Source of the DNA: Hormiphora californensis
Lineage: Eukaryota > Animalia > Ctenophora
Assembly: GCA_020137815.1 (NCBI GenBank)
Contig: CM035360.1
Coordinates: 6,448,001-6,512,000 of the forward strand
Reading direction: 5' to 3'
DNA length: 64,000 nt
Each line of letters begins with the position of its first letter. Positions within the stretch are counted from its first letter, which is position 1. The notes beneath the pieces were generated by a model. That model worked only from the letters and a program-made list of their open reading frames with translations, had not been told where the DNA came from and did not search any database. Made by a program: the position numbers and the translations under genes. Below are positions 1-64,000 of the stretch, piece by piece.

Positions 1-47
1 TAACCAATCGACAATTTCAAGTTCAAAAGTTTCAGAACAAGTGAAAA

Positions 48-3000
48 TCACGTACAAAATTTACAAACCACGTACATTCGTTGCCGTTTGGAGGGGGTTC
101 CATTTCCACCATTATGGTGATCGAGAGATCTCTTCTGCTGTGACGAGGAGCCCACTAACTGGGACCGGGAGGTGACCTGGTAAGCTTGGAGGAGGCGCTC
201 CTTTGCACCATACACTAAATAGTCAGGGATGTAGTCCAGCATTACACAAGTCGCACCCGCTTCCAGGAGGGCACCCACTGGTAACTCTGAGGGAACGAGG
301 GGGTTAGAGACATTGTGAAGATTAGGCAAACTTGACTAGAATAGCAGGACTGTTTCCCTTTTTTTAAGACCAGGCCTTTGCATTTGGTTGGACTAATGGT
401 CTCGTAAACAACTGACAACAGCCATACTTGACCCTCACCGCACAATAACAACAACAACCAAAGCAGTGTTTAGTTACCGTGTTTCTACATTTCTACAATT
501 AAACCTACCGTGTTTGTTGGAACACCGTGTGTCCACCAGGGCATGTGTGGTGCCGGTGAGGACAGAAAAGGGTGGTTTTTCTTGGATCACCACCCCGCCA
601 CCCGCTGTTATAATCCCTGGGGAGGTGGGTGGGTGAAGAGGGAGATATAGAGAGAGACATGTATGGAGATAGAGAGAAGGGGAGATATAGCTGCGAGAGA
701 GAAATATACCTTTAAAGTTTTTGATTTTCGATTCAGAACAACATAAAATTACTCTCCACCCATCGAAAGCCTTCTGATCTCGCCATTTCCCACTTGCTTT
801 TGCCAGGTTTTTATCCTTGCCTGTAGAAAATTTAAATCAGTCACTCCGTGAAGATATGCCTTCTTGAAGATATGCCTTCTTGAAGATATGCCTTCTTGAA
901 GATATGCCTTCTTGAAGATATGCCTTCTTGAAGATATGCCTTCTTGAAGATATGCCTTCTTGAAGATATGCCTTCTTGAAGATATGCCTTCTTGAAGATA
1001 TGGTTTCTTGAAGATATGCCTTCTTGAAGATATGCCTTCTTGAAGATATGGTTTCTTGAAGATATGCCTTCTTGAAGATATGCCTTCTTGAAGATATGGT
1101 TTCTGAGGAGTATGGTGAGTGGATTGGCCGACCAGAACAATGGACAACTGACCGATGGTGGCAGTGTTCTGGTTTATATCAGAGTTACGTCTCATCACGA
1201 TCTATGACATCTAACAAACCTTCGTAGTTGTCAGAGAACTTGTCAAGAGTAAACTGAGTCTCATCCAGCCACTCTCCCTTCTCCCGACATGCATCTATGT
1301 AGCTGGGGTGGAGGATTCGGCAGCCAGCTGCTATTGCTGAGAGATACTTCTCGTTTCGACTGGGTTTCCGGGCCTGGGGAAATAAGTTGTTAGTTCTGAA
1401 ACCTGTGTCCTGTAGACCCCCTTTCGTCACCATGGAAACGTAAAACGGGGGGGGGGGGGGGGGAGCCTAGCCGGGGGGGGGGGGGGTAATCATGGTGACA
1501 AATGGTGACAAATGGTGACATATGGTGACAAATGGTGATGGTGACATGACCAAAATTTTGAGATGAGTCACCATTTGACACCATTCTCTCTGGAGCTTCC
1601 TACAGGCATAATATGATGTTATGGGACATAATATGATGTTATGGGACACTGGGGGACACTTCTACCAAGTTTCAAGTCGATTGGATGTAATTAAGGGGTC
1701 ACAGGTGGTTAATTGCGCTTTTATGTGTTGTGCGAGGGAGGCACACCCTCAACGTGACTTTCGGGAAGTTTTAGCGGTCAAAAACACTACTAGCCGATCC
1801 GGAATGGCCATGTTAACAACTTATGAACAGATATATCGGTCTAAAGAAATTAAAAATTTTTATCAAATTTCTTTAAAAATTTATAAGAAATTCTGCCGAA
1901 ATCCGCATTTTTCGTCAAAAAATGGAGACAAATGGTGACAAATGGAGATAAATGGTGACAAATGGTGACAAATGGTGATGGTGACATACCCTAAATGGTC
2001 AGATGAGTCACCATTTGTCACCATTTGTCACCATTTGTCACCATGATAACCCCCCCGCCTAGCCCTCCTCGTTTTATTGTAGCCTCTATACTAATGGTAG
2101 TAGTGGTAAACAAAGGCATCAATATTGGTTACCTACCACGAGGTGTGTGCAGCGTTTGTCGAAGTTAGAGGAGGGAAGGTATGTCCCACCTAGAACACTC
2201 AAAAGTGCTGGAAACTCATTCTTCTCTGATTCTGTCATTGCTGAAAAAGGATTCGTGATCTCGACGAGAGGGTATATCGAGTATTGACCACATTTCTACG
2301 CCGGAACAGTAAGTAATATTTGGTCCAAGATTTGAAATGCTCTGATTATTTCTCTCTTTCTCAAGAACAACTACATCACATGTACTATCTGCAGATCACT
2401 CACCGCTCAGCATGAAGTTCCGAGTTGGTTTATCGTCATCTACAATGGTAGTGTCTTGGTCGGAGAGAGAGAAGTCTAGATCGTCCGGGTTGATGTCTCC
2501 TATCATCTCACGAACTTGCTCACTGTTCATCTGGGGAGGGGAGGGGGTCATGGGGATGTACTGAGATGATCGGGCCAGAGTCCAGGGGGTTTATGTAGAG
2601 CAGGGGCGGAGAGGTCATGTTTGTTAAGATACTGATTCACTTTAACATTGAAATAATACCTCACCTGTTTTTGTTCCCGGGTTGGGGTAGATGCTGAACT
2701 GGGTGCTCCCCGGGGCGGGTTGGTGCTGATCAACGTATCATTTGGTGGGCAATCACGTGACTTCTGATCACGTGACATCTGATCACGTGTCTCCAGGTCA
2801 CGTGTCTTGTCTTCCTCCTCTTTGCGTGCCAGGAACTCCGCACGTGCAGCCTGGCCGTCCTCATACGTCACTGACAGAGAGTGGTGGAGGGTAACTGGTA
2901 CTGCGATACATAATATGTATTACATATGGTAGAAGGGGAGGGGTACATGGAGGAGAATATTTCTACAATTTATTACCAGCTGGTGGTGCCTGTGACATGA

Positions 3001-5721
3001 GCTGTTCCTCAGGTACAGGCATTGAGTTAATCCTCCTGATGGCGCTCCTCTTTACACGTCGAGGGGTACCTGGGAGTGAGTGAATCTGGTGTGGTTATCA
3101 TGGTAATAGCAGACACCATGGTAACAGACACCATGGTAACCATAGTAACAGCAGACACCATGGTTACCATGGTTACAGCAGACACCATGGTAACCATGGT
3201 AACAGCAGACACTAACACTATATATACCTGGTGCCACTAATCCACTATTTCCCTTCTCCTCAGTCTCCGTACTGGCGGGTACTATCTTCTCCATAAGTGC
3301 TATCTCCTGGAGAAGGTTGGCATCCAGGGAATACGGGTCCTCCTCCGAGTTATTAGCTGCTTTTGTAGGTGATATGGTGGTGGGTGATGGGACGGTGGGA
3401 GGAGGGAGGTGTGAAGGTGGGGGATCCAGAAGGGCAGTGTTATCAATATCAACAGCCTCCACTGGCTTATCTTCCGATACTGAGGTTATAGTTTAAATTA
3501 CAAAGGGAGAGGATGGGGTAATTACTAATTTAGAAATATCATTTCCTTCCTAAGAGAGTACCCTACAAACTGCGAATAGTTTCCATGACTTACCAGACAA
3601 ATTCAGGGTCCGTTTGGGGTCGTATCCAGGAGGGAATTCTGTCTCTGGTAGCCGCTGTCCCTGTTCGTTACACGATACTAACCAATAACACGATACCACC
3701 TTCTTACCCTCTTTCAATGCCTTCTCTATAATACTGTCTTTAGGGCGCTGTGAGGGGGGGGGGGGTTGTTAGGCATCAAAAGGAGTGGAGATGAAGCTAA
3801 CTATACAAGGGAGGATAATTAACAATTATTAATTATTCCCAGGAGGTAAATATCATATTGCCCATCATACCACAAATGATATGTGTTGTCGTCCTATCCA
3901 GATAGTTCTTGGTGACAGCCCCGTTCTTCCTCGCCATGGCCTTCAGCTCCACTAGTGGCACCTCAGTGGGCCTCTGTTTGATCACCAGGGTAACGCCAGC
4001 CAGAACACGTGTCTTCCCTGCTGCATTGGAGATGTTCCTCTTGAACATGGTGGGCAGAGAGCCAAGTGTTGTGTCGTTGTTAGAGGTTACAGCGGGGGAA
4101 TCCAACATCTCAACCACTGAATCAACCTGAGACAGATTCTAGTAGTACTAGTACACTAATGGATACTGGTTAGCTAAGGAAGCTAATAATGAGCTGAGCT
4201 GAGATTCTAGGTACTATAATACCACTATATATAGAATACACGTGTAACTAAAGGGATGTAGACCTAGTTTTTAGTTAAGTAGTACCTTGAGCCGGGAGTT
4301 TTTGATCTTGATTGGAGTCGCAAAACCGTCTTTGTCATGTTTTATTGAGACGCTCTCAGCCGTAACACGTACTTCCTTAGTACCATTAGGCATCTACGGG
4401 AGGATACAGTCTGTTGAAACTGTTGCGATATCATTTCTCACACCATATTTGAGCGATATCATTTCTCACACCATATTTGGACAGATATAAATGTCACTTT
4501 CTGTTTTCCACGCAGAAAAAAAAACATGACAACTGTAATTTAAATTATATAATAGTTGCACGATAAACAAATTTAGTTGTCTAATGTGACCTACCTCTGA
4601 AAGGAGGACGGTGGCAGCTTTAGCGGCTGTTTTTGTTATGTCCTTAGGTTTCTTATGGTACGGATGGTGCTTATCCTGCGAGTTATTACTTTAGAACATC
4701 TGTTGAACACAAGGGGAATACCACCGCCCGAATATATAAAGTTTGCATGATAGACAAGAAATCCTAAATACCCTGAACACACTGAATACCCTGAATACCC
4801 TGAATACCCTGTTTATATGCTAACAATTTGAAACCTAGTGATAACTCATTTCAATGACACTGCAGATCATTGATTGAACTGGTGGGACTAGTACTCACCC
4901 CGTTCTCGTTCTCCTTAATTTCATAGTGAAATGTGTTGGGATCAATAAGGGAGAGGGTGGTGAGACACTGGTAAAGCCACCCAACCTGGAGAAAAGGGAT
5001 ACCCCAGTTTCGTGCAGCTCTCACTTTGGAGGTTGGTCGATTTACCTCGTCCTGCAGAAGGGAGGGGGAGGGAGAGTGAGGAAAGATAATTGCCTGTGAA
5101 GTGAAATCGGCCCACGTGCTCTAGAAAAAAAGACACCACTTTGGAGTTTTGTGGTTGTTACCAAAGTTTAATACCGGCCGCCAAAGTATGCACCTTGTAG
5201 ACGAGATGTGTACAGGGCAAACAATCCCTTTTACTATCCTTGATCGGCTTTCTAGTGAAAACTCCTTGAGGGATTCCTCCCAGGACCTTTATCACCTCAC
5301 ACACATGGGCTAACTCATACCCAGAAAACTGAAACAAGGGAGATTGGTGATATGGAGAAGGTAAATCCCGATGTTAAGGGCTAAAATGCTCTCTCTTAGT
5401 TAAAGTAACGATCTCTTGCATCTCACCTGTGTATAACAAATGACGCAGTTTTTGAGGACGTCACACTTGTCAGGCACGGGAGAGGGCGAGTAGAGGATGT
5501 GGCTAGTCAGGGAGACGATTTGTGATGCTTGGATACACCTAGGAGAGAGGGGTGGTGAAGAGGGACGGGAGAGAGAGAGAGAGAGAAGAGAGAGAGAGGA
5601 GAGAGAATAGAGATAGAGATGAGAGAGAGAGAGATAAGAGCTCTCTAGAAGATCTCTAGAGAGCTCTCGCTCTCTCTCTCGCTCGCTCCTCCTCTCCTCT
5701 CTCTCTCTCTGTCTCTCCTCG

Positions 5722-5756
<35 letters not shown>

Positions 5757-8700
5757 TCTCTCTCTCTCGCTGCTCTCGCTCTCTCTTCTCTCTCTCCTCT
5801 CGCTCTCTCTCTCTCTCTCCCCTTTGCACCCATGTAGGTAACGTGGGTTTTAGTCTTGTGAAGTGGGGGCGAAGGTTTGAAGGGGTCCACAACGAAAAAA
5901 TCAATCTCCACTTCGGACCTGAAACAAAAACAAATTAGTGAACAGAATGGAACATGGGGGGGGGGGGGGTCGAATATATCTAACACTTAACAGCTGCAAA
6001 CAAAACTACGACAAACCTGCAACCGCCGCCATTAGCAATGATTTGATGTTGTATGTTCCTAGCGATCTTATGGGGGATGTTGGATGATATTTCGAACACG
6101 TATCCCTTGAACAATTCCGATTTAGCTGTCGTCTGAAACATGATGAGAATGGATTACATGGTTTTGCAATAAATTAACCAAGAAAATCAGCAAGCCATGA
6201 TGAAACACGTACTGAAAGAGATCGGGAAGTGGTTTCGTTCACTGTACTCTTAGAAGTGGTTGCCGTGGTAACATCGTTATCTCGCGTGACGTCATTCTCT
6301 AGTGTGACGTCATCTGCCCCCGTGTACTGGTCCAGAATACTGCGCTCTTCATTGGTTGCCTAGCAACAAAACTAAGTTATTGAGAAACAACACCAGTCAT
6401 AGTGATTGTCAGAGTTCTGACCCGTTCCCTATCTGCTAGCAAAAAGCTATGATAAGGGATACTAGTTGCTATATTGCCCAACCAGAGTGAACCTACCCGT
6501 TGCTTGGTAACGGCAGCAAGAGTTCGTATATTAGGTAAAGGGTTGTCGGGTGTTGCTTGTTGCTCTTCAGGCAGGATGGTGTACTGGATCTCAGGTTGCT
6601 GCTCTCCCTTCTCCATACACTGTACTAGCCAGTCCACCGTCACTACCTCTGCCTCCTCCTCCCCTCCCCGGATAGTGGCCAACTGAAGGGAGGATAGATA
6701 TGAGTAACTGGGACAAACTAGATACCTTTATCAACACGATTTAAAAGTTAGAACTGAAAATCAGATCTAGCTTTATCAAATGTTTTTTAGAAGTTTAAAA
6801 CTCAAAGTCCGCAATGTTTTAGAATCATACCTCCTTGAGAGTAGTTCCAACTTTACACACAATATGAGTTACTCTCGACGAGACAGCACTGAGCCTTGTT
6901 CCACCTCCATTGTTTATGATCCGTTTCAGTTTGTCCTGTTCTGCGGTAGTGAACCCTGCAGCCAGGTATATCCTGCACCCTTCTAGGTAACCCTGTGGGG
7001 GTGGGGGAGGAGGTTTATATACTACAGGGGACCCTGCAGCCAGGTATATCCTGTACCCTTCTAGGTAACCCTGTGGGGGTGGGGGAGGAGGGTTATATAA
7101 CAGGGGACTGGGCATTATACTACAGTTGGTCACTTGCCATGCAGCTTGGTTTTAACCCAAAATATCGAACCGGAGGGGTCAATTACAGGGTTTCAGTTTT
7201 GCAACAATTACAGGTTTTCAGTTTGTCACAACTACAGGTTTTGTTATACCTACCTTATCCTTATTGATGGTAACATCTAAATCCAAAGTGCTCAGTTGCT
7301 CAGTAACCCCACCAGCAGTAGTGGGACCACTATCCCTGGTCTCCTCTAGAATGGGCCTGTAACTCAGCTCCCCAGCTGCTATAGGAGCTCCACCACTTGG
7401 TTTGGTTTGGTAACCCTCTGGGTCTAGATATACTCCCTGGAATTAGAATACAAGTTGAAGCATAGGTTTTGTAGTAATGTAGTAATGCAGTACTGGTAAT
7501 GACCCGGAGTTTTTACTCGTGTGAGATCAGGATATCGATAGGATATAATATCGGTTTCTCTTGGTAACCCACCTTCTTGATAGAGTCATAGAACCAGGCA
7601 GTACGGAGGACGGGGATGTTCCACTGCGAGGCATGTTCAAACTTGGTCCCAGAGGGGGTATCAGCTAACAGGTGGGTTACACTGTGAAGAAATGGGGTTA
7701 AAGATGGTGAAAACATTGAGAATATCCTAGGAAATAATATATCTTGGGATATCCCACCCATATCTATCTTGTATATAAGTTCACAACTATACCCCCTCTA
7801 AAACCCTACCTATCCATGACAAGATCACCACTATAAATGCCCCCATTCTGTACAGTCAGCCTCTCCACATCCCCTCTCATACTGATATCCAGGCCGGTAA
7901 CACATATCTTGCAGCCCCTGAATGGGGGACAAGCATGCTCCTTCATAATCTCTTCATCGTTCTTCACAACCTGTTGAAGATAGTAGCGTGAGAGTAGGTA
8001 GTTGAGAGGGGTCAAATGGGTGCGATGGTTCATAGTAACTACTGATAGCTGTAGATTACCGTGGATATTTATAGATACAACTTCAATAAAAGGGTAGAGA
8101 ATTTGAAGAGAAGCCCCTACCGTGGTTTTAGCTTTTTCCCACAGGTATTTTATCCACTCTCGGGACATGACGGGTATTCCATACTTGACTGCAAACCGAT
8201 ATTTCTGAAATAGGATTTTTTATTCAGAACGTGGACGGTGGACATTCATTAGCCGGGGATGAATGTTCACCAGAATGTAGCACCGTGGGGATTATTGTAG
8301 AGCAAAGATTTGGTAATGAAACTACAATCGCAATTATAGGGGTGACTTCGTAACCAAAGCAAAGATGTAACTTACGTTGCTTCCAACCTCATCCACAACA
8401 AGATGGGTAACTTCAGAGGTCAGGACAGTACTTGTTGTTCCGCCCATTGATTGTACCTGCAGATACATTAGGGGGGGGGGGGCAGGGTGGATATAGGTCA
8501 TAGGATATAGACACAACAAAACCTAAAAGTAGTAATCCAACGAACAAGGACCCCTAATGCAGTGGAAACGCTCGACGTTTTGGCCTGATAACATTTCTGT
8601 TCAAAGCCACCCTCGCTAGACAACTGCAGTTATCAATACACACCTTCCAGTAAAGGCTCTCTCGTGCTTCCTTCTCGATGTTGCTGCAGCACACCGTGCA

Positions 8701-9327
8701 CCCCTGGAGGGCCAGGGACAACAAATTCTTACCCTTCTGCAATCTTCGCGGTAGCAATATCTGAGAGACAAAGGGGTTGCATAAAAATATCTGAATCGAA
8801 TATATTTGCATCTCCGAGCCTTTGTAGCCTTTGTAACTAGAGGTAGGGAAAGGTAACAGCTAACTGCAGTTGTCCCCCCACATCACAATATGTTCATTGT
8901 TCCTCCCCTCTCCCTGTTTACCTCTTGTTTTATTAGAAAGATCAGTGCTGATGGTCCAATTACTGGTTTCCCCAACTTCACAACCCTGTCAAACGTCTCC
9001 CCCTCAAAGAAGGGCACGATGTAGAGCTCAGTGGTGGGGTCTGGCGTGCTCTCTAGTGATGCAAGGGGAACCAGTGGACATTCCACATCTAGTGTCTAGA
9101 GGAGAGGTGGGTTAATAACTAGAAGCAGGGATCAGGGTAGGCAATAAAACCTGATAAGAGGAGCTGCAATGTTGGCTGATAAAAGCACCTTTCGAACAAG
9201 GAGGTGTTTTGTTGATTGTTGACTGATAAACAGCAACTATTACCTTTCGCACAAGAAGGACGGCCTCCTCTAAAAGTGAGCTACATCTTGCTTGGTCTGT
9301 TACGGCGACTACATTCTTGCAATCCAT
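48..9327 (-). CDS. TOPBP1: DNA topoisomerase II-binding protein 1 (multi-BRCT scaffold), multi-exon
   Basis: Successive exons encode BRCT repeats in TOPBP1 order: YIVPFFEGETF..PVIGP (BRCT0), GCTVCCSNIEK..MGG..VTHLVV, PPFRGCKICVTGL..NGGIYSGDL, KFEHASQWNIPVLRTAWFYDS, YLEGCRIYLAAGF..GGG, RNEKYLSAIAAGCRILHPSYI. ATG 9327 follows an AG acceptor. The 3' end is uncertain (possible GTACGT donor near 74). Confidence 0.88.
850..1104. repeat. 16-bp minisatellite (GAAGATATGCCTTCTT) x ~16 in a TOPBP1 intron
   Basis: Directly visible tandem array; it produces the spurious repetitive ORFs 749-1198 and 841-1140. Confidence 0.95.
1473..2056. mobile_element. Non-autonomous DNA transposon (MITE) with G-run termini and 8-bp TSD
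   Basis: Direct repeat GCCTAGCC at 1465-1472 and 2057-2064. Termini G(n)TAATCATGGTGACAAATGGTGAC ... GTCACCATTTGTCACCATGATAAC(C)n. Internal arrays of TGGTGACAAA. Confidence 0.8.
3108..3211. repeat. ~27-bp quasi-palindromic tandem repeat (GCAGACACCATGGTAACCATGGTAACA) in a TOPBP1 intron
   Basis: Visible degenerate tandem units. Confidence 0.85.
5570..5820. repeat. (GA)n/(CT)n microsatellite pair in inverted arrangement
   Basis: GA-rich tract followed by CT-rich tract. Confidence 0.9.
6953..7099 (-). repeat. 78-bp tandem duplication of a TOPBP1 acceptor plus exon start
   Basis: ACCCTGCAGCCAGGTATATCC... at 6953 and 7031; translation repeats with a 26-aa period. Confidence 0.9.
8310..8357. mobile_element. 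48-bp micro-MITE with 9-bp TSD (Mutator-like)
   Basis: TTGGTAATGAA...TTCGTAACCAA imperfect inverted termini flanked by AGCAAAGAT at 8301-8309 and 8358-8366. Homologous copy at 43559-43620. Confidence 0.8.
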
Positions 9328-9585
9328 CCAGCTATATTTAGTGGAGGGGAGGGCTTAGGGGTGAAGTTAGGGAGAGGAGTTAGGGAGAGGAGTTAGGGCA
9401 GCAGTTAGGAGAGGAGTTATTAGTTATGGGGAGAAGTTAGGGGGCCGGGTGTCTTCTACAAACAGGGGTTTCTGAAACAAGTTGTTAAAAGAGACATCGA
9501 ATTAAAATATATAATCAGCACTTGTGTCAATATCTCCTCTGTCCCCGTGGCAGCTGAGAGATCTCTCTGACTGTGATCTTCTTCC

Positions 9586-12500
9586 TCACTTCTTCCTTAT
9601 CTTAGAGCGACTCTCATCCTCCTCCCTCTCCCTTCCACCATTAATTTTATTCCTCTTTGGGCTGACATCCGACTTCAATTTCTTTTCCACACTCCCCCTC
9701 CTCACACTATCATCCCCCTTCTTCTCATCCTCCCTCCTTCTCTTCTTCTCCACCTCACTCTCCTCCCTCCTCTTGACAGGGGCATCCTTCCTGGCCCGGG
9801 CAGGGGAGTTGTTCCGGGAGCTACTCTCCGATCCGCCCCCAGCTGCAGCCCCGGTTGTGGAGGGCTTCTTCTCCACATTGTGGAACTTCTCCTCTGCAAT
9901 GAAGTTGGACCGGCGGGAGTTTAGTAGGGCGGAGTAGGATGTTGCAAGGGCGTACAGATCGGGACGTGATGCTTTCTCCTCTTCCTTCACCTGGTATTAT
10001 GAGGTATATGTTGTAACAACACTTTATTTTGCACACTGTAACTTCAGAAAACTAAAATGCTAATAGGCATGCTTCACAAAAAGATGAAGGAACCGGGCAA
10101 GGGAACCCCGATAAATCCTAATTAATTTGCTGTACCTTTTGTATGCGTTTCTCTAGCGCCTGAGCGAGGTTCAGCACAACCGGGAACTCAGGTAGAATCT
10201 TGTTTAGGACAGTGAGACCGTTCCGGATCTGACTGTAATCCTTTGAATCAAAGCAAAACACCATCGCTTTGGTCAGCTTGAAGTGCCACTTACAGCACAC
10301 GTGACGGAAGTTCTCGTAGTCAAGATACTTCTCGATTCGTTTCTCTCCGTCAGCGCTGTCGCCTCGGATCACGTGCACAAAACCTAGAGGAGGGGGTAAT
10401 GGTTAACTGAGGGTAACATGGGGTAGTGTTTATCTGGGATTAACATGGGTAATGTGGATTGGGTGTGGATTCTTCGAGTTTGTGGATGTTTGACGATTTG
10501 AAAAGATCTAATAATGTCCTATCACGAGATCATTGGCAGGACGTACCGGGTGATTTTCCACACTCCTTCTCGTACAGTGCCTTGTCCTTGTGCCACTTCG
10601 ATATACCCTTCAGTGTCTCACATAGAAACCGGCCATACCTGATAATTGGAAATAGTGGGATAGTTAGGGCCTAGTGGGATAGTGGGTACTGGGTGTGCTA
10701 ACAATCTCGATAGCACGCAGAGCAGTTTTGTCAAACAGAGTGAATGACATGATTTCGGACGCAACCACTCACCCTATCACCAACATTAACAACATAACAC
10801 GGGGGATTCGACAATTACCTGCTCGCCTCATTATCAGTACAATTGGTAACAATATGACTGACATCACTGAAGATCCTATCAAAGTAGATGAGGGTTGAGA
10901 AGTTGACTGCCTGGGTTTTGTGGCAGAGCTCCACAAATTTAGCACAGTATACAGCATCACTGGCAGTGAACATTGTCCGCTGGATGATGCACACTTGGAG
11001 GAACTGAGGGAAGGGTGGTTTCAACATTGGGGGGTTGAAAGGTTACTTAGAGGACACAAGGATGGAAGATGTGCTCTATGGGTCATCTTGAGCTATTAAA
11101 ATTCCACGACCATCAGTAGTTCCTAGAAATAAGTCCTCAGGAGCATCTTACCTGCATTATGGCATCCACTTTTGAGGAGCTGAGGTTGGCAAACCACCGA
11201 TCCTTCTCAGCCTCAACTCTCGCCATTATCAGCTTGTGGTTGTTATCCTGAAATATTATAATAGTGGCGATAAGAACACAATTAGTAATGCACTGTGTGG
11301 GTCCTGATTGAGGTCCGGTACTGGAAACGTTGGACCTGAGAAGTTTGTCTATAGCTCTCAAGTTACCAGACAGTATTACACTGCCACATGTGTGGGGGAC
11401 ATGTCGTGACATGTGTCACAGCTGCAGCAGTTGTCGTATGAAGACATGTCGATACTAGAGAACGGAGGAAGTAAAGCCACAGTCCTATTGCTGTCAAATT
11501 ATTGCACAGGGTAAGCTAATTATGGTGGCAGTGAAATATGATGGCACTAATTAATGTATAATTAGTACTGATTAGCCATGAATGATGGATGTCTACCGCT
11601 CATGCTGTACAACAGCAGTACAATACCACACTAATTATTCCTAATTTGGACCTTTCCTTCCATGCAGGGTCCAAACATACCTGAGCCTTGTGTTCATCAT
11701 TTAGTCGGGCGATGAGATCCTTGTGTTTCTCTATCTCTTTGTCTTTCCTTCGCTGGGCTAACTCATCATTATCACTCACCTGATATTACACACACAGTTA
11801 GATAACAGGTGGAATGATATGGTGTCTAGGAAAACTGTTGTATCATCCATACCACGTATGGGAAATATATCAACTCAATATTACTACTATCATCTAATGT
11901 AGGCTACTGAACCCTCAGAATTGTATCATCAAATGAGATATACATTCTAGTAAACTGACCTCCTTGATGAGTTTCTCCAGTCTCCCCACCTCGCTCTTGT
12001 ACTTGCCAGAGGGCAGGATAATATCGGAGGAGGAGAGAGCCCAGAATGTAGCGAATAGTCGCGGTGATATCTTGTCCCATATCTTTGCTGGGTAAAGCAG
12101 CTTTACCTGTGTATAACAGTGTTGTTGGTTGTCAAAAACACTAAAAAATCCGGTAACTTGATCCAGAAAAGTGCTTTGTGTCATGGAAGTATGCGTGAAT
12201 GAAATTTATCATTCTATGCAGTTAGGATGATTTACCTGATCACTAAGAACAGACATGGTCTTCTCACACGCTTGAACGTACGGTTCCGGGTCTGTTGCAT
12301 CAGCTTTACCCCCACAATCAGCTAGAATCTAAAAGTGGTGGGGTAGTAAAATAGGAGAAAAGTGGGTAAGAAAATTGAAAAAAGAGGAACAGGAAGAATG
12401 AGAAATAAAAAAGGAGAGGCAACAATTATGGGGGAGATTTCTTTACCTGACCACTAAGTTTAGTACGCAACAAGAAGAAAGCACTGTCCGCCTTCAAGTG

Positions 12501-15500
12501 ATACATAGTAGACAACTCTTCAAATGAAGGCAACTTCTTCAAACTCTGATTATTGGTGGGGTTGTTGGAGAGGAATTGTCCGAGTTGGGCAAATGTGTCC
12601 TGACACTGGTCGTATAGCCGTGCAGTTAACTTGATATGCCTTTCCTCACCTGGGATATTATTGGTGAGAATAGAAAGTAAACTAAACTTAAGTAAATTGC
12701 AAACCCTTGCTTTTGAACATAATAGTCGAGAAGAAATTTTGAGAATAAAGAATCAGGTTAAGAGTACTACATGTACCTCCGAATACAATAGACTGCCTCT
12801 GCTGGCTAGCTAGTAAACACAGTGGTATCCACATGTCATTCTTCCCCAGTGCCTCTTGTAACCTCTGATTGCTCCTCTCTGCATGCCTGATAGGTGAGAA
12901 GAATCCTGCCTCTGCGAACAGCACGGTACCACCACACACAGCTTCTAGCTGGGAATCTGTCACCTCTTCAGAGATCTCAATACCGCTCATTCTGTGTATC
13001 ACCTAGAGAGGGGAAATACACCTTAGCAGTTAGTACATTGATCTACCGGACCCTCACAGACGGTGTGAGCCACACAACCTTGTACATTCAACTTGCAACT
13101 GAGCAATAACTAGTTATTTAATAATCGAACCTCTTTAAGAATCAGAAGATCAGTGCTCTTGTTCGCCTTTAACTGGTTGACTATGTACTGCAGTAGAGAA
13201 TCCAACTCAATGTTGTACTTCTTGTAAATGTGCCCACAGAATGTGGCAAGGACCTGAAACAGGGTCAATGGATAAAGAAATAGCAGGGAGATGTGAGAGA
13301 GGGTCGAGCAAGGCAAGGGAAGGATGAAACTGGGAGCAACGTAACACCGAGTGTCGGTGCGAGTTTGAATGGGTGCTGTGGGCGCGATAGAATGCACGCC
13401 TCCCTATTGCTAGTTTCAAGTGCTGAAATGTGATGCTTTGTAAATAGTTAGAAACGGTGCGCGCGGGGCGGGAAAACTCTTTGGAAGACCCTGAGTGTCT
13501 CTGGGTTTTGGGGCAAAAGTGATTAGCTGGGACAGTTCAGGAGTGAGATTTCGTTACGAGTTCGGTTGACGGTTTAACAAAATAATGGCCTTGCTATTTG
13601 CACAATTTAACAAACCTGGAACCACCACGCAATATTGGTATCATCCTCTTTCTGTTTTGCTTTGTCAGGATCAGATAGGGCCTCTATTATGCAATAGGAT
13701 AAGACATCTAGACTCATCAGACCCACATATCTGAAGGAAAGGGAGGTCAGTGAAAGGGAAATACTAGACTATGAATAAGGATCAACTGATATTAACCGCA
13801 TAGTTGATCTGGAATTTGTTTTTCTCACTCAGGGTGTAGAACGTATCTGGATATAACTCCAGAAGAATTAGCCCACCCCATCCCCCTCCACAACCCCCCC
13901 CCCCCTCCACAACTCACTTTAGGGCGTTAACAATGGGTAGAATCATGTTATCATAACGTTGTATTTGGAATAGGACCAACTCAAATATAATGCCGGGGTT
14001 GCAGTGTGCCACACGACCTATCTGTCGGCCAAATAACTTGACATTCTCTTTTGTTAGTCGCTTTAGAATGTACCTGGAATAAGAAGAGAGCGTGTTTAGA
14101 ATGTACTACCTGAGATAAAAGTGTATCAGTTAAACGATTTAATTGGTGATAGAATGGGATGGAACGTTCTATAATTTTAGCAGCAGAGTGGGGAAGAAGA
14201 AAACTACTTCACTCATGATTTTAGTAAACTAATCCTTACTTGCTAGTGCTAATAGTCTCAGCCTTGGTGACAATCAACAAGGGATTCTTGACATAGCTGA
14301 CATTCTTCCACTTAGCGTACAGCCTGAACCGCACGTGATAGGGAAAGTGCTTTAGGTAGTCCCAGAGAAGAGCAGTAAAGTTGAAGGAGTAGTTTAGACG
14401 GGCTAGAGAGGGCAGGATAACATCACTAGTCACCGTCATGATTTGCCTGATAGGGAGAGAGAGGTTAGTAGGAGAGGTTAGTAGGAGAGGTTAGTAGGAG
14501 AGGTTAACCTGGGTCATATACAGGGTGGTTCATAAATTATGAACCAACATGTAGACTCAAAACTTCAAAACAAAATCATTCCAGAAAACTACAAGGTTTG
14601 ACTCAGTGTTTACAGCACCAAACTTCAGTTATATCCCTTACCCGACCATAGCATCAGTGAGAAGATCTTCACTGTGTTCAGCTATGTAGAAGTTGAACAT
14701 CCGGAGAACCTTGGTAAAGAGGATAGGGTTCTGAGCCAGATAGGGACCAAGACGGAGGAGGGGAGTTAGGACCAGTGTCCCAAATTCCTCCCAATTAGTA
14801 ACCTGCAGATGGAATTATTGCATTATGTTTCATAATGATGTGTTTCCTTGCCAAGCTAGACTGCCACTCGCAGGGTTGAACAAAACAAGTGTCTAGAGAT
14901 ATTCATACCTGCTGATCCTTGGGGATTTCCTTTACAGGTTTAACACTGATCACAGGAGATATCTTGCCCTTGTAGAACTCGTGTATGCGCCATGATATCA
15001 GAGCAAAGAGGGCCTCTCGTCCCTGAGGTGAAAAAAGGATAAACAGATGTGACTGAGCTAGATAGTAAAATGACTAGTCTGTGGTCTGACTAGTATCTGG
15101 GAATTACCATGAATTCATTACCTTAGGATTATCAGCTACACTGAATGGTGGTAGAAGTTGTATCAGGTCATCTGCATCTAGCCAGCATCCCAACTCTATC
15201 AGAGCCACACACAAACTAACCTAGATACATGATATACAGTGTGTTTAGTGAACTGGGTGGTACTGCAGTAGTCATCCCAAAATTACTACTTCTCAGTACA
15301 TAGTTGATGACGCCTGACACATAGTTCAAAGCTATTGATTCTTAATTGAATTTTAGTGCTGTTAATCATTGTTTTTCATTAATTCCCAGTACCTTTTGAT
15401 TTTCAGTAGGAGTGGCATCTTGTTTTTTGTTCTTGGAGCTCCCTCCCTCCTCGTCACCCTCATCTTTGTTCAGAGATACCGTTGTAAGGGACCGTGCCTG

Positions 15501-17000
15501 GAAAACAAAAATATGAGCAGAGAGTCACGGAAGGCATAATGGGGGAGCATCAAGCCTTCAAGGAGACACAAGAAATAATAAACTGGGAGAATTACCTTTT
15601 CCCTGGCATCAGCAAGTTTCTTGTTGTATCCAGCCTTCATGTCCTCAAATGAGGGACCCAGTTGAGAGTATAGTTCGTGTAGGTCTAGTAGTCCCTTTCT
15701 GATGAGAAGAGCTGCTATCCGGAACAAGCTATCAGGGGTGCCTTCAGTGTCATTCTGAGAAGGTTGGTGTTGTGTTTTACTTGGCTGAGTTGTGCTGTAT
15801 CTCGCAAAATCAACCGAAGAACTTGGAATTGGTTGAGCGAATTCAACAGAAAACTACTCCCTTTCTTACCTCGTAGAATGCAAAGTTGAACCCCAACATG
15901 TTTGCTAAGGTATCATCCTGTTTAGGAAACAAGTGAACCAGCTCAAGGAAGAAGTCATTCTTATCTGGATAGTTCTGCCATGTCTCCAGAATCAGGTCCA
16001 GGACACGGTTTGGATCCAGGTCAAACCTGGGGAAATCAGGAGAGATCAGATGAGTGAAAAGTAAAAACTGATCATATCATCAAGTTTTTGTTTGCCCATG
16101 TTACATGTTTTGACAATGACCCATTACAAATTAAATCCCTATCTCACCGTCCAATAAGTTTGAGAAGGTGATCCATCATGTGTTGAGGGGTGGGTGGGGG
16201 ATTAGCCAGTTCGGTTATCAGTTTATTATATCCCTCATTCTCCTCCCTCAACAGGTTGAACTTCTGCTGTTTATAGAACAACTTGGTCCGTGTCCGCACA
16301 TATCTGGTAAGAAGAAGGGTGGTGAGAGGCAGAAACAAGAGAAAAAGGAGCTTATAATTGGATCGAGGTGGTATTTACTATTTTTTAAAACGGGGGATCA
16401 AATCATGGCGGCAGCTTACTTAGTGTTGAACTGTTTGCTATTTCCAATAAGTTTCAGCCTTTCCAACGTTTCATACTCTAGTCTTTCTTTGAGAACCTGT
16501 AGACAGAGAAATAAAATCTACGTTAAAATCTAAACCAAAACATATCGGCGGGAAAAAAATACCTTTTTACACCCACTTCTTATTGCAATAACAATCTCAT
16601 TCCCCTAATAATACCTCTTGTTTGATGCTCTTGGTGACAGTCTCTAGGATCTTGATGAAGGTCTCTCTATCCTTGACATCTTCCTTAGTAGAACTCTCTA
16701 TGTCCAACACAGCAAACATATCAGCAATATCAATCTGAGAACAATAATGTGGTATCCTCAAAACACAATCAATCCTGTTCAACAATTGTCTAAACTTCTT
16801 TATCTTCTTTATTTTGACAATTAGATAAATACTGAAAGTTGTCCCATTTTCTAAGTTCTTTTTTGTCCTATTTTCTAAGTCCTATATACCTGCTGCTCAA
16901 GATTGTTGAGGTTTCCCTTTATGAAGGTAGTCACCTCCTCGACCTTCACTTTCTCTGAGTAACACTCCTGGAACATCCGGTAGAGCTTCCGAGTGTCCAT
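9586..17000 (-). CDS. THOC2: THO complex subunit 2, multi-exon
   Basis: Diagnostic peptides: [136 protein letters not shown], and a charged tail. The true stop may be 9527 if one indel is corrected. Confidence 0.95.
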
Positions 17001-17771
17001 GGTGTGTGTGGGAACTATATCTGCAGGGGTGGGTTAGTGGTGTGTGGGAACTATATCGACAGGGGTGGGTTAGTGGTGTGTGGGAACTATATCGGCAGGG
17101 GTGGGTTAGTGGTGTGTGGGAACTATATCGGCAGGGGTGGGTTAGTGGTGTGTGGGAACTATATCGGCAGGGGTGGGTTAGCGGTGTGTGTGTGGGAACT
17201 ATATCGGCAGGGGTGGGTTAGTGTTGTGTGGGAACTATATCGACAGGGGTGGGTTAGTGGTGTGTGGGAACTATATCGGCAGGGGTGGGTTAGTGATGTG
17301 TGGGAACTATATCGGCAGTGGTGGGTTAGTGGTGTGTGGGAACTATATCGGCAGTGGTGGGTTAGTGGTGTGTGGGAACTATATCGGCAGTGGTGGGTTA
17401 GTGGTGTGTGGGAACTATATCGGCAGGGGTGGGTTAGTGGTGTGTGGGAACTATATCGACAGGGGTGGGTTAGTGGTGTGTGGGAACTATATCGGCAGGG
17501 GTGGGTTAGTGGTGTGTGGGAACTATATCGGCAGGGGTGGGTTAGTGGTGTGTGGGAACTATATCGGCAGGGGTGGGTTAGTGGTGTGTGGGAACTATAT
17601 CGACAGGGGTGGGTTAGTGGTGTGTGGGAACTATATCGACAGGGGTGGGTTAGTGGTGTGTGGGAACTATATCGGCAGGGTGGGTTAGTGGGAACTATAT
17701 CTGCAGGGGTGGGTTAGTGGTGTGTGTGGGAACTATATCGACAGGGGTGGGTTAGTGGTGTGTGGGAACTG
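17001..17771. repeat. 36-bp minisatellite x ~21 immediately upstream of the THOC2 ATG
   Basis: Unit GTGGTGTGTGGGAACTATATCGGCAGGGGTGGGTTA, head-to-tail with no spacers. Confidence 0.97.
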
Positions 17772-18040
17772 GGTAATTAGCGGGGGATATCATTGCAGCG
17801 TACAAATGGAGCTAAAAGGGATTGGGTTGCTAGGACGGTAGACACTGAGAGAAACAAGTTGTTAAAAAGTCAAAAATGAGGTAAAAATTTAGAAAATCAA
17901 AAATAAATGAGCATACAGTTCGTTGATTATTGATTAGCTTTCGTATGAAATAAATCTATAAAATAAATTGATTAAAAATATGCATTAAAAAGTATATAAA
18001 TTGATTGAAATTCCTCTCCTTTGATAATTCCGGCGCCCGA

Positions 18041-19129
18041 TTAAAATAAAAATAATTGATTAATGATTATATAATGTTGTAATAAATTGTTAAAACAGTT
18101 AACCCTAACTCCACCACACAGGTTAACACACGTTAACAAAGTCTTTCCTGTGGGGGCAGGTAAGCTCATGTTTCGATCTATCACCAGCATAACTAAACAG
18201 CTCCTCACAAAAGGTGGAAATGGTTTCTCGCCCGTGTGCCTCCTCTTGTGATGCGCCACCCCAGATCTCCGGGTGAACCTCGCCCCACAAATATCACATT
18301 GATGTTCGGGAAACTTTGTGATGTGAAGTTTCTTGTGCTGGTCTCGAGTTCCAAAGTGTTTAAACCGCATGTCACATTGATCACACGGGAAAGGCTTCTC
18401 ATCAGTGTGAACGGTTTGGTGTTTCTGAAGGACACACTTGTGATCGAATGACATGGGGCAGTCCTCACATTTAAACTTTTTCAGGGGATGGTCCGTTCTG
18501 ATGTGTTGGTAGAGTGCCTCCTGGGTGGTACACCGGGTTTTACAATTCTTCAGATTACAATGAAACATCTTCATCGTGCTGTGAACTATTTCCTCGTGTT
18601 GCTTACAGGCGTTATTTGTATTGAAACCTCTCCCACACTCCCCACATTTGAATGGTTTGTCAACACGGTGGGATGCCTTGTGTGCAGCAAGATCAGCCGG
18701 ACCTTGAAACGTCATCACACACTCATCACACTGTTGCTTTCTTACAGGGTGTTCCTTTCTGATGTGTTCATTTAGTTGGTCTTGTGAGGGTTTCCATATT
18801 GTACAACCTTTCATTCTGCAGCGAACATAGCATGTGTTAGGGTCATCTACCCTCTCCAAAGTACTGTTGTTGGATGTAGAGACTGTGGTTTTTGAAGCCT
18901 TTCTCTTTCCATTCTGATTCTCCTTGTCTTTATCGCTATCACTAAGATCGGTGGGGGTGTCACTACTGTCACTACTGTCATAATAATCTCTCAGCCTCTT
19001 GTTTTTGTATTTCCAACCAATCAGAGCACCAGTATCATCATCATATTTCATAATCAGTGCCCTCCCATTCTCATCTCTTCCTCCTGATTTAACAATGTTC
19101 CTCTTCTTCTTCTTTCTCCCTCGTGGCAT
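18041..19129 (-). CDS. Intronless C2H2 zinc finger protein (~7-8 fingers)
   Basis: Tandem CxxC..H..H fingers with HTDEKPF/HTGEKPF linkers and a basic N-terminus. A last finger (CEELFSYAGDRSKHELTC) lies in another frame, so the real stop is probably near 18123. Confidence 0.9.
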   Translation of the reverse strand: MPRGRKKKKRNIVKSGGRDENGRALIMKYDDDTGALIGWKYKNKRLRDYYDSSDSSDTPTDLSDSDKDKENQNGKRKASKTTVSTSNNSTLERVDDPNTCYVRCRMKGCTIWKPSQDQLNEHIRKEHPVRKQQCDECVMTFQGPADLAAHKASHRVDKPFKCGECGRGFNTNNACKQHEEIVHSTMKMFHCNLKNCKTRCTTQEALYQHIRTDHPLKKFKCEDCPMSFDHKCVLQKHQTVHTDEKPFPCDQCDMRFKHFGTRDQHKKLHITKFPEHQCDICGARFTRRSGVAHHKRRHTGEKPFPPFVRSCLVMLVIDRNMSLPAPTGKTLLTCVNLCGGVRVNCFNNLLQHYIIINQLFLF

Positions 19130-19390
19130 AGCTAGACAGTGTAAGGGTTGTTAATTTTCGAAATTACCAGTTGGGCTATTAAACGTTAATCACGACATAT
19201 TAATTGGATTGTTAATTGGCAAGATAACGATAACAAAACAAGGAGACGAGGTGTTTTGGATAACGTGTGGGTGATAAATTAAATTGTAATTAAAAATAGA
19301 GATACGGTTTAGAAATTTGAAATAAAACAATGTAAAAATAACCCGCGTCCATTACACCTTTTATCGACCTATAAGATTGTAAAACTGTCT

Positions 19391-19558
19391 GGTAACCTCA
19401 CCAGTACACAACTAAACAGGTAACCTCACCAGTATTCAACTAAACAGGTAACCTCACCAGTATTCAACTAAACAGGTAACCTCACCAGTATTCAACTAAA
19501 CAGGTAACCTCACCAGTATTCAACTAAACAGGTAACCTCACCAGTATTCAACTAAACA
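19391..19558. repeat. 28-bp tandem repeat x6 between NSMCE1 and the zinc finger gene
   Basis: GGTAACCTCACCAGTATTCAACTAAACA repeated six times. Confidence 0.95.
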
Positions 19559-19610
19559 GTCCAATCTCCCTAGTCCCTACCCACTTTTCTTCCTTCTACT
19601 AGTTCTTTCC

Positions 19611-20722
19611 TTATTTTATGTCCCACTGGGTCTTGCAGGAGGGACACCTCACATTTAAACTGCCACTATTATTGAAGAGGCGCTGTTTGCAGTGCCCATG
19701 AAATTTGCAGTTACAGCTGTCACACCGGCTGCCGTACACACAGAGCGTCTTGCACAGTTGACAGTTCGTTACATGGTCATGATACACTGATTGTATGTAC
19801 TGGCTCAGTTCAATCGTAACACGAGGTCCCAGCTGGAAAGAGTTGTTTTTCCGGTCTTCAATCAACCATCTGGAGAGAAGAAGGGTTGTTAAAATTAGGA
19901 GATATCCTTGTTCAAGGACTTGTTTAATTCTGTGCGTGGGGTCCCCGGAAGGGGTTCACGCCCATGGCAACCAAATCAAATCAATTCACACCTCACCTTT
20001 CAGATACCCATCCTCGTAGGAGATCCTTGGCGTGTTGGTATGTCATCTTCTTACCCTCCGCCAGGTTGTTACACAATGTGAGGCAGTCGGTGCTCTTCAA
20101 GGAGCCGTCCGCAGATACAACCATCTGCTCTATGATCCGACCTGAAGACAAATAATAATCAATCAGTTGATTTAAAAAGCAGGAGAGTACGAGTGTGACG
20201 TAACATAGAAAATAGGTGACATAAGTTGGACCCCAATTTACCGGCCCCTAATTTACCTCTCCCAATTTAACTTGTGTGTGTTACTTACGGAAGAAAGCGA
20301 AATCAAGGGCGGTGTAGTTAGTACAAAGTTTCGAATTCTCGTCCTCCTGTGTATTGACGAAGCAGTAGAACTCCTTCCCAGTTACCTCACAGAGGCCCAC
20401 CCTAATCTCCAGGAACAGCTTGGAGAGGGACGTGTTCATGAATGTGACCTGATCACGCAGCTCCTTATCGACATCGTACCGCCGAGCTGAGGGAGGAGAG
20501 GGGTTAACACCAAAATAACAACCTAACTATAAACCAAACTGACATTAATATACTTTATGTAATCAGCAAATAATCATTGAGTCAATTTGTGTTGAATTTG
20601 ATTTAATTACCAGCGGCTTCAGTGCATTTAGTAAAGAGTTCCCTGGCCTCTTTGGAGGTAACGATTCTTCTTGCCGCCATGGTCTGGATGAACATGTGGT
20701 GTTCCGTACTTAGTCGCACCAT
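19611..20722 (-). CDS. NSMCE1: SMC5/6 complex non-SMC element 1 (NSE1), 4 exons
   Basis: N-terminal HHMFIQTMAARRIV; MNTSLSKLFLEIRVGLCEVTGKEFYCFVN; WL..LGPRVTIEL; C-terminal RING variant CQLC..CDSC..HGHC..CPSC..W. Confidence 0.88.
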
Positions 20723-21472
20723 GATACTGATACTAGAGAATACTAGAGGATATTGTTTGGATTATTTTCCTGGGACGGAGATATCGCTAGGGAGGAGGTT
20801 AGAGAGAGGTTTAGTTACCTTGCTCACTATTATGGGTAGTGAAACTCATAAAACTGTGAACCATGTGTTCAATAAGTTATCAAAAAGGGAGAGAATCGTA
20901 CAAAAGTTAAACACAAGAAAGTCCATTTTCTCAGCATCTGAAAGCGCCTGCGACCGCCATAAAAGTTCCAAAGGTTCCACCCGAGGAGAGCATAGTTCGA
21001 CCTAACTCGTCAATCAACTTCCTTCCCCTTAGTCCAGCCCTGAAATGATGAAAATATATGTTAATTTTGCAGACATCCAACCTTTTCTTCTTCTTTTTCT
21101 TACATCCAAATTATTTTATTTTAACAAGATAGTAGAGACTGGTGTGAATAATGGAACCAACAACATCCAACTTATTTTAACTTATTTCAAAGTTCTAATA
21201 ATGATTGTACCTGAATGCACCATAAGATCCCAGAACAACTCCAACTGAGCCACCCAGAATGAAGCCCGTCATGGCCATTTGTTTGACCTTGTCAAAACAG
21301 GAGACTTCCACCCGTTGGGCACCGGTCATACCTACTACAGATTAGAGAATATTAATTAGATCAATAATTGACAAAATCAACAACAAGATAAAAGATAAGA
21401 AATAAGTTAAAATATCGTACAATAAATTAAAACATATTTTGATTTAAAAAACAACAACCCTGTTTGTCTCTT

Positions 21473-22122
21473 TCAGTACCGAGCAAGAACTGCCGTCGCG
21501 AACAGTGCATTTTCGACCATAACCAACGTCCAATCACTTCCCAACTTTTTAGCTTTCTTACTCACAAGTTCCCTAAACTTTTCGAATTGTGGCATTGTGT
21601 ACTTTCTTGGTAAACCAACTACTGCATCCATAGCTTCGTCAGACATGAAGGGGACTTTGTCAGGGGATGCAATCGATAAAATAAGGCTCGCAGTAGCAGG
21701 TCCAACTCCACTCAGCTCAGTTAGAGTTTTCATAGCACCTGTCACATCGGATTCGTCAAACAGTTGTTTCAACGCTTTGGAGGACACATCTCGAACTGTT
21801 TTATCTGAGTTTCGTTTTATAAGTCCCATGAGAGTGGCACGAAATTGCCCTCGCTGTAACTTCCATACCATCAGTCTTATTAATTGATCAAGGGTCATTT
21901 CACCATCTGACTTCAAGGATTTTGCCAGAGTTTTCTCAAGCCAAGAGTCTGTTTTAAGAAACGATTCTTTTGATATTTTGACTGTGCATTTGAAAGAGTT
22001 TCGGATAATATACTTTTGCAATCAGAGTATGAATTGAGTCCATCTTCCCAGGTAGACGCTGTATTTGATTTCCACAGTTTGATCGCAGCCTCCACTCCAG
22101 GTCTCAGCTTGTCTGGAGCCAT
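21473..22122 (-). CDS. Conserved helix-hairpin-helix (HhH-GPD DNA-glycosylase-like) uncharacterised protein; one frameshift near 21980
   Basis: ORFs 21913-22122 and 21473-22021 join into one protein with LIRLMVWKLQRGQFRATL, LTELSGVGPATASLIL (HhH motif) and PFMSDEA. Confidence 0.75.
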
Positions 22123-22339
22123 TCAATCGTGCCCAGTGCTGCATGAATCATAAAATATTTTGTGGGTAGACAACGGACATACAATGTTCTACTTCAGTGG
22201 TCCCCCGAACCCACTGAAGTCTAAACCAAAGGCAAAAACGGAAAACCAATCAAGTATTTTTTGCCGTTTATTGGTCCTCAAGGATTAAATTTACTGTTTT
22301 TCATGGCTCAAACGATAGTAATTTTAATGCAGTCACCAT

Positions 22340-22620
22340 TGGCTCGCACTGAGACCAAAAAAAGGCGGGTTTGAGATTTTCAGACGTCAAAAAGTTCTTT
22401 TTTCGAGAGCTTTTTTTCTGATTTTGATTTTTATTTGCAAAATCAAAATTTTGATCTTCAGCTTCAGTCCTGCGCGGCGCGGCGCTGCAATATTTGTTTT
22501 TTCAGCGCGCTCCATTAAAGCAGCGCGCAAAAAAGAAAACTTGCCGCAAAATTTCGTACTGAATTTACTCCGCAAGACATCGTTACTGCAGCAACAGTTT
22601 CCCGGAAATTAATCTTTTCA
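22340..22620. promoter_or_regulatory. Probable bidirectional promoter (CpG/CGCG-rich, T-tracts)
   Basis: Lies between divergent ATGs at 22122 (-) and 22690 (+). GCGCGGCGCGGCGC and TTTTGA repeats; composition resembles 58870-59290. Confidence 0.5.
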
Positions 22621-22689
22621 ACTGTTGACTTAGTCAAACAAACAAACTTAGTCATATTCACTGTTTGTGTTTGCTTTTGTGTCACGAGC

Positions 22690-25600
22690 ATGGAAAGGGC
22701 ATACGATAGGCAGGATCTGAACAAGTTTTTTGCCACTATTCGAAACAAGCATATCCTTTACCGTCCAAGCACCAATATCGATGGGAAGGTTACCTGTCGA
22801 AACGGAGAAGAATACATCGAAAAACCTTACAATGAACATGGCAGTAAGTGAATTCAGCGGTCTTGGCATATTGGTTTTAACGTCTTGAAAACCCTTGTTC
22901 AATTCGAGTGGTCCCAGATTTTAATATCTTTTTCGTTCTGTCAGGCATCGAGGAGTTGCGTCAGGAGTCCAGACTTGTTAGACAGAGACAGTATCTAGAC
23001 TGTGGCCATGGTTCGTCTGTTACCGCAGCGTATAAGACCTTGGGGCGAATAACTCTTGATGCAAAGTCACTAACTTTAGAGGTTTTCAACAACTTCGACA
23101 AATCCCATGAGCGAGAGATCGTTGCTAATGAACATGAAGAAATGGAGAAGCGTCTTTCCTGCTGTTCGGTTGCAAAATGTTGGACAAGATGAGAATCCAG
23201 AGAGGAAACCGACCCGTCGCAGAGCAAAACAATTTGTTGTTAATGAGCATGAGTGGCCTGGAATCAAATCCACCGGTATGTTGTCTTCTTTTTTTACACT
23301 ACTGCCTTTGAATTTACTTTGAATTGATGTGACGAATTTACTATGATTCAAGGAAGTAACAGAGTTCTCTACCATCAGGGTTCGGCCAATTGATGAAGGC
23401 AGTGAACATGACTAACAAACGAGTCTCTGCAACTCGGGGTGGTGCTCCTTATTTCCAGACACTGGACAAAAGCAAAATTGAAGCGGTAAGTTATGTTTCC
23501 CATCGTTCTCTTTCGCTCTTTCCCACCTGCCTTTCCCATCACTCCAGTCTCCATATCTACGGCTCGATTATTAACATGTCCTTGCAGAATATCGAAGATT
23601 CCAGCAGAAATGGCAGCGAAATCCTCCAAGACGAATCATCTATTCTCCAGCCTTCCGCAATCGACAAGTTAGTGATTCTAAAATTTTCTGATGGACAGTA
23701 GTTTTTTGAAAAAATTATGTGACTTTCTCTAGGGATACTACCATGCTTTCGAATAACACCCTCACCCCTTTTTAGTATAAAGAGAGAAGAGGTGGTGAAA
23801 CGATTGGAAGCCTTCCACTACGTCCTAACTGCTCTGTTCTACATCAAAAACAGGGACCTCAAAAACAAGGTAAAATTATCTAAAATTATCGATTCTAAAC
23901 TTAGTAGCTCCTAATAATTTCACCATTTTTGCCTCAGTCTCTATCCAAAACCACCCACTCAGAAACCTGTACTGGTAAAGGAAGAGAAAGAGAGGGCAGA
24001 TTCACTGCACAATGTATCAGAGCGTGCAACCTTCGAAACCAAATCAAACATTCCTGAGTTACCACCCATCAGAGGAGGGTGAGTTTTATCACTCTGAGTT
24101 ATACCTCCTCCCGTAATAGAGAAGGGGAGGTCAGAGGTGTCTCGAGGGCAATCCTGATATAGATTGTAAAAGTGTTGGGTTTCTCAGGTTCTCCTGGAAC
24201 GAGGGTATTCCTGCTTGGCAGAAGATAAAACAAGAGAACGAGTTCCTTGCTACTGCAGCTCTACAGGAGGAAACACGGGATAATGAGAAGGAGAACTCAA
24301 AAAGGTAAAAACAGTCCCCGTGACATTATAACTCAGATATTTCGTCTCTATCCTGTTTCTCTTTGCCATCCCTGGTTTAGTCCTAACAACTCCCCCCTCT
24401 CAGTGCGGAGGCAAGAGACCAGGAGTTCCTGATGAATCTGAGAAAGGATTTCGTAGCGATGCAAGAGAAACTGGACACCCATGTCTACCTTCGTCTGCGT
24501 CGTTTCTTCCGGTATAACTGACAGCCATGACACTAACTGACTAGACAGACCAACCCCCATCCTACCCCACCTTCCCCTGCTGCAGTTAAAACCATCCTAC
24601 CTCTACAGTTTATCAGTTATCTAACCCTCCCCACTTTGTGTTAGCCATGTCCAGGCCGGCGCAGGTGATAAAGGGGACTGGTACCCTAGAGAACCCAAAG
24701 ATCCAATGTCGCTTCTACCCAGAGTGTATTATGTGTGGGTGGTTGGACGAATTGGAGATGGTATCGAGCAAAGAGAACCCTCAGGAGTTTTACTCCTGTC
24801 AGCTGCTCCGGCCAATGATTTTAAATGACATCAAATCGGTGAGACACAACAGGAAGAAGACACTAGCTGAGATGGCGATGGTGGAGCGAGGTCACTGCGG
24901 TGGGATTGACTATGGTCCTGAACGATTGGGCAGCATATGCAGTTTGCTAAGAGGATGCTAGAGAGACAGGCGGCTAATGCTGAGAAACAACCAGAACGTC
25001 CTGAGGAGCCTGAGGAACCCCAGGAGCTTGACCAGGCTCAACATGAGCAACAAATGGCGGCTAAAATTGCGGCTAAGAAGGCGTGGAGGGGAGGCATCCC
25101 AAAGGGTGCATTTGACATGTCATTGGATATGAATGATAGTATTTTCATTGATAAGCCCCAACCGCAGTTCGTCCCCAGCAGTGGGCTAGACATGAGTCTT
25201 GATCCCAATGATAGCTTCTTCAATGAGAAGAAGGGAAACGGCACATTCGATCTATCCATTGATATGAACGACAGTATTTTCGATGTAAACCCGGAGGATA
25301 TTACTGTGCCAAAGCGAGCCCCACAACACAGTACACCTGTTAAACTAGAGGAGCAGTTTATTCTGGAAGGAGCTGTAGATACTGTTATCGATACCCTCTT
25401 CGATCCTCTCTCCTCTATGAGGCTGAAACCTCTTACTGAGACCATGAATTCTCCCCTCCGATCTCCAGGAGACTCTGGTTATCAGTCAAGGAGAGATTCC
25501 AGACTGAACTCACCCGAAAAGAGGGCTTCCCCCGGGGGATTTACACCACCTAAATCAAGCTCTACTGTTGCATGGGTAAGAGTAAGGAAACATGTCATTC

Positions 25601-28600
25601 TGCATCTACTATCTGTTTTGTTCTGGTAAATCCAGACTCCATTAATCATCTTCCCACCAGGGTTCTATTGTTGAGGAGTTGGGTGATTCTCCTCAGAGGA
25701 GGCTCAGTAAGACCCCTGAAGTTGAACTCAAGGACATGTCCATCAGGGATGCAATCGTGGCCGCTCATGAGTCTATCCGATCTCAAGTTCAGGAGAATCC
25801 CCAACTTGCAGCTATCGTTCAGGTAGGTTATTTTGAAATCAAATCAATCTAGATCCTAGGCCCTAGAGAGTAAGCTCAATGATGCTTTTTAACACCAAAT
25901 CATGAACATGTGTTGTCTGACCTCATATGCAAATGTAGAATGTTGAATGAAATTATGGGTGTTTAAATTCTGACTTTCTTCAGAATATTAGCAGTGCTGA
26001 ATCAAGACTCAACGACAGCTGGGATCCACAAAGCTTCCATGAGTGGGCCCGATCCGGTGGTGATGTAAGTTTCCTTTCGACTAAACCATCTCTATTCCCT
26101 TTCTCTATCTCCTTGATCGACTTCCATTTCCCAATTTAACCCCTCCCTATTTTCAGTTGGACCCCAATGTGAGCTGGGACCCTACCATCGAGCACATGAA
26201 ACTGAGAGGTATCCTGGATGAGAGCAAACAACTTCTGGACATGTCCATCGTGAGTGTGGGGGTCATAAATTGGGGGTTTGGGAGTTTGTGGGGTCATGAG
26301 TTGGGGGTTTTCGGAGTATTTGGCTCTTTTCTGGGAGGTTATGTTCCATTCGTTGGAGGTTGATTTCGGTCAATTGCTAATTTCTCTAGTTCCTTACAAC
26401 AACTTCGTTACAGGAGAGTGTAGTTGAGGTGAACGGATTGGATCAGGAGCTAGACGAGCAGCCAGACCCCGTTTATCTCAGTCACGCACTCAACACCGCT
26501 GCAGAGGTGAGAGCTTAGTAAACAAACTCACGACCCCCCCCCCCCCCCCCCAATACTGTCTAGATGCAATTCTATACTGTTAATTGGTGTATTAACCCGT
26601 CCCTTCTCTCTCTCAGCAACTCCAAGGTGAACTCAACCAGTCTGGTGCTCAAGTTCCCAACACCTCGGTAAGATACACCAAGTTTTCTGAGTTTCTCGCT
26701 CTGTTAGTTTGTTTGACTGTTTTGTAACTGTGTTTGTCATCACCAGATCAATGTATTTTGTCATCACATTACACACTCTCTATGTGCATTTTATATCATC
26801 ATTTAGCGATATTGTAGAGCGAATGTCCTAACATACAATACTCAGGGTGATGATCTAGACTCGACCCAGGAGAGTATTTCATATCTCGACGAGAGTACTC
26901 AATCACTCATGGAGAGTCTCAGGACTAGGGGACTTCAAAACATCAGTGTAAGTTTCCATAGCGCTTGCCTTGTATTGGAAGCCCGCACGCGTGGAGTGAG
27001 AGAGAGTACCATTCCGGGACCATTCCTAATCGTATCGTATCGATCTGTCGTCAAACGAGACCTCAGCTTCAGACCTGAATGTAAAACTACTGCCTAGATA
27101 GCCAGATTATAACTCTCTCTCTCTATCAGGCCAGGCAAGGTATTTTGTTGGATGAGAGTTTGTTGGATCCTACCATACCCTCTCAACTCACCGTGAGTCT
27201 TTGTTTTAAAAGTGTTTCATTCTCTAATTTCTCATTACTGGAACATCTGGTTCATATCTGGTTCATATTTGCTATCTTCCCAGTTCCTTTCACTCTAAAA
27301 CTCAAAACAGTACACATATTCAACAGCCTACACTATAATTCACTATCATTTAATCACTCACTCTTTGATAAATCACTAAAAAAGGCAGAAATATTCGAGA
27401 ACACTCGAAAACTTTGCACTACAAACCCATCCACTCACTCACACGACTTTATAAAAAGATGAAAAAGCTCGAGTACACTCAGCATACCCGGCCCCGGATG
27501 ATATAAACTGTCACTATCACACTCATTTAAACTATAGCTTTCTAAATCACTCACTCCTGAAAAGGATAAATACAAGTTGAGTACACTCAACATCTTTTCA
27601 TTACATCACACAATCATCTTTTCATTACATTACACAATCATTCAATCACTCAAAAAGGATGCTCAAGTCGAGAATTCTCGACATCTCTCTAACTATCCGA
27701 TAGTTGCCCAAACAGTTCCTATTTTCACATTTCACAGGTCACATTTCACTCTCTCACACACTCATTCTCTCACACTCACTCACACTCATTTACTCACTCA
27801 CACAGAATCCTAATGAGGATCCTCCTCAACAACACTGCATACCAAGAGTATCATCAGAGGCTGCTTCAATCAGATGTCGCACCCTTCTTCCTCGACCTAC
27901 GTGAATGAGTTGTTAGACAACACAGCTCATGTTAGGCAGGCAGGCAGAATGTGCAATTCCAGCTATGCAAGTGGTCCCAAGTTTTTATCTCCACCTCTAA
28001 ATGATTCTTTTAACCCAACCCTCAATTCCACCCGGTTGGCCGATTGCACTGTGGCACAGAACAACGACACGACTGCATGTTCAAGTGGTGGCCTGAATAA
28101 TACTTCCAGTCTGTTTGATGGCTCCTTCAACAGCACGAAAGGAATCCGAATGAACGTGAGCCCGAAAAAGTCTGGACAAGCAGCTTGTAAAATCCAACCC
28201 GGATCACCTGCCAAGAAACTTCAGGGTCCAGCAGCTGTCGTCCAGGCTAATCAGTCCTCAACTGCTCGACGTGGAAGCACCCTTGACCAAACTCTCGATT
28301 CACTGGTCAGTACTACTCCAGAGAAAGTTGCTGCTGCTAACGTGTGTAAGGCCTCTGAGAATGCGCAGTGTTCTCTCCTAGAGGATGCAGCAAAAGAGAG
28401 TGCAGCGGATACATCTACTGTTGAAAAACTGAATTCGACTGGCTGGGGAAACTCAATTCTCCTTGAGGTCATCAACCTTGACTGTTCTGTCGGTGAACTC
28501 TCCAAGTCAGTTGACGAAGCAGAGAAGAGCCAAGCGGAATCTCTGCTCAGTTTGAGTATCATGAGACGACAGCAAGAGCTGATACACGGAGAGGGTGAGG

Positions 28601-31600
28601 ATGGCATTACTATTCGACAAGTAAACGGTGCTAGGGGAATCCTGATTGAAGTTAACTCCAACCCAACCTTCATCAACAACGCATCTCCTGGGGATCACTT
28701 GTTGGAGAAGTTAGCTGACCTTGTAGAGAAAAGGCACAAAGAGTTTGAGCACCACATTACCGAACAGTTGGAGAGTAGGCTGGACAAGCTCGCTAGTATG
28801 CTGGCTGGATCTGGAAAGGTTAACCGTGATGTCTCTACCCAAGCAGCTAGCTCCTCGACAAAACTACCCAAACCCCGTATCTCTCTAGCCAACCTAGCAA
28901 GAACACTGACTGCTACTAAACTGGCTGATAAACCGGATGCAACCCCTGCTGCCAAGAATTGGGGAAAGATCACCAGGGCAGAAGCCTTCAGTCGCCACCT
29001 TCAACCCGTGTACGACAATAGGAAAATCAACTTGACCCGATACAGGCCTCGAGTTCTCAATCCTGGTGATTTCACTATCGAGAAACCCCAATCAAAAACT
29101 ATCGTGAAGAACAACACAAAGCTGGTTAGAAAAACAGCCTTCAGACGCAACGATCGACCTGTTTATGACGGAAGAAAAATTCGCCTCAACCGAGAAAAAG
29201 TACGAAAGCTCGATCAAAATTACTACTACTAGAGACAATGAACTTTTGATTTTATCTCCAGCTTGATGCTGATTTATCCGATTGATCATGATTTATTTTA
29301 CACACTTTTGATCACCCTTGAGATACTTTTTTTCTGTTTCATCCTCCATTTTAGTAACCCTCATACTCCACATCCACTTCACTCTCTATTTGTCATAGCT
29401 TTAGTTTATGGAACCATTGGTTGACTTGAAAGAATTAGACAACACCCCTGTACGGCAACTGAAAAGTGTGAGAACTCCAAAACCAAACTCCAGACGCCGA
29501 CAATCTAGAGAATCACTGAGCTCAAGTGACAGCGATACAGATAGGCGAGCACATCTGAAAACACCTGTTAGGGAATTTCACGAGAAGATGGATAAGTTTT
29601 TCGAGAAGTCTCAAAATTCATCTGGGCTCGAGGAAGAGCAACATTACTTCAAGAGACATCCGCAATTTCATTCCACGAGGAAAGGTCGGGCTAGGCCCAA
29701 TCTGGATGATTCTCCTCAACAACTTATTCTCTCACCCCAAAACTCCGACTCTTCTCTTCCCATTGATTCTCTGCTGGACATTCCTACATTTGGGGACATT
29801 CTGGATCAGATGCTACCTACCAAACCAGAGAAGCCCAAGCACCACATGCCAACTAAAAAGGTGTCCAAAAAGGTTCGAATTCAGCTACCAGGTGCTGAGA
29901 TCCCAGTGGATATCAAAGTCAACCATGGTCCCGAGGAAAGGAGTCCAGCTTTCCAAGACGAGGAGTTGCTTCACAAGCTGGACAATCTTATCCTGAACAA
30001 GCAGAAGAATTTCGAAAAATACATTTTGAGTATCTATGACAAAAAGTTGGATCAACTGATCAACAACGTCAATAGTAGAGATTCGTGATTTTATTGTGGC
30101 TGAGCCATATTTGACTGTCCTTGACAAATTGATTATTATTTCACCATCTTTCAAAATACATTTCATAGTTTCGCTCCCCAAACAACACCCCCATCCCCCG
30201 CACTTCCTCTCATGCTCGCTACCTTTTAGACCATGGACATTGATCCTGACCATGACCTGCTCCAAGTATCTCTTAGCAATCAATCGGTCGAGGAAGAACG
30301 CTTCGAGATGCAACATGGACCTCCAGAGAAACGTCGACTGTCAGAGCCTGTTGTGAATCGAACAATCTCAGACGCAGTAACTGATCAGAAACAGCTTTCA
30401 GATACCGATATTAATCCTAATAACGATGAGCTAAATTTAAACCGTCTGTCTAACTCACAGTCTCGGTCAACCTGGAAACGGCTCGCAGATCAAGGGAAAC
30501 TAAGCTCTGAGGAGTCGTCAGAATCGATAGCTAAAACTGTATCCGAGTATCTTTCCAACCTGGAATCAAAACTTCGAACAGCTATTTCAATCTCTGGCAA
30601 GTCAGATAAAAGTATGGCCTCTGATCCCGATAGTGACTGGGTTTCAGATTCGAACGAGTCCTTGCATTTGCCGTCCCATCCTGCCAATATCTCAAGTGGT
30701 ACCAGGCCCACTAAAAGTGAACAATCTATTCCAAACATTTTCAGTTGCTCAAAGGTTGCCACTGCTTCTTCAGATCTATCATCGTCAAATATCAGGGCAC
30801 CAAACAACTCTTTAAGCTCCGTCAATGCTAGCTCCAGTCTTCTTCTCAACTCTGCTTTTGTCCCACCGCGTATATCCAGTCGGGATCTTCAGGATAAGTT
30901 TTCCCTTCACGCATCGTCTGCAGCAGCTGAACAATCCGAAACAGACAGTAGTGAAGAGCTAGTCCTTGGAATTACACCCCAGCCTTACTCAAAAGAACAG
31001 AACAAATCCAATATTTCGAGACTCTCCTTCAGCCAGTTTATGTCCATTCCAGAACCGGATCTTTCACAAGTTTCCAAGCACTCCATTCGGCTTGAGCCTT
31101 TGCAGGTAACATCAGTTCAGTCAGTCTCTTCAGTCCAGAAGGAAAAACCTTTCAAATCGAGCATAAAAAATCACTTAGCATCGCATCAACGAGTTGTAAA
31201 ATGGATCGATTCTGAAGCAACAAGCTCTTCTTCGTCAGACCTTGATGTGTATGACCCAGTTGCCTTTTCACGTTGGAAAACTGCCCGGCAGGCCAAGCTG
31301 GATAAACTATTTTCTCGATTTGATAGATTGCATTCCATCATTGAATCATTGACATTTAGTGATAAAGTAAATTTCTCTGATCGTTATCATTGATTAATTC
31401 GCCAACGTTCAAAAAAATTTCCCCCTTTCACTGTAAACTTTATAGATAAAGTAGGAATTTTTGAAGTTGTCACCCCCCTGGGTGGCGCGCGACATATTCT
31501 ATTTGCACGCCGGAAACTTGTTTTGGCTCTCAGGCCTTTGTTTCTTGTCCAATTTCGTCAAACAAAAACTTTGTGGACTCACAAAATTATGCTCTTTCCG

Positions 31601-34600
31601 ATGATATGCGGTTTTTTACCGAAAAATGAGACTGAGAAGAAGTGGGGGCTGTCACGAGCAAATACGACGCCGCGCGTGAAAAGGGGGTGACAACTTCAAA
31701 AAATCCGACTTTACTCTTTAACTTTCCTAGCCACTCACCCCACCTCTTCACTCTATAGGATTCTATTTACTAATCATGGCTACCCGCCCCGACCAACTGC
31801 TTTACGACATTGAGGATGAAGTTGACAAGGTTCTCAAGCTCCTGGGAATTGAGCACGACTGGTCTGAGGAGGCCCAGGAAGACAAAATCCTGGATGCTAT
31901 CATAGAGCAGGTCGACCAAGAGGACCTCGAGGATGCCGCCATTCCTGAGATCACCCCTGAGCTTCAGGCTGTTATGGAACGTCTCACAGTCCAGGACCGA
32001 GCGTACACCTGGTACTCAAATGCCACCTTCGAGAAGGTCTACCCCAAGTTGCAGGAGATGGAGAGCACTCTTCCTATCTGGCAGATCCACAGTTTCCCCA
32101 ACGCCAAACTTGTCGAGTTCGGTGACCAGGCTAAGAATGATGACTTGATCCTGCCCAGGGAACAGCTGAGGTATTTGATTGAGCTGACAGAGCAGGAGAA
32201 ACCCTTCTCCTTCATCAAAAAGGACCAGAGAGAACAGAGGCTGAAGGAACTCCGGTCTGTTGTGGACATTGAGGATGTTGTGGAGTTCGGAAACGATGAT
32301 CTTCTCGTTATTTGGGCCCTCCAGGAGAAGAGCAGTGCACCTGGGTTTGGAAACAACTTTGGAGAAAGCTGTGGAAAGAACATCCAGATTATCACCCAGC
32401 CAATCTACATGGGTGATAATGAAGATGAAGATCCCACTGGTCTGATGGCTAGTCTCAGAAAGATTGCCCGTCTGAAACAGGATGAGATCGAGATGTACTA
32501 CAAGAAGGTCGGCAAGGCTAATGACGAGGTTTTCAAGATCAGTAAAATCATCACCACCACCGCTAGCATGAAGGAACGAGAGGAGGGACTGGTAGCGAAG
32601 CTGAAGGCCCGTATTGCCACTGGTATTGAAAACCTGACGAACTTGGAAAAAATGGTCGATATGGGCAAGAGGTCCGGTCACAACGAATATGTCAAGTTTG
32701 CTGATCAGCTTGGAACTCTGATGAAACGAGTCGCCAAGAGGACCAACGACCACAGGGCCCTCATCTCGGACCAGACCGCCAAGCTGCGCCACGCTGTGGA
32801 GAAGAAGGCCAAGATGCAGACTAACATTGGTGCAATTAGCAAAAAGGTGAAGAACTTGGAGGAGGAAGAACGAAGAGATACTGCTGCTCTTGATGCTCTG
32901 AAACGACAGAACCAGGACCTCCGACAAAAGTATGAGGAGCTGTCGGGACGATCTGCTGATGTGCTCTACAAGACTCACCGAAAGAAGGAGGCTGCACCCA
33001 ACCCAATGGCTGAGGTGAACCTACCATACGAAGATGTGTCTGCCCGGGATGCTCATTACTACCAGAATAAGCTGAAGAAGTACCGACGTCACTCCCAGGT
33101 GCACAGGGGAAGTATCGCCAGCATGATGAAGTAAATATATTTGAATCCGAGAGACTTATTTTAGCAAAAACAAAACCATGTACAGAGTGTGTTTAATAAT
33201 TCAAGTCATTTCACCCCTTTTATTCATTGAATGTCAAAGTTGTGTCCAACATTTTATTTGTTTGTTTTTGTGTCAATCCATTATCCCATTCAAGTTCCAC
33301 CCATTCACTCACAACACACACTCACATATGTAGGTTTATGACTATAGACTGTTACAATGGCATCTGACAAGACCCAAGTTTTCTATGCTGAGGCTCCTTC
33401 TGGAAACAAAGAGCAGGTTCTTGAGTTTGACACCTGTTGTGGAGGAAAGATCAAGGTGGTGAACTGCCCCAGTTATGCTACTCAGAACCCCCAGGAGAAG
33501 AAACAGGCTCTCTTGGAAGCACTAGACGCCAAGCAAACTGAGATCGAGGCTCTTCACAAGAAGCACAAGGACATCCAGACTACTCGTGCTGACCTCAGCG
33601 AGCGTGCTGCTCTTGACACCAGCCAGTTCGAGATCAAACGGAACAGGGCCTTGTTCATGGCCATGCAACGAGACTTCATTGATACGAAGCTGGCGTACTG
33701 TGCAGAAGAAGCTCAACGGAGAGTTCACGGAGTCCAAGGACAACACCCGGGTTAAATCCTACTTCGAGGATCCTTGCAGGTCGGATCACCACCCAAGAGA
33801 AGGAGCTGAAGAAGGTCTCCAAGGACAAACAGGCTCTGGAAGAGGAAATGGTGGCTTTCGAGGCAAAGCTGGACGAAGTTATCGGGGAATACACCCGGGC
33901 TGTCTACAAGAGCAAACACTCCAAGCTGGTACTGGACCGTATGCAGGCCAGAAACAAGCTCCTCGCTGCCGAATGCAAGAAACTAGCCAAGGGTTCCGCT
34001 GGTATCCACAAGAGCCACTTCCGTCACTAAAGATCCATTGTACAGACTTTGATTTTAAATGAGAGAGTAGAGTGAGCCATTATAACTATTTACCGTCTTT
34101 TTATATTGACATCCATTTGAGATTGTGTTTTATTTTCACCCCACGGCCACCCATCCAATGCTGACCACTTCTATTCACCCCATCCCACTCACTGCTGACC
34201 TACTTTTGTTCATCCCTTCCCCACTCACTGCTGTTCACTTAGGATTCATCCCTTCCCAACTCACTACTGACAACTTTTTGTTCATCCCTGACCACTTGAG
34301 TCCATCTCCTTCCCACTCACTTCTAACGACTTTGCAGTACCTTATCTCACCCACTCACCTCATTTTATAGGTTTTATGTACCACCATTTATTGACTGTAT
34401 CACAACTTGTACCACGATGGCTGGCGATGATGAATTTTACAAAAGACATATTCAAGACATATTAACTTCGGCGGAGGATCGTCCTGACGATACTTGAAAG
34501 GAGGTTAACTGTGGCAGAGGATCGTACCCACAGCGGCTGACGATATTCAAAGTAGGTCAACTGTGAAGAAGGATCGTCCAACAGCGGCTGGAGACTGATG

Positions 34601-37600
34601 ACTTTTACAGAAGACATAGTTGGAAACATGATAACTGTGAATCGTCCCACAGTGGCTGAAGAGTTTCAAAGGAGGCGAACTGTAGAGGAGGATGGTCCCA
34701 CAGTGGCTGAGGATATTGAAAGGAGTGTAAGTGAGGAGGAGGATCTTAAATCAGTTTGGGACGAAATAGAAGATTACCTGAGAACTCCCAAGACGGAGAA
34801 TAATCGTCTCATAAAGCCAAAGCCAATAATAAAGCCAAAGCCAATAATAAAGGAAGAGGATCGTCCCACAGTGGCTGACGATATTGAAAGGAGGTTAACT
34901 GTGGAGGAGGATCGTCCCACAGTGGCTGACGATATTGAAAGGAGGTTAACTGTGGAGGAGGATCGTCCCACAGTGGCTGACGATATTGAAAGGATATTAA
35001 TTGAGGAAGAGGATCGTCCCACATTGGCTGACGATTTTCAAAGGAGGTTAACTTTGGAGGAGGATCTTCCCACAGTGGCTGACGATGTAGAAACTCGCCT
35101 GAGAACTGAGGAGGATTGTCCCGCAACGGCTGACGATATCGAATTGAGGCTAGGTGAGGAGGAAGAGGAGGATCGTCCCACATTGGCTGACGATATTGAA
35201 GCGAGTGAGGAGGTTATTACTAAATCTATTTGGGACGATATTGAAGATTACCTGAGAGCTCCCAATCCCATTCCTGAGGCTGCCGACATTCGAACACGAA
35301 GATGGGATAGTGAGGTTGAGGAACTCGAAAGGAAAATGGCTGAGAGCGAGTCAGATGAGTCTGAGTTTGATTATGGCGAATATGATCCATTCGACTATTG
35401 CGGCGTCCCAAAAATGGCATTCCAGTTCCCCAATGCAGCTCACCCCGTGTACGAACATGGAGAGGAGGTTAAAGAATTTAAAGTGGGGGACAGATTCCAT
35501 GAGGATATTTTCCCAGCAGCCACCCCTTGGGCCGGAGAAGGAGCCCTTAAAAGGTACGGCGAATATTGGGAAAATGCTTCTGATTTTCCTCTGATGTACG
35601 CAAACCATCGTGATGAAGAGGTGGAAGATAAACGGCACCCCCTCCGTATTCTTTTCGGACACGAGGAGCCAAGAGAAAGGTTCTACCCGGATCCTCGTCC
35701 TATCGGTCCCCAGCGTAAAGATGTAATGAAGTACAAGGTCGATGGTGTATTGAACGAGGACATGGAAGATGTTATGCATGAAATGATCTCCAACCACTAC
35801 AGATATGGTGTAGAGCTTAAACATGACCGTGTTAAAGAACCTTTGAAACATGACGAGGGTAAATATGAAATTGTTAGGAAACCTCTCAGACCTGGATTTC
35901 AAGAACACATCAAAAATAATCAAGGGGAGTATTTCCAGAACTTCTACAAGAAGCACCCTCTGTATGAGTACCCTGAGGTACCAGAGGACTTCTATGTTGA
36001 AGAGGTTCGCCGAACTGAGTCTGAGGAGAACGCACGGGCTGCTCAACAGGCCTTTGAATCTACCAGATCTATGCAGAAGCCTTCTCGATTACCAGGCACT
36101 TTTGCCCTCAATGATGCCTCTGGTTATCAGTCTCTGGCTGGATCTGGACAATTCATTGGCACAGGAAAGAATAAAGCAAGGGGTGATACGCGTCTTTCCC
36201 CTGATTTTGATGGACCCAGGTCCGAGTTTTCAGAGAGTAATGGAGGGAAGATAAAGATCGTGACTGATCGAGAGTTCTCCTATGGTGGCCTTGGAGACTG
36301 TCTTATCACTGGCACGCTCTTCGCAGAAACTGCTGATATTTCCACTGCCTTCAAATCAATTGTTGGTGTAATTGACCGGAAAACAAGATCAAGTGGACAC
36401 CAGCTATGAAGAGCTACATGTTCTCGAGTTGGAGGTTGGTTCTCTCAGGCAGCAACTTACCGAATTTGTTCAGGAAAGTGACTTCGATCAGGGTGCCTTT
36501 ACTGCTGAGGAGAAGGAGCTTCAGGCCAAATTGGAGAAGGCCAAGAAATCCCTGAACGAACTGAATGATGGTATGGAAATTGGTTATGTCACTGGGTTCA
36601 AGGAGGATTATGGAACTCCAGAGAAACTGATTGCTGAATTGGAGGCCCTTATGGAGGAGCAAGAAAAGGATTTACCGGGACTGGAGGAGGAATTTAAGAA
36701 ACTGAGTGACGCCAAGGACATAGTTGAGACACAAACCAACCAACTGAGCAACCAGGTTGAAAACAAGATGAAGATAAACAAACAAGCCGATCCGTCAGTT
36801 TAACACCCTCAGGTGCAAGAAGGACGCTCTTGCTGACAAATGTGAAGAGATCCGGGGTAGCGCAACTGCTGCGTTTGAGGCGTATAAAGATCTTTATTAC
36901 ACCCTTGATGAACTCATGCAGGACAACTCGGTCCTAGTTAATATCAACAAGAAGCTCGCTAAAAAGATCACATTTTTGGAAGATGCCAAAGTTCACTCCT
37001 ACATCAAGAAGTAATAATCGACCCTGACTGCACAAGGGAGGAGTACAATCAGATCTTTAAAAAGAAGTATGACACTATAATTGAGAATGGAAGAGCGAAA
37101 GCGGCAGAACTTCCAAGAAATGGCTGACGCAGCCAAAGAAAGTCCAATGGTTAAGGGGGAACGTCCAGCTCCTGAGGAAGGATCCAAAACGAAGAGTAAT
37201 CTTATTAGCCGTTTCACTGCCCTTCGTAAGGCAAACGCCAAGAAGGCCAAGTCTGCACTCGAAACCAAAACCACCTTGGCCAAGAAGACCTATTCCAAGT
37301 CTGGTAATTGGAAGTAAAGAGATGTTATCAAACCAAAATTTGTGTTAATTCGTGTATGTTTACTATTTTAACCATTTCATATTGACCATTTAACAGTTCA
37401 ATGTGTTTCATTCATCCCCACTATCACCCCATACACCCCATACAACCCCCTACCTTGACCCGGCCACCTATCATTAATCACACCAATCTCATCCTCTGTA
37501 GGTTTATGTTTTTATTACACTGAATTCGTGATTTTTACTACCAAACGCGTCACTACAACCAAATATGTCAACAAGCCAGGAGGAAGTTTTTGAGGAGGTT

Positions 37601-40600
37601 CTCCCTGAGCCTGCAGCCGGAGAATCTAGCCCTGCCCCTGCAGCCGGAGAATCTAGCCCTGCCCCTGCAGCCGGAGGATCTAGCCCTGCCCCTCCTTCCC
37701 CCGCCAAACCCGGACCATCAGGCCTTGCCAAGACAACAGGTCCCTCTAAGAAATTGTCCGACTCTCCAAAGACGATTGATGGAGATACGTACTATGTTAT
37801 CAGACCTGAGGGTTACAACGGGGAACAGAGTTTTAGTGTGAAGCAGTGCTGTGGCAATGAGCTGAAGATCGTTATAAAACCGGAACACTACTTCGGAGGT
37901 GGAGGTCCTCGCGAACAAGAAACAGCAAGAATTGGATGCTGTCAACAAGAAGTGTACCGCACTAAGCAAGGAGAAGCAGGCCATCAAGGAGAAGATAAAG
38001 GTGTCTGGAAATCAGATCTGTGACGCTAAAGAACGTCTCCGTGAGATCAAGATCCAGCTGCTGTTCAAGCTTGCTCGACTTGCCACCTGGCAAAGGAAGA
38101 AGGAGGTGGAGGCGGAGATCCGACCTAATAACACTGATCCAAAGGAGCATTACCTGACCCAAGAAAAGAAACTCCGGGATATGGAAAAGAAATACAGGGA
38201 ACAGAGTGAAAAGGTCATGGGTCTGAGGGATAATATTAGGTCTACAATTGAGGAACATGTTTTCTTGGATTCACTAGGCGAGGATCTAAAGATTGAGAAT
38301 AGGAGGGTCCGAGATCAATCCCGTAACAACCAAGTTGTTTTGGAGAGTTTGAAACAGCAAAATGCCGAGTTGGAGGCCAAATGTAAGATCTACTGGGAAA
38401 AACATTCCGAGACCACGGCACAGGTAGAGGAGTTAGATGCTGAAGCGGAGAACATCGCTCGAGAAAATGACAAAATTGTAGCGCAGAATGAAAGGATGGC
38501 AGTGATTGCCAAAGAAACTATCTCTTCTGCCTCCAAGAAGGTTCAGCAAATGGCAGGTGTGATCTCTGCATTGTCTTCTGGCCCATCTCCCAAGACTGGC
38601 CCACCGCCCAAGACTGGCCCATCTCCCAAGACTGGCCAACCGCCCAAGACTCGTCCATCTCCCAAGACTGGCCTAGCTCCCAAGACTCGTCCATCTCCCA
38701 AGACTGGCCTAGCTCCCAAGACTGGCCTAGCTCCCAAGAATAGGGCCCCCAAGTCTCCCAGGACCCCCGGCCCAAGGAAGTCAGGTCCTCCTACCCCCTT
38801 GACCGCTAATCTCCGACGATCGGGTGGCGTGAGAAAGCCAGGTGAAAGATTGCCTACTAAACCCTCTCAACAGAAGGGGCCTGCTACAGGAAAAAGGAAG
38901 GCTACTGGAGCACCCACAGCCTCGGCTGCCCGTGCAGGAGCCAAAAAGGTCAGTATCGTTGAAGTTGCTGCCTCCGCGCCTACAGATGCAGAGATCAGGG
39001 CAGAAAGAGAGCGACAAGAATTTGAATACGAAGAACAAATGATGGCTATTCAAGAGGCAGAAGACGAGAGCAACAGAGAATTTGAGAGAATTGAGTATGA
39101 AGAAAAAATGAATGCCATTCGAGAGGCCGGTACAAGGGCCCGAGCAACATTAGCAAAGAACGGCGCTGCTCCAGCACAGGTCTCCAAGACCCCAAGTGAC
39201 CTAATGAGACGGCTCCAAATTATTAAGGACAAACAAAGGGGTAACGACAAAATTAATGCCCTGCGAGAGGCTGCTGCACAGGCCCGGAGAACTGCTCCCC
39301 AGGTGGATCCCAAGGTCAAAAGTGATCTGATGAAACGGCTACAGGCTGTAAAGGACAAACAATACCAATGAAACTGAGTCCTGGCCAAATTCCAGTGAAC
39401 TTGTTCGCTGATCAAACCCATTAGATGTATTGTTATTTCACCAGAATTGTAATTGTAATTGAGTGATTATGTGTAATCTTGATTTGTTTATCCCTGAATC
39501 TTTTAGCTTTGAATATAATGTGTTTTATTATCCCCAAAATCCCAATCGCACCCCCACCCTCCCACAAAGGCACAAACCTCACACGGCGTGCCTGGTGAAA
39601 TTTTAACACGACCTAGCATGCGACGGGAAACCACCACTTGTACGTGGTAGCTGAGGGTCTACAGAATGGCGCTACGGTGCGGGAAAAAACATTCCATTCC
39701 CTAAAATCTTTTTTTTTACTTTTATTTGATTTGGGTCAAAATTGGCTATATTAAACGTGGTCCCGAAAAATCCATAATGACTTAGCACACGAAATATGTC
39801 ACCCCTACCTATTTTTGCACGTAGAATCGATTGCCGTTAAAGTCGAATCTCTAAAATGACTGTAAAATGGTGAAAAATTGATTTTTTACCATTTTTTGGA
39901 GGTTTTTAGCCCCTAAACCATTGAAAACGTTGAGATAGGAATTTGAAACTAGTGCCAATCGTTAAAATGGTCATTTTTCTACCAAGAACCAAGTTTTCGT
40001 GTATATCCGATTTATGGTTAGATTTGGGCAAATTGTTGAAATCTGCCAACTAGGAGAACCGTAACTTGATTTTCTTGTTTTTTGGATTTTGGCATTTTCG
40101 ACAAACTTCTGATTGAAATGGTCAATCGGGACCATGCTTAAGTTGTTTATGGGACAATTTTCGACTAAAATCCAAGATTTCATACCAATCCAATAACAGA
40201 TCGTTGATTTATAGAAAATTTAAGTAAGCAAAACGGTGAAAATAAGCAAGAAAAGTTGTCATTTTGACCGTTTTGCCTACTTAAATTTTCTATAAACCAA
40301 CGATCTGTTATTGGATTGGTATGAAATCTTGGATTTTAGTCGAAAATTGTCCCATAAACAACTTAAGCATGGTCCCGATTGACCATTTCAATCAGAAGTT
40401 TGTCGAAAATGCCAAAATCCAAAAAACAAGAAAATCAAGTTACGGTTCTCCTAGTTGGCAGATTTCAACAATTTGCCCAAATCTAACCATAAATCGGATA
40501 TACACGAAAACTTAGTTCTTGGTAGAAAAATGACCATTTTAACGATTGGCACTAGTTTCAAATTCCTATCTCAACGTTTTCAATGGTTTAGGGGCTAAAA

Positions 40601-43600
40601 ACCTCCAAAAAATGGTAAAAAATCAACTTTTGACCATTTTACAGTCATTTTAGAGATTCGACTTCAACGGCAATCGATTTTACGTGCAAAAATAGGTGGG
40701 CGTGACATATTTCGAGTGCTAAGTCATTATGGATTTTTCGGGACCACGTTTAATATAGCCAATTTTGACCCAAATCAAATAAAAGTAAAAAAAAAGATTT
40801 TAGGGAATGGAATGTTTTTTCCCGCACCGTAGCGCCATTCTGTAGACCCTCAGCTACCACGTACAAGTGGTGGTTTCCCGTAGCATGCTAGGTCGTGTTA
40901 AAGTTTCACCAGGCACGCCGTGCTCACCCATCGTCCCAAAAAACACAACAACAGACATTCACAATACAACTCCTCCCACGCATACACCATTTCTCTGTAT
41001 TTCAATTGATCTATCGAACTCTCACAGAGCGCATGAAGTGACGCTGTGAGAGCGACACAATGTTTCACCCTGAGATCACCCCTGAGCTTCAGACTCTCAT
41101 GGAACGTCTTACAGTCCAGGACCACGCATACACCTGGTACTCAAATGCCACCTTCGAGAAGGTCTACCCGAAGTTGCAGGAGATGGAGAGCACTCTTCCT
41201 ATCTGGCAGATCCACAGTTTCCCCAACGCCAAACTTGTCGAGTTCGGTGACCAGGCTAAGAATGATGACTTGATCCTGCCCAGGGAACAGCTGAGGTATT
41301 TGATTGAGCTGACAGAGCAGGAGAAGCCCTTCTCCTTCATCAAAAAGGACCAGAGAGAACAGAGGCTGAAGGAACTCCGGTCTGTTGTGGACATTGAGGA
41401 TGTTGTGGAGTTCGGAAACGATGATCTTCTCGTTATTTGGGCCCTCCAGGAGAAGAGCAGTGCACCTGGGTTTGGAAACAACTTTGGAGAAAGCTGTGGA
41501 AATAACATCGAGATCATCACCCAGCCAATCTACGTGGGTGACATTGATGATGATGAAGATCCCACTGGTCTGATGAATTGTCTCGTCAAGATTGCCCATC
41601 TGAAACAGGATGAGATCGAGATGTACTACAAGAAGATCAGCAAGGGTAATGACGAAGTGTTCAAGATCAGTAAAATCATCACCACCACCGCCAGCATGAA
41701 GGAACGAGAGGAGGGGCTGGTAGCGAAGCTGAAGGCCCGTATTGCCACTGGTATTGAAAAACTGGAGAACTTGGAGACAATGGTCGATATGGGCACGAGG
41801 TCCGGTCACAACGAATATGTCAAGTTTGCTGATCAGCTGGGACCTCTGACGAAACAAATCATCCAGAGGATCGTCGACCACAGGGCCCTCATCTCGGACC
41901 AGACCGCCAAGCTGCGCCATGCAGCGGAGAAGAAAGCAAAGATGCAAGCTAACATTAGTACAATCCGCAAACAGATGAAGAAATTGGAGGAGGAAAAGCA
42001 AAGAGATGCCGCTGCTTATGATGTTCTGAAACGACAGAACCAGGACCTCCGACAAAAGTATGAGGAGCTGTCGGGACGATCTGCTGATCATGTGCTCTCC
42101 AAGGTCCCTCAAAAGAAGGAGGCTGCACCCAACCCAATGGCTGAGGTGAACCTACCATACGAAGATGTGTCTGCCCGGGATGCTCATTAACGGGTGATAA
42201 CTAAAAGATGTCACAAATTTAAAACAGCTGTAGAATTTTTCCCTTTTGAGATACAGCTTCGGGCCAGTTATAAAACGATTTTTCAGACAATTTTGAATCG
42301 GAATAATATACCGGCAAAGACTAAAAAGTTCGTTTTCATTGCGATATCACATCATTTCCTTTTGCCCCACCAAAGCATTTAGTACGTGATATTTACACAC
42401 TTTTCTAGCACCTCTAGCACCTGTTCTGTTCAAGATTCAGCTTCGGGACAGTGACAGAATGATTTATCAGACAATTTTGAACGAAATTAACTTTGTTTCA
42501 AACTTCATAAGTCTCAATTTCCTGATCAGAATCTTCTGTAACAAAGCGTAGTTTACAGGTAATTTGGGAAATCGCCATTTCGACGATCTCTTGAAACATT
42601 AATGACCGTGAAAACCAATTACTTAATGGGCTAAAATGTTCAAACTTGGCAGTTATGTTGGCTATGGCATGAACAACCAAAGCTCCAATTTTTAGAATTT
42701 TATCTCATTGGAAAAGTCATTTCTGATCACATAGAAGTTTCAAATCTCCGTACTACATGCTTTGGTGGGACAAGATGAAATGATCAGATATCGCAATAAA
42801 AATGAACTTTTTAGGTTTTGCCGGTATATTATCCCGATTCAAAATTGTCTGAAAAATCGTTCTATAACTGGCCCGAAGCTGTATCTCATAAGGGAAAAAT
42901 TCTACAGCTGTTTTAAATTTGTGACATCTTTTAGTTATCACCCGTTACTACCAGAATAAGGTGAAGAAGTACAAGCGTGGGGAACAATGGTCAAGGAAGG
43001 CCATTCGAAGACCAAAAGTGATCTCATGAAACGGCTGCTGGCTGTAAATAAGGACAATAGAAATAGATGAAACTATCCTGGCCAAATTCCAGTGAACTTG
43101 TTCGCTGATCAAACCCATTGATTTTATTTCACCAGAATTGTAATTTTAATTGAGTGATTGTGTGTTACCTTGATGTGTTTATCCTTGAGTACTGTTTTAG
43201 TTTTGAATTTGTGTTTTATTTCCTTCGAAACCCCAATCCCACCACTCACACCCCACTCTCTCCAACCCTCACCCATCGCCCCACAACAACCCACAAACAC
43301 AACAACAGACATTCACAACACAACTCCACTCTCCCACACAATTACCTGTTCTCTGTGTTTCACCCTCCTTCCAGGGACGACAAGGAGAAATTCACGAGGA
43401 GGTTCCACGCTCTGAAGCATGCCCCTGCCCTCAGCCTGGGTATGGTGGATGTCCGCAAGGTTGACAGGACAACACGAATTGTGGACAGCGACAAGAAGAA
43501 ACCATCTTCTAAACAGGAATGGTAAGTTGTTTTAACCAACCCCCATTCTCACTCCCCTTTGGTTACGAAGTCACTCCTATTATTGCATGAGTTAGCGCAG

Positions 43601-44251
43601 AGGGGGAATTTCATTACCAACACTCCCCTCCCCTTCTCTCTACAGTCTACACCCTTTCTTAACCCACTCCTCCTTCCCTTCTTACCCCGCCAAGTCTCCC
43701 TCCCTTCTCTCCGCACCCTACCTCACCCCTCTTCTCCAGGTATGTAGATGCACTGGAGGAATTGGAAGTTGCCAGATTTATAACCGAGGAAAGAGTGCTG
43801 CAGCAATTGGAACGGTTCGAAACCTTCTCTCACATTGATATAGCTGATGAAATCAAATCAATGAAGGTTCGTGTGGAATATTGTTGATTAAAAAACTCGG
43901 TAGAACTAGAGCCGTAATATCGAAAATTTCTAATTATCCTGTCTCTATTTGTTCCTAATCCCAGTTCCCCCAATTAGGCCAAGTTGTGCTATCTGACTCT
44001 CTCCATGCCGGTATACTACGTTCTACAGTCGGAATACCAGTTTGCTATCCGGGTAAGAAGACAGGTGGATATCCACTGTTGTCCAATTCCCAAATCTTAC
44101 TACAACTGATTCAGTTATTAGCATATTGTGATTGTGAACTGTTTTTCTGTTTCAGTTTATCATCCGAAAATGTCTGAACGTGCAAGAAGATTTCTTTGGT
44201 AGCTGGTTTAAGATGAGATTCAAGAAAGGAAAGGCTGCAGCCTCAGCGTGA
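22690..44251 (+). CDS. CCDC60: CCDC60/DUF4698-like protein; host gene with an 18.9-kb intron
   Basis: Exons from 22690-22843 through 24404-24511, then 43375-43521, 43740-43866, 43978-44052 and 44156-44251, with GT-AG and matching phases once single-base indels near 23157 and 23772 are allowed. Peptides AYKTLGRITLDAKSLTL, RVSATRGGAPYFQTL, LRKDF..KFTRRFHAL, WYVDALEEL..LERF, KLCYLTLSMP..AIRFII..SW resemble CCDC60 as I recall it. Confidence 0.72.
24647..27192 (+). CDS. Nested multi-exon gene, mostly disordered protein with an N-terminal Cys cluster and 3x D(M/L)S(L/I)DxNDSxF repeats; last exon unresolved
   Basis: CTAAC..TTAG|CCATG start. ORFs 24638-24961 and 24937-25629 joined by one frameshift, then about seven short phase-0 GT-AG exons up to a donor at 27193. 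Confidence 0.65.
27813..29232 (+). CDS. Nested intronless gene, S/N-rich low-complexity protein (~450-470 aa)
   Basis: 452-aa ORF 27874-29232. Acceptor CACAG at 27805 and ATG 27813 extend it if one extra base is removed. It could alternatively be the last exon of the 24647 gene. Confidence 0.7.
29408..30088 (+). CDS. Nested intronless gene, 226 aa, unknown function
   Basis: ATG-led ORF preceded by a pyrimidine tract and TTTAG. The short helical segment LLHKLDNLILNKQKNFEKYI..KLDQL resembles LLEKLADLVEKRHKEFEHHI..RLDKL of the preceding ORF. Confidence 0.7.
   Translation: MEPLVDLKELDNTPVRQLKSVRTPKPNSRRRQSRESLSSSDSDTDRRAHLKTPVREFHEKMDKFFEKSQNSSGLEEEQHYFKRHPQFHSTRKGRARPNLDDSPQQLILSPQNSDSSLPIDSLLDIPTFGDILDQMLPTKPEKPKHHMPTKKVSKKVRIQLPGAEIPVDIKVNHGPEERSPAFQDEELLHKLDNLILNKQKNFEKYILSIYDKKLDQLINNVNSRDS
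30233..31393 (+). CDS. Nested intronless gene, 386 aa Ser-rich disordered protein
   Basis: TTTTAG|ACCATG start and a long clean ORF. Confidence 0.7.
   Translation: MDIDPDHDLLQVSLSNQSVEEERFEMQHGPPEKRRLSEPVVNRTISDAVTDQKQLSDTDINPNNDELNLNRLSNSQSRSTWKRLADQGKLSSEESSESIAKTVSEYLSNLESKLRTAISISGKSDKSMASDPDSDWVSDSNESLHLPSHPANISSGTRPTKSEQSIPNIFSCSKVATASSDLSSSNIRAPNNSLSSVNASSSLLLNSAFVPPRISSRDLQDKFSLHASSAAAEQSETDSSEELVLGITPQPYSKEQNKSNISRLSFSQFMSIPEPDLSQVSKHSIRLEPLQVTSVQSVSSVQKEKPFKSSIKNHLASHQRVVKWIDSEATSSSSSDLDVYDPVAFSRWKTARQAKLDKLFSRFDRLHSIIESLTFSDKVNFSDRYH
31449..31711. mobile_element. MITE with ~31-bp TIRs and TA TSD
   Basis: TA|AAGTAGGAATTTTTGAAGTTGTCACCCCC ... GGGGGTGACAACTTCAAAAAATCCGACTT|TA. Same family as 59687-59837. 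Confidence 0.85.
31776..33134 (+). CDS. Nested intronless coiled-coil protein, family member 1 (452 aa)
   Basis: Intact ORF after CTCTATAG acceptor; motif FGESCGKNIQIITQPIY followed by heptad-rich helix. Confidence 0.85.
   Translation: MATRPDQLLYDIEDEVDKVLKLLGIEHDWSEEAQEDKILDAIIEQVDQEDLEDAAIPEITPELQAVMERLTVQDRAYTWYSNATFEKVYPKLQEMESTLPIWQIHSFPNAKLVEFGDQAKNDDLILPREQLRYLIELTEQEKPFSFIKKDQREQRLKELRSVVDIEDVVEFGNDDLLVIWALQEKSSAPGFGNNFGESCGKNIQIITQPIYMGDNEDEDPTGLMASLRKIARLKQDEIEMYYKKVGKANDEVFKISKIITTTASMKEREEGLVAKLKARIATGIENLTNLEKMVDMGKRSGHNEYVKFADQLGTLMKRVAKRTNDHRALISDQTAKLRHAVEKKAKMQTNIGAISKKVKNLEEEERRDTAALDALKRQNQDLRQKYEELSGRSADVLYKTHRKKEAAPNPMAEVNLPYEDVSARDAHYYQNKLKKYRRHSQVHRGSIASMMK
33357..34030 (+). 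CDS. Nested intronless coiled-coil protein, family member 2 (~223 aa, two +1 breaks)
   Basis: ORFs 33357, 33586 and 33848 chain by +1 steps near 33696 and 33763; motif FDTCCGGKIKVVNCPSY. Confidence 0.75.
34417..37317 (+). CDS. Nested intronless coiled-coil protein, family member 3, with acidic 17-aa repeats (several frameshifts)
   Basis: ATG 34417, core ORF 34598-36409, continuations 36372-36803, ~36780-37014 and 37081-37317. Repeats EEDRPTVADDIERRLTV, motif FSESNGGKIKIVTD, tail SKTKSNLISRF. Confidence 0.7.
37565..39371 (+). CDS. Nested intronless coiled-coil protein, family member 4, with PAAGESSPA and GPSPKT repeats (one +1 break)
   Basis: ORF 37565-38023 joins 37899-39371 near 37892; motif FSVKQCCGNELKIVIKPEHY; tail motifs SKTPSDLMRRL and KVKSDLMKRL. 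Confidence 0.8.
39582..40922. mobile_element. Foldback non-autonomous transposon, Chapaev (CMC)-like, ~660-bp arms, 4-bp TSD
   Basis: Termini CACGG...CCGTG flanked by CTCA on both sides. Arms 39582-40243 and 40261-40922. The paralogous empty site at 43268-43271 has a single CTCA. Confidence 0.88.
41060..43070 (+). pseudogene. 5'-truncated, chimeric duplicate of family member 1, interrupted by a MITE
   Basis: 41069 onward copies 31944 onward. A MITE creates TAA at 42188-42190. Coding sequence resumes at 42946 and ends in the tail and 3' flank of member 4. Confidence 0.8.
42190..42945. mobile_element. Tc1/mariner-type MITE, ~195-bp TIRs, TA TSD
   Basis: TA|ACGGGTGATAACTAAAAG ... CTTTTAGTTATCACCCGT|TA. 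The empty site GCTCATTACTAC is present in the paralog at 33051-33062. Confidence 0.92.
43559..43620. mobile_element. 62-bp micro-MITE with 9-bp TSD, same family as 8310-8357
   Basis: TTGGTTACGAAG...TTTCATTACCAA flanked by CACTCCCCT at 43550-43558 and 43621-43629. Confidence 0.8.
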
Positions 44252-45145
44252 TAGTACCCCATATCCTGCTGAGTAATTAAAATGAGGACAATTTTAGTGA
44301 TTGTAAATATGAGTGATTGTCTGTAAATTAATTATTAATTAATTAATTAATTGTTGACAGTGAATTTGATTATTAATTTGTTGATGAAATGAAATTGTAA
44401 CATTTGCTTCCCAGTTCTTTCTCTTAAATTGATCCCATTTTACTTTGTTACAAAATGTGGTAAACCAGGCCATAATTATAACTTTGCCATTTGGGTGCTG
44501 GGCGACAGGAACCGTGGCAACCAGGGGTGGCATTCCTCTCCAAGATTGGGGCGCGCGCTGACTTGAGGCTGGTGAAAGTACACGTGTAAGCATCAAGCTA
44601 AACAGAAATAGTGCGCGCGGCCAATCACCTTTCAAACCGGAGACTCCGCCCTTAAAATGATTCTGGAATGAACCACGGCCGTTTAACAAGGGAAACTGCG
44701 TGTTTTGGGCTGTTTTAAAAGGAATCAAACGTTTATTTTGACAGTGTCAGAACGTTGCAGTGAAACTAAGACACGCTGCCGTCTTGGTTGCGTGTCAAAA
44801 ACTGATAAACCCGCTACACAAACTGTTACAAACATGTATACCAGCTCTAATACAAACGCACTTAGGCACAGAAAAACGCGAATATATCTCTGGCACACAC
44901 ACATACAGCGTCCTAATGGGGGCAATGTCGTACAAAAATTAAAGTTCTCAGCAGCTCAGCAAAACTCTCTCTCTATCTCTCTCTCTAGGAAGATCACCCA
45001 GTGTCCTCACTTAATATTTACACCCTGACGCGGAGCTCGTAGAATAAATACTACCAGACAATAAATACACACAGCTACTACCCCTTTAAATAATAACCCT
45101 GTCGTGTATGTCCCATTTTAGTGATCACTTTCTCTATTACAATTT

Positions 45146-48100
45146 TCATCGTTGTTTAGTTCTTCTGACGGCTTTCTTTATTTTCCTACTACTCGGCGTG
45201 GTACTGGATACTGGTTGGAACATATTTCCACCGGGTGTTGGGGTCCCGGGAGCGGCTGCTCCTGCTCCAAACTGGAACGGAGAGGGAGATGAAGATGTCT
45301 GGTTGCCTCCTCCGAAAACAAATGAAGATGAGGGACTGGCTGTATTGAAACCTCCAGCTGCAGGTGTACTTCCAAACCCGGAGGGAGAGGCGGTAGCTGT
45401 GTTCCCTCCGAATGTAAAAGGTTTGTTTTCTGGAGCTGCGGATGGTACAGCAGGTGAAGCCCCGAAATTGAATCCTGGGGTACTGTTAGTGGCAGCTGGT
45501 GTAGCCCCTCCGAAACTAAATCCACCTGCACTAGGTGTGGCAGCGGGAGCTCCGAAACTGAACCCTGTACTGGGTGCCGCGGAGGGAGTGGCACCGAATG
45601 ATGGGGCGGAGGAAGTTTGACCAAATTTGGGGACAGCAGGGGTAGATGTGGATTGTCCGAAAGCGGGGGTGGAATTGTTCTGTCCAAAACTAAATGAAGG
45701 AGTAGATGAGGCTCCAAACGTGCTTGTGCTGTTATTTCCTGTTGCTCCTCCAAAGTTAAAGCCCGTAGTTGGTGCACCTGGAGAGAGAGAGAGTTAGAGG
45801 GTGGGAGAAAGAGAGAAAGCAAGGGCGGGAAATCAAACCCGGATGTGTACCATCTTGCTTGAAATTTGAACCTTCGGGCGGGTTCGTGTACGCGCGCAGC
45901 GGAGCACACGGCGCGGTGGATATGGCGTGCTGACAATGTGTCCTCTACATTTGGGACGCCCGGTAAAATGGGGAGGCGCGCTGAAATTATATGCTTTAAA
46001 GTGTGCTGAGGGGAGGGAACACACATGTATGTGATGTCATACTTACTTGCAGCAGGGGTGTTGTTTGAGGCTCCAAAATTGAATCCACCCGGTGCGGGTG
46101 CTGCGGGTTTAGCCGCCCCTCCGAATGAGAACCCTTTAGGGCTCATACTAGATGCATCCATTGTGTCTCCACTACTCTCTGTTCCCATATTTGACCCAAA
46201 CTGGAATCCAGTACCAGAACTACCAAAAGTGCTGGCATGCAGGGGCCTGCTGGTTTTGGGGTGCCACCAAAGTTAAATGTAGGAGCTGCTGGGCTGGCGG
46301 TCTGAGGAAAAGGTAGGGGTTAGAATCGTCAAAACAAAACGAGGGAATTTCAAAACCATTCTTAACACACACGGGGTGTTTAATTAACTAATTGGACTTG
46401 TCATTTTCAACAAAAAAGTATTCAACATAACACATCAAGTATTACCGAAGTAGCGGCTGGAGTAGCACCAAAAGAGAAATGTAGGTTTGGGGGGTGCTGC
46501 TGCAGTTGTAGCCCCAAAAGTGAACCCTCCATTTGAGGTTGGCGCTGCAGGAGTAGAGGCAGATCCAAAACTAAACCCACCACCAGCAGGTTTTGTCTCC
46601 GTAGCAGTTCCACCAAAATTAAATGAAGGAGCATCTTTTTTCTCAGTAGTTGTCGAGGTAGTACTTCCTCCAAAGTTGAAAGTTGGTGCTTCTTTTTTCT
46701 CGGTGGGGGCTGCTGTAGAAGTACCCCCAAAGTTGAATGTCGGGGCTGCTTTTGGTGTCTCAGTTGTGGCCCCAAATGTAAACCCAGCTACTTCAGGTTT
46801 CTTTTCAGTTGCAGGAGTACCCCCAAAGTTGAAAGTAGGAGGGGTTGGCGTCTCTGTTTTAGTAGCTCCAAAACTGAATGTAGGTGCAAGTGGTTTATCC
46901 CCACTTGTAGTAGCTGCAGCAGTACCAAATGAGAAAGCGGGTTTTTTGTCTCCACCCTCGGTAGATGACGGAGTAGCCCCGAAACTAAATGAAGGAGCAT
47001 CTTTCTTTTCCTCAGCTGGTTTCGCAGCACCGAACGAGAATGTAGGTGCAGGCAGGTTTATCAGCTGTTCCAAATGCAGGGGCCTTCTCAGCTGGCTTGG
47101 TGCCAAAACTAAAAGTTGGAGCGTCACCCTCTTTCTTCTTATCTCCAAAGCTCAAACTGCTGCTGCTGGTGGTATCTGTCTTGGCCGGCATTCCGAAAGA
47201 GAATGATTTGGGGGCTGCATCACTACTTGGAGTTGAGCCAAAAGACAGAGTAGAAGTACTACTTCCTGCTGCCAGACCAAACTTGAAGGATGTTTTGGGC
47301 ACTTCAGCAGGTGCTGCTGTTGTATCAGTAGAGGCACCGGGTTTGGGGGTCTCACACGCTTTACACTTATTCGTATCATCGGTGTTGGTCAACATACACG
47401 TCCCACAGCTCCACCCGGATTGTTTGAAACTACCCAGCGTCTGGAGTACATCTAGAGAGGGGGGAGGGGTGTTATTGGTTGGGGTGGTAAAGATAAGATA
47501 TAACGGAGATACATCTATTATCTCTGAAAACACTTGACAATTGCCCAAAACATTGATCAACTCACTAGTTTTGGCGGGTGCTGCTGCTGCAGCTGGTTTT
47601 GCCCCAGGTTTAGCTGTCTCGCACGCCTTACATTTATCAACACCATCATCATTCTGCAACATACAGGTATCGCACTTCCACCCGCTCTTAGCTGCAAACG
47701 CTAACAGAGGATTGGAAGCAGGGAACTTGAGGAGAGGAGTCACCGTGGCGGCTGGAGCAGGAGCACCTGGGGAAGAGAGGAGGGGGGTGTTAGGAAGAGA
47801 TGGGGTGATAGTTTCACTCGGTTAGGATTTGTATGAGGGTATGGTGCAGCTGCAGTGAGCAATAGTTTTTAGAAAGGGGTATTTGTGACAATGGGAGGGA
47901 TTGATGTGATGTGGTTCATTGTATTCTGCAGCGGCAATTCATTTAGATCATTAGTACAGACAGCTGTATTACGTTATGGGGCACAAGGAGGGATGAGTTA
48001 GTGACACATGTTGTGTAGTCACCTGCCCATCACAATATCGGGATAACTATCGTAACATCATTCTTCCTTCTTAAATCTATCATTATTTTTAATTCTACAT

Positions 48101-48388
48101 CCGTTTACTTTACTCTCTCTCAAAGCTGTTGCTCTGGTTCCGTTTTCTATTTCTCTCTCTCACTCTCTCATTTTTGACTCTCTCACTTTCTCTCTTCCTG
48201 CACTTGCTTACCATAACCCCTTCTCTTGTATCATCCCCCCTCTCTCTAGTCTCTCCCTCTAACTCTCATTACATCTCTCTCCCTCCCCTCACTCTCTCTA
48301 GATTTGTTGCGGCCAATAATTTGGTAACAGCGATACAATTATAATGAGAGATGAGTGTGATTATGCAATGAGTATGATTATTAGTGAT

Positions 48389-48459
<71 letters not shown>

Positions 48460-51400
48460 CAAGTGCGACATGTTTAAAGAATCAGTACATATAACAATAC
48501 ACACATAACTATGCGCATATATATTAAGGGTACGCTAACCGAAATTTTTTTTCGAGTGCAGGGAAATCTCTCACCGCAGGGTTGTAGGCCATGCCAAGGA
48601 GACCTCAAATATGCAATTTGAGCTCTCAAGTCGAATTCATATTTTTGCTACAGCTGCTTGAAAAATGAACTGAAAATAAGTTTTTGGCATCTTAAAAATA
48701 CATTTGTAAAGATAGGATCATAAAAATTTGTGGATTTGAAGAGGACAAAGAGGTGAGTAGCCACAAAAAAATTTTTTGAAATCCGAGCTGATTTCCGGTC
48801 CTGAGATGGATTTCTTTTTTTTGACTTTAACGCCCTATTTGGCAAAGTTCCGAAAACATGTGAAAGCTGTAAATTGGTGAAAAGTTGCGTCTAACGATTA
48901 TCTAAGTGGCCATAAATTTTGGGCGTGTCCTTATTTGAGATAAGCTGTACAGAGTTTTTTTTGTGAAAGCCGTCATTTCAGAAATAAATAAATTCCCTGT
49001 ATCTCAAAAACGGCTGATCGTAGAGACCTGAGACTATGCTTAAACGATTCAGAAGGTCCGATTTTGGGGGGGTCTTCTGAGAGACATTTTGCTCCTACTT
49101 CAACCGTTTTTGCTGTAATTGCGAAAAACAAATTCTATGAAAAGGGCAAAAGCTAAACACCAATATCCTGTAATTAGGGAATTTTGGCTAAGAAAGGACC
49201 GAAACTATGGAAAAATGTGTAACAAGCTAATTCCTTCACTATTTGGTCTATATGGGTCCCTATAATCACCAAAAACAAAATCACAAAAAATCCACGATGG
49301 CGAAGATGGGTTTTTGTTTTTCGCAATTACAGCAAAAACGGTTGAAGTAGGAGCAAAGTGTCTCTCAGAAGACCCCCCCAAAATCGGACCTTCTGAATCG
49401 TTTAAGCATAGTCTCAGGTCTCTACGATCAGCCGTTTTTGAGATACAGGGAATTTATTTATTTCTGAAATGACGGCTTTCACAAAAAAAACTCTGTACAG
49501 CTTATCTCAAATAAGGACACGCCCAAAATTTATGGCCACTTAGATAATCGTTAGACGCAACTTTTCACCAATTTACAGCTTTCACATGTTTTCGGAACTT
49601 TGCCAAATAGGGCGTTAAAGTCAAAAAAAAGAAATCCATCTCAGGACCGGAAATCAGCTCGGATTTCAAAAAATTTTTTTGTGGCTACTCACCTCTTTGT
49701 CCTCTTCAAATCCATAAATTTTTATGATCCTATCTTTACAAATGTATTTTTAAGATGCCAAAAACTTATTTTCAGTTCATTTTTCAAGCAGCTGTAGCAA
49801 AAATATGAATTCGACTTGAGAGCTCAAATTGCATATTTGAGGTCTCCTTGGCATGGCCTACAACCCTACGGTGAGAGATTTCCCTGCACTCGAAAAAAAA
49901 TTTTGGTTAGCGTACCCTTAAATATGAGACGAAGCTAAAGTGCTGTCTAAATGAAGAATTGTGACAGATAACAAAGGGATTGATCGGGGGGGGGGGGGGG
50001 GGATTGTACCTACCAGGTTTTTCTGTTTCGCAGGCAGCACACTTGCTATCCTCATCTTTGTTTCTAACTAGACATGTATCACATGCCCAACCTAGGAGAG
50101 AGAGAGAGGGAGGGAGTTTAAAAGATCAGTACACTTTATAAGTAAGCCAACTCAGGATAGAATACATGTATACGAAACTCTGCCAAGCGCAACACTGAAA
50201 CGACTGGTGGATATCGACTATAATCTTCATACCACAAATCGACATTATATACCAGTAAAGTAATATATATTGGTCATATATACTACTACTTTACTGGTGA
50301 AGAAGTTGTAAAATTCTACGGAATGATCCCCGATACTGTTTCAATCTCTCTTTGTCTCTGTCTTTCTTTCTCTTTCTCTCTCTCAAATACGATTTCTCTT
50401 TCTCTCTCCGTTTTAAAGAGAAGAAACAGTAGAATCATTTAACCCGCTCTTTACCTGTCTGTTTAGGGAGGGTGAATGTTACAGCTGGTTTCTTCTCCTC
50501 TTCTTTCTCCTCCTCTGTGATCCTTGTCAGTGCTGACATCTGATAAAGGAGCACTGTACTTAGAGAACAAAACAAATCAAACATTGTGACAGTGAAATAT
50601 GGTAGCCGTGTTATAGCCGGCCTCTATACACTGTCACATGACAATATATTCCCCCAATACTCAATTTCTTTATCGCTTTCCCCCGGTCCCCCCACATCTA
50701 AACACCTCATCTCTCTTTCTAACCTGTTTGGTGAACTTAGGAGATGGTTTCATGGGTGTGATTGGTGCTCTCTTGATTCCAATAGGAGAGTTAGCAGGTA
50801 GAGGGTTTATCAGGGATGTCGGGTTGGGCGCCTCACAACCACTACATCTCGTCATTGTGCTCGGGTTGGATAACTTACAGGGAACACAACTCCAGCTTCC
50901 TGCAGGGTATCGGGTGTCATCATGTGATAGAGTAGATATACAGTGATTCACACATAGACAGAGATAGACAAAAGATAGCAGATACAGTGATTCACACATA
51001 GACAGAGGTAGACAAAAGATAGGAGATACAGTGATTCACACATGGACAGAGATAGACAAAAGATAGCAGATACAGTGATTCACACATAGGGACACGTACC
51101 AGGTGGTTCTTTAGCTGGAACCTCTATCTTCTCCTCTTTCACCCCCTCCTCCTTCTTCATCACCTCTCGCACACTCCTCAATATCTCCTCCACACTTTTC
51201 ACTGGGGTGGGGGTCCCAAAACTGAACTCGGATGGATCTGAAGTGCTCTCACTGCCCGACCTCTGTCCAGCAGTGGTAGGAGCAGAGAAGCTATACTGAG
51301 AATCATTAGAGTTGTCATCAGGTGGTGTGACAGTGGCAGCTGGAGGAAGTCTACTGTGGAAGGCATCTTTTAGAGAGACATGGTTCTCCTTGGGTACTTG

Positions 51401-52956
51401 GTTGACAATCTTTATCGGTGCAGGGGTAGCTGCACTCTCGATCTTGATTGGTTGGATCTCAACTGCATCAGGGACGGTTATTGAGTCGAATTGTGGCATT
51501 TCCATCTCGGTTTCCTCGGCTACTGCCCTTCTGTAATGACCACCCCTGTCTCTCTTCATCTTACCCCCAATACCACTCTCTCCCAGAGAGGAGGGAGGTG
51601 GGATTGTAGCGGGGGTGGATGTAAGACTCCTAATGGGGACAGTGGGGCCCCGCTGGTAGGGGTTTAGAGGGGTCGAGGGGCGGGATGAGATAGGGGTTGA
51701 GGTTCGGGAGCATGGTCTTGATGAGGGGGTGGAGGGCCGGGAACTGGGTAGATGTCCGAGGGGTTTAGAGAGAGATTCCAATTGTTCCAAGATCTTCTTA
51801 GCAGTGTTACTTGTAACCCCAGGTCGAATTGTGGTACGGGTTATTGGTTTCACAGTGATTTGTCGCTTTGTTCCCTCCCCAGCTACAGATGAGGTATTCC
51901 GCCCACCTCCTATCGAGGTATTCCGTTGAGAGGTATTCAGGAAGGATCTCTGGAGAGAGGAACTGCCACCTCCAAAACTGACTTTAGATCGGTTAGTGAA
52001 GGAGGAGGTAGAATTAAAGGAGCGGTGATGATGGCGGCTTGGTGTGTTAAATGCAGCTACACTGAACGAATATTTCTCTTTTACTGCCGGTCTGATGGAG
52101 CTCCATTTTACTTCTCCTAGTGTCTCCTCAAGAATGTTGGTGTTGTTTCGAGTTGTTGCAGGGCTAGGTTTGGACGTCTAAGATAGGGAGAGAAGGAAGG
52201 TTAGAAAAATATGTAACTACCTAATACTGAGACATTATGCAACCTAACATACCCTTGAGAGCAAATAGAACTACAACTTAACTAACATCCCTGATCCCAT
52301 CCCCACATTTAAAGACGATCCCTAACACATACCACTTTAGGTGTGACAGGTTCCACTGTATAGGGAAGCTTCTTCTCCTCAGTTACAGGCAGACTCAGGT
52401 TCTTAAGTGCTCTCTTGAAATCTTCTGGCTGCTTTTCCTCTACTGCTTGGACCTGATAAGGAGAATTGAGGGGAGGAGGAGCAAACAAGGTTTAACTCAC
52501 AAGCAAGTACCGGGTATCTTGCGGCAAATTGTTGCTTGTTCAACTAACGAAACAAAGTACCCCCTTGTGTTGTATCAGCTTCTTAATCTGAGAAAAGTTA
52601 ACGAACCTCAGCGACAGTCTGTTCTAAAGCATCAGTTACACTGGTTGTCTGGGGTGGTTTTAATACCAAATCTTTCAGCCATCCTGGGGTCACTGGAGTT
52701 ATCAACTCCTTAACTCGCGCTAATACTCCCTGAAAGAGAGAGAGGGGTTAGTTACATCGACAGATCATAGAAATACGAAAATTAAATATGAATTATTAAA
52801 ATATAAACCGAGATGTTAAACTTGAAAAAAGAAACTGAAACTTACTCTGCTAGACGATGGACGCTCATAAGGTTTAGATACACTGTGTTTCTTTGAGACC
52901 TGCTTTACTTTTCCAGGTTTAGGGCTCTTGGGTCTGCCTTCTGGCTGGTCTACCAT
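45146..52956 (-). CDS. NUP153: Nuclear pore complex protein Nup153, multi-exon
   Basis: N-terminal KPYER, GVTSNTAKKILEQLE, GGKMKRDR; four RanBP2 zinc fingers (WxCxxC...N.....CxxC); FxFG repeats; basic C-terminus RKIKKAVRR. Several single-base insertions break the frame. Confidence 0.92.
48389..48455. repeat. (GA)n microsatellite
   Basis: Visible dinucleotide run. Confidence 0.95.
48528..49917. mobile_element. Foldback non-autonomous transposon, Kolobok-like, ~605-bp arms, TTAA TSD, in a NUP153 intron
   Basis: TTAA|GGGTACGCTAACC ... GGTTAGCGTACCC|TTAA. Arms 48528-49132 and 49313-49917. TTAA with purine-purine termini fits Kolobok rather than piggyBac. Confidence 0.85.
50937..51089. repeat. 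44-bp tandem repeat x ~3.5 in a NUP153 intron
   Basis: GATACAGTGATTCACACATAGACAGAGATAGACAAAAGATAGCA units at 50937, 50981, 51025 and 51069. Confidence 0.9.
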
Positions 52957-53792
52957 CTCCAATTAGACATGAACTATACCCTAACTATCGGAATATGTTT
53001 ATTATTGACGTCTCGCTGTTTGCATCTGTCCTACTTGTGCGTGTATGTGTGCAAACTTGCATGCTTCTTTGCTGTTTGCGGTAACGATAAAATGCCGATG
53101 TTCACACTTCACGAACAAATACGTGCAACAGCTCAGGTATTGAGTACTGGCGATTTATTATTTATTCAATCTGATTCAATACATATAACAATAACAATTG
53201 AATACATATTGACACTCCTTTTAGCGAGTAATAAAACGGTTGTCCGGTAAAAAGTACATGTTATGCTGATGCCGATTCAAAAGTCCAAGAGGTAATTATA
53301 TATAGATTAGGTACTGTAATAATAAATAGTAAGTTGATAGATAGATAGTTAAATAAGGGTAGATACTTAGATGATTAACTAGGGGATAACTAGGGGTAGG
53401 GAAGATGCAGAACAGCTAAATATAGCATAGTAATAAATTAGTATAGTCGCTGAGTCAAATTAAGCTGTACAGTTAAAACAGATTTTAAAATAAATAGAAA
53501 AATAGAAATTACCCTCACATACATGCTCATACCCAAAGTATACAGTACACACACATACACACACACACACACAAACACACAAAAAACACACTCACACAAA
53601 CAAGCATGTCCGTAAAAAACACAGACACAGAGTCACACATGACACAGGAATAGTAATAAGTTAAGATAGGATATTATTATAAGTAGTATTAATGATTTAA
53701 ATAGGCAGTGAAGTGTGCTTGGCCAGCGGGTTGTAAAACTATGTTATTTTAAGTGGTAGATAGGCTAATTAAGTAATTAGGTGAGGTTAAGT

Positions 53793-56700
53793 TTAACTGG
53801 TAAGGAGCTCATCATTAAAAGTGGAGTTTTCTGTGACCTCATAAACAAGCTTTCTAAACTTATGCTTAAGGTTTCTATCTCTAGAAAAGATAAGTGCTAG
53901 GTGGAAGTTGCCAGTGCAAACCGAGACCACACGACACTGGTCCCTAAGAGCCGATACCGCCCCGACAGCTGGACATTGGAAGAGCTTGTGGAAGGGTGAG
54001 TCGTGGTGCATGCCGCATTCAAGGCAGTAAGGTTCCTCTACGTTCCTGTCAATTCGTTGATAGCTGCCGACAAAGTTTTGAAATCTTAAGCTATGCCCGT
54101 GGATGTAGTCCATAGTCAACGAAGAGTGCCTTCTGTCCATACTCCTATTGGTAAGAGGGGCTATCGAAACCGCTTCAGTATCCACAATAGATCGTAGCTC
54201 TTCAACCGTCGTAGTAGGAGAGTCGTCAGCAGAGATGTTCGTGATGTTAGCCTTGACGTGATCGTCCCACAATTTGTGCGTGAACATGTCCATAGTGTCC
54301 CGGGAATAGAGAAACTCTTCCGACTCATATGACAGTAGATCGCATGATCGAATAAATGATCGTCTCCGTCCCGTTTGAGATTCAGCTCTCTGTGCAGTGT
54401 CCAATGGAGATACCTTTTAGTTTCCACAATATGTCCATAGAACGGGTGGCTTGCCTCATGCTCAATTTGGAGCAATTTAGCAGTCATGGTGTCTCCCTGC
54501 TGTAAGACCTTTTAGGACAAACTTCGTTGTGAGTACTGTCAAAATAATTGGTAGAGGTGGTATACCAATAAGAAGGTCAGCTAGTGTTTTCGAGATGTGA
54601 AATTGGCTTCCAATAATCTTCAGTTTAGCCCTTGCAATTAGATCGTTAAAACTGTCCAATCTGTTACGAAGCCATAGAGGTGCTCCGTATAGAAGTTTGG
54701 TAAGGATCACCATTCGGAACAGGAGCGAGAGGCCGTTGTTGTTTATTCCAGCTACCCTGGTAGTCCCACCCGACAGCTTACTCCAGGAATTCCAGCACTT
54801 TTGCAAAGTGTAGGCAGCATGCTTTTTAAAGCTCAGGTCTGTGTCGAGAATGATTCCCAGCACCTTGCTAGAGTCCGTGTAGAGAATTTCTCTGGGTCCA
54901 AGGTACATAGGTTGTGGGGTAGATGATAATTCTTGATTCCTTGGGTGGATCACGAGAATCTCAGTTTTCCCTCTGTCGCAATTGATGACCAATCTCCATA
55001 GACGGCACCATTTCTGGATGTAATTGAGCACGCAGGACAGAGCTGTTTCACATTGAAGTTGATCTCCGGTTATTACAACCGTGCCATCATCAGCGAACTT
55101 AAACGTTTCGCATCTTTCTCGGGCGTTCCTCGGGTATATTCTTCGTTTGTAAGAGATCCGAAACGTATATGATGAATAGCACAGGGGAAATGACTGCCCC
55201 CTGCGGTAGCCCGATAAGAGTGCAGTTCCTGGGAGAACCAATTTTACCGTTTATCTTCAGCTTCACTTTTCGTGATGACAAGAAACAATTTACCAGACGT
55301 AGGATGTTCCCCTTTATTCCAGCTTTATAGAGTTTGTAAATTAGGCAGGGGATGGGGACGCTGTCGAAAGCCTTTTCGAAATCCAAGAGAAGTAAAAAGG
55401 CAGTTGCCTTTTCTCCGTCTGTTCTCGTGCAGTGTAGCCAGGAGACGGTATAAGTACCGTGTTGTGTTTCGTATGGGAAGAAAACCTTCTTGCTCGTCTT
55501 CCAAGATGTTTTCCTCGTAACAATGAGCCCTGATCCTCTTATCCATAACTCGCTCAAACATTTTACCAACATAGCTTCCAATTGAGATCGGTCGAAAAGA
55601 TCCAGGTTTAAGGTAAGATGATTTTCCTTGTTTCTTGATAAACGATACTATGGCTGTTTTCCATGGCCAAACCGAGGTAACGAGGCAGTTTGTGAAAAGT
55701 TTTGCCAAGAACATCCTTGCTAAAGGGCCAAGGTGTTTCAATGTCACGGGGTGTACTCCATCTCCATCTGTAGATTTGCTTCCACTGCCCTGTGCCGATA
55801 TGGCCGCCATGATTTCCTCTGGTTGAACCTGTTTATTTAACTCACTCTCTACCTCCTCATCCTCTTGTAGAAAAGAATCCACTTCCTCTTTTATGAATTC
55901 ATAGTGTTGCTCGTCAAATTGATGATTCCTCAAGTGTTTTCCACCGAAGAACGTGTCGAACAGGATTTGCTCCTTCTCCCTAGGATCATGCCGTAAAACT
56001 CCGTCGTCCTCCAAACATCCAATAAAGTTTTCATCAGGTGTGAGAAATATTGATCGATACCGCTTCCAGAATATGTTAGTCTCCGTAACGTTCAGACCGC
56101 TCAGTCTCTCGTGGATCCATTTGTTTTTCCCCTCGATAAGGCTCTCCTTGAACAGTAGTTTAGCCTCTTCAACAGCAAGTCTGTTAATCCAAGTTCTTCG
56201 GTAACGGTATTTTTCCTGAGCATGTTGTAGATTTTTCGATAGTACGGTCAACTCGGGTGTCCAGTAGGGCTTGCTGTGCCGGCACACTGTTTTCAGAGGG
56301 ATGTATAGGTCTGAGGCTTCTTTCATGAAACTTAAAAGCTGTCGAAACATTTCATTAGGATCTTGTGAATCACAGCTTTGTAGGCAGCATTCGACGTGAA
56401 ATTTCCACTTTTTCCAATCTGCGTCCTGGTAATTGTAGACCTGTGTCCTCCGGTTACTCGCTCTAATATTCCCGATTGATGATAAGACCGGAACATGTCC
56501 TCTTGCCGGTGCTCCCGTAAAAAGGCATAAGCCGTCCTCTTCATCAGTCCACGGGCCATCGATCGCTAGCCCTGCTCCCCCGAACCGTAGTCCCAGATCA
56601 ATAACACTCCCTCCATTAACACAGATAAAAGTGTTAGAAAGTGGGGAGAGAATATCTGCTCCATACTGGTCACAGAAAGAATCGAGTAGGTGTCCACTTT

Positions 56701-57148
56701 GATTGTATACCTTATCACCCCATGGAATTCCTCTTGCGTTGAAGTCTCCAAGAACATGAAATACCGGCACTCCGTTTCGTTTGCAGAATTCCCAGGCTTC
56801 CTGTATAGACTTCAACAGAACCGACAAGTTATTGTCGGGACTGCTATACACAGATGCAAACATCATAGGTCGCCCAAGCACAGTCGCTATAGCAAAGATA
56901 GCTGCAACATTAGTTTTCTCCAAACTCGTAATTCGATGAGGATGAAGGCTGGTAGCGATTGACAGTGAGACTCCTCTATCCGCGTCTATTCCAAAGGTGA
57001 GCATATTCGTAAAAGCAGTCGTTGCCGGAACGCAGCCAGTTTCCTGTAGTGCGAGTACCGACAATCTCCTATCGGCACTATAGTGGTCTAAAGCAATAAG
57101 TGATTGCTTAGAGAGACCTGAAATGTTAATCTGTCCGAGACTAAACAT
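53793..57148 (-). CDS. LINE ORF2: AP endonuclease, reverse transcriptase, C-terminal CCHC (four frameshifts)
   Basis: QINISGL, LALQET, LGDFNA, SVIDL; FRPISI, QEGF, LDFEKAFDSV, GLPQGAVISPVLF, FADD; CLECG..DSPFHKLFQC. No RNase H recognised. Confidence 0.92.
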
Positions 57149-58535
57149 GATCGTTGCAACGGGTAGAGTACTCAGGGCATGCCATTGTGTTAGCAGAGTG
57201 ATGTCGGTTTCTGTTATCCTTCCCACTACAGTTAGGACAGCTTAGGCCGGAACGGTTGCGGTTTATGATGATTGGACATTCGGTTGGAACATGAGAAGGG
57301 TCACTGCAATGAGGGCACTTGTACTCATTCCTACACCAGGCGGCCGGGTGTCCGTATCTCCAACAGTTTTGGCATTGCGCCGGAGTCCTTCGTTGTTTCG
57401 TTATGTACTCCCGCAAACGGAATACACGGTTTCCAATAAAAAGAGTCTTCCCCATTACTTGATCTCTGTCCTCCTTAGATTCAAAAGTAAAGAGATAGCA
57501 GGGACGGGGCTTTCCGTCGCGTCCTTTCAATCTGACTGCCTCCATTGTGATTCCGCTGAATTCAAGTGCCCATGCCTCGGTAACTTGGTCGTCTGTGATT
57601 TCTGGGTCAACATAGTCTATCACCGCTTTCCTATCATCAGATACTCTGGAGTTCATCATTAGTGTTGCCGTCGTAGTCACATCATTTCCTTGGAAGGGGC
57701 CACCGAAGTATGAAGGCTCCCAACCGTTCACCACCTTTTGTGCTTCAAGGGGAGTAATAAGCTCTAGGAGGAGAGTGCCGTGTTTGGTCGGCTTGCACTG
57801 AACAATTTCCACACGGGGGTAGTACTCATTAAAATAGTGCATGGATATGTGGCCTTTAGTTAAATACTTAGCATAGTTACGGATACCTTTAACAATTACT
57901 GTTTTAGAGGGGTCACATGGAGAACGTTTAACATTAACTCTATCTCTAACTTTAACAGACAACACAGGTTTCGAAACTTTAGTAACAGTGATAAATTCAT
58001 TAGTGTGCTGATTAACAATAGTGTTATCTGTACCGTTAGCATTATTAGTACCATTTGAGTCCGGATTTACTGCTGCCTGGGAATACGTTAACTCACGCCG
58101 AACTCCTAACTCCTCCTTGACAACATCTCGTACAACACTTTTAACATCATTCCTAACATCATTTCGGATCATTTCCCTCAAACTTTCCAGTTCCCTTTGA
58201 AGATTACTACCAATTGGATTTTGATTATTGTTCGTATTACACGTTTCGAAAACGGATTCGTTCAGTTTGTAGCTTGTATATAACAGATCCCATAATTGGG
58301 TGTCGGTGATGGCCGGTTGCGTTTTACCTTGACGCGTAGTGGGTTTTGCAGCGTTATTTCGTCCGTTAGAAAGGGCGTCTAGGATGTCCATTGACTTCAA
58401 AGTTGCTGTGAGATCATCGAATTGCTGCCGGAGGTCGGGTGTGACATTGGGATCAGGTGGTCGACATTGTTCAGAGCTATCACTGTTAGGGCTATCACCC
58501 TCGTCATCTCTCATTCTACGGCACCTAGAGGCCAA
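57141..58535 (-). CDS. LINE ORF1 gag-like nucleic-acid-binding protein
   Basis: QCQNCWRYGHPAAWC, CPHCSDPSHVPTEC, CPNC..HSANTMAC. Its stop overlaps the ORF2 start (ATGTTTAG); first ATG at 58514. Confidence 0.9.
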   Translation of the reverse strand: MASRCRRMRDDEGDSPNSDSSEQCRPPDPNVTPDLRQQFDDLTATLKSMDILDALSNGRNNAAKPTTRQGKTQPAITDTQLWDLLYTSYKLNESVFETCNTNNNQNPIGSNLQRELESLREMIRNDVRNDVKSVVRDVVKEELGVRRELTYSQAAVNPDSNGTNNANGTDNTIVNQHTNEFITVTKVSKPVLSVKVRDRVNVKRSPCDPSKTVIVKGIRNYAKYLTKGHISMHYFNEYYPRVEIVQCKPTKHGTLLLELITPLEAQKVVNGWEPSYFGGPFQGNDVTTTATLMMNSRVSDDRKAVIDYVDPEITDDQVTEAWALEFSGITMEAVRLKGRDGKPRPCYLFTFESKEDRDQVMGKTLFIGNRVFRLREYITKQRRTPAQCQNCWRYGHPAAWCRNEYKCPHCSDPSHVPTECPIIINRNRSGLSCPNCSGKDNRNRHHSANTMACPEYSTRCNDHV

Positions 58536-58869
58536 GCCTCAATAAATAGTTTTACGTTGTAGTTGATGAAAGTTTGAACTGGCGAACGATCCGGGATTGT
58601 AGGAGCGGGGGAACCGGGAAGGGGCCGGGGAGATCGCACGGGAGCCTTAAAAATGATTAGCGGAAAATTAAAAGTTGTAAATTAATAATTTATGAAAAAC
58701 AGTGCTAAGGTTAAGTTTCCAATTCTCAAATTCCGGTATACGCTTTTAGACCGTTCAACTTAATATCATCATGGAAGCTTCCAACGAGAGACTTGTATTA
58801 ATCAAAGATTCACAAAGGGCTGCATTGAAATGGTAAGGTCAGTGGGCTGCAGCCTGCACAGCGTAGTCG

Positions 58870-59290
58870 AGATCATGCGTCAAAAGTTTTTGACGTGAAA
58901 GTGAAAAAAAACAGAAGTTTTGACACTTTTTGGCAAAAAAGATTTTCAGATCAGAAATTTTTAATCGTTTTAGCGCGGCGCGCGCATATTAGATACGCCA
59001 CGCATAATAACAATTTTAGGCGCGTTACGTAAAATTGCCGCGTAATGCAATGCATGCCGTGCGGTATTTTATGACTTGTTTTTTAACGCGTTGAAGTTTT
59101 TGATTTTTGAAGTTTTTGATTTTTGCAATTTTTATTTTCATTAAAACACATTTTCTTTGGATCCATCGCATCCTATTCTCGCTCCGCGAATAATAGGATC
59201 CCGGTCCGTTGAGAGCAAGAACTCACGTGCGCGCGAAATAAAGCACGTTTTCAACAAATCGCGCGTGATAGACCGTTTTTGGAGACCTTT
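58870..59290. promoter_or_regulatory. Candidate bidirectional promoter for NUP153 and the gene at 63.3 kb
   Basis: CGCG-rich with TTTTGA repeats, like 22340-22620. It is the main promoter-like non-TE DNA between the two divergent host genes. Confidence 0.4.
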
Positions 59291-59686
59291 TTAGCTGACC
59301 TAGCACTACTCAAAGGTCAATTGTGGCCTCATTTCGCATCGTGATGAATCGGCGGGTATTTTCCCATACTCACAAGGCCATGACGATTCCCCCAGCACCC
59401 GCAGATTGTCCCAGGACTGAGTAGGAGCTTGCAGCCAGGTCTTTAAAGAATTGCTCATGTTTAGTGTCAATTTTGACCCACTATTCCTCAAATGCTGATA
59501 TTCGCGGGTATTTTCCGTAAAACTAGAGACAATTATCTGCCAGGAGCAACAAACGAGATTCAAATCGGTTCAGTAGTTCCTTGTAGCCAGGTCTTTGAAA
59601 AAGTTTGCTCTAAAATCAATAACGCGCCGGAGGCCTAGATGTGAGATCGATCTCACTCAGGCATCAATGTGGCCAAACATTTTCTA

Positions 59687-59837
59687 AAGTCGGATTTTTT
59701 GAAGTTGTCACCCCAAAATGACCGCGCATGTGAAATTTATCAATTTTGACGCGCACACCACACGTTAACATGTGATGTGACGCGCAAAAACATTCCACGC
59801 ACGAAAAGGGGGGTGACAACTTCAAAAAATCCGACTT
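59687..59837. mobile_element. Short MITE, same TIR family as 31449-31711
   Basis: TA|AAGTCGGATTTTTTGAAGTTGTCACCCC ... GGGGTGACAACTTCAAAAAATCCGACTT|TA. Confidence 0.85.
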
Positions 59838-59889
59838 TACGCGTCAGTAACTCATAAGTTGGTTCCAACATTGTCTATTTTATTTATTA

Positions 59890-62800
59890 CACACTTGGAG
59901 GAAAAAGGATGCGACATTTGCTTGGTACAGGAGACTTACCTGAAACATAGTGACACAGCCAAACTGCAGGAGATCAGAGACTACGGATGGAATATCTTCT
60001 CCTCGCCTAGAGCGGAACGTTCAGGAGGTGGAATTGGAATCTTGTACAGGGATGGTATCAAGTTGAAGTACACTCCGGTGAAAGCCAAGTTTAAGTCGTT
60101 TCAAGTCCAAGAAGCCCTTATTGGAGGGGGACAAGATGTAACGAGGCTGTGCAATGTCTATAGACCTCCGTACACTGGCAAGGCACGGTTTACGGAAGCG
60201 CAGTTCTTGGAAGAGTTTACAGATTATCTGTCAGAATTGGTCTGCAAAACGGGGAACCCTATCCTGATGGGTGATTTTAACTTCCAGGTTCATGAAACTC
60301 AGAACTTCTATGCAAAGAAGTTGCTTGGACTTCTTGACTCTCTTGGATTCGAACAGAGGGTCCCACTACAACCTACTCATGTTCGTGGTGGTACTCTGGA
60401 TCTCCTACTCTGTCAGAAAGACAGACATTCTAAGGTTCAATCGGTGGAAATTTTTCCAGATGGAACGACCTCGGATCATTTCCTTGTTTTAGCAGAGCTG
60501 TGTATTGAAACTATGGGAAGTGAATACAGGACTCGTGAAAAGGTGGATACTTACAGGGACTTCAAGGCTGTGGATATTGATCTACTTCGGTGTGCTTTTA
60601 GGAGTGTGGATTGGAGTGAGGCGATGGAATCTGGATCAGCTGAGGAGGTTTTGTGTATTTATATGAGGAAACTTGAGGAACTTGTGGATAGGACTGTCCC
60701 GTTGAAGAGGAGAAAGAAGAGAGGAGCTAAGCTGAGGCCATGGAGAGATAATCCAGAGGTGCGTCAAGTTCTTCGTCAGCGGCGGAATGCTGAGCGAGCC
60801 TGGGAGAACAATAAAACCAGCGTCACGAAGAAGCAGTTCAATGAACTCAAGAGGCAGTTTGGGCGTGTTGACAAGGAAGCGAGGACGAACTACGTCAAGG
60901 AAGACTTGGAGGAGTCCAGAGATGACCCCAAAGCACTTCAAAGGAAATTGAACCGTCTACTTGGTAATACTGAGACCTTTATGCCTGAAACCACAGATAA
61001 GCGGAGGTTAGCGGATGACTTTGCGGACTTCTTTGTTGGGAAAGTTGATAAGATTCGGTCTACTGTTATGGGAGGGAAGAACCTGAGGACTAAGAGGAAC
61101 CCTATTCATCAGACACCCGTCTGTTGTTTTGAGGAATTCGAGGAAGTTTCCCCAGAGAAACTAAAGAGGATGGTCAAAGACATGCCGGACAAGACATGTG
61201 ATCTCGACCCTATACCAACATGGTTAGTGAAGGGTTGTGTGCATGAGCTAACTCCAGTCTTATGTAGGTTTATAAACCTATCTCTTGGATGTTCCAGTGT
61301 TCCTGAACTTCTCCAGCAAGCTTTGGTGTTTCCAACGATTAAGAACCCTCATGGCGATAAGGACGCTCTGTCCAATTATCGACCAGTCTCCAACCTATCT
61401 TTTGTCTCCAAGCTTCTTGAAAAGATAGTCCTAGAGCAGCTCAACTCGTATCTTAATGAGAACGAGTTACTGAATAAGCATCAATCAGGTTATAGGGTAG
61501 GTCATAGCTGTGAAACCCTACTGATGGGTATGTTTGACGATCTCCTACGGGATCTGGATGAAGGAATGGTCACTGGCCTCTTTCTGTTAGATATGAGCGC
61601 CGCCTTTGATACAGTCGACCATGGAAAGCTGCTAGATGTTCTCGAAGGACGGTTTGGAGTGAAGGGTTCTGTCTTGGATTGGTTCGCCAACTATCTACAA
61701 AGGAGGACTTATCGTGTAAACGTGGAAGGGGATCTCTCGAGGATCGTCTCTCTGATTTGTGGAGTTCCGCAGGGTTCACTGCTTGGACCTGTACTGTTTT
61801 TACTGTATGTGGAGGAACTGCAGGATTTGGTTAAACCCTATGGCTTGCGGATTAAGCTATATGCTGATGATTCGCAGCTATACATTAGCCTGGTACCGAC
61901 TGATGAGGATAATTGGAAGATTGCAAAAGAGAGGATTGAAGAATGTTTGTCAAGTGTGAAAGCTTGGATGAGTGAGCACTGGCTACAGTGCAACGAGGCA
62001 AAGACTGAATTCCTGCTGCTAGGCAAAAACAGTGCCCTGGATAAGATGGTATATCGGCCCACTGTGGACTTTGGTGGAGTGGAGATAAGCCCAGTGGACT
62101 TTACGGGGAGTACAGGGAAAACACTAGGAGTGTTCCTTGATAGCAACCTCTCTATGGAGAGGCAAATCAACAGGTGTTAAGAGGCAATGCGGTTTGTTGT
62201 TGAAGAATCTATGGCAGGTAAACCGGTGTCTAGATAGATCGACGAAGATACTCCTTGTTAAGCAGCTCATCATTTCAAGACTGGATTATTGTAATATCCT
62301 TTACCATGGCTTACCTAAGAAGCTTCTCAACAGCCTTCAGAGAGTCTTGAACTCGTGTGTCAGATTTGTTTATGGCCTATACGGTCACCAAGACACCTAC
62401 ATGCCATACTTGAAAGAATTGCATATTCTTCCTGTGGAACAACGAGTCACGTTCAAAGCATGCCTTATGGCGTACAAGATTGTACATGGATTGGCCCCTG
62501 GCTACCTGCAAGATCAGGTCCCTGTTGATGATGGACTTCATGTGATCCGTGCTACTAGAGGAAATGCTTGGCCTGATGGCCTCAAGCTGAAGTACCCTAA
62601 GCTATCAAGTGTCAATGCGACTTCCAAGTTGAGAAGAAGACGTCCGTCGGTTTACCTGCCTGAAGTCTGGAATAAGCTTCCCCTTGATCTGAGAGCTGTT
62701 GAGTCTGTGGAATCTTTTAAGTCTAAGCTCAAGACTAGTCTTTTCACTGAGGCATTTGGTGAGACTGGACTGTCCTGTTAAGACTCTCCTTCTTGCTGAG

Positions 62801-63193
62801 GTATGTGCTCTAGCTGGTACCCGTTTTTAATTATTTTTCTGTAATTGAGCTCGTGGCGAGCAGAAGTGTGAAGCATAAGCTGGATTTTTTCATAGCACGA
62901 GTGTTTTTCTGTGTTTCCAATCTACGGACTTTTATATCAATCTTTTTAGAGTTCCAGGACTCTAACTCAGTCTGTTATGTAATCAGTCACCGATAGTTAT
63001 GTGAGCCGATAGTAATGTGAGCCGGTGTTTTTTCTTTATTAATTTTTGTTCTATTAGGGATAAGTTGTCAAGGTCTTACTAGTATATTAACCGTTCAGAT
63101 TATCCTTCAGTGACAGCAGCAGTTTCACTGCTCTGTCCCTGTCGGATATGGGCGGAATATAAACATAGTTATTATTATTATTATTATTATTAT
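59890..63193 (+). mobile_element. 5'-truncated L2/CR1-group LINE (APE + RT) with (TAT)n tail
   Basis: ORFs 59859-62180 and 62137-62781 (one +1 break): LVQETYL, MGDFN, TLDL, SDH; YRPVSNL, LDMSAAFDTVDH, GVPQGSLLGP, YADD; LHILPV..APGYL, WNKLP..FKSKLKT. Tail 63169-63193. ORF1 and the APE start are missing. Confidence 0.93.
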
Positions 63194-63227
63194 TTTGTTG
63201 CACTGAAGATAGCAATTGATACTACCC

Positions 63228-63267
63228 TTCAAACTTTTCAACACTACTTTAAACAAATTAATTTGAG
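63228..63267 (+). other. Genome-encoded copy (relic) of the ctenophore spliced-leader exon
   Basis: TTCAAACTTTTCAACACTACTTTAAACAAATTAATTTGAG matches the Pleurobrachia/Hormiphora SL as I recall it. It is followed by CTATG, not GT. Confidence 0.8.
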
Positions 63268-63345
63268 CTATGTCCGATGATGCAGGAATAGTGGAGAAAG
63301 TGTTAGTAACTAACTAAAATTCCCGTTTATTTAGTTACAGCCAAC

Positions 63346-64000
63346 ATGGCTCTTGCAACATTAAACTACGGATGTGGATCACTTGAAAGTCCAACTATTT
63401 GGATAAACGAGGACATTGCTGCCAGTCCCCCACTGGAACTACCATCCTATCTAAAGGATCGAATTGAAAGCAGAAAAAGACGCATATGGTGAGTCTCATT
63501 TTATTTGCAATATCTTCCAACTATTACATTTCTCTTTCCACAGGGAGTCGAAGATAGCCAATATTTCTATGGCTGATGCTAAGAGGAAGGCCCTTATTAA
63601 TGGGAGGGTGAGAAGACTTTCTGATCAGGCAGATCACGTGAAGCGGACTGTTAAGGAGAATCAGGAGCAACAGAAACAACAGGCTCAGATAACCATTCAG
63701 CGGATGAAGAAAAGACTCTCCAAGGCGGAGTGCAAGCGAACTCGCCGCCTTAACTCTATATCAGTCAGGTATGAAAACGAAAATCATCACTAACAAGATT
63801 ATTTGGTAACAACTACCGTTTGTTATCCTTAACAAGTATACTAGTTGTTAGTGAGGTAGTAGACACCATCGGCTGTACAGTTGTACCTTGTTTATATTGA
63901 GTGGTGTTTTGTGTTTAGGTGCAAGCAGAAGGTTGCCGATGCCAAGATGAGACGACTAGAGAACATTCAGCGTCTCCAGCAGCAGCAGGAGGAGAGACTG
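63346..64000 (+). CDS. Multi-exon charged coiled-coil protein, runs off the window
   Basis: Exons 63346-63488, 63544-63768 and 63919 onward join in frame (phase 2 both times). A..KR repeats. The start may instead be ATG 63270. Confidence 0.7.

Follow-up and report, generated by a model that had tools for sequence, protein, structure and literature searches.

Can one intron of a ctenophore gene hold an operon? The question is raised by a stretch of the Hormiphora californensis genome of 64,000 nucleotides (contig CM035360.1 of assembly GCA_020137815.1, positions 6,448,001 to 6,512,000; hereafter the window, in whose coordinates all positions are given), in which a host gene had been predicted to be split by an 18.9-kb intron carrying a row of eight genes on the host's own strand. 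Nested genes and spliced leaders are already published for H. californensis, which has 1654 host genes, 2357 nested genes and a widespread trans-spliced leader (PMC8527503). An operon would be new for ctenophores; none has been reported in these animals (PMC7986045).

The host gene is laid out in the window as follows.

22690-24511, plus strand: 5' part of the host gene, from homologue alignment and GT..AG joints visible in RNA contigs
...-23667, 23776-23869, 23963-24078, 24188-24304 and 24404-24511, plus strand: last exons of the 5' part, all short
24512-43374, plus strand: host intron of 18,863 nt (~18.9 kb), GT at 24512-13 and AG at 43373-74
43375-43521, 43740-43866, 43978-44053 and 44156-44250, plus strand: exons of the 3' part, the last ending in the stop codon

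The predicted donor (TTC TTC CG|GT, 24511/24512) and acceptor (AG|G GAC GAC, 43374/43375) are present and match in phase, and the junction between them was read in RNA. The RNA is that of a close relative and not of H. californensis itself: four marine metatranscriptome runs (X1, X2 and X3 among them) hold contigs that are 90-95% identical to the window, and these were aligned to positions 23500-29499, gene order being read in the window DNA alone. Contigs from X1 and X2, two independent marine metatranscriptomes, continue past 24512 with loose ends that correspond to the first 30 nt of the exon at 43375/43376 (27-28 of 30 positions identical) and that have no second match anywhere in the window. 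One of them, contig 8 of X2 (904 nt), extends 587 nt past the junction, a length consistent with the four 3' exons and a UTR. The exon ending at 24511 and the exon at 43375 are each single-copy in the 110.7-Mb genome. Splicing of 24511 to 43375 produces the host mRNA.

Protein homologues lead to the same gene. Full-length ctenophore homologues, four in number and 514-534 aa long, match the window's exons in collinear order on either side of the intron (in tblastn searches, full-length P0007, P0009 and P0010 follow the 5' part from residue 1 to about residue 384), and the homologous proteins run unbroken across the junction as ...R(I/F)(L/F)R|D(D/G)(K/R)EKF.... Exon 43375-43521 on its own suffices to retrieve them. 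The junction contigs and this collinearity establish one host gene across the intron: a gene of about 520 aa that is conserved throughout the ctenophores, with its ATG at 22690, its stop at 44250 and one giant intron, the others being short (~90-220 nt), as had been claimed. The ATG lies one nucleotide past a pyrimidine-tract AG (22687-88), and the mRNA contig of a host homologue (L011) carries a 30-nt leader, ending in AATTGAG, 8 nt upstream of its own ATG.

The identity given to the host in the original prediction, CCDC60-like, is weak. Against Pfam DUF4698 (PF15769, CCDC60; curated cut-off 28.6 bits), one distant homologue cluster (P0007 and P0014) gave a match below the cut-off (17 bits, E 0.003, residues 341-505 on HMM positions 325-479), the nearer homologues P0009, P0010, P0015 and P0016 gave none, and single host exons matched no Pfam family even at E 10. 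A six-frame, genome-wide DUF4698 search did not match the host locus; its sole match was a low-complexity ORF 1.9 Mb away. The host family gave no match when its profile was searched against PDB, an ESM Atlas search with a host homologue returned no usable match, and a metagenome scan with the family returned one mRNA contig. Because RefSeq names the Bolinopsis orthologue "uncharacterized protein", the cilia/testis-type promoter that had been ascribed to the host is conjecture.

The first two nested genes fall largely within the span covered by the RNA contigs.

24645-29319, plus strand: nested gene A, nine exons (24645-25575, 25661-25822, 25984-26064, 26157-26249, 26414-26506, 26617-26667, 26846-26947, 27130-27192 and 27806-~29319), ATG 24647, stop 29230-32
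29399-30200, plus strand: nested gene B, an ORF with CDS 29408-30088, 226 aa

All eight exon joints of gene A were read in contigs, most of them in all four runs, and its exons, bounded by AG and GT, are all in phase 0. In four runs of four, a cis-splice leads from exon 27130-27192 to the AG at 27804-05, and 27813, which had been listed as a gene start, therefore lies inside gene A. A leader had been predicted at the AGs preceding the nested genes. It was found in X1 and X3 at 24644 (AG 24643-44) of gene A and at ~29404 of gene B, and 27805 proved to be a cis acceptor. In gene B, trans-splicing uses either of two AGs, 29397-98 and 29403-04, that lie 6 nt from each other; gene A's leader stands upstream of 29397 in X1 and upstream of 29403 in X3. 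Thus, mature A and B mRNAs start with a trans-spliced leader at AGs 2-9 nt upstream of the ATG. The leader is an identical 21-25 nt on both genes, in two runs from two studies; it is not encoded on the plus strand anywhere in the window, and it has 195 genomic copies as compared with 0 for a control. It is a genuine second spliced leader of this genome. We considered the dispersed copies as leader RNA genes and rejected them: nothing is conserved after ...TTGAG, and GT follows at the chance rate.

The remainder of the intron contains the following features.

30230-31446, plus strand: nested gene C, ORF only, CDS 30233-31393, 386 aa
31447-31713, no strand assigned: MITE-like insertion between C and D, terminal inverted repeats of 31 nt
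31759-33300, plus strand: nested gene D, intact, CDS 31776-33134, 452 aa, acceptor-like AG 31757-58
33334-34100, plus strand: nested gene E, head motif and coiled coil, ATG 33357, stop 34028-30
34371-37350, plus strand: nested gene F, ORF only, ATG ~34417, last stop 37315-17, acceptor-like AG 34369-70
37502-39500, plus strand: nested gene G, ATG 37565, stop 39369-71, acceptor-like AG 37500-01
39582-40922, no strand assigned: foldback element of 1.34 kb, 662-nt arms 98% complementary
41060-43250, plus strand: H, a broken D/G chimeric duplicate, a partial D copy fused to a copy of the 3' end of G

Gene C has an acceptor-like AG (30228-29) 3 nt upstream of its ATG, behind a tract that is 82% pyrimidine. 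Gene D has full-length homologues in P0001 (86% identity, 457 aa) and P0002 (73%, 457 aa), and a further homologue in P0003; the whole genome holds two copies of it, both within this intron. Gene E is weakly similar to D and G; it has two acceptor-like AGs (33332 and 33346), and its frame changes near 33750. Gene F has 51-nt coding repeats at 34527-35260 and a C-terminus like that of G; its frame is broken at 34417-34600, ~36385, ~36795 and 37012-37080, and it may be decaying or badly assembled. Gene G, which is single-copy in the genome, has an intact orthologue of 595 aa (P0017, from a 2021-nt metatranscriptome contig) that aligns to 37565-37891 and 37893-39374. Finally, H repeats D 31944-33058 at 41069-42189 with 93% identity, is interrupted by a foldback element of 760 nt (42188-42947), matches D again at 42945-42972, and at 43013-43243 copies the 3' end of G (39317-39552). 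Searches beyond these families were negative: Pfam gave sub-threshold noise only on ten nested ORFs, Rfam and tRNA scans of the window gave nothing, a metagenome scan with the D family gave nothing, and an ESM Atlas search with D gave no usable match; the AlphaFold model of D (pLDDT 51.6) was too poor for a fold search.

The gene list of the original prediction thus needed two changes. Its starts at 24647, 29408, 30233, 31776, 33357, ~34417 and 37565 stood, 27813 fell, and the D-like partial copy at 41060-42190 was missing from it. What the intron holds is a compact row of seven same-strand protein-coding genes (A to G) and one broken duplicate (H). By the nested-gene standard of Schultz et al. 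(2021), A and B qualify by RNA and D and G by intact orthologues, with C, E and F standing as ORFs only.

Could an assembly error have put the cluster between the host gene's two halves? In favor of such an error are the 98% foldback and local duplications toward the 3' end of the intron and the many 1-nt frame breaks in the region, but we consider it very improbable. The window contains no Ns. Host exons anchor the cluster on either side, since the verified acceptor of gene A is 133 nt from the host donor and the copy of the G 3' flank (43013-43243) abuts the host acceptor, and the nested genes are absent elsewhere in the genome, as the copy numbers of D and G indicate. Moreover, a Mnemiopsis gene model begins exactly at the exon that follows the junction, a hint that the intron may be long in that species as well.

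The frame breaks also bear on whether the whole cluster is alive. Compared with the relatives' open frame, gene A has surplus single bases at 24911, 24933, 27820 and 27885, and gene G has one at 37892 as compared with its relative; E and F have further breaks and a stop. We rejected introns of only 21-29 nt as an explanation for the shifted frames of E, F and G, since for A and G comparison with RNA or protein of the relatives reveals single-base differences. If the breaks in A, E, F and G were real, part of the cluster would be dead, consisting of decaying lineage-specific genes, and function in H. californensis would be confined to B, C, D and the host. That most breaks lie outside homopolymers speaks for this view, which is compatible with both an operon-like unit and ordinary nested genes but which we judge unlikely. 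Long frames (452, 603 and 490 aa) remain open beyond each break and show conservation with expressed orthologues, and all five comparable breaks (four in A, one in G) are a surplus base, as expected of an uncorrected long-read consensus; B, C, D and every host exon are clean.

The arrangement of the genes is regular. As predicted, a pyrimidine-rich tract and an AG precede each start: the 40 nt upstream of the AG contain 60-82% pyrimidine and no more than 10% G, and among all 1366 intronic AGs a pyrimidine share of 70% is attained by just 1.8%. Long plus-strand ORFs open at the seven starts, placing the nested genes on the host strand, and the claim that they lie a few hundred base pairs apart is borne out by stop-to-next-acceptor gaps, from A to G, of 166, 141, 365 (98 without the MITE), ~200, ~340 and 184 nt, 3' UTRs included. 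Contigs of gene A terminate about 80 nt or less upstream of the gene B acceptor. Minus-strand genes flank the plus-strand block on both sides, and hence 22145-22690 is the only sizeable spacer upstream. For chaetognaths, an operational rule counts as operons genes with gaps of <250 bp of which at least one carries a leader (PMC12460157); we count this locus under that rule, and under the co-oriented, ~250-nt-or-less spacing of operons resolved by spliced leaders (SL), with gaps of 141-365 nt. We are highly confident of the structure as a whole, that is, of the host, the giant intron, the nested row and the leaders on A and B.

What, then, is the source of the nested mRNAs? The existence of the host mRNA implies that RNA polymerase traverses all seven cistrons in the sense direction, and a polycistronic primary transcript would therefore be made whenever the host is expressed. 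The cluster is most likely operon-like: transcription would begin upstream of gene A, the favored site being the divergent promoter region at 22145-22690, and nested mRNAs would be released by 3'-end cleavage and leader trans-splicing at each pyrimidine-rich AG. Host mRNA would then come only from those transcripts that escaped all these sites and underwent cis-splicing from 24511 to 43375. As for how the cluster arose, two lineage-specific families (A/B; D/H, E, F, G) would have been duplicated in tandem where they now stand, and transposon insertions would have added to the row. The geometry makes it plausible that one pre-mRNA serves both products through competition between cis- and trans-splicing, and on balance, with modest confidence, we hold that the structure acts as a co-transcribed, operon-like unit whose nested mRNAs derive from a shared transcript.

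Some observations weigh against co-transcription, among them that every RNA contig comes from the close relative. Contigs of gene A turn up in each of the four runs, at greater depth than the sparse host contigs, which fits a promoter of its own as well as efficient processing. The upstream donor at 24511 would be expected to favor cis-splicing to 24645; among the RNA contigs over 23500-29499, none joins the two, and such a join would be out of frame. No contig over the same span bridges two cistrons or their spacer, assembled poly(A) or total RNA contigs being ones that rarely retain precursors. Nor is a leader by itself proof of an operon, because at least 56% of Hormiphora mRNAs bear one (PMC8527503). 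The cluster could instead consist of ordinary nested genes, all or most of them with a compact promoter inside the 3' region of the gene before it and a leader that trims a short outron, the host transcript passing through without being their source. We regard this as quite possible though not probable. It accords with the 2357 nested genes of the same genome, many of them parallel to the host, for which operons were not invoked (Schultz et al., PMC8527503), with the near-ubiquity of leaders in H. californensis, with the depth of gene A, and with transposon insertions in the C-D and G-H spacers that have not obviously killed the genes downstream. It must also squeeze a promoter and an outron into spacers that leave ~80-200 nt, upstream 3' UTR included, place those of gene A in the 133 nt between the host donor and the acceptor of A, and account for seven genes of seven on one strand in a block bounded by opposite-strand genes.

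The operon-like interpretation has a stronger form, which we put forward tentatively and consider rather doubtful: a true ctenophore operon, the first of its phylum, set in an intron, with a promoter at ~22.2-22.7 kb, a precursor of ~22 kb, most copies of which are converted by leader trans-splicing and cleavage into seven mRNAs for lineage-specific coiled-coil proteins, and a rare read-through that yields host mRNA. How much host and cargo is made would then depend on a race between cis- and trans-splicing, and internal sites of this kind might favor the second leader, the one found on A and B.

The locus has partial counterparts elsewhere. Like the nested genes of Schultz et al. (2021; PMC8527503), of which many run parallel to the host in this same leader-bearing genome, the transcripts here lie inside one intron. 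Here, however, seven genes and a duplicate share that intron, as compared with a mean of ~1.4 per host and four in their figure, and all are co-oriented with operon-like spacing; operons are not mentioned in that study. In SL-resolved operons of nematodes, tunicates and chaetognaths, too, genes are co-oriented with gaps of ~100-250 nt and receive a leader at an AG just upstream of the downstream ATG. Here, in contrast, the whole run lies inside another gene's intron with exons flanking it, the precursor is deduced from the host junction, no leader specialized for downstream genes has been identified, and none of the phylum's genes have been reported as operons (PMC7986045). Same-strand nested genes of humans and Drosophila resemble this case in that the host transcript reads through nested 3'-end signals and skips nested splice sites, but those genes have their own promoters and caps, do without trans-splicing and usually occur one to an intron.

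If the nested mRNAs are cut from the host precursor, ctenophores, among the earliest-branching animal lineages, would use operons, and an intron would be an operon container in which expression of host and cargo is traded off by the choice of splice sites. The locus is unusually clean for testing this, being a single plus-strand block with opposite-strand borders in which the host junction and two trans-splice sites are verified. Even if this is ordinary nesting, it is an extreme same-strand case, and it illustrates how an intron can grow about 100-fold through tandem duplication of young genes.

The genome that holds the window (G000, in which the window is C11:6448001-6512000) comprises 110.69 Mb in 45 contigs. 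RNA evidence came from four marine metatranscriptomes from three studies, whose Logan contigs were placed on window positions 23500-29499. At 90-95% identity to the window, they evidently derive from a close relative and not from the sequenced species. The original prediction had placed about eight same-strand genes in one long intron of a CCDC60-like host gene. In the window sequence, the donor at 24511/24512 (...TTC TTC CG/GT) and the acceptor at 43374/43375 (AG/G GAC GAC) match in phase. Contigs from two of the runs (X1 and X2) that cover the exon at 24404-24511 carry on beyond 24512 with 30 letters, which match 43376-43405 with two or three mismatches and match nowhere else in the window. 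One of them (X2 contig 8, 904 nt) extends 587 nt past the junction, a length compatible with the four 3' exons (445 nt) and a UTR. These contigs, together with homologous proteins that are continuous across the junction, bear out the predicted splice and show that the host is cis-spliced across the nested cluster. Upstream GT..AG joints in the RNA set the host exon ends at 23667, 23869, 24078, 24304, and 24511. The exons on either side of the big intron are each single-copy in a genome search, and the remaining host introns measure about 90-220 nt, short as predicted.

The 48-aa exon at 43376-43519, used as sole query, retrieved a homologue of 514 aa (P0007), which in turn retrieved two others (P0009, 531 aa, and P0010, 530 aa). 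The clusters of these three proteins include XP_063691060.1 ("uncharacterized protein"), from Bolinopsis microptera, as well as a 523-aa transcript product of Mnemiopsis type. The homologues are uninterrupted across the junction and collinear with the window exons from the ATG at 22690 to the stop at 44248-44250, and their source contigs (about 1.8-2.1 kb) are of spliced-mRNA size. A Mnemiopsis gene model, KAL5248265.1, starts exactly at the exon following the junction, which hints that a long intron may lie at the same place in that genus as well. Membership of DUF4698 (the CCDC60 family) could not be established for the host: single host exons gave no match, a genome-wide HMM search found a match elsewhere but none at the host locus, and four of six homologues had none. 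P0007 and a further homologue, P0014, scored 17 bits, below the cut-off of 28.6, and this weak match (residues 341-505) does cover the junction. Searches of the PDB and the Atlas with the host family found nothing.

The first two predicted nested genes, at 24647 and 27813, are one nine-exon gene, A. Its exons, all of phase 0, are joined in RNA contigs at 25574/25660, 25817/25979, 26064/26157, 26249/26414, 26504/26615, 26666/26845, and 26947/27130. All four runs also show 27192 joined to the AG at 27804-27805 (the 14 intervening letters are window 27806-27819), and therefore the two starts belong to a single gene. The other genes and two insertions are as follows.

Nested genes B to H and insertions in the host intron
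29408-30088, + strand: B, a clean single ORF
30233-31393, + strand: C, a clean single ORF
31447-31713: MITE insertion
31776-33134, + strand: D, intact, with full-length homologues at 86% and 73% identity
ATG 33357, + strand: E, an ORF-based model with frame changes
ATG about 34417, + strand: F, an ORF-based model with frame changes
37565-37891 and 37893-39374, + strand: G, aligned to its orthologue P0017
39582-40922: 1.34-kb foldback insertion (98%), in the first copy of the duplicated G 3' tract
41060-42190, + strand: H, a copy of D residues 57-428 (88% protein identity)

P0017 is an intact 595-aa protein encoded by a 2021-nt contig. H is broken by a 760-nt foldback element and fused to a copy of the G 3' end that adjoins the host acceptor. 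Window 39310-43340 is locally rearranged: two copies of about 330 nt (the G 3' end and the tract preceding the host acceptor), one at 39317-39552 with 40936-40986 and the other at 43013-43243 with 43290-43340, flank the partial D copy. A genome search found no copies of D or G elsewhere. Pfam gave no family for any nested protein; A and B have a C-terminal motif in common, and in D/H, E, F, and G a common small head motif precedes a coiled coil.

Compared with the open frames of relatives, the assembly carries a single extra base at each of 24911, 24933, 27820, 27885, and 37892, with further breaks in E and F at about 33750, 34417-34600, about 36385, about 36795, and 37012-37080; B, C, D, and the host have none. 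Relatives' RNA or protein is open at these places. Since the frames of A, E, F, and G stay long and conserved past each break, we favor assembly indels as the probable cause. Real decay, with several nested genes freshly broken, is a possible but less favored explanation.

Trans-splicing occurs at A and B. A leader (...AACTACAACGTAAAACTATTTATTG, then AG) stands ahead of 24643 in X1 and a third run, X3, and the same leader stands ahead of 29397 (X1) and 29403 (X3) at B. The predicted leader sites at 24644 and 29404 were thus read in RNA, along with one at 29398, whereas that at 27805 is cis-spliced. At B the AGs at 29397-29398 and 29403-29404, 6 nt apart and each used in a different run, represent a tandem-acceptor choice. 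This leader differs from the published one and has 195 genomic copies, against 0 for a control pattern. Its sole copy in the window lies on the minus strand at the head of a LINE, and so the leaders of A and B come in trans. The LINE-like retrotransposon (54400-58578, minus strand) has ORF1 at 57141-58535 and ORF2, with APE endonuclease and reverse transcriptase, at 55325-57226; its 5' end (58538-58578) is a full copy of this second leader. The 195 copies have nothing in common past ...TTGAG, and just 10 are followed by GT, the chance rate; hence most are retrocopy heads rather than leader genes. The published Hormiphora californensis leader has a copy at window 63239-63267; there (63228-63272) the DNA encodes it right before an ATG (...TTTGAG CT ATG) with no GT donor. 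Unlike the dispersed copies, seven published-leader copies within 15 kb (C13:3,181,000-3,196,000), each followed by GT, may be an array of genuine leader RNA genes. As for the host, its orthologue's mRNA in a distant ctenophore opens with a leader-like 30-mer located 8 nt upstream of the ATG, and in the window ATG 22690 is preceded, at a distance of one nt, by an AG with a pyrimidine tract.

Consistent with the predicted tracts, each gene start is preceded by an AG with 60-82% pyrimidine and no more than 10% G in the 40 bases ahead of it; of the 1366 AGs in the host intron, only 1.8% reach 70% pyrimidine. Stop-to-next-acceptor gaps, 3' UTRs included, are 141-365 nt (the largest is 98 nt without the MITE), and A contigs stop about 80 nt or less upstream of the B acceptor. 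On one side of the + strand block lies an HhH-motif gene ending near 22145, and on the other a nucleoporin-like gene at 45.1-47.7 kb, both on the minus strand. Farther upstream, a long + strand tandem repeat (16931-17838; unit ...GVWELYRQGWVS...) has several open frames and the strongest GC skew in the window (0.33).

Because the host is cis-spliced across the cluster, its expression requires polymerase to read every cistron in the sense direction. We lean toward the view that the nested mRNAs would be processed from such polycistronic RNA, and in the version we prefer initiation would occur at the host promoter. The main alternative, which we consider possible but somewhat doubtful, is that compact internal promoters drive the nested genes and trans-splicing merely trims their 5' ends. 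Among the relative's contigs over 23500-29499, none bridged two cistrons and none joined 24511 to 24645.

Nested genes and leaders are already published for this genome: one paper (PMC8527503) lists 1654 host genes with 2357 genes nested in their introns, many of them in the orientation of the host, and gives the share of Iso-Seq reads with a leader as at least 56%; the word "operon" does not occur in it. Operons have been stated to be unreported in ctenophores (PMC7986045). By the operational rule applied to chaetognaths (PMC12460157), this ctenophore locus would count as an operon.
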